A DNA stretch of 56,076 nt, counting the filler, from Sphacelaria rigidula (lineage: Eukaryota): the NCBI GenBank assembly GCA_964200075.2. It is 3 parts of 3 records of this genome, joined end to end, with 100 filler letters (N's around TTAATTAATTAA, not from the genome) between each part and the next. Parts side by side here need not be neighbours in the genome. Positions count along the whole stretch, not along the records: positions 1 to 18,634 come from CAXNAA020000823.1; 2 more parts are not named here. One strand, 5' to 3'. The notes under the pieces are model-generated. The model was not told the DNA's origin. It searched no databases and was given only the letters and a program-made list of their open reading frames with translations. This document shows, piece after piece, positions 1-56,076 of the stretch (position 1 is the first letter of the stretch; each line of letters starts with the position of its first letter). The translations under genes and the position numbers were made by a program.

Positions 1-107
1 GCGGGAGTTTGCGTGTCTTGGGTGGCGAAAGGGTGGCGAGTGGGGGGGGGGGGGGGGGGGGGGGGGGGGGGCGTGGGTTACTGACGATGTGCAGCGTTTT
101 GTCTATA

Positions 108-537
108 AACACGGGATTTTTCAAATTGGTGATGGATTTTTTATTGGGGATGAAAACCCGGAGAACTAAAATCTCCGTATCCACCCCAAATCTTCGAAGT
201 ATGCATCCATTTCTTCACTGGCTGGTAGCTATTGAAAACTACTACACGCCATACAAATTTGGATTTCGATAACCGAAAGGTCGGGGTCCTAGATGAAAAA
301 CCAAGTTTGGCGTTCGATCGGACACCTAAAATCCCCAAGAATGTTTTTTCACCTAGGACCCCGATATTTCGGTTATCGAAATCCAAATTTGTATGGCGTG
401 TAGTAGTTGTTAATAGCTACCAGTAGGTGAAGAAATGGAAGCACACTTCGAAGATTTGATGTAGGTACGAAGATTGTAATTATCCGGGTTTTCATCCCCC
501 ATAAAATATCCATCCCCGATATGTAAAATCCCGTGTT
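108..537. mobile_element. Foldback MITE, ~430 bp, with ~190-200 bp inverted arms
   Basis: Termini AACACGGGATTTT...AAAATCCCGTGTT. Inner arms such as CTACTACACGCCATACAAATTTGGATTTCGATAACCGAAA are mirrored on the right. A diverged relative lies at 5789-6233. Confidence 0.85.
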
Positions 538-2421
538 CACAGCCGGATTTCTTCCACAGTATCGCATTTAGGGGCATGGATGTGTACGGCGTTACGTTAG
601 CGGCAGCAACAATCTAGTACAGTTTACCTCGAGCGCCGTCACGCCTGCCGTAGACAAGGTCGATTCCGAAGCATCCCTCCCAATCGTTACAGGAATTCGT
701 GGGTTACTTTTCTCCATGGTGTCATCCATACCATCTTTATCTGGTGTAGGAGATCTGTGTGATGCGGGTGATGGACGGTGCCCATGTAGTGTTAGTCTTA
801 TGGTGCGCTGTCGGTGTGACCATGTGCTGGAGGAGGCGGTTTTTCCTTGCTACTTCGCTGATTAAGGCATCAAGTCGCCTCTTTTTCCTGCTATGGTAAT
901 TAAGACGATTCAGTGGCGTGTATGCGATCCTATCTATACGGATATTGTCTTTCCGGCGGCGCGTAAATATAACCAGACAGGTGGTATGCGTACGTTGTGA
1001 AGATGCCATCATTCCTGGGGATGATATCATTTTCCCACCTCTACAAACCGCTTTACTCTTTGCGTAACTGCTCGAGTTCTTGGAAAGTGCACAGTATGTA
1101 CGCATCCCCTCATTTTGACATCGTAGCACAACTATTGAAGAAAAAAGCCGGAGAAACACCGCAAGCGCTCTTGAAGAAGCTGCACACTGTACAAGCAACC
1201 TCATCACCTGTCTTACTACACGTGTCGTAGCGCAGCGTTCACATCAACACGCCCGCCCGCTCGGTCTGGCGGCACACCTGTTGTATTAATCGTGATTAAC
1301 AGAGTACCTCAGACTGAAGGAAACTTCTCAAATCTACCATGTAATGCCTCCCTCGTGCTGTTCCGTGCGGTCCACACATGATCCTTGTCCTTCAGAAGAT
1401 TCGCGCATCATTGTGCAGCTCCGTAGCTCCCAGATCTTTGATGCTGGTGGTCTCACCCGTTACGCCGCCAAGCGAAGCGATACGATACGTATCTCGCCGC
1501 ACATAACTCTGCAGATCGAGCTTGGTAGGATGCACTGTTGTGCCTCGGAGTGGATGGCTGACGGTAATGTGAGTTTATGGGCCCTATGGGTTTGTCGCGC
1601 AATCATGCACTGCTTGTTAGCCCGGTACTTTGCCAAGGGGATCATTCTGATGAGTGACTCCTGCTGTACTGTGGTACTGCACTAGCACTGTGCGACTTTG
1701 CGGTCGATTGAATTGTGGCCTGGGGTACCGATGCGAAAACATTGTTGCGCAAACCTGACGATAATTTACCTGAAGGAACATGCTCAGTACATACCCCGTG
1801 CGTAGTTTGCCGCTTAATCACGCTCGCACACGCAAAAGCAAAAGACAATATGTAATGTGATGACTAAGCGCGGCGGAAGAGCCGTTACCTACTAACGTTG
1901 TTTTGACAGCTACGAGGACATCATCACATCAATATATGCCTTGACCCCCTGCACGAAACTGGCTCTATTTGTTTTTTTTTGCCGCCCTGGTTCGAAGTTA
2001 TTGTTTTCAGTGGATAGACAACACCTACATCAGCCTACGTGGAAAATATCGTCGACACGCGTATGCAGCGAGTTACAATGCAACTATTCGCACATATTAA
2101 ACACAATGTGGTACAGTAGCAGCGATTGGGCCGACATTAGTATACGCGTGTGGTCAAAACATAGCACTGAACTGCTTGTTCCTTGCTGGACACTGAAGGG
2201 CGTGGTGTTTTTCGTGGGTGATGGACGTGCTGCAGGCAGCGCGTGCGGATGTGATCGTGTATGTTTTGCTTCGACCCGGGGTTTGCTGCCATTTCCCCTC
2301 ATCTTCAACAGCGAATTCAGCAGGACCAACACACGTTGACACACACTAGGAACTCGCATGAAACTGCAGCTGTGAGCTTACACAGGTGGCCACTGGGGTG
2401 CCTGCATCCTCAAATTTGGAG

Positions 2422-2454
2422 GTTGCAGACGTTGCAGACGTTGCAGACGTTGCA
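2422..2454. repeat. 9-bp tandem repeat (GTTGCAGAC), ~3.5 copies
   Basis: Read directly from the sequence. Confidence 0.85.
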
Positions 2455-2999
2455 CAAGGTCCGTAACGTCCAAATCTGAGGTTACGGGCACCCCAGTGGC
2501 CGCCCGTGTGTCCTCCCTGCACATCCTCGCTTCCATCAGCGGCAGTTATCGGTGAGCCTGTAGCAGACACAGCCCGTATGAACGTCCCAAACTCGCCGTC
2601 TCAACGGTGTTGGGCCGAAATCCTGTTGGTCAAAACCAATACTCGGAAGAAATTTTGTCAAGCCCCCGGACAGCCTACTAGCTGCCACCTACACCTACAC
2701 TATTGTCATATTCCAGGGACCGGCAGGACCATCAGATCTGCGAGTCGGCCGCGTACGCTGTACGCGTGGACCCAAAAAGTATAAAATATTTTGAAATGAA
2801 AAATGAAGAGAAATTCCTAGCAGACCGCTGATTGAGGAGTCCAAAAACCTCTTTCGTAATCCTCGTTCTTTATCCCTCATCTCTGGGAATCTCTCGGAAG
2901 GCCCAAGTCTGTCCCGAGAGTTTGAAAATAGCGACTATAATAGACGGGTGACCGAGAACATACGCAGGGCCACGGCACTTTTGTAGCGACCGTATAGTG

Positions 3000-3220
3000 C
3001 GGCTGGAAACATGGGACCAGCACGCACACGACAACCCGCCTACACCGGGCGAACTCTACAGCTCGCGATGCCACAACCCTTGCACCAAAATGTAACTCTT
3101 GGTGGACGAAGCATGGTGTCCGCTTCTTTTGTTCGATCCAAGAAAAGCCGATTGAGAATCCACGTTTCCAGCGCACATGAACGGGTCAAAACAACGCAAG
3201 ACGGTGCGCACATACACCCA
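3000..3220 (-). pseudogene. Degenerate Cys-rich fragment resembling a piggyBac-type C-terminal zinc-binding domain
   Basis: The translation contains CVVLTRSC...RVTFWCKGCGIASC followed by a stop. This is motif resemblance only (TxFxCxxCxxxxC). Confidence 0.25.
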
Positions 3221-5788
3221 TCTCCGCTGTAAGTTTCGCGCATTTTTGTCCAGCTCACCCCCTACCCGACCGATTATAGTGAACCCAATCCCCTTTTATG
3301 TAGCCACGAGAGGCCGATTGTGAGATCAAATACGCGTGTGCTCAGGCGCTCGACAGTTGGTGGCAAGAGCGGCTGTAAACCAAGGAATCTCTACATTTTC
3401 ATCGGCCGGTGGCACGTCCTATACATTATCCCCGTGATACCGTTCTTTCCTACGATTTTTTTCTAACTGGATCCACATCTTCCCAAAGGAAAAAACGCTA
3501 AACTGGCTTTGCTCAGAGAATCAATTTGCACCTGTTCGGGTAAGACACGGCCTGGTATGTGACCCACTAGAAGGCGCAAGAGAGAAGAGGAATCACAATG
3601 CGGCTGACCCCATAAAATAGTGCTGCAGGTGCTGCTCGTCCTAGATTGTGCTGCTTTTTTACTTACTTTACGGTGGCGTAGGCGAGAAGTCGTAATCACT
3701 ATCAAGTGTCGTCGGTGCCCATCAAATTTCTTCCGACCTGCATCAGGGGGCTTCCTCCGTCCTGGCCGGTGTTGTACGTCAGTATGGATGGTGCGCTTGA
3801 GTGCTCCTCGGCTGTGGAAACAAATGATGCTGTGATGCGGAGCAGTAGTGATTTTTGGTCTATTTGTTGTGGTGAGGCATGTTTTATGGGGAGCAGGGCG
3901 ATTACGACAGGCCTGGATGCTGAGGCCGCGTCTTACTGGGACAAACATTGGTTTCGGATGACCATATTGCTGTTTACGCACGGTGATTGGTCGCCACAGT
4001 ACAACCCCCCAGGCAGTGTGCCCAACCCTCCGTGTGCGCCAAGCAGTTTCAAAAAGTCTTGTGAGGCCAGCTACGTCTATTTGAACGTTTTGAGACGAGT
4101 TTGTGCACACACAGTCGGTTCGAAGGAAAATACAAAGAGATCGATCGCAGGCGCGCATACTGACGGGTTTGCTCGAGGGAGGACACTAATATGTTACACC
4201 CGTACCACCGCTACGCCTTGACTTCATCTCCTCTTTTGTTTGCTCGTTTTTTGCTTTTTTTTGTTTCTTTTCCCGCGTTTCTTTCGCTCTTCTGCGCTTT
4301 TTCTGCGCCCTTTTTTATTTTCTGCGCCTCCCGCCCCTTTTCCGCCATTTCTGTTTTTCGACCCCTTCAATTATTTTTCGGCACTGAATTTCTTTCGGCC
4401 GCTCATATTGAAAAATACGATCCTGCCGCACATTTCTTCCGCGTATCTCATGTTTCGCATATATGTTTCGGCGACATCTTTTACACGTGTTGTGTTTCTA
4501 GTCTTGTTGTTGTTGTTGTCTTCACATTAAAAGCCGTTCCGATATCTGCGCGGTACATTGGTACTGGGCATCTTATGCNNNNNNNNNNCACAGGCTAGCA
4601 GAAGAAACCAAAATAAAATAAAATAGATCCAGAGTGAAAAACTCACAAGACGCGTCTTGTACCAGGACAAAATGCCACATGATCCATGGAGAGAAATGTA
4701 TACATCTCAAGTATCAGTCACGCCGTGCTGTGGAACTCGCCATGAACTTCGCATTCTGAACAAACAGTTCCCTCCCACAACATGAATAAAATCGAAAAAC
4801 TAGAACAAATAGATAGCGACAGATCGCCCGAACTTGATGACTGAGCACATCGACACTTGGAAAACCAACGACGCGACCCTCGCTGCCCGTGCTTGAAAAA
4901 AAGATAACACCGACGTGCTCCCTTCGACCTTTACTCTTGTTTATATCCTCTCCCTCGTCATCATCGCTAAAATTGACGAGCGGATGTGCTCTTGTCCTTG
5001 AACTCTCCATATGTGTGTCGTGTGCGCTGTAGTGTGTGCGTGTGCGTGCGGACTGCTGTATATTATATGTTGCTGCTGTGCAGCTGCAGATGGTAAAATG
5101 AGAAGGTCCGAGAGTCCGCGACGCAGCGACGAACGCGCGCGCTGAGGTTCCGCACACAAAACGACCCCCCAGCGGTTGAAGCTATTGCCGAGACGAGGCT
5201 CCCCACGTGGTCCCCGTCCCCTACCATAGTACTAGCCTGGCTTAATGTTTGACGTGAAGCGTAAACGTGTAACGTGTAACGTGTAGGACCCTGAAAGGAG
5301 TAGGTCTGTCTGTCTGCAGGTTTTCCGCCCGGGGAAACCGCAAGTCTGCGCTGTCCTACTGCTAATCTGCTCCAGGCAACCCCAATTATGCTCTATCCTC
5401 TCTAGAGTCTACCGTATTTTCTGAAAATCTGCAACATCTTTTTGGTTTCCTACTGTCTTTTTTCACGGCCGTTTTTCTGCACAATAAAATGGCATTCTGT
5501 TTTTTCCACGGCCGCAGAAGGAGTCAAGGCCTAACCACCACCACCAAATATGAACTGGAGAGCCCCACTAGCCCCGCCTGAACCAAACCGTGTTCGCTCG
5601 AGCGGAAGGTGTTATCATCAACTGAGTGCAATCTACGCGCTCCGGGTCGAATCTCTATCAATTATTTCACGATGCAAAAATTGTGTCAGACGCGGGTCGA
5701 GAATACGTACAAAAGCGATCAACAGCGGTTCTTTTTCGTTTATGAAGCCACACGCGCGGCCGCCCTTCCTCCTGCACTGAAGACGTTC

Positions 5789-6233
5789 AACAGCCGATCA
5801 TCGAAATTGAAAATGGAGCTTTTCATTGAGGATAAGAACCCGGAGAATTCAAATCCTAGTATCCACACCAAATCTTCGAAATATGGTTCCGTTCCTTCAC
5901 CTGCTGGTAACCATTGAAAATGTTTCACACGTCATACAAATTGTGATTTCGACAACCTAAATGTTGGATTTGTAGGTGAGAACACAATTTTGGGGAATTT
6001 CGGCGGTCTGATCGGATCACCTCGATTCCCCAAACCGTTTTCTTCATCTAGGACCCAAAAATGTTGGTCAACGAAATCTGAATTTGTATGGCGTGTAGCA
6101 GCTGTCAATAGCTACCAGTAAGTGAAGAAATGGAACCATATTTCGAAGATTTGGTGTGGATACAAATATTTTAATTCTTCGGGTTCTCATCTTCAATGAA
6201 AAGCTCCGTCCTCAATTTCGATGATCGGCTGTT
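5789..6233. mobile_element. Foldback MITE, ~445 bp, same family as 108-537
   Basis: Termini AACAGCCGATCATCGAAATTGA...TCAATTTCGATGATCGGCTGTT. The internal arm shares CAAATCTTCGAA, AATTTGTATGGCGTGTAG, ATAGCTACCAGTA and GTGAAGAAATGGAA with the first copy. Confidence 0.85.
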
Positions 6234-7628
6234 ATTTGCGTCCAACATGTGCTGATGCACGTAGATTAGCATGAAGTGGCGCTGGAGTATACCCGCGACG
6301 GACGGCTGCGTGTTCGTTTCGGCTGCGTTGTTCCAGCAGCTGCTGCTGAGTTCACCCTGCTCGATGAATGCCTGCTCTAGAACTTTCACATAGCCTTCCA
6401 TAGGTTTGCGACGGGACGGAGACAAGAGAACTGATGGTGCACGACGCTGTGTTCACTCTAAGTGTAGTCACGTTCGGGATTACTACACGGTGAGATTGTT
6501 TCGAGCATCTTGCTGCATTTTGCTTCGACACCGTCGTCGTGTGTCAAGCCCATTCCCGTCCGTGTCCGTGCATTTCTGTCACTATGCCGCCGTTAGGGGT
6601 GAGAAATACTCCTTGCGGATTTTGTCGGCCCGTACTTCTTGCCTCGCGAAGCACTTCGCGTGTCCCAGTAGCGGTTCGGATGTTGGCTCTTTGTTTGCGC
6701 AACAATATTTCGGCCTTTGTACCGAACCACTACTGTGAGGATCAAAAGTTCCCCTTGACGTCGTGGTATGTCACACGCCTCAGCGGATTCAACCCGAACA
6801 AAAGTGGATAGCCGTCGTGGCGGAACACGTTTCGTCGTGATCCGTTTTTTTTTTCTTCTCACAAGTACCCATTGACAAATCATGCTTAGCGAGCGCGTCC
6901 GCTGAATTTACGTCTCGGCTCGAGTTTTGTGCACCGTATGAAATAAAAATTTCGGAAAGAGACACCTTGTTACGCGGAGATCTCGGAACAGAAGGCGTGG
7001 GCGTCCGGGGGTTTAACTGCCCTTTGACGATTCAATAGCGTATCATGGCTATTCTTAAGCGCGAAGTAGAGCTTTGAATGCTCCAGGGCAAAGCTTGAGG
7101 GGAGGACACATGGCATCGGCAGTGTGTAGATTTCCGCGACCTGTGTACGTGCGCTGTGCCTTTGGGACCGATGTCCAATTTGGTCACATGTAGCTACGCT
7201 GCCATGCAGAAGACATGCCGACCCACAGGAATATATGACTGGACAGCCGCAGCACCAGGGAGTCCCGCTTGTTGTGTGCTTTACAGAGAAAAAAAAAAGA
7301 ATACTAGAAGCCCACTGAAGTTCAGCGTTTCAAGCGGTGATTGTTTTTCGAAAGGCTGTGTTACGCCTCAAGCCGCCTGCGATGTCGGTTGTGCCTGCAA
7401 AACATGCGGCCACCACCCGATGGACAGCAGCACACGAACATCACGTCACATACATGACGTTTGCGCAGTGTGGCGGGAGCTTTCGATAGCCTTCTAGGTG
7501 TTTATCTCCGTCATCAATCCGCGATCTATGTGCTGTAGTGCGTACTGGGGATGGTTCGGTGGCCTAGAGGGCCCTCTTGAGATAGCTGTGTCTAAACCGA
7601 TAAGCCACGTCGCTGAATAATGGATGCA

Positions 7629-7926
7629 GTAATAGTCCGACTACCGCCATAAGGGTGGAGAGAACGGGGGTTCGATTCCCGATGCGTTCGGTGTTTTTCT
7701 TCGTAATGCATAATTTCCACCGTGGAAAGCGTGAGAACGTGAGTAAGCAAAGTAGTAGACGACTGGGTTTGTGTGACGTGAGTTGACGCGGTGCGGGAGT
7801 GCTGATCTAATCCGCGAGATCAAAATGAAAGGCACGTACCGCGGGAGAGATGGGTTGATCCCTTGAGACCACGGGCTCATCCCGAGGAAGGGAAGGGGTT
7901 CAAAGTCTGAGGAAAAAATGAAAAAA
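7629..7926 (+). mobile_element. tRNA-derived SINE, 5'-clipped copy
   Basis: Near-identical to 9068-9372, with B-box GGTTCGATTCC and an A-rich 3' end. Confidence 0.85.
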
Positions 7927-9067
7927 GAGAAGCCCCCCCAACCACGTAACCAGTGCACGCGGAACGGTGCGTCCCGTCGGCTGTCAAACGAGGTTGCCCG
8001 TAGTAAGGTGCCCGTGAAGGGCGGCCATTTACGGCAGGGAATCACAACTGGTGGGATGTCCTCCAGACTTGCGTCAAGCCAAACCAAGGGTCGAAGAGTC
8101 CTTCAACCCTCAAGTGCGTGTATCAATCACACCGTTGCACGTGTCCCACATCGCGCGGAGGATCGATCTGGAGCATTGACTTTCAGCCTTACCTACATTG
8201 GCTGGGATACCGCCTCACTGGTGGAGTGTTTCTGTTTGTATCTATCCCAACGATCAACTCTACAGCAGTAGACATGTACAGGTACGTGACAATCAACTCT
8301 CTACAGCAGTGAATGTTTACGAAGGAGTCCATGCCCACGTCGGGATTTTATTTGGCCTACATCGCGGTTTTTTGGATGCTTCCCGAGAAGAAACAATGTG
8401 TCATTTTCCAGAAGCGTCGCTGGGGATTTCGCGGTGTCATGATCGTTTGTCATGCAGTACCGCACAGATTCGGCTTGTATTGCACTGAATTGCGCCACCC
8501 AGCATCCTGGGCATGTGCACAGGGGTGGAAACAACTGTATGGTACGTTTGAGCTTACCGTTGGTGAGGTGAAGCCCTTGAGATTGAAAGCTACCTCTGAT
8601 GGAAGCACGCGCCAAGAGAATTTTGACGCTTGCGCGACAATTTATCCTGGTGAACGAATTGCTACATATCTCGGAGCATAAAGCGCGAGGCTCTTCGCTC
8701 TTTTTGTTACACCGGCGACGAATTCCCCGAGTGTATCGGCATGGGCCAATGGCCTCTGCGTACTGCTTAGCATTATGGCCATTGCCTGATTCTCGCTGCG
8801 AACCGCCTCCCAACGAACGCTACGACAGAAAACTGAGGGGTGGTTTTACTTGGTCAAAGTCTGATTTCCTCCTTGCCATCAGCACGGGGTGATGCTACGG
8901 TAGGGGTTGCACGTTTTTCAGCGAAAACGTTTCGCGGGGCTGCTCGGGATGTTGGGCGGGTCATTTTGTTGAAAAATACTGAAAGTGATGCCGATTCACG
9001 AAACGACCCCTGCGGGCAAACGCCATGTTTCTGGGAGTCCGGTCCCCGGGATTTGCGTTGTACAGTT

Positions 9068-9372
9068 GCCGCGCCCCGGTGGTGTAATGGTCCGACTACC
9101 GCCATAAGGGTGGAGAGAACGGGGGTTCGATTCCCGATGCGTTCGGTGTTTTTCTTCGTAATGCATAATTTCCACCGTGGAAAGCGTGAAAACGTGAGTA
9201 AGCAAAGTAGTAGACGACTGGGTTTGTGTGACGTGAGTTGACGCGGTGCGGGAGTGCTGATCCAATCCGTGAGACCAAAANNNNNNNNNNGGGGAGAGAT
9301 GGGTTGATCCCTTGAGACCACGGACGCATCCCGAGGAAGGGGAGGGGTTCAAAGCGTGAGGAAAAAAAGAAG
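9068..9372 (+). mobile_element. tRNA-derived SINE, full length (~300 bp)
   Basis: Head GCCGCGCCCCGGTGGTGTAATGG (A-box) ... GGTTCGATTCC (B-box), a non-tRNA body and an A-rich tail. Other copies start at 7629, 14399 and 25582. Confidence 0.88.
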
Positions 9373-10073
9373 AATAAAGTAGTAAGTCCCATATACTTGT
9401 GCTCCTACAAGAGGGAGAGCCCCAGAAACAGAAACTGCAAGCCCAACCGTAGCATTGCTCTACGCATGGTTCTGGATGTACAGCTGGCCAAACTCGATAC
9501 GCACATCATGCCGTAGGACCTCGATCTGAAGCTCTAAACGATAATGTGTCATGCCTGCCATGTGATCAGCTAAGGGGTTTTGGCCAACTCTACAGCGTTT
9601 TTAACACATATTGTGAAGATGGGTAGACTGTAGGTGGATGCCCATTTTGTCAATGTTTTACTGACGATATACATACAGGGCATTGCACTCTGTCTGTACA
9701 GTAGTACCAACCTGTGAAGTACTGGCTAGCTCTGACCTCAGGCGATACGTTCTCTGCTGAATGTGATTATTTTTTGTCACCCACCGGAGCGTAAGATTAT
9801 CTACTCTAGTACGCTGAGGTGTGTGTTTAGACAGGATACTATTTTGATGAGGTTCAAACTTCAGCCGCTGTGCGCCGTTCTCAGAGAGTTTGCCGACCAG
9901 TGTACCGACTGTAGAAACTATCCCGATCGTGCTGTATCGCTGTCGTGACACAAGGCTGACCTCAGCCCCACTAACACCTCCCGAATTGACCCGACACTGC
10001 GTCCCCAATAACTCCACCGGACTCCTGGTGGTTCAGGTAATTTTGTCCCTACCAGAAGTGGTTAGCCCCGACA

Positions 10074-10339
10074 ATGGGACAAAGATCTGATCCACCATCT
10101 CAACGATTGCCACGGCAAATATCATGGGCGTCGCCGGAAAGAAGGCGCAGCATCAACTCCGAGGAAGGCCGTTTACCAGGAGCGCGTCACGCAAGCTCAA
10201 TTCATGAAAGGGTCGCTCCTCCGATTGGGCGGTGTCGGGCAAAACGTCATCATGCTCGCTCGTCCTCCCCGTTGGGACTATTGGTGGTGAAGCCCGATTA
10301 CGTGGAAGGATTTGTGCCGGTTTCGGAAGTACGGGAGAG
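10074..10339 (+). CDS. Probable upstream exon of the IQ-motif protein gene
   Basis: Open frame MGQRSD...VVKPDYVEGFVPVSEVRE ends AG|gtaccg in phase 2, matching the phase-2 acceptor at 13693. The 5' boundary is uncertain. Confidence 0.45.
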
Positions 10340-11764
10340 GTACCGGTGGTGCATAACGATAACGGTTCGCCACTTCCTCTCTTGCCGTCTGTTTCAACCT
10401 GGTCTGATTACATCGCAAAACAAATCCTGCAGAGTTTTTGTTCTCCTCTTGTGTCGTGTGCGATATTGTTTCTGACTTTTTGCCCTTTTTGTTTTGTGTG
10501 TGGGGGTGTGTGGGGGTGTGTACTGAATCGTTTTCTCGCAATTTTCGAAGTTATCTCGTCTCCTTACGCCAGTGTTATTGCCCATTGTCTGCGTATCTTC
10601 GGTGAGGATATCTAGTACATCTTGTGAATAATGACCACAGCTTGAGAGTGGTCGCGGATCGGTAAGTATGCGATAAACAATCACTAAACTCAGCAGATCA
10701 CGGAGCTAGTGTGCGAGAAGCAATCAAACAAAACAATTTAGTCAGAACGTATCCCTTGACTGGAGTCCGGACAGTCCAACACCCTCCCTCGGCCCCTCCG
10801 CGGGGGGTATGTCTCCAGGATTGAGCATCCAACAGTTGAGAACATCACACTCAAAAAAGGTAATTTCGACAATCCATACCCGAGTGATGCTGCAATAGGG
10901 GGGCAGAGGTACTTTTACTTCCACGGAATTCCATTTCAATCGCCGTTGAAAGCAGCCAACAGTTGTTCGAACGCGCTTGCTCCCGATAAATAAGGCTCAT
11001 TCATGCTGCCTTACACTGCTCTTACCCAAATACAAGCAGATGGTGGTGGTGGGGGGGGTGCGCTTCGTCCTCGGTTTCCAATTCGAATGCTGTGAATAAC
11101 CAAGTGTGTTATTCTCCACAAACCAAGTGTGAGACTCTTGTATTGATTTATTGATTTAAAAAAAAACTTGTAGCCTCCCACGAGGAAGGGTGCCGTCGTC
11201 GCTCGGCACGCCAAAGCGGCACGTAGCATCGCCGAGAGCATCAATACGTGTTCGATCGTCCGTAGCTCCGACTTCCTATTGTGTAAGCCACAGCTCGGCC
11301 TGGGAACACTTGCTGCCTTTGTGTGGCACACACATGGCAACGCCAAGGTTTGTTCGCGATGTGAGCACTAGGCAGACATGCCCTTGACAGGTGAGCTTCT
11401 TGAAACATGATTTCTGGACAGTGAGCGGGCGACGATCTGCGTCACTCAATCATTCCATTAGCGTTCGAAGATGGTGAAATACACGTTGCCACGTATGTAT
11501 CCCCGGCAGGGGCAAATATTCGTCGTCTATCCGGCTTTCCATCGTCTCCAGATTTTCCGCCAAATAGTGTCGAACTACGAGCTGGGCCAGCAGTGAACCC
11601 CTCATTCGCTTTCCACAGCACAACTTATCAAGTTTTCCAAATTAGCGCGACTTGAGCATATCGCTGTAAAGTGCAGATCAAGCTGGTAACACACGGTACC
11701 GGCGCTGAATGAAAAACAAAACGAAAAAAAATGTACTGTATAATATATAACCTTAATGACGGAC

Positions 11765-11849
11765 GAAAAAAAGATCGATGTGTCGGGATTCGAACTCGTG
11801 ACCTCCATAATTGGAGTATCCTGTGTCACTCGAATCAAAGGGGCGCGGC
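11765..11849 (-). mobile_element. Diverged tRNA-like SINE head
   Basis: The minus strand reads GCCGCGCCCC...GAGTTCGAATCC...TTTTTTT. It starts with the same 10 nt as the other SINE heads and has no intact cloverleaf. Confidence 0.55.
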
Positions 11850-13692
11850 CATATCACTCGAAAAGTGCGATGCCGCGTCCAATTCGAGGTACTTTTGGCC
11901 GAACCTTCATCAGAATGTCGCTGACGCGAGTGCCCGTATGTGTTGGAGCATTGTCGTCGTTTTTATCAATTTTAAGGAAGTTATAGCATTTTTCCTGTTT
12001 TTGCTGAAACTTTAACTCGCTCTAACTTCCTGTTTTTTTCCTTTTTTGCTCTGCACCCCCGATAGGGTTTCGCGGGTTGATGATATAAATGTCGTGTCGA
12101 AATTTCAGCGCCGAAAGCTTCGACTTTCCAACGGCATCTCCACTCTTCGTTCAAAAATCACTGTCAGCTGGCCCAGCTCGCATTGCATTTAAATCGCGCT
12201 TACCCGCCCGCCGTGTTCTCGATGCATGCTTATGCGGTGTTGCTCGCGCAGACCTCGACAGTCCCGTGTACTAGAGCCAATTCCACCGGTAACAAGAAGA
12301 GCGTCGTCTGAAGCTGCTGGACACGAGGCCCGCCATAGACGTTTTGGATGGCTTTCACGAGGGGCTTTGGGTGGTGATATCGAAGTGGGGCGGGGTACCG
12401 AGGTGGGAGATGACAATTTGACGGTTCAAAAGCTAGTTGGCCCGGGGCAAGCGACCGGCGGGTACGCTCATGCAAAGGCGGTGATTATTGGGTCCGGTTC
12501 CTTCCGCTTCGGCGCCACAAGGTGTGCAGGGAGTATAGTAGAGGTAGTCCTGGCGGTTTATAGTAGTGGTAGTGCTGGTGTATCGTGCTGTTGTCGGTAG
12601 ATTCGATCTGAATCGTTGGTTTCCTTATGATTTGAAAAAAAGAAACACGCTGGGAAAGGCGCAAACATGCCGATGCACGAACCCTGGGATAGGAGCAACA
12701 GCTTACCTACTTCGTGAGGGGGTATTGTGTGCCGGGGGGCGACATGTGCTGATCCCCTGGAAACGGCGAGCTTACCCCGGAGAAGAGCAAGGGTTGGAAA
12801 TGTGGCGGGAGAATAGTGATGGTTAGTAATGTCTGATTCAATGACTCGAGCTCCCAATCCGAAATGTTCTTCCCCCAACTGATGTGGATATATTGATGGG
12901 AGATACCTCTTTGCAGGGACATATTAGAGACTGATACCACACATGTATGAAGAATCAGCGCAAGTAAGTACAAGGTGAGAACGGTCCGGATGGACCGAAT
13001 TACCGAGGACCCTGTAATACCGACGTAACTAGACAACTCAGGGTGATGCCAGGAAGAGCCTAATATTAGGACGGTCCAACATCCCCCGAGGAACTGGTCG
13101 CCTCTGGCGACCACTCCTTGTCTGACCCACTTCTTGCCTACATGTTACAAGCAGAAATCGTCGCCAGCCTCGGGGTTCCTTCGGCTTCAGGACGACACCT
13201 CTCAAGACAGCCTCCTCCTTAGTCTGTCTACCCCAGCTATACGCCTTCCTCACATATGTGTGTGTGTGTATATATATACCAGCCGCACGGGACCCGTGGC
13301 TGCGCCCCGGTCCCGTCCGTCTTTTTCGAGGGTCTCGGTATTCTTGCCTTGCCAAGCCCTCGTGAGAATAGATCCTTTCTCGGAATGTTCATGCCCGCCG
13401 GAAACATTGCAGGACCACCGCGATCGCGCGTCGGTCCGAACGGTCGCAAACGCATGAATACCCCCGCACAAAGTAAAGTACGAATCCGCTAACCGGGCCC
13501 CTAGCATTGGCCGGAACAGTCATCTCCCGGGACGGGTGCGGAGGAACTTGCACACTAAAATCAGTATTGAATCTCGTGGATGCCTCATACAAAGTATGCT
13601 TCACGCTCGTGAGTTCGAAATATTCTATATATATATATACTAAATCAGACGATAAATGAACCTTCACCGCTGTCGTAAACCCTACCCTTCAG

Positions 13693-14017
13693 GCACATAA
13701 AGGGACATCCGATTTTCACGCGGGTATCTTTGCCGTGGCATCCACCACCGCAGCCACCGCCATCACCGTTACCTCCGCATCAAGGCTACTACTCCTCGAC
13801 GAATACGTGGGGAAACTTCGCATCAACCACTGATGATGGTGACGTCTTTCCCGTTCGCATGGTGATGTCCGAGAAGGGCTCCGTTCGAACCGTGCTGCCA
13901 CGTCGGATGGTAGTGTCGGAAGACTGCTTCGATAGAATCGACGATGCACTCGGGGGGAGGGTCGGAGGCCGGGGTGCACGAAACCCAGACTGGGAGCAGG
14001 AGCGCGCTGCTACCGAG
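13693..14017 (+). CDS. Internal exon of IQ-motif (calmodulin-binding) protein
   Basis: Acceptor cccttcag, 325 nt open (HIKGHPIF...PPPQPPPS...EQERAATE), donor GAG|gtaata. It splices in phase 0 to 17425 to give AATE-IQRSWRGYRAR. Confidence 0.75.
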
Positions 14018-14398
14018 GTAATAATTTCCCTTTGAAGTTGTGTGTCGGTATTTGGAAATCTACTTTGGTGTTATTGCGATTCCTTTTGATGTCCCTCTCG
14101 TACCTCTCTTTGCGCTCCGAACTGTGGTTCGCGTGTGTGTAGTTTCCCCCCCCAAGTGCAGCTGCATGTGTGTGTGTGTGTGTGAATGGGCACTTCTCTA
14201 CGACCGTAACTAAGACACAGGTGTAAGGCAGGACTGGGAGCGGAAGTCCGCGGTTATGGATGTCAAATTTAGCACCGACGCGTCCGGTATTGCTCGCGAG
14301 AATTTGTTTTTGGCACGTCTCGAGGCGTGTGTTGTCAGCTCGTGTACCCGCGGGTACAGATTTAAACGTGTTGTTACATATATTCTTCCAATACAGCA

Positions 14399-15057
14399 GC
14401 CGCGCCCCGGTGGTGTAATGGTCCGTCTGTCGCCATTAGGGTGGAGAGAACGAGGCTTGAGTCATGCCCCATTAGGACGGGGGGGTGCTTGGTTTCACGA
14501 ACAAAGCGGGTTCATGGATGCTTCAGACGACCTAACACACTCGCTGTGCACTTGTAAGCGATGTCAAGCAGTATGAATGAGTGTTATTCACCAGAAGCAA
14601 GCGTGTTCGAACAACTATTGCTGCTGTCAACGACGTGGAAGGAAACACCCCCAATACCCCCGCCTCCTGTCGTACCATGCCTCGCTCTGATTCCCAATGC
14701 GTTGGGTTTTTCCTTCGTTGTATCTGATTTTCCACCCTGGAAAGCGTGAGAAGGTGAGTAAACAAAGCGTTGACTGAGTATTGACGAGAGTTGACGCGGT
14801 GCGGGAGTGCTGATGGTCATGATCCAATCCGCGAGACCGAAATGCAAGGCGTGTGTACGGGGGGGGGGCGTACTCATTTGTTGCTTGCCTTAGTCATTCG
14901 ACCATTGACCACGCATCCCTTTCGAGACGGAGCACCGTTCCTACTCCTAATAGAGAGCGTGTGTACGGGGGAGAGAGGGGTTGATCCCTTGAGTCCACGG
15001 ACTCATCCCGAGGAAGGAGAGGGGTTCAACGCGCGAAAAAATAGATTAAAAAAAAAA
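14399..15057 (+). mobile_element. SINE copy interrupted by two nested insertions
   Basis: SINE head 14399-14455, a ~230-bp insert in the B-box region, body resuming ~14688, a second insert at 14859-14956, then the SINE 3' end and A tail. Confidence 0.85.
14859..14956 (-). mobile_element. Oligo(C)-tailed retroposon-like fragment, family A
   Basis: G-run plus CGTACTCATTTGTTGCTTGCC..., flanked by the direct repeat GCGTGTGTACGGGGG (14849-14863 and 14957-14971). It is absent from the paralogous SINE copies. Confidence 0.85.
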
Positions 15058-15810
15058 GAGTACAGTTTGGTGTGAGTACAACTGAACGCCCGAGACACCC
15101 CTTTCGCGAATCGTCCTGTATGTTCCCCTTTCTGTCCGGCTCCTGAGACAGGCTGTACTGGTGGCTAATGTAGCGCACGAGAAACGCTTCCCCCACATAT
15201 ATGTAGACCTTGACAGTAGGTCGCGTTGTTGTACCCAACCTGGTGCACGGGATACACGTGTACCTCACGCCGATCCTACACCTCATATTCGCATGCATGG
15301 CAAAGAATATACCACGCCGTAGCTGTCTGGAGCTAGAGTGGTAGCACAAAAGCCATCTGCTAACTTGCGGGTGTCTGTAGTACAGAGCATACGATTCTAT
15401 TCTACCAGTGCGTCCGATCGAACGCATTTGTACATCTCGGTTGATTGATCATAGTGTGCTGTTTCACAGACGTGCCATGACTCCTGCCGTGGTGTCCGAG
15501 AAGGAGGGTAATCTGTCTACAAAAAAAGTATGTAAACAGGGGCTGCGAGCAACATTTGAGTAAAGAGAGAATGACGGTACCCCGAAAAATCTACACGGGT
15601 CTCCGAATCGGAATTCGCAGCAAAAGGAAAGCCCCCTCGCGGTGATCCTAGTGTCACTACTCCTTTCCCTTTGTAGACTTATACGCGATGTGTGCTATCG
15701 CGGCGATCGATCTTGCTCGTGTTACAGTGGGCTAGCACTAGCGATTCAGTTATGCCCTGCTGACCTGTCAGGAGCCCATGGCTGTCAACAGGCCGTTTAG
15801 GGCAAGTGAT

Positions 15811-15865
15811 TCATTGATTGATTGATTGCCGCACTTTAACCGACCCCCCCGGGTCCAGCCGTGGT
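15811..15865 (-). mobile_element. Short retroposon 3' end with (CAAT)n tail
   Basis: The minus strand reads GGGGTCGGTTAAAGTGCGGCAATCAATCAATCAAT. A related copy lies at 55244-55284 (+). Confidence 0.6.
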
Positions 15866-16321
15866 GTCATGATAGACGTACGTACCCAAGAAAAACGAAA
15901 CTGACACACGCTCTGAAGAAAAGAAGAAACAGGGGAAAAAAAAAAAGAGGCGAACAGGACGACATAGCAGACTAAGTCGTAACAAAAAGAAGTCATGAAA
16001 AAGTCGACACAAGCAAAGCACAGAAAGAAATGGGAAATTTAAAAAAAAAAAAAGAAAAAAAAAGAGGAAAGTAAAGACCAAATAAAATACAATACAAGAA
16101 AAGCGATGAAAAGAAAAGAAAGGGTCCAAGGGGTTTCAGGGCGGCAGAGTAGATAGTGAACATCCCATATATTAGTAGTGTTGAGGTTGATGCCGAATTC
16201 GCGGGCGCACGGAAATAAATTTGCCTGCTGCCACCATGGAAACCTCTTCGCTGTCCATATGATCGGCAAGTCGGAACATGCATACCCGACCATCTCGGGT
16301 CATTGTAGATTCCGGTTCCAA

Positions 16322-16610
16322 TAGGCTTTAACCTAGTTGGAGGTAGTACGTTCAGTGATCGGTGGACTGCTATGGAGTGGTCTCTAGCCGATTTCTCGTC
16401 AACCCTAAAGGGGCCACCAGCTGTTTATACTCTGTCTATGACGTGGTGAGTATGTGCTTGCTCTTTATTCTTGCAAGGCCTCGGGAGATTAAGGGACTTG
16501 CCCACCTACCATCACTAAAGACTATCTTCCTTCCCGGGTACCCAGGACCCCAAATTCCCATTCGTTCGTTCTATTTGTTCCAGTCGTGAAAAGGGTCAGC
16601 AGGGTCGACA
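16322..16610 (-). mobile_element. Possible degenerate Copia-type LTR followed by a PBS-like motif
   Basis: The minus strand starts TGTCGA and ends CCAAC(T), followed by AGGTTAAAGCC, resembling the GGTTATGxGCC-type Copia primer site. No second LTR is seen. Confidence 0.3.
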
Positions 16611-17077
16611 CCGCATGTGTATGCGTGTGTTATTTCATGTTAGGTCCCTCGAGGCACAGTAGAAGCGTTTCCTGCAGGAACGCTTAGTTTCTGGGCACAG
16701 TAGAACCAACTTCTCGTGATGCTGGATGCCATGGGGTAGCAGGATTCGAGGACGAAACCAGGTAGAGTAATCCCAGGGGAAATACCACTCGGAACGAAAA
16801 TGTCAGTGTTCTGGATATACGACGCGTATTGCTTGGCTTGTCGACTGGTCTTCAGAACGGACAGCGGTTCTGTTTGACAGACCGCCTGATTCCCGTGGCC
16901 CAGGGAATGAGATCGATTGCTTCGATGGCTGATCGTCGCACATTCACTGTTCCCCGAGGGATCCAGTCGACGTCATCATCCACAAGGTAGACCCACCCGA
17001 GGTAGGCAATACGGACGCATTCGCTGAAGGAAAGTCGACGAACTGATACAGGAGCCATGAAGTCACGCCAAGAATGG

Positions 17078-17079
<2 letters not shown>

Positions 17080-17123
<44 letters not shown>

Positions 17124-17158
17124 ACACACACACACTGGCACGCACACTGGCACACGCA
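17080..17158. repeat. (AC)n microsatellite with degenerate tail
   Basis: Read directly from the sequence. Confidence 0.95.
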
Positions 17159-17424
17159 CTTCTTACCGCATTCCAACAGCTTCTGATGCCTACATAAAGG
17201 GTAGAGTTACGCGTGTTCATCTGGCCCTGAATACTGACAGATTTCGCGCAATTATTTGGGGCGGAACATATGTGTTGTATTTTGTTCGTGAAATAGTTCC
17301 ACCTCTGTCTTTTGTTTTTTTTCTTTGCGGGACGTGACGACGGCACGAACGGTCGTTCGTGACCACCAAAAACGTAAAAAGCGAAATGATTCGGCGTCTC
17401 CCTCGATCTTGATGGTGTTTGCAG

Positions 17425-17541
17425 ATCCAGCGGTCGTGGCGTGGCTACAGAGCACGACGCGACTTCTGGACCGAGGGTGGGGCGGGCCTCTACGCCCTCG
17501 CCGTTCGAGTGCAAAGGGTCTACCGGGGCTGGAGGGGCAAG
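17425..17541 (+). CDS. Exon encoding two IQ motifs (IQRSWRGYRARR; VQRVYRGWRGK)
   Basis: Acceptor gtttgcag and 39 open codons matching [IV]QxxxRGxxx[RK] twice. The donor AAG|gttcga is tentative. This exon is missing from the ORF track. Confidence 0.85.
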
Positions 17542-18570
17542 GTTCGACCACATTATGAGGATTTCGTGCAGCTATAATCAGGGGGGTGGGTGGGCGGGTG
17601 GGTGGGTGGGGAGGGAGGGAGGGCGTACACCTTGAATACCGCGCAGTAGAATACTCAATATGTTTGAGACAGAAATCCACCCTTTTTTTCTGCAGGTTAC
17701 AAGCACTTCATCTGATCCTGCGCATGAATTATACATCTTCTCTGTTGACAGAGGGACTGATCTACCGCCTCCTTCTCTCATCTCCGGTTGGATTTCTTCT
17801 CGTTCTATGACCTATGACCAACGGCAATCCATACTATAGCCGTAATCTTTCTTGCCCCTGGGTTCCATTCCTTGCGATTTTTTTTCTGCTCTTTCTTTGT
17901 CTGTCTCCGTTTCTCTCTCTCTTTCTCTCTTTCTCTATCTCTCTCCTTCTTTCATAGTCAGTGTTATACGGCAGAACTTGGGTATCATGCTTTAGGGCTC
18001 ATAATTTAGAGGCCATGCACAAATGGTGTGGTCCGGGGTAGCTGAGCTGCAGTCTACTCGCGCGGTCGGTTTGTTTCATTTTATGCATGGGTGCATGCGC
18101 TTTAACATGCGCCTTTTCATCTGGAGCCATTTTGCAGGGGCCGCCCGTTTTCTGGTTTTAGGCTAACTCTAATTGGAGCCGTTCAAAATTGCTGTTGAAA
18201 ACTGCCTTTGGGCCCTTGCCCATCGTTTTAAGCCCGAAAAGGGTGCTAGGCGGACGTTGATGCCTTGGAATGGATTGCTCTAGTCGTTGAGATCGTTCCA
18301 GGGCAATTCGCGTTTCCCGCTGGCCGCATTTTTGTTTTTCATCAAAGTTGCATCTTCAATAAAAAAACGGTCAGGTTAGGGGTACATCAGGATTGAAAAT
18401 GATCACCCCCCACCCCCTGCGAACCTCTTTTTCGGACCTTTCTCTTTAATTCATATCTTTAACGCTATTTGCCGCGTTGGTTTCGAGGCGAGGACTTGAG
18501 GTGCCAAACACGCTCGTGCGCTGAGAGGCGATATGTACAGTGTATGTGCGCGATGAAAAAGCGTGTAGGA

Positions 18571-18634
18571 GGGGGGTGTACTCATGATCATGCATGCCAT
18601 AGTCATATGACCATTGACCTCGCATCCCTACAAA
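18571..18634 (-). mobile_element. Oligo(C)-tailed retroposon-like fragment, family B (cut by scaffold end)
   Basis: GGGGGGTGTACTCATGATCATGCATGCCATAGTCAT..., with copies at 25975, 40497 and 53434. Confidence 0.8.
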
Positions 18635-18734
18635 NNNNNNNNNNNNNNNNNNNNNNNNNNNNNNNNNNNNNNNNNNNNTTAATTAATTAANNNNNNNNNN
18701 NNNNNNNNNNNNNNNNNNNNNNNNNNNNNNNNNN
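18635..18734. other. Artificial scaffold-joining spacer (N44-TTAATTAATTAA-N44)
   Basis: Exactly 100 nt. The core has stop codons in all six frames and is identical to the spacer at 37358. Confidence 0.97.
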
Positions 18735-18780
18735 CACTTCCAGAGACAGCCACGGCTTTTACACTGCCTCATGGGTGTCA
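18735..18780 (-). mobile_element. Short dispersed repeat (retroposon 3' end)
   Basis: CACTTCCAGAGACAGCCACGGCTT..CCTCATGGGTGTC also occurs at 27860-27904 and, inverted, at 37301-37357. Confidence 0.8.
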
Positions 18781-19065
18781 GGGGGGGTGGGGGGGGGGGG
18801 GGTAGTGGAGTTCCCGATCATCCCCAATTTTACTCCCCGTCATTTTCCGCTCGAAGTTGCGGAAAAAAATTGAGAACAAAATTGGGCAATATATATGAAA
18901 ATACATAATATACTCTTCAATTTTGAATCCGTACTGCGGTAAGTGATCAGCCCCAAGACGTCATTATTGACACGTCATCAAATGAGGGCTGGCAGTGAGT
19001 GTGGAACCTTCAGATGACGAACCACCCTCGTGTCTCCAAAATTCTCGATGGAGAGAAATACCCGC

Positions 19066-19226
19066 CTGAGCGCTAGGTCCGTCGCGACACCGCACAGATG
19101 CTTTGCCACTGCCACGACAGGTCTCTGCTCCCCCTCGGCACTGGTCAGGGACGGAAGACCCGCCATGTTGAGATCTCGTATGTCTATCCGAGCTCTTACG
19201 GTAGCCCCGTCTAGCTTCTTGTCCGC
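19066..19226 (-). CDS. TRM13: tRNA:m4X modification enzyme TRM13, exon (ADKKL...RIDIRDL...AKHLCGVATDLALR)
   Basis: Carries the hallmark KHLCGxATDLxLR motif. Acceptor ttgcatag, phase 0. The donor is either AG|gcgggt (19066) or CGG|gtattt (19062). Downstream exons are lost at the scaffold end. Confidence 0.92.
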
Positions 19227-19443
19227 CTATGCAAACACGTTGAGAAAAATCGCGGATTAATGGCAGCTCAATTTTAAGCAGTCGTATTCCATCATTCAGC
19301 TCCTACCCTCTGGAAACGCCCCACATAATCCGTAGTATCGAGCAAGCACTGGAATAGTACCGGTTGAAGCACAAATCCGCCGATAGCATGAGTAAAATAC
19401 GCATGACCTCACTTAGACGCCACGTCACACCTCCTACGTGATA

Positions 19444-20568
19444 CAGGCTGGTTCAGATTGAATACCCAATATTCATTCCCCGGCTGATGACGAACGCAAT
19501 ACCCAGCCAATATGCACAATTGTGGTATCATACTGACCGCGATGGACAGACAAAAAGGCTGACATAGCCAGATTTTTGTTTAGGGCTATAGCGGTGGCGC
19601 TGTGGACAAAAGTATGTCTCGACCAATCAGCGCCCTTCAAATTGTTCCGAAATTGAAAACATGAATTCCAAGCCTAATTCCCACCGAATCTCCACATTGT
19701 TCAAACCATAGTAACCGTCATCAGCTTGGTAATCTAACGGGAGAAACAGAGTTGAAAACGGTTCCAACGGGGTCGAACTTTGCCCGAAACCGTTATGTTT
19801 CGGTGATGTGGAGCTTTGGTGTCGTCTAGTTTCCAATCGTGATACGTACGAAAGACCCACGGAGCCTCATGACGATTTCCCTTTTATCTTTTGAAGAAAA
19901 GCTCAGATCATCCTCAAACTTGGCCGTTCCGTAGGTATTGATGCTCCAAAAGTGAAAATGGTATTCTTGGCAAGGTTTCAAAGTTTCTCCGTTCTGTACC
20001 GGCTTCCGGGGGTCCCAGCATAAAGGCTCCCGGAAACCGGTACAGAATGCCTCAACACCAAAAGTTTGACATCTTACGGTTTTAGGTGGTATCCCAAGAA
20101 ACATGTGTATCAATTCTCGTCGCTCAACTCGCCAAACTGAATCGGCTGGGTCTTTAACCGTAAAAACAACCCTCAAAAAAGGCGATTCTGTACTTTAATC
20201 AAGTAATTAGGGGGGCACGCAGACTTCAGCGCACGTTTTGGCATTTTCTCACGCTGTTTTTTCGAGTTAGATCACGAAAATTTGCTCGGGTTCTGGAGGG
20301 CACTATCTAAAACTCGAAGACCGTTTTTTTTCATTTCTTTTTTCATGTTGGTGGCTTTTAATCCAAGGTCGCGGTTGACCTACTTGACCGGGGAAGGAGT
20401 CAGGTTCCGACTATCTCGACACCAAAACCCAAAATAAAACCCCCCGGTCTTCGAGTTTTAGATAGTGCCTTCAAGAACATGTGTGCAATTTTTCGTGGTC
20501 TAACTCGAAAAAACGGCGTGAGGAAATACCGGGAAATAAATTGGGGGTATTCAATCTGAACCAGCTCG
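19444..20568 (-). mobile_element. Non-autonomous TIR DNA transposon, ~1.12 kb (TA target, Tc1/mariner-like)
   Basis: TIR CAGGCTGGTTCAGATTGAATACCC / GGGTATTCAATCTGAACCAGCTCG with TA on the left. It is colinear with the inverted copy at 26272-27392 and contains internal inverted repeats. Confidence 0.88.
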
Positions 20569-21206
20569 TGTCTTCCGGCGCATCAAAATAGCACATAAAT
20601 GTTCAGAACAAGCGCGATGCCGGGCAAATTTTCAAGCCCCATCGATCAAAATCGAAGAACCGCGCTGTCAGCTTTGTGCCTGATCCGTGTGTGAAACGCG
20701 CATGCAGGGAAGTGTTAAGAATCCGAACATTCCGGCCATGTAACGGCCAGGACTGGAAGCGCCTCTCCTGCACGAGAAGAACACTACGAACCGACTGCTT
20801 TACTATCCCCACCGCGGCCGTAGAGCTTTTCCGAAGACAGCACACTACTCAGCTGAACAGCATTCGCCCTCTTTCACCTACATATGACTCGAACCTACAT
20901 CGCGAATATGTCGATGTCAAATGAGTGACAACTATTGTGACGTTCCAAAACAAAACAGCAGTGGTTCGCTCGGTATTAAACTCCGCGCAAAAACCGAGTA
21001 AAACGCGGGTGACCTCGAAAAAACACTCAGAATGGCGCGCTGTGTCCAATTTTGAAGCAGAACGAGATTGCGCTATGAACCCCTGCTCACATTTCTTCCG
21101 GCAGAAAATCTTTTCTCACGGGGTGCTTCGCCGATTGTACAACACCTGCGTTCAACTCCCGATTCTACTTTCCGTAAGGCGGGATATTCGGCTCTTCAAT
21201 GCGTAC

Positions 21207-21342
21207 CTTATGTCTCACAGAAGAACGTTCCACCATGGTGATCGCCGACCCTGGAAATGCGGTTGAGATGGCTTGTCCTAAGGCACCCTTTCCCGCGCCC
21301 ATCTCTACGTGCAATGTGCCGGACCCTGGCCCTACGAGCCCC
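21207..21342 (-). CDS. TRM13: TRM13 exon with SAM-binding motif I (VEMGAGKG...MVERSSVRHK)
   Basis: Acceptor ctttcttccag in phase 2 and donor AAG|gtacgc. It joins the next exon as RHK-ADK. Confidence 0.93.
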
Positions 21343-22508
21343 CTGGAAGAAAGCGTCAGAAACGCGTACAAACTATCACATTAAAAAATCATAGATCAGT
21401 GCACGAAAAAGCAAAAATGAACCTGGAAACGCAAAGCAAATCCCAGGAACCCCAGCCCCAGTTTCTGAAGACATCGACGCACTAGCGTGTTGGAGGTCAG
21501 GAACACGCTAGCGTGTCAATGCCTTCAGGCCTGAGTGGACTCACAACCCCAACTTGGGCTCACAGTCGCACGCTCAACTCACACACTTCCTCCCGTATAG
21601 TCAAAAGCCCCACGAGAAAGAGAGTTCGACAAGCGTATTACAGCTAGCTCGAATGCCCAACATACCTGATACCCAAGTCTACTGTACTGTTGAGGTACTC
21701 AAAAATGCGCAACACTCTCCACCAGTCTTGAGGGGTAGGATCCTCGTCGTGACGCGGTGTAGGCCTCACTGCGTCGGCGATGTACGCGCATCATGTTGCA
21801 CATGTGCAAAATAAAGGAAGGTGTCGATTGGGAAATTTCACCCACGGAATGCAATAAAGGCTGATTTGCTTCACCGGTAAGCAGATTTCACCGACTAGTT
21901 TTGTGTTAGTTTCTGTAACGGGGCTTGTAATTTCTCTCCTAGGAGCCGAGCCCCCCTTCCGCTTGCTCCGCCAATTTTTGAGCAAACCATGGATTTCTCA
22001 AGGTCCAGGTAGCGCCCAGGCATTGAATGTTTGTTTTGGCGGGGGGAGGGGCAATAAGGAATTCTTCGAGTTTTGATTCCGAGCCAAACGTGGACTTGTC
22101 ACAGCCTAGGCAGCATTCAGGCATCATTTTGTTTGGTGGGAAATCAGTCACTACAACTGCGACAGGATGGGAAACAACGGCGGACCGCGCAGGACCCCCG
22201 CCAGCACCGCCAGCACCGCCACAAACGAGAGACTGAAGGTTGGGTTCCAGAGAGTAAAGAAGATCGCACGAGAGCATGGACAACACTGACAAGCCAGCGC
22301 CGACTACGGCAAAGCGACGATGTAGCGCTTTCTCTGATACATCGTCGCGACAACGGTTCAAAGAACATCACACGGACCGCTGAGAATGGATGACACAAAC
22401 GGCAACATTCTCTGACCAGTACGTTTCCGATAAAGCCGAAGCGTTGGAAATCTTGAGCACCTGCAGCAGTGTTGTTCAACGTGTTTCACCACTTAGGAGA
22501 AGACTCGC

Positions 22509-22592
22509 CTTTTGAGCATGTGTCCCAAGATGGAGGCCTGCTGTAGGACATGTCTTCCCTTGCGGAAGCCGGTGCCTCCCTCCAGGCTGGCC
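22509..22592 (-). CDS. TRM13: TRM13 exon (ASLEGGTGFRKGRHVLQQASILGHMLKR)
   Basis: Conserved HxxQQASILGHM motif, 84 nt, phase 2-2, GC donor AG|gcgagt. Confidence 0.92.
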
Positions 22593-22832
22593 CTGGCCAT
22601 CAATAACGCAACATCGCAATACCCGCGTACGAAACAAGATTTCGAGTGCAATATCATCCAAGACCCTCATCTCTAAACTTTCCGTGGAGAACATTACTTG
22701 CATGGTGGATTTCAAAATTTAGGAACCGTGCTTGCAATATTTGTGTGAACAGTACCGCATCTTTTTTGTGCGTACAATTATGAAATATCAAATTTTGTCG
22801 CGACAAAAGCAGTTTTTCAAAGGTTCTTAAGG

Positions 22833-24095
22833 TAGAGTACATATCCCGGGGTAGCCGAGATTTCCAGGGTATTTCAACTGCACAGTACTCCAGGGAACGA
22901 ATGGTATCGACATCCGAAAATAATCACTACTGCAAGTTACGAACTGCGTAAATTACAGGGTACTCCAGGGCATGCAAGGTATCGACTGCAAAAGTACTGG
23001 GTACCACAGGGAACCTCGGATATTCGCCGCCCGAACCACTCGATGGAGCACAAGGAGTACTGAGTACAAGCACTGATACTCCGGGTACACAGGGTATCGA
23101 TTGCTGAAGGTACTGAGTGCCCCACGGTGCCTTGGGTGCCGGCCCCCTACATTTCCGGGGTGGTACCTGGGGTGCTCAGTACAAGTGCCGAGTACTACGA
23201 GTATCCAGGGCATCACCCGCCAAGAATACTCAGTACCTCCTTTTATCCGGGGTATCGATCACCGAATGAACGGAGTACCTCACGGCACCCACGCTATCGA
23301 TACCCCACAATACCCAGTATTCCAAGGTACGTACAGTACCCATGCTAGACAATAACTTGATAAATGCACTTACAGTACACGCAACGCAACGGGACACATA
23401 AAAAAAGCTGATATTGTTTTCGGGGGAAGCAATACTGCGAGTCCTAATCAATCACGCTTCAGCAGACAAAAGCAAGCCACCCCCTTCCTCTTCCACGTAT
23501 TACAACCGATTCAACGAACCCACAAGGTTTGTACAAATATTTCTCAGTGTTCAGTAGACCGCACGCGACACCCACGAAAGGTGCATGGGGAGGGGTGCGA
23601 ACCGTGGGGTATCCCGGATTTTCGGGTTAATGGAACACCCAGTGCTCCAGGGTACGAATGCGTGGAAGACCAATCCCCCGATGGTATGCAGCGGATCAAC
23701 TGCCGAATGGATGGGGTACGTCAACACCTCGTGCACCCGCCTCCCGAGGTACCTGGTCTAGTACTCGGAGTACTGAGTACAAGTATCGAGTACTCCGGGT
23801 GCTCGGGGCACCACTAGTCGAGTATACAGTACTCGGTGTTAACCGGGTACCTAGGGTATTGAGCGTCAACAACACTCAGTATTTCAGGGTTCTCAGGTGT
23901 TGACCTTCCTCTTGTGTGACCCCGGCTGGTGCGCCCACATACACCGAAAGGTGTAGACCGGCGCCCAGAATTGATGGGACGACAGCACACACTCAGGGTA
24001 ACAACAGTTCCAAATATTCAGTGTTCGAGAGTATCAAGGGTATCGATGTCCCACAGTACCCTAAATTGTACCCTACCTACGCTGAGCACCTTTAA
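22833..24095. repeat. Two blocks of degenerate GTAC/AGTACT-rich repeat (about 22833-23345 and 23600-24095)
   Basis: Very dense GTACT, GGTACC and GTATCGA words. The two blocks share alignable segments (e.g. TGCTCAGTACAAGTGCCGAGTACT vs TACTGAGTACAAGTATCGAGTACT). Boundaries are approximate. Confidence 0.65.
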
Positions 24096-24571
24096 AGAAT
24101 TTGGATGGGAGTGAGGCATACTTGAGTCGCTGTCCCTTCAACGAACAAGCGTCAACGCAACCAAGAGAAACTCAAACTATTCCTGACACAGTAGCGCGCC
24201 GTCACGCCCGGAATGAATTTTCACGCACGGACCACTGTTCCCCGCCAAAAGGCTAAGCGCCAAAAAAATCGGTGGACCCCCTTTTTGTTCCCAGGGTATC
24301 CACATCAACCGGGCCATCGCATAACCGTTGAAACGCAACGGGTGAGCAATCGGACGAACCGACAAACACAAGACGGACCAGCGGGGACTATTTTGACTCT
24401 TCATCCATGATGTTCCTTCTTCTCCAGCTCCATGGTACACAACCACATGGTGATTCATTACTCCTGAGTCAACCAGAACCACGAAGCACGGCCACCTGTC
24501 CATCCGATAATAGCTACATTCACTGCTTGGTCGTTCAAAAGGCTGCGTTTGTGGTCATGTGAGGTACTCGC

Positions 24572-24681
24572 CGGTGCAATGGTTGAACCTCTGGAGGGTC
24601 CAGCACCTCCGTGGGCAGGTGGCCAACGTGCTCAGCGTGAGCGACGGCCACACGGGCTATGAGGTCCCGCACAAACGCCTC
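24572..24681 (-). CDS. TRM13: TRM13 exon (EAFVRDLIARVAVAHAEHVGHLPTEVLDPPEVQPLHR)
   Basis: Acceptor ggacag in phase 0. The GC donor CG|gcgagt is needed for the phase-2 join to 22592. Confidence 0.85.
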
Positions 24682-24981
24682 CTGTCCGACGACGAAAATA
24701 TACCAACCAAGCAAGATAAAAAGAAAAATGGATTCACATATTACGTTTCCCGAACCCAATGGACTGGAAATTCCTCTGTGCGACCGAAGAAGCACAGCTC
24801 CAAGAGTCTCCACAGCTAGATATATGCCATGTACGTAGCACTCACCATCAAAGGGCATGCCGACCTACAAGCGAAGCCTTTACAGACACACACATACACT
24901 CACAGCCTTCGGACACATCAGCCAGACGGTCAAAAACGCATTTGAAAGCGAAAAGATATGCAGCAACCACAACTCGCTTAC

Positions 24982-25137
24982 GTCGAGCGGAGCAGTGTTG
25001 CCCGCAGGTTCTCGGTATCCGTCAGTCCTTTCGTCTCCTTCGTCTTCAGCGGGAGGCAAAGGTGGTCCAGAGTTTATGTTCTTGGAGTAGTACGGCTGCT
25101 GCTCTAGCTCTTTCGACTGTCGCGTTCTATTGCAAAT
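24982..25137 (-). CDS. TRM13: TRM13 exon (ICNRTRQ...PYYSKNINSG...)
   Basis: Acceptor ctttccag and donor GAC|gtaagc. It completes the CHHC finger (HLK-IC) and has the YxxxIN[SA]G motif. Confidence 0.92.
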
Positions 25138-25284
25138 CTGGAAAGATAAAGGACACCCGGCGGGGGACAATGTCCTCGAGTATGGAATGGAAGCGGGCGC
25201 CTAAGGTGAGCACTGTCATGTGGGGGGTGAGAGCAGCAGTCTTGACAGAGAATTTGCGGCAGCGAATGGAGCCATAGATACAAT

Positions 25285-25582
25285 TTCTTTTTTACCATAC
25301 TGTCAACCTCTTTCTTTATTCGGGACGCGTCCGCAGCCTCAAGGGGATCAACACATCTCTTCCCCCGTATCTGCCTGATATGTTGAAATCAAGCATTGGA
25401 TTATGACTCCTGCACTCCGTCGACTTTAGTGGTATATTCCCGCTACTCACACCTTCACGCCTGCAACGACGAAAAACAGATCCTGCTGAGAAAAAAAATG
25501 GATATGATAGGATTCGAAAGCGTGACCTTCCGCCCTCAATGACCGTTGGTGTGCCATTTAATTTAGACCACCGGGGTGCGGC
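25285..25582 (-). mobile_element. Diverged full-length tRNA-derived SINE in a TRM13 intron
   Basis: Head GCCGCACCCCGGTGGTCTAA...TTCGAATCC. The 3' body TACGGGGGAAGAGATGTGTTGATCCCCTTGAG..GGACGCGTCCCGA aligns with the 9068 family. Confidence 0.75.
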
Positions 25583-25730
25583 GGAACATTTGTAGTTTAA
25601 GGCGTTTCCTCACAGTTCCGTTGAATTGAGCTTGGCGTAAAACAAAGCAAGAACAACTCGCGAAAAAATGCTCTCATGACTGTAGAAAATATTGATGCAC
25701 ATGAGTACGGCCTCGAACAAGAGAACGTAC

Positions 25731-25848
25731 CTTCAGGTGAGATTCGAGCCGATTTTCGGAGACCGTGTGATTGGGGTTCAGCGGACACGGTACCCTCTTG
25801 CCCTCGCCTGTTGAATGTGTAACGCAAAATTCAGAGTCCCTGGACATC
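25731..25848 (-). CDS. TRM13: TRM13 exon with zinc-finger residues (FCVTH...RVPCPLNPNHTVSENRLESHLK)
   Basis: Matches the TRM13 RxPCPLxPxHTVxxxxLxxHLKxC CHHC finger. Acceptor ctgacag in phase 2 and donor AAG|gtacgt. The upstream exon was not located. Confidence 0.93.
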
Positions 25849-25974
25849 CTGTCAGCAGTAGCCGAGAAATTAACGAACCATGCGGTAGTAGGCAAGCACT
25901 CGAATGTTTGCGGAGGTGCGGAAGGCGTCGGCAAATGTCATGTCGAGATGATGGAGGAGAGGGGGGGAGGGAGA

Positions 25975-26078
25975 GGGGGGGGGGTGTACTCATGATCATG
26001 CATGCCATAGTCATAAGACCGGTGACCTCGGACGGAGCACGCCGGGTTTTCGCCGGACCAGGCTCGCACTAATCACCA
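25975..26078 (-). mobile_element. Oligo(C)-tailed retroposon-like fragment, family B
   Basis: G-run plus TGTACTCATGATCATGCATGCC...GGACGGAGCACGCCGGGTTTTCGCCGGACC. Confidence 0.8.
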
Positions 26079-26174
26079 AGTGTTCGACGAGTCGCATGGA
26101 GGTTTAGCTGCATCCTGCTAAGATTGTTCGATCCGAAGCCTTCTGATTATCTTGCATTTGGATGTCAGCCTACA

Positions 26175-26248
<74 letters not shown>

Positions 26249-26271
26249 TAATAAAAATATTATTATTATTA
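26175..26271. repeat. (ATT)n microsatellite, left part
   Basis: Read directly from the sequence. It continues at 27393-27471 beyond the inserted TIR element. Confidence 0.95.
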
Positions 26272-27392
26272 CAAGCTGGTTCAGATTGAACGCCCAAAAT
26301 TCATTCCCCGGGATTTCCTCCCGCCGTTTTTTCGAGGTAGACCACGAAAATTCGCACACATGTTCTTGAGGGCACTATCTAAAATTCGAAAACCGATTTT
26401 TTCAATTATTTTTGTTCGTGTCGAGGTAGTCGGGATCTGACCTCTCCTCCGGTCAAGTAGGTCAACCGCGACCTTGGATAAAAAGCCACCAACGAAGAAA
26501 AATATAGAACCCAGGTCTTCGAGTTTTAGATAGTGCCCTCCAGAACATATGTGCAAATTTTCGTGGTCTAACTCGAAAAAACGGCGTGAGGAAATGCCAA
26601 AACGTGCGCTGAAGTATAAGAAAGTCTGTAATTACTTGATTCAAGTACAGAATCGTCCTTTTGGGGGGCTGTTTTTACGGTAAAAGAGACAGCTGATTCA
26701 GTTTTGCGAGTTGAGCAATGCAAATTGGTACACATGTTCCTTGGGATACCACCTGACCCTGAAATGTCCAAATTTTGGTGTTGGGGCATTCTGTGCCGGT
26801 TTCCTGGGGTCTTCATGCTGGGACCCCCGGAAGCCGGTACAGAACGGAGAAACTTTGAAACCTTGCCAAGAATATAATTTATCTATTTGGAGCATCAATA
26901 CCTGCGGAACTGCCAAGTTTGAGGATGATCTGAGCTTTTCTCCAACAGATAAATGGGAAATCGTCTCGAGGCTCCGTGGGTCTTTCGTACGTATCATGAG
27001 TGGAAATTAGATGACGCCAAAGCTACACATCACCGAAACATGACGGTTTTGGGCAAAATTCGACCCCGTTGGAATCGTTTTCAACTCTGTTTCTCCCGTT
27101 AGATTCCCAAGCTGATGGCGGTTACTACGATTTGAACCATGTGGAGATTCGGTGGAAATTGGGCTTGGAATCCGTGTTTTCAATTTCGGAACAATTTGAA
27201 AGGTGTTGATTGGTCTAGATATATTTTTGTCCATAGCGCCACCGCTATAGCCCTAAACAAAAATCCGGCTATGTTACCCTTTTCGTCCGTTCATTGCGGT
27301 CAGTATGATACCACATTTGTGCATATTGGCTGGGTATTGCGTTCGTCACTAGCCGGGAAATAAATTTTGGGTATTCTATCTGAACCAGCTTG
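26272..27392 (+). mobile_element. Non-autonomous TIR DNA transposon, ~1.12 kb, second copy
   Basis: TA|CAAGCTGGTTCAGAT...ATCTGAACCAGCTTG|TA, inserted in an (ATT)n tract and in opposite orientation to 19444-20568. Confidence 0.92.
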
Positions 27393-27406
27393 TATTATTA
27401 TTATTG

Positions 27407-27471
<65 letters not shown>
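27393..27471. repeat. (ATT)n microsatellite, right part
   Basis: Read directly from the sequence. Confidence 0.95.
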
Positions 27472-27838
27472 TCCGCACATTAGTCCGATCTCTCGAATCC
27501 GTGGTCACAGGCATAGGCTCGTCTTTCCAATACAGTCCCTGCTATTCCTAACAAGACATAGAGTCCCCCATCATTTTTTTCAGAGACTCTGGCCTAATTA
27601 CGTGACCAAGCGCAATTACCTCAAATATTACCAAAATGAAAATAAGAAGAGAGACGCCAAGAAAAACATGAGAAGTAGCTTCCCCGAGTTCAACGGGGTG
27701 AAAAACAAAACCCCGTCAGATCTGCTAAGAAAAGCACACCGACAGAAAAGGAACTTTAAAGAAAAGACATAAAAAAAAAGACAAATGACACAAAGGGATT
27801 CGCAAGGCCACCGGGCGGGGGGCAACTCGAAATTGAGT

Positions 27839-27904
27839 TTCTTCAATTTGTGGTATCGCCACTTCCAGAGACAGCCACGGCTTATACGCCGCCTCATGGG
27901 TGTC
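27839..27904 (-). mobile_element. Short retroposon 3' end (…GGAAGTGGCGATACCACAAATTGAAGAA)
   Basis: Same family as 18735 and 37301, with a GAA-type tail. Confidence 0.75.
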
Positions 27905-28869
27905 TCGCGATTCAAATACTGCGTACTACGATCATCCTGATTGTGTGGAGTTGAGGTTCTCCCGCGCCGCACAACATGATCTAGCTCGACTACCATCATG
28001 GTTACCGCAAAAAAAACCCCGCAAGCGCGCAGAACAAAATCGGTGTCCTGCTTGCCTAGTTTACGCAGTGAGGGGCATGTTTTACAGGGTCATCGCCGAC
28101 CGACGCCAAGCTCATCGGGGGTTCGCCCCTACAAAGCCGGGACGGAGCACGCCGGGTCCTCGCCGGACCAGGGGAGGGAGAGGGGAGGGAGAAAGGGTTA
28201 GGCCACTTGTTGCACATAGTGACCACTTTGAAGCACGGTTGCAAGCAGCAAATTTTATTTGGATACTCGTGGTATCAGCAAAAACCATGCATCCGCGATG
28301 CTTCAAAATGGCCCTACTCACGTTTAGTACAAGCCCCACGACGGGAGTATGGCGTTGTGATAACACACTCATGTTTTTTTTTTCTGCAGTGCAACCAACC
28401 ACTCTCCCTCCCCATACTAGGATCAGTATGTGTTACCCTAGTACGTGAGCAACGCGCACTCAAATATCGGAAATACAAAGTACTCACAAGTTGACTTGTA
28501 TTGATGATTCCAGGTATTGACCGTCAGATCTGAGAGATCGAACTCACTTCAAAATAAGCGATTTCCTCAACGTTTGAAAAACGCCGGGAAAAAGAGTGGG
28601 GGGGGGGGGGGGAGGGGAGGCGGGCTTGGCGTGGGCGGGCTTGATAACAATCTGTGCCAACCACCTGATTCTCGTCTTGGTATGGGCTCAAGGATAATTT
28701 GCGGTATGGTGGAGGTGAAAGTTTGTGGATTCGTCCTGTGAAACTACGGGAAATGCAAATGGAAAAAAACGTCGGGTAAGAAAGTGACCGTGGTTCATTT
28801 TGCTTCGGTCATTCCTAGTGTCCGTTCTCCCACGCGACGCCTTCCTTCATCGAGGATCTGCTTGCCCTT

Positions 28870-28945
28870 GGGGGGGGGCGTACTCATTTGTTGCTTGCCT
28901 TAGTCGTTTGACCATTGACCACGCATCCCTTTCGAGACGGAGCAG
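28870..28945 (-). mobile_element. Oligo(C)-tailed retroposon-like fragment, family A
   Basis: Flanked by the 16-bp direct repeat TGCTTGCCCTTGGGGG (28859-28874 and 28946-28961). It is shorter than the 14859 copy at the end opposite the tail. Confidence 0.88.
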
Positions 28946-29199
28946 TGCTTGCCCTTGGGGGCGAGAATTTATGCGGCACTGCTAAGACGCACCCCGCAGC
29001 AAACACGGCGCCTAACCGCGGCATACATGTGAGAAAACAAAACGGTTTCTCACTTAATTGTACCCGAAAGCGGGTTGTAGGCGGGGGACTGGCGATACCA
29101 ACTCTATATCAAATGGATGTTCTTCCACATGTTTAATGCCGAGCTCCCCTCGCCTGTTGTCAGTTTTCACTTTGTCGAAAAAATAGGCACGGGGATATG

Positions 29200-30065
29200 T
29201 GAGTGCAGAAAGTACCAATTTTGCAACGTTAAAAGGATAGAAATGTTACCCCAGATGGCTCTGGATTTTGTACTCCAAAGGACGTGGAGCATCGTTCGCC
29301 GAACATTTGAGTATTCCGGAGCATTCGACAAATCAATCCGTTCCAAGCGCTGAGTATTCCAGAGTACCTGAGGTACAGACTCCTCCACAGGGCTGAGTAT
29401 TGCAGAGAATCTAGAGTCCCGACCGTTGAAAATACTGAGTACTCTAGAGTACTCACTCAGGTCCTGAGGATTTCAGATTACCTGGGGAATCGACTACAGA
29501 AAATATGGAGTACTCTAGGATACTCCAGGGTACTCCAGGGTACCTGGCCCTCAGCTGGAAACATGAAGTATTCCGGTGTTTTCTGGAGTACGCGCCTCGT
29601 ACACTGGACGATAACCTTCACTGGGTACAGTACAGTGGACATACTGTGGATATAGATACACATCAAGCCACAGCCCAACTAGTTGATCGTTTAATCTTCA
29701 ACCTTGAACTTTCGGTACGACTATGCCAAACTCACATATACTCCACGACGTGGAATATTTCAGGTGTACTCACGATAGAGAGTACAATGCTCCAGGTACT
29801 CGAGGTTTCTAGAGTATTTTTTAGTACCCAGCACTCCGTATTACCTCAAGTATTAATGCATATAAATTACCGAGTGTGTCAGAGTAACTTGAGTATCAAC
29901 CACCAAAAATGCTGGATATTGCAGAGTACCCAGAGTACTCGACTTCTGGAAATACTGAATATTCTTGAAGACCACGAGTGTTGAGTCATTCAAAGCACGG
30001 AGTACTCTAGAGTACCTGGAGTATCGACACCCCATGATTCCCGTACTGGACCTCTGCTTGATTCT
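29200..30065. repeat. Degenerate GAGTACTC/CTAGAG-rich repeat block
   Basis: Dense GAGTACTCT, CCAGAGTAC and CTCCAGGGTAC words, of the same type as 22833-24095. Boundaries are approximate. Confidence 0.65.
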
Positions 30066-30915
30066 GAGCAACTAGGAATTGGAATTTTGCTTCAGAGTCG
30101 GCTAGTTGCGCAGTGGTTGCAGCGGCAGCTCATTGGCTTGTTCGGAACACGCTGCGGCCGACGGTGGCCTAGCGCCACATGACCCCAGCGTACCTCTCAC
30201 GACGGCGTGGCAGTAATCCCCAAACTGCAGGAACAAGCCATTCAGACCTGAAATTTGCCATGTTGAGCCCTGAAGACATTGCTAGCGAGCGCCCGCTGCG
30301 TAGGCGTTGCGCATACACCCTAGCATCACGCATCGTGAGACTGTTCTCACTCACATGTGGGTGCACATGGGACCCGTTATTTCTATTAGATGAGCCAGCA
30401 AATGACCGCAGGGATCTTTGTACGGCGACTCAGAACTGACGCGAGATTCGGCGATTTGTGGACACTCTACTGTAGCGTGATGCGTCTTCTTTTTCAAGCT
30501 CGCTTGCAATAACTGGCAAGATGAAGCATGTCGCACACAGAGGAGGAAGCTGGCATTGATCAAGGGGGGAGATGGTTTGTTAATAGGCTTCACTACACTG
30601 TGTACCCTCCTCACCTATGTTTCCACAGCGAATTGCGCACAGTACACATGAGCTGAACAGGAGATCATGAGGGAAGTGCAGTACAGATTTCATGTTAGGC
30701 GTGACAGTACGCACGGAGCTACTGAGTCGGCACCCCCGGAAGTAACGCTTACCAGCATGCCACAATAACCAATGAGCTTTTCAGTAAGCGCCCTGAGCTG
30801 TTCAGTTAGAGCTGACCGACCAACTTGGTGGCTATCGAAATCTTTCAGCTCGCCCCGTGCAGGGTCTCATGTGTATTTACTCTCACGGGGAAATCGAGGC
30901 ACAGGCGTTACCGTG

Positions 30916-31674
30916 CTATACAGTACAGGACAGCGCGACCCTGACACGGTAGGTAATAGGACGGGGCGTCCCACAGGTTGCGCACTTACCGGAATAACAA
31001 AGCATATTCCGATTGAAGAATAAGCCCTGGAGCACCCCAACATTTGCCAACCCCTTGGACGCGAGATCATTTTTCTCAACAATGTCGCTCGTAGAACACC
31101 GTGGACACTCAAGGAAGCAGGGAGCCAACATGGCAAACAATTCTGGATTCATCATGTCCACACCATGAAGTATTTGGCCTGAAAGACGTGCATTTTTATG
31201 CATGTTGTCTCAAAACATTGCCATAGCTTTGCAGTCGCGTGATGGCAATGAAACGCGCCAAACGCACCGATTCGCTCAGAACTCTTCGAGATCACTGATA
31301 ATATATGTTGTGACCATTCAAGTGGCCAACCCCGCGAGCAAAACCTTCTCGCATCATACAGCCATATTGAAAAGATGGTCCTTACGCTCCGCAGTGTACC
31401 GAAACTTGGGCTCGGTTTTCACGGGCTCATCGGATGTAGCTCTACTTTCTCTGAAGATTGTAATTTTTCTGACGTATCCTTGTTGGCTGCGGTTGCTGTA
31501 CTTTTCCTGCCCACGCGCTCTGACTGGAAAAAAGTGCGAGAGCAGCCCCATCGTTGCCTCGAAAAGGTGCAAGGGCACTGCAGATGGGGTATCGCCCAAA
31601 ATGAAATATTGCACGCGTTGTACGTCGTGATCTTTCGTTTTGCCCCAAGGCATCGGGGAGACAGACATCACCAA
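30916..31674 (-). pseudogene. Interrupted ORF remnant with a CxxC...CxxC zinc ribbon, probably transposon-derived
   Basis: CPRC...LASKGLANVGVLQGLFFNRNMLCYSGKCATC, preceded by protein-like frames broken by stops. The family was not identified. Confidence 0.3.
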
Positions 31675-32299
31675 TTTCTGTGCGTGAACAGTCGAAATGT
31701 GGGGACCACATATGTATCAGCTTAATGAACATGAGAATACATATGTAAGCCGGAGAAACCGTCTCAGGAACGGGGTCTGCCAGCGGCATGCATGAGCGGA
31801 CCCGAAACGTTCAAACATGTGAAACTGGATCTTTGGCAACCTAGGCAACAGAGTCGCCGGCAGAAAGAGCTCGGAGTCATGGGGCCGCCGCATGAACTCT
31901 GGTTGAACGTAGCCAGTACTGCCGTACATGCTCATTCACTTCTTATTCTTGCCTACCATCGGTCACAGAAATGGTTTTCAGAGGCGTGTTCTATCGATGT
32001 TCCGCGATTGTTTTCATGTAAGGTAGGACCGTTCGAAGGCATCAAATATGTGCCTCATCTATCTCCCCCCCCCCCCCCCCCCCCCCACCAAACAAAAAAA
32101 AAAAAAAAAAAAAAAAATCAGAAAAAAAAAAAAAAAAAAAAAAGACAAAAAAGCGNNNNNNNTTTTGAAGGGAGGACCGTTCGAAAGCATAAAAAATTTG
32201 CCTCTTCTTTTCCCCCCCCCCCCCCCCCCCACACACACAAGATATGTAAAAGGTTTCTGTGCAATGTATGGAAGAAACGTAGTGAGCGCCGGAATGTTG

Positions 32300-32402
32300 A
32301 AGGCGTCTCTACTAGGAGTAAGAACGGTGCTCCGTCTCGAAACGGATGCATGGTCAATGGTCAAACGACTGAAGCAAGTAACAAATGAGTACGCCTCCCC
32401 CC
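32300..32402 (+). mobile_element. Oligo(C)-tailed retroposon-like fragment, family A (sense orientation)
   Basis: ...GGTGCTCCGTCTCGAAACGGATGCATGGTCAATGGTCAAACGACTGAAGCAAGTAACAAATGAGTACGCCTCCCCC. Confidence 0.82.
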
Positions 32403-33278
32403 TTGTACAGGGATCTTTTTACACGACATCGCTTACCCTTTTCAGTGCAACCACGGCAGATTTCTTCGCGGTACCTCTTTCGAGTCCAGACTTTCAGACA
32501 TTGCTGTTGCTTTCCAAGAACATGGAGGCTTTTCAGGGATTATTTATTGTAAGGCGCGGGTTCCATTTAAAACGGCCATACTTTACGGCGTTAAATGTGC
32601 TCGGGTAAGAGGGACACACGTCCTCGGGAGACAGGTGTCCGCATCAGCACGGGAAGGCGGCGCTACGTACTCCTGTACCTCACTGGCAAAGGTGCCCGGA
32701 TGGCGACGGATGCACACGTCGGACAGATCTGCTCCCTGGAGCTCGAGCTACAGTAGTGGGCGGTCTAACTATTCATTTTGGGGAATTTTCTTGGGCTCTT
32801 TTCGCTTGCCACCGCTTATCACATCGGGGGTCTGAAAATATTTGTATCCGCTCCACATGCCAAGAAAAAAAAACCATCCGTACGCAGTATCAAGTGACAT
32901 ACGGGCTGACCGGTCATCGGGGGTCCTGCCACGTTTCAGCGCAGATTCTTCTTCTTCTGTATTTTCGGTCGAGGGAGCCCGTCCCGATTATATTTGTAAA
33001 GAGATGTACAGTTTCATTTTTTTGGAATTCTGCCTACTTATTGCACTAGGGCCGAAAAACTGTATTTCGCGGTCAATAACACCCTCCTGATGACCGGGGT
33101 ATTTACTCGTTTCGCCCGATATTACCAACAGGCACTGTGTTTCGAGAATCATCTGTTTTGTTGTACCAAAATCTACCGACGCTAGCAATTTTGACTTCTA
33201 TCGAAGAGAAGTACGCGAGGAAACCCCCAAAACACCCCTAAATACTTAGACCGCCCACTACTGTAGCTCTGTTCAAGC

Positions 33279-33510
33279 GTAGCTCCCTGGTGAGCTATGA
33301 GAGCTACGCATGTTCGCCCTTTTAATAGGTGAGCTACCAACCCGTAGCTCATCAGCTCATCTTCGCCCTGGGTGAGCTATGAGAGTTGAATGAGCTACGC
33401 ACAACTGCACTAGGTGAGCTTCCGGACGTAGCTCATCCGCGCATGTTTGCCTCGGGTAAGCTATATGAGCTACATGAGCTACGCATGTTTGCCCTGGTTG
33501 AGCTGAGAAG
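33279..33510. repeat. TGAGCTA-based ~42-bp minisatellite array 1 (5-6 units)
   Basis: Units begin GG-TGAGCT, and hairpin-type and direct-type monomers alternate. Confidence 0.85.
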
Positions 33511-33937
33511 CTTCGGGGACTACGCCGGTTTTGGAGTTGTTTCTGTTCCGATGCTCATGCACGTTGATACGTGAAAACAGTTGAATGTGTACACACCTGT
33601 GTTTCGTTTTGTGCGGCGATGGATTTGCTTCTTGTAAACATCAAGATGACTGTATCAGAAGCCACCCGCACCGTAGCCACCAAACCTGCCCACAACCACA
33701 CACGCACAACCAACCCTACATGGCGACCGCCGGGGGAGCAGCTCTAGCTGCGCTTCAGTCGGAAATGATGCCGTTGATCTGGATCCTCCTCGAAACGGGG
33801 TCGATGTGAAGGAAGAAGTGAACACACATACAATATTTGAGTGCTTGACCATTTGGTCGTGAGGGTGGACGATCTGTTGAATCGGCATCGTTCAGACCCG
33901 AAAAATGATATGAAGTATGCTGATCAAACAGATCGCC

Positions 33938-33979
33938 TACCCTCGAGGTCAAAGGGTTAACCCTTTGACGGCGAGCGTA
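33938..33979. mobile_element. piggyBac-like end-TTAA-end junction
   Basis: Perfect palindrome GTCAAAGGG-TTAA-CCCTTTGAC (33948-33969), extending imperfectly to a 19-bp TIR CCCTTTGACnnCGAGnGTA. Confidence 0.65.
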
Positions 33980-34277
33980 AGCCATCTATTGAATCGGCTT
34001 CAGCTTCACTTGGACTAAGTATGCATGACCAGATGGACTCGTACCCTCGCGGCCAAGCGGTCAAAAGAAATGAAGTGGTCGATTATTGGAGGCACCGGAT
34101 ATGAATCTGTTTCGAACCATTCGACCATGCGAACGACGATTTATGTTGACTTTTCTCGCCGCGAAGAGCGAGGCAGAACACCACAACTTAGCGATATGTT
34201 ACGCCATCCGTTCGGATAAGAATGTAACATCATGAGCGACACCGGGTTTGCCAGCGGCGCGCTATGCACATGACGTG

Positions 34278-34785
34278 AGTGAGCTATGGGCATGTGTTCC
34301 CGGGGTGAGCTACCGGGCGTAGCTCATCCGCTCATGTTTTCCCTGGGTGAGCTATCAGAGGTGCGTGACTTACACATGCTTGCCTTGGGTGAGCTGTCGA
34401 GTGTTGCTCATCCGCGGGTGTTTTCCCTGGGTGAGCTACAAGAGGTGCGTGACTTACACATGTTTTTTCCTGGGTAGGTACAAGAGCTGCGTGAGCTACA
34501 CATGTTTTTCCTTGGTGAGCTACTAACCCGCAGCTCATCCGCGCATATTTTCCCTGGGTGAGCTATGAGAGCTGCATGAGGTACGCCTGTTGCCCTGGGT
34601 GAGCTACCGATCCGTAGCTCATCAGCTCATATTCGCTCTGGGTGAGCTATGAGAGCTACATGAGCTACGCATGTTTAATCCTGGGAGAGCTACCGACCCG
34701 TCGCTCATCAGCGCACGTTCACCTCGGGTGAGCTGTCGGACGTAGGTCGCATGTGCATGTTTGACTATAAGTGAGCTGTCCGACA
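34278..34785. repeat. TGAGCTA-based ~42-bp minisatellite array 2 (~12 units, ~84-bp dimer)
   Basis: Units such as TGAGCTACCGATCCGTAGCTCATCAGCTCATATTCGCTCTGGG alternate with TGAGCTATGAGAGCTACATGAGCTACGCATGTTTAATCCTGGG. Confidence 0.9.
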
Positions 34786-36322
34786 TGTGAAAGGATGCAT
34801 GCCACCCCGGAGGGAGGAAGCGCACAGTACACGAAATGTATTCGTGGCTATGGACAGTGTTACCCCGAAAGAAAAAACAAATCACAGGTAGGTAGAAGCC
34901 CGCACACAAGAGTCATTGTGTACGACTTCAGGTGGAACCAGGCACAAAGTAGGTGCGCTTCACACGACCGGGAAGCTCCACACCAAGGAGCACAGGTCCG
35001 ACACGCGACATCACTGCGAAGCTGTGGAGAAGGCAGGAGAGCTGGCGCTGGTTTATGGCTGAAAAGGTGACGTTTAAGTGACGAACTACCGTGTTGGATG
35101 CAAGAGTACTGTTGCTATGCACCCGTAGCATGCGGAGACAAAGTTATGTCGATGTGTGGCGTCCACGCAGGTCGAATCGGGTCTGCAGCACAGAGACGGT
35201 GTTGCCCATCACGTATACATTCCATGGGGAAAAGAACTGCGTGAAATGGTTCAGGGCGTACTGTTCGCGCCACGATTACCCGCAGGCCCCCCTGGTGGAG
35301 AAGTTGGACCCCGTGAAGTTTGACAATTGCACCACTTTCTTCATAAATCCCCATATAAACACAGCCATCTACTGCTGCACCCTTCTGTATTTACGGTACT
35401 GTAATTGATGAACGTTAATTTTTTGTACTGTATCTGAAGCACAATAATTGTGGTGCTGCACTTACTGGACCGTTGAATACTGACTGCGAGTGTCAGTATA
35501 CACCGAAGGGTTACGTAGCATGTATCTTTGGTTGCAATGCTGTACACTGTACTGGACATGGACACCTTCAGGGCACGTTGATTGGCCCACAGGGCGACCA
35601 CGCACGGCGACACCGTCGGTGTCGGGCTGCAACACACGTTGCACTCCGATCCGCTTGTGTTATTTGCAGCGCCCGTGCCGTGCGGTCTGTAGAGGTGTAC
35701 CGTGATTGCTGGTAGCTGTTATGTCGGTCTAACCCTAAGCACGCATGCAGCGGGCGATGCAACCACCGGTGCCCTGGCCCTAGACTACATTGGTCAGGCA
35801 CCTGATATATGAAGCCTGTGTCTTCATGTCGGCTGTGCCCGTGATGGGAACACAGCTTAAAGGAGTGGGGCATCATCTCAGCGTGTCCCGACGTTCACCT
35901 TAACAACAACCGATTGTAGAGATGACGTTGACCGCAAAAATGAGGCTCCAGCCCAGAAATAGTGCTTTCCCAACACGTACGATGACTTGCTGTGTTCGCA
36001 TCATGCTCCTCTATCGCACAGGTACTTATTCATAGCGGTTTGTCGACTCCGTGAGCTCCTATCGCTGGGCATAACTCTCGCCCCCCCTCATACCCCACCC
36101 CCCCCGAACATATCCACGAAAAGTATAAATGGATGGCTCAATGGCGGAAATTCATGGCGTCGGTAAAACGCTCCGACAAAGTATATACGCAAATAAGGAG
36201 CATCACGACAACCCGGAGGGTCACTGCAAGTGTGGGGAAAGCACTGTATTGGAGTTGAATACCGTGTTCGTGGAGACCTAATCGTATGAATTTGTCTGTT
36301 TGATATTCAACGGGGCTGCCCC

Positions 36323-36374
36323 CGGAGGAGGGGGTGTACTCACGATCATGATCATGAGTACACCCCCTCCTCCG
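36323..36374. repeat. 52-bp near-perfect palindrome made from a family-B element end plus flank
   Basis: CGGAGGAGGGGGTGTACTCACGATCA-TGATCATGAGTACACCCCCTCCTCCG, with one mismatch. Confidence 0.9.
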
Positions 36375-37300
36375 CGTGGAGCACGCCAGTAACCAACGAT
36401 GGTTCAGGCCCTATGTTATCCTCACGCTGTTGTTCTCAGGCGCAAACACGTCGCCTTCATTATCCCCCGATTAATGACTTGGCTCCTGTGTCGTGAATGT
36501 GCGAGTTTTGGCGGATATTATACACGCTGTATGCCCATGTGTGTACCCAGCTGAGCGGCAGAGACGGATCGGCAGAACATGGGTGATGGTCACAGTCGCC
36601 CTCGATCGCGCAATCGTATCTGCCTTCATCGCTGTTCCGTGTTTTTCGCAGTTCAGGGGCGGTGCAATCCGGCTATCCACGCGCAAAGCGTACCGGTTGG
36701 CGAAGGGTTGCAATTGGTGATGGCGAATTAAGTGAATCTCGGGGGTGACAGCGGCGACGAAGCAGAGACGACCTCGGATGAAGACTGTGAATGCCGCAGC
36801 AGCACGTCGGAGGAGGAGTCATTTGCTTTGTACGGGGACACGGGCGAGGACGTATTGGAATTGTACTTGGACCGGATGAACGATGTATGAGAGAGTGGTC
36901 AAGGCACAGGCATGATACCAAGAGCTTCGGCGAAGCAGGTTCGCGTCAATAGTCATGCGCTTCTGTCCCCCCTCATTTACTATGATCCCCAGGCCCGTGC
37001 ATCTACCGCAGTCCCGGATAATTCTTTTCCCGTTTGATATAAAGGTGGATGGATGGGGCTACGGTGGACTTGCAGTATATTTCGATGTTGCAATCCGTGA
37101 TTTTGTGAGATAAGGGGAGCGCAATGGGGCTGCCGTGTGTGGTACTGGAATCTGGCTGTCGATGAGTGAGCTACGGGAAACCAGACCTCGTGGGAGTTTC
37201 GCGAACACGCTGCATGGGACTTATGCCGATCAGTCATGCTGCGCGGCGACGCCGTCCCATTTCCGGTGCTATCGTGAGGTATGCTCCCCCCTGCCTGGTT

Positions 37301-37357
37301 GGACACCCATGAGGCAGTGTATAAGCCGTGGCTGTCTCTGGAAGTGGCGATACCACA
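37301..37357 (+). mobile_element. Short retroposon 3' end (cut by scaffold end)
   Basis: GACACCCATGAGGCAGTGTATAAGCCGTGGCTGTCTCTGGAAGTGGCGATACCACA, the reverse complement of the 18735 and 27839 copies. Confidence 0.8.
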
Positions 37358-37457
37358 NNNNNNNNNNNNNNNNNNNNNNNNNNNNNNNNNNNNNNNNNNN
37401 NTTAATTAATTAANNNNNNNNNNNNNNNNNNNNNNNNNNNNNNNNNNNNNNNNNNNN
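37358..37457. other. Artificial scaffold-joining spacer (N44-TTAATTAATTAA-N44)
   Basis: Same structure as 18635-18734. The three segments are 18634, 18623 and 18619 nt, i.e. size-sorted. Confidence 0.97.
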
Positions 37458-38738
37458 ACAAATGGCCCGAAATCCCCCCCCCCTTATCGTAGGATGACTT
37501 CCAAGAATCTGGACACGACACGGCGAAATTCACAGAGGGGTGCCAGGCATCGACAACCTCAGGTTTTCCTTCAGAAACACGCACGGCAATTCCATCTCCC
37601 AATTATTGGGAACGGCGAAAGAGAAAAAATCCTGCCGCCAAAAGTTGGAGTCGAGTCTTCGGACTACCCATTTATATGTACGTGTGGAGGGGGGGGGGGG
37701 CGGTCGTGACATGTACTGAGTATTCAACGGACACTCGCGGTGAATTTTTCGCTCATGTGGTGGTTTCCACAACGCCCCCCCCTCCCTCCTCCAAACATAT
37801 TTTGAGCGTCTTGGTGCATCTTCGGACGAGAAGAGGTTACTGGAGATGACTTCGTTTGCACGCCAGCGGCGAGGACAGTTATTTGTGTGCCTCTTTACTT
37901 ATCCCTAACTGTTGCGTGTGTTGTGTTGTGTTGAGCTCCTCACGCCAAAATCTCCGCGGATAGACATGATGAGTTCTTGAACTTCACTTGCCGCTGCCCC
38001 CACCAGTTATCTGTTCCTCAGCGTTTTCACGACATGTATCCCCCGCTAATCGTTGGGGAGAGGGGCGCGGGGGGGGCGTAACTTTGTTCGTCGCGTTAAC
38101 TGGCGCCAAACTTCGGAACACTGAAACCTCCTAGTCAGGACGCATGCACAGTTATCTCATGGCACCCCCATTGTCAACAGCGTATGATTTCTCGACGGGC
38201 ACTCGCAGGATTTCCCCCAATATTTGCCAACCCGTCGGGTCCTCTTGTGACTACAGTATAATGTTCATATTGACGAATGTTTTTCCTGCAGAATATGTCA
38301 CTCGCACAGCTCGTCGACGGACGGCTAAAACATAAACAGCACGACCTCAATGCTGCGCTAAGCGTCAACACCAAGCAACATAAAAAAGTATTCCACTTCA
38401 AATTACACACTTGCGGGGTTTCTTTTGGCTCACCCAAATATCCAAGGTTTGGTTCGAAACAAAGCTCGAAATTCTTATCCTTGTAATTCGTGCCCCCATC
38501 AAGTCAAGATCCGATGCGGACTCTAGAGTGCGTACACTACATACGGCACCCACAAAACGCCAAGACATACGTGAGGAAGAGGGGGAAAAATAAAAATGAT
38601 AAAATTGGAACAAACGGGCTGCGGTTGCGGTAGTATACATCATGATGCAACGCTTGATCGAAAACAAAAACAAAAACTCCACTTTGAACATAAGAAAAAA
38701 CGAGACGTCACGACATTTGGGCAAAACAACAGTGGTAC

Positions 38739-38963
38739 CTGAGTGTCCACGAACTCGGCCGCTTTATCTTGTGCCTTGCCCAAGACGAACAGCAGCAAAA
38801 ACAGCAGGAGCACGCCGGCCATGTCCGCGAAGCCCTGCTTGGCGTCCAAGGGACAGTCGTTTCGATCCACCACAGAGAAGTCGGACAGGTCCGGGTCGTA
38901 CGCGCTCACCGTCAACAGCTCGGTGCAAACACCAGAGCCTCGCAAGTCAAATCGCACGCTCAT
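38739..38963 (-). CDS. Exon 2 of TMEM63/OSCA-TMC-type membrane protein (MSVRFDLRGSGVC...NDC...GFADMAGVLLLFLLLFVLG...VDTQ)
   Basis: Acceptor cactcgcag and donor CAG|gtacca, 75 codons, phase 0-0. It encodes a Cys pair followed by a hydrophobic helix and continues exon 1 in frame. Confidence 0.85.
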
Positions 38964-40496
38964 CTGCGAGTGTATTGCATGAGCGGGAGAGGGCGGGCAC
39001 GGTGAATGAACGTACGTAACATTAGCGGACTGTCGCACATGTAAGGGTTTAGTCGTTATATGATTTTTTTTTTTTTTGGGGGGGGGAGGCCTTCACATTG
39101 TGACCATGGGTTCGAGAGATCAGGCTCATCTTGAAATGATCACACACCAAAAAAATGGTGTTCGGAAACACATTATGAGACATTAGAACTCCTTCCGTTA
39201 CTCGATACCCGTTGTTGGACTTTTTTTGGTTCTGTTCGGCGTGCGGTGGTTGAACCAATCCTTTTGAGACTGCGAGCGAGACGAGTTAGTCCTCTTGAGT
39301 TTTTTACTCGCAAATGCGAACGTATCGTGACTTACTTCTTCCAATATTAGCGAGTACTCCGGGAGTCCAAAGCGCTTGCATCAAAAATATTTTTCAAACA
39401 TCACTCCGTGCCGTACGATGGCGACGAATTACAGCACCATCGTCTTGTTTTTGTCATGAAGTTGGAGCACAATGTCATGGCTGAGAGACACGACTTTACT
39501 GTAGTGTAAACCATCGCTGCGCTTATGCCGTGGCGTTCGGCTTTGGGATCGACCAAACGATGACATCTGCACCGCGGGTCAGAGAAAAATGCCTCAAGTT
39601 CGGCCATATAGTCCACGCAGAAAAACAAAAAAGCAAGTACCTCACCAAGAACCGCCCTCCGAAAAAAACGCCCCGTGACTGTTGTCACTGCGATACCATC
39701 CCCTTCGTTTCCTTCGGAGAAATGCTCTCGATAGCTTGCCCAGAAACTTCCACGAATTCATAGGGTAAGCTATGATGTACATACGGTCCACACAGCCAAG
39801 CATCCTGAGATGCGGCAACAGCGCCAGAGTACAACCACATACGCGAAGACTTCTGAGGACTACTATATATCGTAAATTAATCTTGGCTGAACAAATCATA
39901 TTCGGCCAAGAGCGGTGGTAGCCCTAGATTAGCTGTGTACGGTGTCCTTGGCGCGCGTGAGCCAAATCGGCTCAGAATCGAATGGGAGAAACCGGCGATT
40001 TGTGCCAGACGTGCCTCCAAATAAAACACCTTCACGCGGTCGGCCAGCTAATGCATTCACTTTAACGTGTTGGCACGAATACGGCCAGCCACCGCGTCTG
40101 CTACATTTGAAGGGATTACGAAGAAGTGAAAAACCACTGGGTGCTAACAAGCGGAGGGCTACGGGCCCCCGGCGGGATGTGCTTGTGCCGCGCACGGGTG
40201 TTTGTGGAGGCTTGGTTATATTATGTTCACACCCCGGCGATATATGGTCAATATATGCATTAGGCTAAATATGTTTTGGATAAAGCATAGGCCTCTTGCA
40301 ACTACTGGCGGCCAACAACAGTTGCAATAGGTCTACACCCTTCTGGTCTATTGCATTTATTGACTATATATTGCCCAGGGTGTGGTTTTGTTGCGTACGT
40401 GCCTCGTGATTCATCCCCGGTCCCTCATGCTACTCGACACGTTCGGATGTTTGGTCCCGTTTGGATCTGATCACTCCGGAGAAACATCGGTCTTCG

Positions 40497-40618
40497 GGGA
40501 GGGGGGTGTACTCATGATCATACATGCCATAGTCATGGGACCATAGACCTCGCATCCCTACAAATCCAGGACGGAGCACACCGGGTTTTCGCCGGACCGG
40601 GCTTGCACTCAAACCACC
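40497..40618 (-). mobile_element. Oligo(C)-tailed retroposon-like fragment, family B
   Basis: The longest family-B copy, directly abutting a family-A copy. Confidence 0.82.
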
Positions 40619-40620
40619 GA

Positions 40621-40700
40621 GGGGGAGGGGGGGGGGGCGTACTCATTTGTTGCTTGCCTTCGTCGTGTCACCATTGACCACGCATCCCTTTCGAGACGCT
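40621..40700 (-). mobile_element. Oligo(C)-tailed retroposon-like fragment, family A
   Basis: G-run plus CGTACTCATTTGTTGCTTGCC...CGCATCCCTTTCGAGACG. Confidence 0.82.
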
Positions 40701-41674
40701 GCACACTCTTGAGGAGGGGGGGCGGGGGTCTGCTTACTATATCTCCTCGTGGCGGGCGCGACAAACTTCCAAGCAATGTCAAGTCATGTTGGGCACACTT
40801 CAAAGTCGAATGGCGCGTGCACTATGGTCCACCCACGCCCTCGCCTCATCATGATGACTACAAATTTCAAGCATACAGAACCCCCAGATCATATCATCAA
40901 CAGCTGCTGGTATCTCCAGTACCGCTTCCGCCCCGTTCAAGTAGGTGATAAAAAACAGGATAATTTTTGTTCAAATTTTGCAAGATTTCCATGTACGAGC
41001 AGGGTCAGCCTGAAGATGGATTCAATCTTGAACATCCTGTCAATCGCCCAGTCAAGGGGCAGATACCCATTTACTCAACGGCCAGTGATTTCTCGTTGAT
41101 GACACGGGAATGTCCCGTAACGCACGGAAGCACATCTCGAGAGCGACGTCTACACGAAACGCTGAAAAATACAGTAGGCCTGCAGCTTTGGCCGTGTATT
41201 TATGGTTGACGGCGTGACCACTTGATTTCAAAATTGATAAAGTTCTGAGAAAATATATGGTTTGGGGCAGGTGAGCAAAAGACCCAGCTCGTTCAGGACG
41301 TGTTGTCGAAATCGGCGCCTGCGGCATCCATATGAGGTCTACTAATGCACAATTTGCTTCGGGGTACCTACGCACCCTCTCTTGCCAGGGGGTCTCGTAC
41401 GCCTTGGGTCGGGGTTAGGTTGTTCGAAAAAAATAACCATGGATCTACGCCCAAAGTTGTAGGTCTCGTAGAAAAATGTTATCAGCGGATGACGATAATT
41501 CTCATGGTGAATATTTCCTGGGGCACGGGAAACGATCGGTACCCTGATCTTCACCCTCTGCGACATATATCGAGAGATATGGAGTGCATAATAATTTATT
41601 CGAAATTTGACATACACGGAGAAAAGACGCTATAAAATTTGCTGCTGCATTTCCTCGTGAGGGGGACGGTCCGC

Positions 41675-42540
41675 GTTTCGACCGTACCACAACGCTCGCG
41701 CACCTTGCACGTAATTGCCGCCGTGCTGGGAATCGCTGGTCCGTACCACCCGCCGATGGGTCCATGCTTGCTCACTCAGCGAAAGTCTGGGAGATACAGC
41801 TGTGCGAATCTTTCTGTGGGAGCTATGCACGTCGGGTGTGTATTCCACGCGTGACTACTACTGGTGATGGGATTCAAGCCAGCGTCTAATACAAGGGGAA
41901 AACAAGTGATACGTACTGCAAATGCAGTGGAGACAACAACACGCGAACAGACCATCGATTTCGAGTAGGAATGCAATATCGCGCCAGGTGCATGAGTTTT
42001 GTCGCAGGTCGAAACGCGGATCACGTCTCCCACAAGAAGAAGCAGTGGCAGGAGCAGCAGGAGCAACATCTTTACTGCGAGTAGATGTGTACGGCAGCGG
42101 GTGGGTCTGAATTAGCCGATGCCGATACTGCTGCGCCTGCTGCTCCTCTTCCTCGTGCGAGAGATGGTTAACGTTTCGACCGTGCGACGACACCCACGCA
42201 CCTTCCACGTGATAGCCACCGTGCTGGGAATCGCTGGTCCATACTCCCTACCCGCCGATGTGTCCATGCTTACTCATTTGGCGCAGTGCTGGCAGATATA
42301 GCTGTACACATCTCTCTGTGGGAGCTGTTGGGGAAGGGCAACGGCTGTTCTTCCCAACCTTTTCTTGGTACTGTTTTGAAACGAGGGCATCTCGCTGTCA
42401 GCTCTCGCACAGTAACAAAACAGTGTGTGTAGACGGAATTGCCGCAGTAGTCTTGGGGATTTCTGTGACGTGGTGTCAAAACGAGAGCATCTGATTTCAT
42501 GTTGTTGGAGTTTCCCACGCGTGGCTACTGCTAGTGGTGG
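41675..42540. repeat. Diverged local direct duplication (about 41675-41870 vs 42173-42540)
   Basis: Both units share GTTTCGACCGT, CCGTGCTGGGAATCGCTGGTCC, TCTGTGGGAGCT and CCACGCGTGRCTACT. The second unit has ~170 extra nt. Confidence 0.8.
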
Positions 42541-45500
42541 AAGGCCAGCTGTGCGCCCCATGAAGAGCCGAACAGCCCATGCTTTGTAACCATGTTACGT
42601 TCCTTTTCGCATTCTCACGCGAATATTCATCCGCTCTCCCGAATTTTTTTCCCGAACTACCAACTTTCGTGAGAGATACTTCGAGGGAGATGATAATCTG
42701 GCATTAACTCACAACCAATCAACATCACGAAAAAAAAAAAGAAACCCAACCGACACGATCACTGTCACCATCACTCACGTCTCTGGTATGGTTAAAACGG
42801 GCCCTAAGAAACGATCTCAACCCATGAAAAAAACTCGACACTATACGCCAAATGCATTTGTTTCATTGTGCCACCACAACCCTTTGAACCAAATTTCAAG
42901 CACAAAACCCGTGTCCACTTTGAGTGCATTCATCGGCTCTACAAAATGAGACAACAAATCCAGACTTGACACCACTTGTTGCATCTTTCTTTTCTTTGGT
43001 TTAGAGGGGGGGGGAGGGGCTGGATTGTTCAGTTTTGGGACTTTGGATCCAATTTTTGGCCCCCAAAACACTCATCACATGTCTAGGACACCGTGCATCA
43101 CCCTCTCCATGGGAGTAGAGCCTACTTTTCCGATTCGATTGGCTCCAAGATATCGAGAACAATCTCTGAACAAAAGATCAGCTGACGAAAAAATACGTTG
43201 TCCGCAGTTCCCCGTAGTGATTTTCGATTTTTCCACACCGAGCTCCATGTTTTCATCTTCCGGTGAATTTTCCCTCAGATATTATTCCCCGAACCGCTGG
43301 GCCAAGCGAATTGGAAAAGTAGGAAAGACTTCCTGGTGGAGCGATGCAGCGTTCCCAAGACATATGTGTGATGACGATATTCCGTATTAGAGAACCAAAA
43401 ACTGATAAAACGTCCCACACTGAAGAAAAAAAAAAGCGTAGTGAATAGTCGTAAATAGTGCCCGATCCGTCCAGAGGATGACCCAGCCCGCAGTGTTTCC
43501 GTTATATATTTGTTCTTCATTTTTCACGTCAATTTCTCGGCTGCACCTCCCGCGCGGGATGATATACGTTTCCGATTTCGGGATAAATCGGGCGCCCTGG
43601 AAATTAGCCCTGTATATTAGTATCCCATGCGGGGTTGCGAACTCACACCGCTGATTCCGTGTTGTACTAAGCACGACTGCGTTGAACTGTAGGTGTGATT
43701 CCGCTGTTTTGGGGGGGATAAATGGTGTTGCGCGCGTGGAGTGCTGTGACGACGATGAAGTGAAACGGGATGAAGAGTGCGGGGGGTTATCAACTCCCCT
43801 ATCCTGGAGCGCCTCGGTCCGCGTGGGGCTCTGGTCTAGGGTTCAGCAGTTGCTGCCGTAGGTGTACCCATCATTAGACGGTACGGAATCCGCACAATCT
43901 CGCCTCGTGTGCAGACTCAACCTACTCTCTGTTTTGCAGCCTGGGAGCTGGACACTGGAACGCTTCAGGTGCTGCGCTAGGCCTTCAGTACATGATGTAC
44001 AGCGATTTTGACGAGCGACATGGACTGTTCTATAATTTATTCGAGGAAGGGTGCAATCGAAGAAGCTGCTGCGAGCTGGCTTCAATTTCAGGCGTTGTCG
44101 CATGTACGGGACGCACATCGAATTGTCTTGGAAGCGTCCCTCCAGGAAATATATGCCCGACTGTTGTGTGCCACTAGTTCTGGCTGTGCCGTGCCTTGCA
44201 TGCAAAGAAGCCACGCTGCAGGTGTGGTGATATAGTCGACGCTCATGAGACTAGGTTGGCGCGTGCACTGCGCCAAGTTGGCAGGGGGTTTGAGTGGATC
44301 GTACCCCCACACTGCCTTGAGCAAAGCTTGCGAACGCTCGAGGCACCTGGCCTACATGACTTCCGTGAGGCAGTCTAGCAGAGCGTTCCGTTAATCGGCA
44401 CGCGAATGCGCTTGCGGGATGAGAGTTGGGTGATGTTTCCTCCTTCCTCCAAGGCGAAAAACTCCCACCTTTCACGGTTAGGACAAAGTATCACGACTCG
44501 AAATCACCAATTTCACGATTTAATCGGCCTGATTGCCCGAAAGGGAGGAAAAAAATTGATCGCTGGTTCAAGGGGTATCCACACAACTTTTGCGCCATTC
44601 CATGTGTTTGGGCTGCGTGTACCTGGGTTGCGACGCTGAAATAAAGCCTAGGGATTGATTCGTCAAGAGTCGACTCATTATACTAAAACCAAGTAATTTT
44701 CAGACGAATCATTATTTGTCCGACCCTTGCCACCTCTCTACACAAGATATATGCTGATACAGCGGGTTGCGGACAGACTGCAACGCCCAAACTGCCGGAA
44801 CTGCGCATCTTTTCAGTGCATACCCCCGCAACACTTGCATACGCTTCCAAACTTCCGAGATGGACGCGACCTACAGTACATCACTACCGAGAGATCTTTG
44901 CCACCGTCATATCCCGGTAGCAGGTGCAGATATGAGTGTCTGGGTGCTGCAGCGAAGGAGTAAATCCAGCCGAGCAAACTCCACTGCGAGACCAATGGAT
45001 AGCCCATGCGACTGATAATGTAACCGTAAGAGCTTATCGACCACCAGCGCAAATGCAACTTTAGGAAATCAGCGTACGCACACGCCTGAGCTAGACTTTT
45101 GTCAGACGCCAACAGCAGAGGGTTTTCATGGGCACGGTTTTGCATGATACTCGTGATGTGCTCCAACCTCACAAATACATTGACTGATGTAGCTGCTCAG
45201 CCAGCCCAGGCATTGGAGACACAGAATTCAGAAAGCTAGAAAACGAAATTCTCGGACTCCGGTCATGACCCCAGAAGAACCATCGTACCGCCGTCAATTT
45301 TCTCAATCTGGTTGGAAAGTGAAGTGATGAGAGAGCAACATGTCACAGAAGAAAAAAGCCCGATCTGGCATTTCGTAGCACAGCTGTCGTGGAAACAACG
45401 ATATGTAGGCGCCAAAACCGCTACTCGTAATGTGCGCCCGAACAACAGGTGTTACACACGTTGGCTTTGTGACAGATTCAAGCATGAAAATCAGCAAAAT

Positions 45501-46398
45501 ACCCGGTGCTTGAAAGTTCCCACTAGATAATCTCTCATGACAACGTTCGCCATATCCCTCAAAACGTGGTACAGACGGTACAGTACACAATACAGGACAG
45601 GACAGTACGGTACCACGTATGGAGACGCAAAATGTGTGAGGGCGTGTATATATTGTGCGGAGAACCTAATGAAACAAGAAAAAGGGTAGAGTCCGGGTCC
45701 GATCCTGCTTTTTGTAGGTGCTGTCCGTGCAAACTTTTTTACTATGCGTTTTTCTTCGAAGTTGGAATCAGGGATCAGCACGAAAACACGAACACGAACC
45801 TGTCACGCAACCGCATCGTATAGGCTTCCTCCGCATGTCATTGTTCTCTCATATCAGGAATACGGAGTGGAGGAAGGCGGGAGATCTCTCAAAACTGCAC
45901 CCAACCATCCCAGCCCTGTATTTTTATGTGAGACATGGATGGTCTGCTGCTGCTGTACGTGCTGTGTTCCTTAGCTGAGAGCACCAAGGAACCAGTATGC
46001 ACACAGACTAACCGGCAGCGAAAAAAACGCGTTTTCGACCCTGTTCACAATGAAGGACAAGAGTCCTCATACGAGTAGTTGCTATACAACCACACTCCCG
46101 TCCCTCTCACCCAGACATAAGTCCTAGAATGCGCAAGGAATGATCCCTGCGACAAAACGCGTAGCTCTAGAGACCGAACAAAACATATCACTGTCAAAGA
46201 AAGGAGCAGCGAATATGAATCGAAGTTCAGCACTGTACGATGGTATTTGTTGAATGTTCCCCCCGCCTCGCCCTTTCATCACTGACATACGAAGAAAGGA
46301 CCAACCGGGGAGACACATGGACGCCGACAATTTGTTGTAATCGGAGTCCTAAGCACATAGACCTCGTCTTTTCTGCGTGTCTGGTTGGTTCTTCTCAC

Positions 46399-47160
46399 CT
46401 GTCCTCCCGAATACCCATCGCTTGAAAAGTGCACCATGGCCACCACGCACAGCGCCGCATACACCAGAACCACTCCAGTCAGCTGAACAATCGTCACAAA
46501 ATACATTCCAACGTCCAATCCAAAATCGCTCATCTGCGCCCACCCCGTACGCCAAACGGAATACGGCACGGCATCTCGATGCTCCTGTCCAGGCAACAAC
46601 CGTACCCTCTGCCCCGGCTCATCACTTCTCTCAACATAGCGCGGCCTTGAGAGAGACCAAGCGTGCGCTGCACGCTGAGGGTTCGGCGCTGGCATTTTCC
46701 CCCGATTTCGCGCCCTCTCTATCCTGGCCATCTCAAACGCCATCGAGTGTCGTTTAAGGCTGTTGACCGCGGATCGCCCACCGGGTGCAGTACCAGACGC
46801 CACGGCGGCGGTAGGATCCACGCCGGTCGCGACCATCACGGCGGATTGTTCTGATCCGGGACCTTGGGTCACTGCTTGTTCGCTCGGTTGAAACGGTGCC
46901 CAGCGCCCCCCCCCCCCGACGACATCCCCATTTTCGGTGGTAGCTTCGTCACCAACGTTGTCCTTCGTTTCGGGAAAGTAGCTCCCGGACTCGCCAGCCG
47001 AGGCAAGGTCATGGTCATGTACGACATGAGGAACGACAGGAACAGCTGTCATGGCGATATCGTCATGTGCTCCGTCGCCGTCACCCACGCCCATGTCTTC
47101 CGGCTCCCAGTCATCATCTCCTATGATATCTGCTATCGGGGCATCCCATGTCGCTGCCAT
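46399..47160 (-). CDS. Exon 1 of TMEM63/OSCA-TMC-type membrane protein
   Basis: ATG with an upstream in-frame stop, and 254 open codons. A low-complexity acidic N-terminus is followed by YSVWRT..QMSDFGLDVGMYF plus a TM helix ending FSSDGYSGGQ. Strong donor CAG|gtgaga. The family call rests on motif resemblance (TMC FGxGVxxYF, OSCA GLD). Confidence 0.85.
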
Positions 47161-48596
47161 AGTACGCGTCGCCTGGCCTGGTTACCTCCTCCGACCTGTC
47201 TTCGGTGTGTTCCAACGTCCTGTACGAACTATTATTTTCTGCCGATTATTCCTCGGCTAGCGAAACAGGGTGGTGACCAGTAGTATTATCGCTCAAAAGT
47301 CAAATTTCGTCATGTACCATCCCTATTCCAGGTTTTGTCATAAACATGGCACAGAAAAACGGGGTGCGGGGGATGGGAGGGAGGGAGGGGAGGTGTGATG
47401 ATAAAAACTCAAGGACTTCACTTTGCCTTCTTGCGATCATTTCTCTGGTGATAATGAATCGAAGATAATATTAGTGTGCTCCAGACGTCGGTCTTGCCCT
47501 GTCTAGGGATACGCGCAGTCAATTTAATCGCCACCTCAACATGCCCAGTACTGTGTACCCACATCTACGCATCACACATCCTACCTAAAAATTAGGCGTC
47601 ACCTCACAGTCTGTTCGGGAAGATGTTTAGGACGGTCGAGGCGACCTTGCTCCACCCTTGCACGCCAGACCTTCTCTCCCGCGCAACTCTCACGTTTGCC
47701 GAGCCTGGCAACAGTACGTGGCGAGCCGTCACTGTTTCCGTAAGCTACTGCATGCACGACCTTCGACAACGGTCGATACAAGAAAGGAGCTGCGGGGGCT
47801 ATATATATGTATGTGTGTCTGTATCATACGAGTAGCTCAATATATTGACCCAATCTGGTCGAACGTTCGACCCAACATATTTTCTGGTCATCTTCCATCG
47901 CAGGGAAGCAAACAAAAAACGTTTTCAGACCCGTCGGCTCCAGGGACCCTGCCTCTCTCGACATATACGTAGTATTAAATTTAGAAGAAAAAACATAGCA
48001 CAAACTCCCCACATGCATTCTCTTCTGCCTGTAATATTTATGAAATCATGAAGAGTGCTGATATCTTTGAGCCTATCATTGTTATATCGGATTAGCGAAG
48101 ATGTACCTCGCTGAATCTCTATGGGAGTACCGCGCATATTTCGTCATACTTCTATAAAAATCATTCTGAATATGCTCCGCATTTTTTTTTTCCTCTTCCC
48201 ACAGTTTTTTTGTTGTTCGTTGTCGATCTCTCGATCAATCAACCACCTTGTTCCGCCTGGATCACCATCGCCGTACCTGAGAGGGTCATCAAGGCACAGG
48301 CGATTTAGGTCGACAGAGTCCACTTCCGACATTCGATTCAGGAGAAAGGTTTTTTCGCGAGGAAGGAGGCAGGAAGCGCAGCACACAACAGCCCAACCTA
48401 CCGTTGTTGGCGCGTTCGTTGTCTGATTCTGTCCAACGGCTACAATACTGTCCGCTACTGGACTTCTCTACTGCAGTACTGTAGTATCGTAATTATCTGT
48501 GTTGTCACTGCGGCCGTCAGCATTTCCAAAAGGCAGGACGACAGGGAGGAACGAGAAGAGGAAAAAATACAGAAATAGCGTAAATTGAAAACCAGG

Positions 48597-48980
48597 CGCC
48601 TCGACACAGGCGCCAGCGTGTGTGAGTCAAGCTTTTCGATCTGCAGGGGCGACGAGAGCGGTGATCAACAGTTGCTGAAATCACGAATAGACCTTGCACT
48701 CTTCGAGAGACTTGGAGTTCTTCGCAAACGCGAAAAGGGCGAGCTATATATGCTGGGGTGTCGGGCACGCGTAGAGAGAAACGCATCTGGAAGCGAAAAG
48801 GCAAGCAAAGGAGCAGGAAAAGTCGGAGCTGTTTTTGGAATTGGACGGAGAACGGGCGCTTTTTTACGACTGCATAGTCCGTGGGCGTTGAACGATGGAG
48901 CCTTGCCCAGAGGACTGTGAGGGTCAGCGATACCCCACGTTTCCTTATCAAGAAGGAGCCGAGGGTGTGCTCTCCACTGC
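48597..48980 (+). pseudogene. Protein-like remnant, possibly a transposase N-terminal fragment
   Basis: AG...GTAAG-bounded frame (SRIDLALFERLGVLRKREKGELYMLGC...AFLRLH) with an in-frame TGA at 48918. Not identified. Confidence 0.2.
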
Positions 48981-51900
48981 GGTAAGAGAGCTCATGGACA
49001 CCTAGGTACCCTCACGAAGTGCGCATGTCCTAATATTTTGTCGTTCTCTTCTCGACAGAGGGTGCGCCTGTTCTCTGATTTGTTGCTGGAAAATGTGCGA
49101 CATGGACCTACCCTAGTGCGACTGTTGCCGGCGATGGCGTGGCCATCTGTGCTGTCAAAGCCTCAGGTGTTCAGTTAGCTGTGTGTGCGGAACAAACCCA
49201 GAAGGTACTCTACAACACCTTAGTTCGCTTTCATCTTCTTTCGACAGAGAAGGCAGCAGCTACTGCTTCGTTCTGCCTGAGACGATATACGTGTCGAGTT
49301 TTCACCAACTCAAGATACTTTCGGTTTTCCGGTGAAAGTACCCACCATTCGTGTTGAAAGTTATGTATCAGCTGGAAGTATCTTTTTTTCATCGCTTGGT
49401 GCCGCAAGCCCGTGTGTGCATGCGTTCGACCGCACACACATCAATAGAGATAGCTTTACAGGTCGAAAACAATCAAAATACCAAGTACTCGAAAGTTTAT
49501 CGCGACTTCCATCGTCGTTGAGGCGAACTATGAACCATGTCCTCCACACACCCTTCTCTCTCCGTCACCCGTTGTCGGCCCGCGAAAAATCAACCAGTAC
49601 ATGACATTCAATAACGAAACGGTGCCCAGACCCGTCTATTTCTCATTGAAAGAGATGACATTTTTATATAAAACGACACGTCAACGCAGCACAAGGAAAA
49701 AAAAGCCTCACACACAAAACAACCACACGAAACTCAACACACCGCACCACTTCCCCCGCTGTGTATCCCGTCTTTGATTTTGATCCTCTCAAATAAAGTA
49801 CACCCACAGACCCAAGCTACGTTCACGTAGGTGCAAACCCAAAATTTCACGGATGAACTTCACGTGTCAGTGTTCCGTGGAGATCGCGTCTGTGCGTGGG
49901 GTGTCTGTTTTTTTTATCGGGCGGCATCAAGCCTTCCGCCATCACTTCCCCGTCCTTGGGGTCCCTTATGCGCCGCCTTTGATCTCTCGAGCCCCGCTTT
50001 TGTCCATGGCAGCCTCGAAAGTGGTCGATTCAATCATGGCGTTCGGTGCAGCCGTGTGCTGGCCCTGCAGTTGTGATTTTCTGACCTCGAGACACCGACA
50101 GCATCTTTTATTGCCTTCGTTCATTCATTCGTTCGTTCGTTCACACGTACACACATACAGTTGGGCCGAGCAGAAAATGCACTTCGTGTCGGCCGTTTTG
50201 GCGAAACTTTTCCCCCAGGTCGAGTTATCCCATGCCGAACTAAACTGTCCATGGTTGATCACCCGCTATGTGTTTTCCACACACCATGAGCTTGTGGGCC
50301 TCTTGGAGCTCTTCAGTGCTCTAATTCTTCCAACGCACCCAACAATCTGATACCCAACAATACAACTGAGAACAACTGACGTGCCGTGGTTTAACTGCAA
50401 GACGGGATACTAATGAGTATATCATGCTTTCAAAGGTTGCAGGCCTTGTGAATTTGATATGGCTATTTCAAGTATGCCCCTCTCTTTTTCGTTGACCGCG
50501 TGAAACATGTTGGTCTGCAGCTTGTCTATCGCTTCCCCCCCCCCGCCCCCCGCCCCCCCGCCCCCCACAAGTCATTTTCGTAGAAGAGCCTCCGGTTTTT
50601 GCGGAATCCCACAATGGGCCACTCTTTACCGTTCTACCCCACCTGCTGCACTTGCCGCTCATGTCTCACCTTGTCTCGGGCGTGCGTAAAACAGCTTGTG
50701 AGATTTCGAGTTACGTCGCGGGAGTGGGCACAGTTATTTATTTCCTGATCTTGCTTCGGACGACAAGAGAAATCGTATGCTGTGGTGAAATTGCGTGTTG
50801 AACAGTACGGCGATGCTGTCTGCATCAGCGGCATTCAGCACTACGGCTACCACAACTACAGTGCATCTTTCCTGTTGCCGCGGGCTCCTGTTTTGCCCAT
50901 GTTCGTCCCCTTTGGCTTTTCGCCAGCAACCGATCCTGCACAGAGTTGATTTTTCCATCAGGAAGTCTAACTCAGGCTTGTATGCTGAGATTGATGCCCG
51001 AAGTAAACAGCTGTGTGGGGTGTCGCTCACCGCGTTTCAGTGTTCAACACATTGATTCTATTACAGTAGTCGTGCCTGAACAGCAGAGAGCCAACACACA
51101 AATGCTCTGCCAGGTCTTGCCATGCCATGGCCGTGACGTGAAGCCACAGAACTACAGACAGGATACAACCCTGTGTACGCTTGTCCGGAAGCTGGTGTGC
51201 ACAGATCAAACGGCGGTGTGAAGCAATTTGAGAAATTGTTGCAGATTGCGACTGCCAGAGTACAGGACCGGTATCGTGCAGAGTGGATCCTTATAAACAA
51301 ACATGACGGCCTGGGCCATTATTGTGGCCAGCTGCATCAATTTCTTCTAGGGCTTCAACGCAGTCCTCTATCCCAGCGTTTTTCATCCCCGCCTACCCAC
51401 CTCCTTCCCAGCTGCAGTTCTTTTTTGTTCCTAAATATACGAAGAATCGTTTGCGGTCATTTTGCTCCTGCTGCTGGATCGGGGAGTATGTTCTACCCAG
51501 CGACGGCAAGATAGGATTCAGTGCGATATGCGGGAATGCTCCTTGTCCCGGACGCTCTTGTAGAGTTGATGTTGCCGGGCGTAGCTGGGCTCGACGCTGT
51601 CTTCTTTCTCCAAGTCTCTTCAGCGTTTCTATGTACATGATTGAGCACATGTTATATCGGCCCCATAGCTGGCTATCATGATGGCATCAACTTCACCTGT
51701 AAGGTGCATCCACGGCGCAAAAGGCGTGACGACCTGTATCCTACAGAAAGTTCAGAATTTCACTCATGATGTAGGAAGTTCTTTTCGAACCACCTCTTCT
51801 CAAAATACGAGGAAATACGGAGTGTCGCACGTGGGGCCGCGGGCGTTCAGCGTCGCCTGGAGGGGGGGAGAATGAATCGAGCTACTGTATCAAAAATTGA

Positions 51901-53433
51901 GGACAGAGTAGGATAGACGTGCTCTACATTGTGGTCTTACATTTGTTTCACCATGTGTTTGATACATCCGCGCATCTGAGATTTATTTACACATGCTTTT
52001 CGTGGGGCGGCGTGCCTCTAGCTGCAGCAGGTTGATGGTGGCTCATTCGCCGACTCGCCGCATGCAAAATCCTTGTAAACGATAGGTAGCGGCATGAGGC
52101 TGGTCGAGTGGATTCACATGGACGGGTGTATTCCCGCAAGGCAACCCCTGACGTCATGACGGCAACCCCTGACAGTCCGATTTGCTATCTCTCTCTCTTT
52201 CTCACTCTCTCTTCTTTCACCTCTTATGGTATCTGCGCTTTGAGTCCCATAAAGGAACGACCTTTGATCTTCAACCATGCACATGTGTAAACACCGGACT
52301 GATGTCAGCAGAAAGTGTACACTGTTTCACGGGTCAACCGTGTTGACTGTACATTTACCGGTGGCATAACCTCTCATACGCCTATCGGTGCCTTTTTCAT
52401 TTGCCTTGGCTATATCGTCGGAAACGCGCGCGCTGCAAAGCGATACAGACAGTACAGTACGCACATTTACAGGTGGGACAAGTGCGCTAGATTTCGGAGT
52501 GATTACCGTCGGAGAGCGCCAAGAGTCAGACTCCTTGAAATTATTATTCTTCGAAGATAGCTTTCAAAAACGCGGGACGTTTAACCCTTTCGGCGCTGAA
52601 GAGGGCGCAAAAAGCCGAGAAGAAATACTGCACGGTTTTATTACCGTTTTTACTGAGCAGGTTTGAATCATTTCATTATTTCTTGTCTTGCAGCGGCGAT
52701 TTCAAATGTTTACCCTTTCATCGAGAGGGTAGGTCATCAGGTTACACATGGATTTCTCACGTGAACTTGATGCTGATTCAACACACGATCTATTCTCGCG
52801 GTCAGAGGATTGACCAAATGGTGTCAGGAATATCTAGTCGGTTCACATGTCTCGCACCCTTTTCACAGCCTCTCGCCTCCCCTCTCCCCCTTCCCCTCGC
52901 CCTATAGAAGATGGTGCGATGATGTAAAGTTAGCAGCCACATGTCGAGTTGTGGTCCCCGCGACGAGCATACATTTTTCACGTTTCTCTCGAAGCTTGTT
53001 CGAAATTTACTTCATGTTTGGGCTGTGCTTTGCTTCTTCTACATGGAAGAAACATGTTTTTTTTTTTCTTCTACAAATCAAGACCACTAAGAGGGGGGCA
53101 GGGGGTATTTCATCTCGTTCGCGTTGAAGAGGCTGTGTGATCCAAACAATCTAACCCTTGCCTTTTTGATCATGTGGTGGTGTGCAAACTGTGAAGTTGG
53201 GACTTGTGTCTCTTGATATCGGTTGACGTGGCGAGGAACGAATCCGCGGGCCATTTCAGCCTAGTCTGGGTGTCCTCATCTTTGTAACCTCTCCCCGTCC
53301 CCCCTTTTTCTGGCACATGATGTTGTCCAGACACTCCGACATTCAAGAGCATGTTTTACCCCCCTTCCCGAATGATAACTGTAATCGAGGGTAAGAATCC
53401 AACCCCTAGTTTTGGATGGGTAAAAGCCCCTCC

Positions 53434-53500
53434 GAGCTCCGTCCCGGCTGTGTAGGGATGCATGATGACTATGGCATGCATGATCATGAGTGCACCCCCC
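53434..53500 (+). mobile_element. Oligo(C)-tailed retroposon-like fragment, family B (sense orientation)
   Basis: GCTCCGTCCCGGCTGTGTAGGGATGC..ATGACTATGGCATGCATGATCATGAGTGCACCCCC. CCCCTCCG occurs on both sides (possible short TSD). Confidence 0.78.
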
Positions 53501-55243
53501 GCCCCTCCCCTCCGCCAAATAACCCGGCAATATTGGCCCGAAAGATCTTGTCCCGTCCCAACAGGTTGGTGTCAATCAATTCTCAGCGCGTGGTGCTCCT
53601 TCCCCTCATGTATTCTATGATATGTAATCATGTCTTGAGCGATGCTTTCGCCTTTCTTCTGTCTCAATCTCGTCTTCACTCCGGAATGTGTTTGTGTGTG
53701 TCGTGCACGTCTGCAGCTGCCGATTATCCTGTCGGCCATGGTGGTGGTGCTTTCGTGGCTAGCCGGTGAGTTGAAGCACATGTCCGTGTGCCATTAGCGT
53801 TTGGGTTGCCTGCAGGCTAGGTTCGCACAGTAGAGTATGACAAACGCAGCGGAACGGCAGGAGCTGAGGATTTGAGTGCGTGGATTTGCGGCGGGTCATC
53901 GTCAGGGTAGGTCAGGGCTGACCAGAGAGGGCTGTATCCTCATTGGTATCGTTCGTTTAACCGTTCAGGATGGAAGAGCCCCTCTTGCACAATTGTTTGC
54001 CCAAGACTACTCCGAAAATTCAATCTTCTACCCTGTCAGAGAACTGAAGGATTCGCCCCCACAGCAGCAGCGCCACTGCAACGGTCTATCGAGAGAGGGG
54101 GAGAGCTACCCCGCTCCCAGCACCCGAGTGCTTCCTTTGGGGTCAGGAATACATTAGCGTTTCCTCGGATTGTGAACTGTACACAAGTTTTTGAAATACT
54201 TTTTTTTTCTCTAGTGTGGCCCTGCTTGCTCTGTCGCTTGTCCCATTGCTAGCTTAGCTTTAGCCCCTTCAACCAGCGCTACCGACAATGGTTGTCCCGT
54301 CGAGCAAACGAAAACCACAAAATGGGATCGAAAATCCATTCGTCTCTTGAGAAGCACGACATGGAATATTTTGCTTGTACGAGGCGTCAACAGGTCTTGC
54401 CACATGTTCATGGAATTGATTGTATGACTATTTAGCAACACTCATGGTCGAGCTCACGAGGCATGGGCGTTGAGTGACATCCCATCATTTTTCTTGGAAC
54501 AAAGTGGGCCAAGTGATCACAGTTCCTGTCAAGAGTTGAACTACTGTTTTCGAGAAGGGCTGTCCTCCTTTCGGGTCGCCCCCTCAGTATTCGTGGTGGG
54601 AACATGTTGTACTGGGTATTGTTACGTCCTAACTGTGATGCGAAGCCAAAGTCGAAGTCGAACCCAGGGCGGATCGAGAGAATATCCGGCAAGGAGTTCT
54701 TCACAGGGTGCTCCTGCAAAGTGTGGTGGAAGAGGTCAGCGCCGATATGAGGGGGAACCGGGGGGGGGGGCGGAGCGTGAGTCATGCTACGCTCTGTGAG
54801 GGGCGCTTGGAACTCTCAGCCCCCTGAAGATTCAAAATAGGACCGACTTTTCATGTATCTCAACCATGGACTTGATGAGACAAACTCGGATCAACTTCGA
54901 TCTTTGCTCAACAAAGAAATATCTACCGAACTGCTGTCTGTTTTTTTCGGCTTTTTTTTTTAGCAATTCCATTTTCTCCGCGTGCTGTGGCTCAGTGTAT
55001 GATAAGCAAGCGCAAGGAGTGTAGTGTGTGAAATTTGGGAAGTTTATGCTCACGGAGGGGAACGCCATGGTTGGAGCACGAGTACAAGTAGCGGGCGACT
55101 GTCTCGGTCACATGCGTAATGGTATCTTTGCGTCAGATTGTCTTCACTGCGGGAACTGCAGTAGCTGCTGCAAGTTTGTTTTTTTTGTCTTGTCGCGAGT
55201 GCTCCGTGGAAGCGAAATCTGTAGTTTTGTCTTGGTGCTGTCT

Positions 55244-55284
55244 GCTGGGGGATCAGTTAAGGTGCGGCAATCCATCCATCAATC
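55244..55284 (+). mobile_element. Short retroposon 3' end with degenerate (CAAT)n tail
   Basis: GGGGGATCAGTTAAGGTGCGGCAATCCATCCATCAATC, related to 15811-15865. Confidence 0.55.
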
Positions 55285-55969
55285 TGCTGATGTTAGCTAT
55301 CGCCCTTAAGTTCATGTTCAAATAAACAGACAAGAAATATGAGAACAACTGGTGCAAAAGTACCGCCTTACGGCAGCCAGCACGAGGCACATAGACAGCG
55401 CATGTGGCGAAAGGGCTCCCAACCGCAGCAGGAACAGCACCAAAACAAACCGAGGAGGAGACGTACACAACGTATGTCAGTACACACAGTCGCAACATCC
55501 ATCTGGCATATGGGTATCCATGTGGCTTGTCGGCGTCCACCTACTTGAACTGCCGATAACAGCTTCCTCGAGAAACCCCCCTGAAGACGTGGTTCGGTGG
55601 CTACTATGTAATGCGAGTATGACAAGCTACTGTTGCTGGACGGGGTTGAAACGGTGCGAGGTCCGATTGCACGCCTTCCTCCCTTAGTTACAGCCCGAAG
55701 CGCGGGAGAGGTGATGAAGTACAGTCGAAGCGCATGCGCGTTTTACACACTCAACGTGTTGAGATTTGAGAACAGTTGTTGTTGCTTGTGTTTGTTGGGG
55801 CGGCGCTGTGGCCCGGCTCTTGTACGCGAAGGAAAATCTGCTTGAGCTCGCATATGCCGTAGGTGCCGTATGAGAAAAAGCACCGCGCCAAGTTACAAAA
55901 TCAGCACACTCATGGTTGGCCCTGGTCGTTTTTCCGAAGCTATCGTGATCGTAACCTCTTCCATCCGTT

Positions 55970-56008
<39 letters not shown>

Positions 56009-56076
56009 ATCCCCCCCCATACCCCCCGCGCGCCCGCCCTCCTCACCTCGCGCGCTCGGTCGCTCTACAGAACAGG

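Follow-up and report, generated by a model that had tools for sequence, protein, structure and literature searches.

Family-A copies and their insertion sites

The window analysed here is a stretch of 56,076 nt from Sphacelaria rigidula (assembly GCA_964200075.2), made of three parts joined by filler letters. It contains four copies of a short repeat, family A, all of them at the places given by an earlier reading made without database searches (the sequence-only reading) and with one end fixed and the other varying from copy to copy, as described there. The fixed end is ...AACAAATGAGTACG(C)n in all four; on the G-run side, in the plus orientation of the window, CGTACTCATTTGTTGCTTGCC is found at the fixed end of each. 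None of the 137 ORFs of at least 100 aa in the window reached the curated Pfam cut-off and no reverse transcriptase (RT) was detected in it. Rfam gave nothing at gathering thresholds over the whole window, and permissive searches of 14600-15080 and 40440-40760 returned only chance-level matches (E 5-6).

The copy that we call A1 lies on the minus strand at 14869-14956. It is an 88-nt, 5'-truncated LINE 3' end, containing the final 27 residues of the ORF described below followed by TGA and GTACG (92.6% over 27 aa by tblastn), and is 99% identical to the long contig L001. A run of G10 (14859-14868) precedes it, of which the extra G5 at 14864-14868 is an oligo(C) tail on the sense (minus) strand of the element. 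An exact 15-bp direct repeat, GCGTGTGTACGGGGG, is found on the tail side (14849-14863) and again at the truncated end (14957-14971). A2, also on the minus strand (28879-28945), is a 67-nt LINE 3' end preceded by G9, and one non-consensus base at its truncated end is counted within the 67 nt. With its extra G4 tail it covers 28875-28945, and its target site duplication (TSD) is an exact 16-bp repeat, TGCTTGCCCTTGGGGG, at 28859-28874 on the tail side and 28946-28961 at the truncated end. Both duplications had been noted before, with their G5 ends, and are confirmed. As both end in G5, the G's at the junction beyond the duplication are five in A1 and four in A2.

A3 is located on the plus strand, opposite to the other three, at 32239-32393 (155 nt), reaching 32402 with its tail, CCTCCCCCC. 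Its identity is 85-88% to the other family-A copies and 85% to L001 and L002 (tblastn 74% over 50 aa), and it is an older LINE 3' end; no clear TSD was found at its flanks. A4 (minus strand, 40638 to about 40704; whole entry 40621-40704) is a LINE 3' end of about 67 nt with a G5AG11 tract before it. Its TSD, judged by eye, is imperfect (13 of 16 positions, 40491-40506 versus 40707-40722). Exact TSDs are found only in A1 and A2, those of A4 and of the family-B copies described below being G-rich or imperfect.

A1 interrupts a dispersed repeat of about 290 bp (14660-15060, plus strand), SINE-like and with an A-rich end. The paralog at 7645-7935 is uninterrupted at the A1 site, where the alignment shows G3, and the paralogous fragment at 25305-25369 reads TACGGGGGAAGAGA across the site, with G5 there. 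A further paralog, at 9100-9385, has an N gap exactly at this position and is therefore uninformative about the insertion. The claim that this copy is a true insertion is borne out by the two uninterrupted paralogs. Its host is indeed a dispersed repeat, but the identification of this repeat as a SINE of the tRNA type found no support in ARAGORN (0 tRNA genes) or Rfam; its only features are a B-box-like motif and the A-rich end.

The pre-integration G run could be resolved cleanly for the A1 and A2 insertions. It is G5 in the 3' TSD copies of both, in the fragment at 25305-25369 and in the empty allele of A2 (see below), and G3 in the paralog at 7645. Empty sites thus have G3-G5 and filled sites G10 (A1) or G9 (A2), and relative to an empty G5 the insertion adds 4-5 G.

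Family B

All four family-A copies are real, but the list was not complete, since more relatives, family B, begin at 18577, 25985, 40507 and 53436 and a related palindrome is found at 36315. Three of these copies are on the minus strand. The one at 18577-18634 (entry 18571-18634) is cut by an assembly gap, that at 25985-26080 (entry 25975-26080) is internally deleted, with G10 ahead of its fixed end, and the one at 40507-40620 sits inside the G tract of A4 (entry 40496-40632), flanked by an 11-nt direct repeat, GGGGAGGGGGG, at 40496-40506 and 40622-40632. A family-B-like copy on the plus strand (53436-53494, to 53513 with its tail) ends in the C-rich tail CCCCCCGCCCCTCCCCTCC, and a distant relative at 28100-28172 (minus strand) shares with family B no more than the inner part of the terminal module. 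The identity between the two families is about 80% over about 70 nt. Family B retains the core GGGATGCGAGGTC.ATGGTC and the end CATGAGTACA(C)n; with a TAG just upstream in frame and a TGA out of frame, the module looks non-coding by eye. Family B would be either a related lineage or a non-autonomous derivative with the same terminal module. In all 10 tailed copies that we tabulated, the terminal GAGTAC(G/A) is followed directly by at least five C's, or by CCTCCCCCC in A3.

The copies at 25985-26080 and 40507-40620 stop at the same point (...CACCAAG and ...CACCGAG). Most contigs of the sequencing runs described below extend past CACCAAG with CGCGAAGCGCC... (places 26068 and 26070), and the shared CACC(A/G)AG stop might reflect a hotspot of truncation or a short subfamily, or be a coincidence. 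The palindrome at 36315-36382 (68 nt) is made of two inverted family-B ends of about 14 nt with inverted G/C runs and flank, in two 34-nt arms that are 88% complementary with zero spacer. An aborted insertion with snap-back or twin priming could have produced it.

Long copies and their open reading frame

Scanning public metagenome contigs with the fixed-end pattern gave three loci, of which L001 and L002 are real and L003 is an unrelated chance match. Contigs of prokaryote MAGs were scanned for GACCATTGACCNCGCATCC and gave 76 loci; the sole real copy, L057, is on the same contig as L083, a eukaryotic contaminant of 5259 nt among the prokaryote MAG contigs. The other 75 have only a 19-23-nt motif in common, within a conserved bacterial coding region, and the three matches in viral contigs (3/3) were unrelated. 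By eye, in L004-L079 except L057 the conserved 19-20-nt core of the LINE is identical to part of a conserved bacterial coding region, which reads ...MGCVVNGPGE... on the opposite strand, a match that we take to be a codon coincidence.

In L001, L002 and L083 the family-A end follows G8, G10 and G13, respectively, and its identity to A1 over the shared end is 96-99% for L001 and L083 and 95% for L002 (L001 and L002 are 80% identical over 2984 nt). All three run 3-4 kb past this end as one ORF on the strand opposite to the G-run. In L001 and L002 the ORF, on the minus strand, has at least 1006 aa, a length bounded by the flank taken, and ends ...AACAAATGA-GTACG-(C)n. In L083 the open frame is 1382 aa long and free of internal stops, 1333 aa of it counted from the first ATG, and C13 follows. 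The final codons are ...AGC AAC AAA TGA, then come GTACG and the C-run, so that the 3' UTR consists of the 5 nt between TGA and C-run. In the ORF of the element Pfam identified a reverse transcriptase (RVT_1; E 5e-33 in P0001 and 6.5e-31 in P0002), and also in P0003, P0004 and P0010. The database protein P0003, 90% identical to the L001 ORF, has RVT_1 together with an N-terminal Exo_endo_phos (APE) domain (E 3e-12) and Exo_endo_phos_2, and the L083 ORF matches it with 88% identity over residues 1-1360 with no stop. Among PDB structures the RT matched R2 (E 2e-22) and L1 ORF2p (E 3e-21), equally weakly, and its atlas neighbours bear only generic names.

The four window copies (65-155 nt) and the three contigs of at least 3 kb all end at GAGTACG(C)n and differ in their 5' ends, and the window copies translate in frame into the C-terminus of the ORF. 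In L001, L002 and L083 alike the ORF ends 5 nt ahead of the C-run; the C-run end is therefore the 3' end, and the orientation proposed before, with truncation at the 5' side, was right. Since the long contigs continue as an ORF with APE and RT, the window copies are severely 5'-truncated LINE 3' ends. The sequence-only reading had taken them for an undescribed system, a separate retroposon family of about 100 bp, and this has to be abandoned, as each copy is just the final stretch (65-155 nt) of the coding sequence of an ordinary LINE. It had also suggested extending the longest copies towards 5' in search of an RT/endonuclease ORF, and the 1333-aa ORF with APE and RT is of this kind. RT, APE, a fixed 3' end with variable 5' truncation and variable TSDs with a single-copy empty site are all found here, as in APE-type LINEs. 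L001, L002 and L083 come from other assemblies; that the same full-length LINE is present in the genome of the window would rest on the 96-99% identity of the ends and on contigs of the sequencing runs that continue into CCGTTCCTA (see below). In G001 there is a single family-A copy.

On the 5' side of L083 no TSD was found (there is no shared word of at least 8 nt between the 3' flank and positions 4151-5259) and no G-run of at least 5, and the 5' end may lie beyond the 5259-nt contig. No second ORF of at least 70 aa was found on its sense strand. A diverged family-A-like 3' module lies in inverted orientation at 4740-4800, some 550 nt upstream of where the ORF starts; it would be either an earlier insertion beside the element or part of a 5' UTR that is complementary to the 3' end of the element itself. 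Positions 5100-5259 contain a tandem unit of about 65 nt.

Conservation of the 3' coding end

We compared the codons of L001 and L002 along the ORF. Over the last 33 codons the codon was the same at 27 of the 27 identical residues, while in the other 30 windows of at most 33 codons this value was between 43 and 79%. The result comes from a single pair of copies, and recent recombination of the 3' end could be its source. Distant protein relatives also end ...GCVVNG.... RNAalifold predicted a small hairpin (GGUC-NNNN-GACU core), with compensatory changes in 0 of 11 pairs. The synonymous identity, the presence of the module in family B and the ...GCVVNG... end of the distant relatives suggest a probable role in cis for the last ~100 nt of the ORF, as the RT recognition site. 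With a 3' UTR of only 5 nt, such a signal would have to be embedded in the end of the ORF. Conservation of the 3' end beyond the coding need, shared with the apparently non-coding family B, is what is expected of LINEs of the stringent type. The element is a LINE with essentially no 3' UTR, in which the cis signal seems to overlap the coding end.

Polymorphism and arrays in sequencing runs

Logan contigs of four runs (X1, X3, X4 and X5) were aligned to positions 18735-37357 of the window. A 3520-nt contig of X3 spans 28156-28858 and 28946-31765 without a break and represents an empty allele of A2. It lacks exactly 87 nt of the A2 site, that is, one TSD copy, the G4 and the 67-nt element, and has G5 where the filled site has G9. 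In X1, contigs break off within A2, at 28894 and 28922, as a site occupied by the repeat would lead one to expect. This polymorphic insertion suggests recent activity of the family.

The same alignments also gave hints on the genome as a whole. Loose contig ends before 28870 with a G-run as consensus numbered 954 in X1, 833 in X3, 162 in X4 and 463 in X5 (these figures are contig counts, not copies, and depth is not convertible to copy number); at 28870 they show a long G-run and then no consensus. Past the truncation point of A2 the consensus of the loose ends begins with CCGTTCCTA, the next bases of the LINE, so that longer copies are present in these samples. Joints from 28944 to 28870 appeared in 54, 46, 3 and 26 contigs of X1, X3, X4 and X5, and other contigs join 28944 to the start of family B. 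These joints represent short copies arranged head to tail with G-runs between them. One such nest is present in the window, namely the family-B copy inside the G tract of A4.

A model for insertion at G-tracts

Family A very probably represents the 3'-terminal part of an autonomous, APE-type LINE from a brown-alga-like genome, inserted by target-primed reverse transcription with its C-run at a G-tract. Target-primed reverse transcription had been proposed from the start, and the fixed 3' end, the variable 5' ends, the exact TSDs and the comparison of empty with filled sites all agree with it. The same can be said of the G-tract as target, as the TSDs end in a G-run and the filled sites gain 4-5 G over the empty G5. 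In the process that we envisage, the endonuclease would nick the target strand within a short G-tract or just 3' of it (G5^A in one of the clean cases and G5^C in the other), and the 3'-OH of the tract would pair with the C-run at the 3' end of the RNA and prime cDNA synthesis. Synthesis would mostly abort after 65-155 nt, which is the truncation observed, and a second nick 15-16 nt away would generate the observed TSD. Either the endonuclease or the pairing step would select the G-tracts. Each insertion would leave a longer G-run, that is, a new and better target, which would lead to nested and head-to-tail arrays.

The RNA itself would end in oligo(C), which fits every junction. A fuller account, to which we give even chances, is that a brown-alga LINE lineage has exchanged the A/T pairing of tail and target for C/G. 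Its oligo(C) RNA, either templated by the C-run of a master copy or extended after transcription, would be primed by a nicked G-tract, with the RT signal in the last ~100 nt of the ORF, and the element would seed its own targets, nested arrays and much of the G/C homopolymer load. The logic would be that of L1, with C/G in place of A/T. Such an element would test, in a natural setting, how far primer-tail pairing and not endonuclease specificity determines where LINEs insert.

The main live rival is an RNA with no oligo(C), in which the RT adds non-templated G's to the target 3'-OH before copying ...GAGUACG, or the primer slips on the target G-tract. At the DNA level, G's added to the primer without a template would look just like the product of a C-tailed RNA, no more than 4-5 G are extra in A1 and A2, the two young copies, and an excerpt of (PMC8857657) presents non-templated extension by non-LTR RTs as a studied activity. 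We still find this unlikely, since L001, L002 and L083 hold C8, C10 and C13 as part of the element, so that a read-through transcript would contain the C's, and since the added bases are uniformly G and tail and target are complementary, as in A-tailed LINEs. It is far less credible that all the G's come from the target, a tail-less element inserting only into pre-existing long G-runs. Many copies are indeed found within long G-rich tracts, but the empty sites of A1 and A2 have only G3-G5 against G10 and G9 when filled.

Equally hard to believe is that family A is a short, SINE-like non-autonomous retroposon that borrows the tail of a LINE. The four window copies do not exceed 155 nt, and the stop point shared by two family-B copies might be read in the same sense. 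However, family A runs collinearly with the C-terminus of the LINE, in its reading frame and with varying 5' ends, neither Rfam nor ARAGORN detected a Pol III-type head in family A, and family B extends past CACCAAG in most contigs. The G-run at a sharply fixed end would also fit the 5' end of a capped RNA with cap-dependent, non-templated G's and variable 3' priming, to which we attach practically no probability. This reading is refuted by the orientation of the ORF in L001, L002 and L083, which reads toward the G/C-run and stops 5 nt before it; besides, it is on the variable side that the long copies go on for 3-4 kb.

Comparison with known LINEs

The closest named relatives are 'unnamed protein product' ORFs of Ectocarpus sp. 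CCAP 1310/34 (e.g. P0006, 55% to P0001), with an RT ORF and the same C-terminal module, ...NAPS.RG.VVNG.TAK(A), which places the element in a brown-alga LINE lineage. The comparison was made at the protein level (identity at most 55%). LINEs of the L1 type are described in an excerpt of (PMC3747384) as having a poly(A) tail, a T-rich nick site and 'relaxed' 3' recognition. Like them, our element has APE and RT, is inserted by target-primed reverse transcription, is often truncated at the 5' end and has TSDs that vary around 15 bp and a tail complementary to the primer strand at the nick, a likeness of architecture and insertion anatomy. It differs in the C tail and G-tract target, where the L1 clade has poly(A) and a T-rich site, in the 5-nt 3' UTR, and in having no second sense ORF of at least 70 aa (in L083). 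Its conserved 3' coding end suggests sequence-specific recognition in place of the 'relaxed' one.

The 'stringent' LINEs listed in the same excerpt end in 3' repeats other than A, such as (TGTAA)n in UnaL2, (TAA)n in the I element and (TTG)n in plant RTE (PMC3747384). They are similar to our element in the non-poly(A) tail and in a conserved 3' end that is probably needed in cis, here shared with the apparently non-coding family B. They differ in that here a C homopolymer replaces the 3-5-nt unit and the recognition region would lie inside the ORF and not in the 3' UTR. Zorro3 of Candida albicans, according to the extract of (PMC3956500), integrates at poly-A tracts, without TSDs and with poly-A on both sides. 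Like Zorro3, the family-A LINE enters a homopolymer tract that matches its own tail, but it uses C/G and not A/T and has exact TSDs of 15-16 bp. Among the full-text papers covered, which include few from subscription journals and do not extend to Repbase or Dfam, there is no account of a LINE tailed with poly-C or oligo-C or targeting poly-G, and those on brown-alga LINEs or G homopolymers contain no description of a C-tailed LINE. Taken together, family A is not a new kind of element but an ordinary LINE with APE and RT, unusual in its C tail and its landing in G-runs.

G/C homopolymers and other C-tailed repeats

The 56-kb window has 23 runs of G or C of at least 8. Four of them adjoin ends of family A or B and two adjoin another C-tailed repeat. 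The idea that these insertions seed the many G/C homopolymers of the genome is supported in part, by these 4 of 23 runs and by the hundreds of contigs with G-runs. With the element, a concrete source is at hand for the long homopolymers at which assemblies of this genome break, and in repeat annotation of brown algae we would expect thousands of coding-derived LINE stubs of 60-160 nt beside G-runs.

Nine of the 23 runs, with the G-run on the left, directly precede CG, and three of these nine are family A; the CG-abutting runs may be other C-tailed families. At 38069 the sequence G8-CGTAACTTTGTTCG resembles the family-A end. Another short repeat is found on the plus strand in two copies (32020-32086 and 32168-32230), 87.5% identical and ending in C22 and C19. 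Between them there is an A-rich tract of 63 nt, and A3 follows directly downstream of the second. This pair suggests that there are further retroposon families here with C-run tails. The joins of the window (18635-18734 and 37358-37457) have the form N44-TTAATTAATTAA-N44 and both lie beside repeat copies, namely the family-B end at 18634 and a 45-nt repeat at 18735-18779 and 37302-37346.
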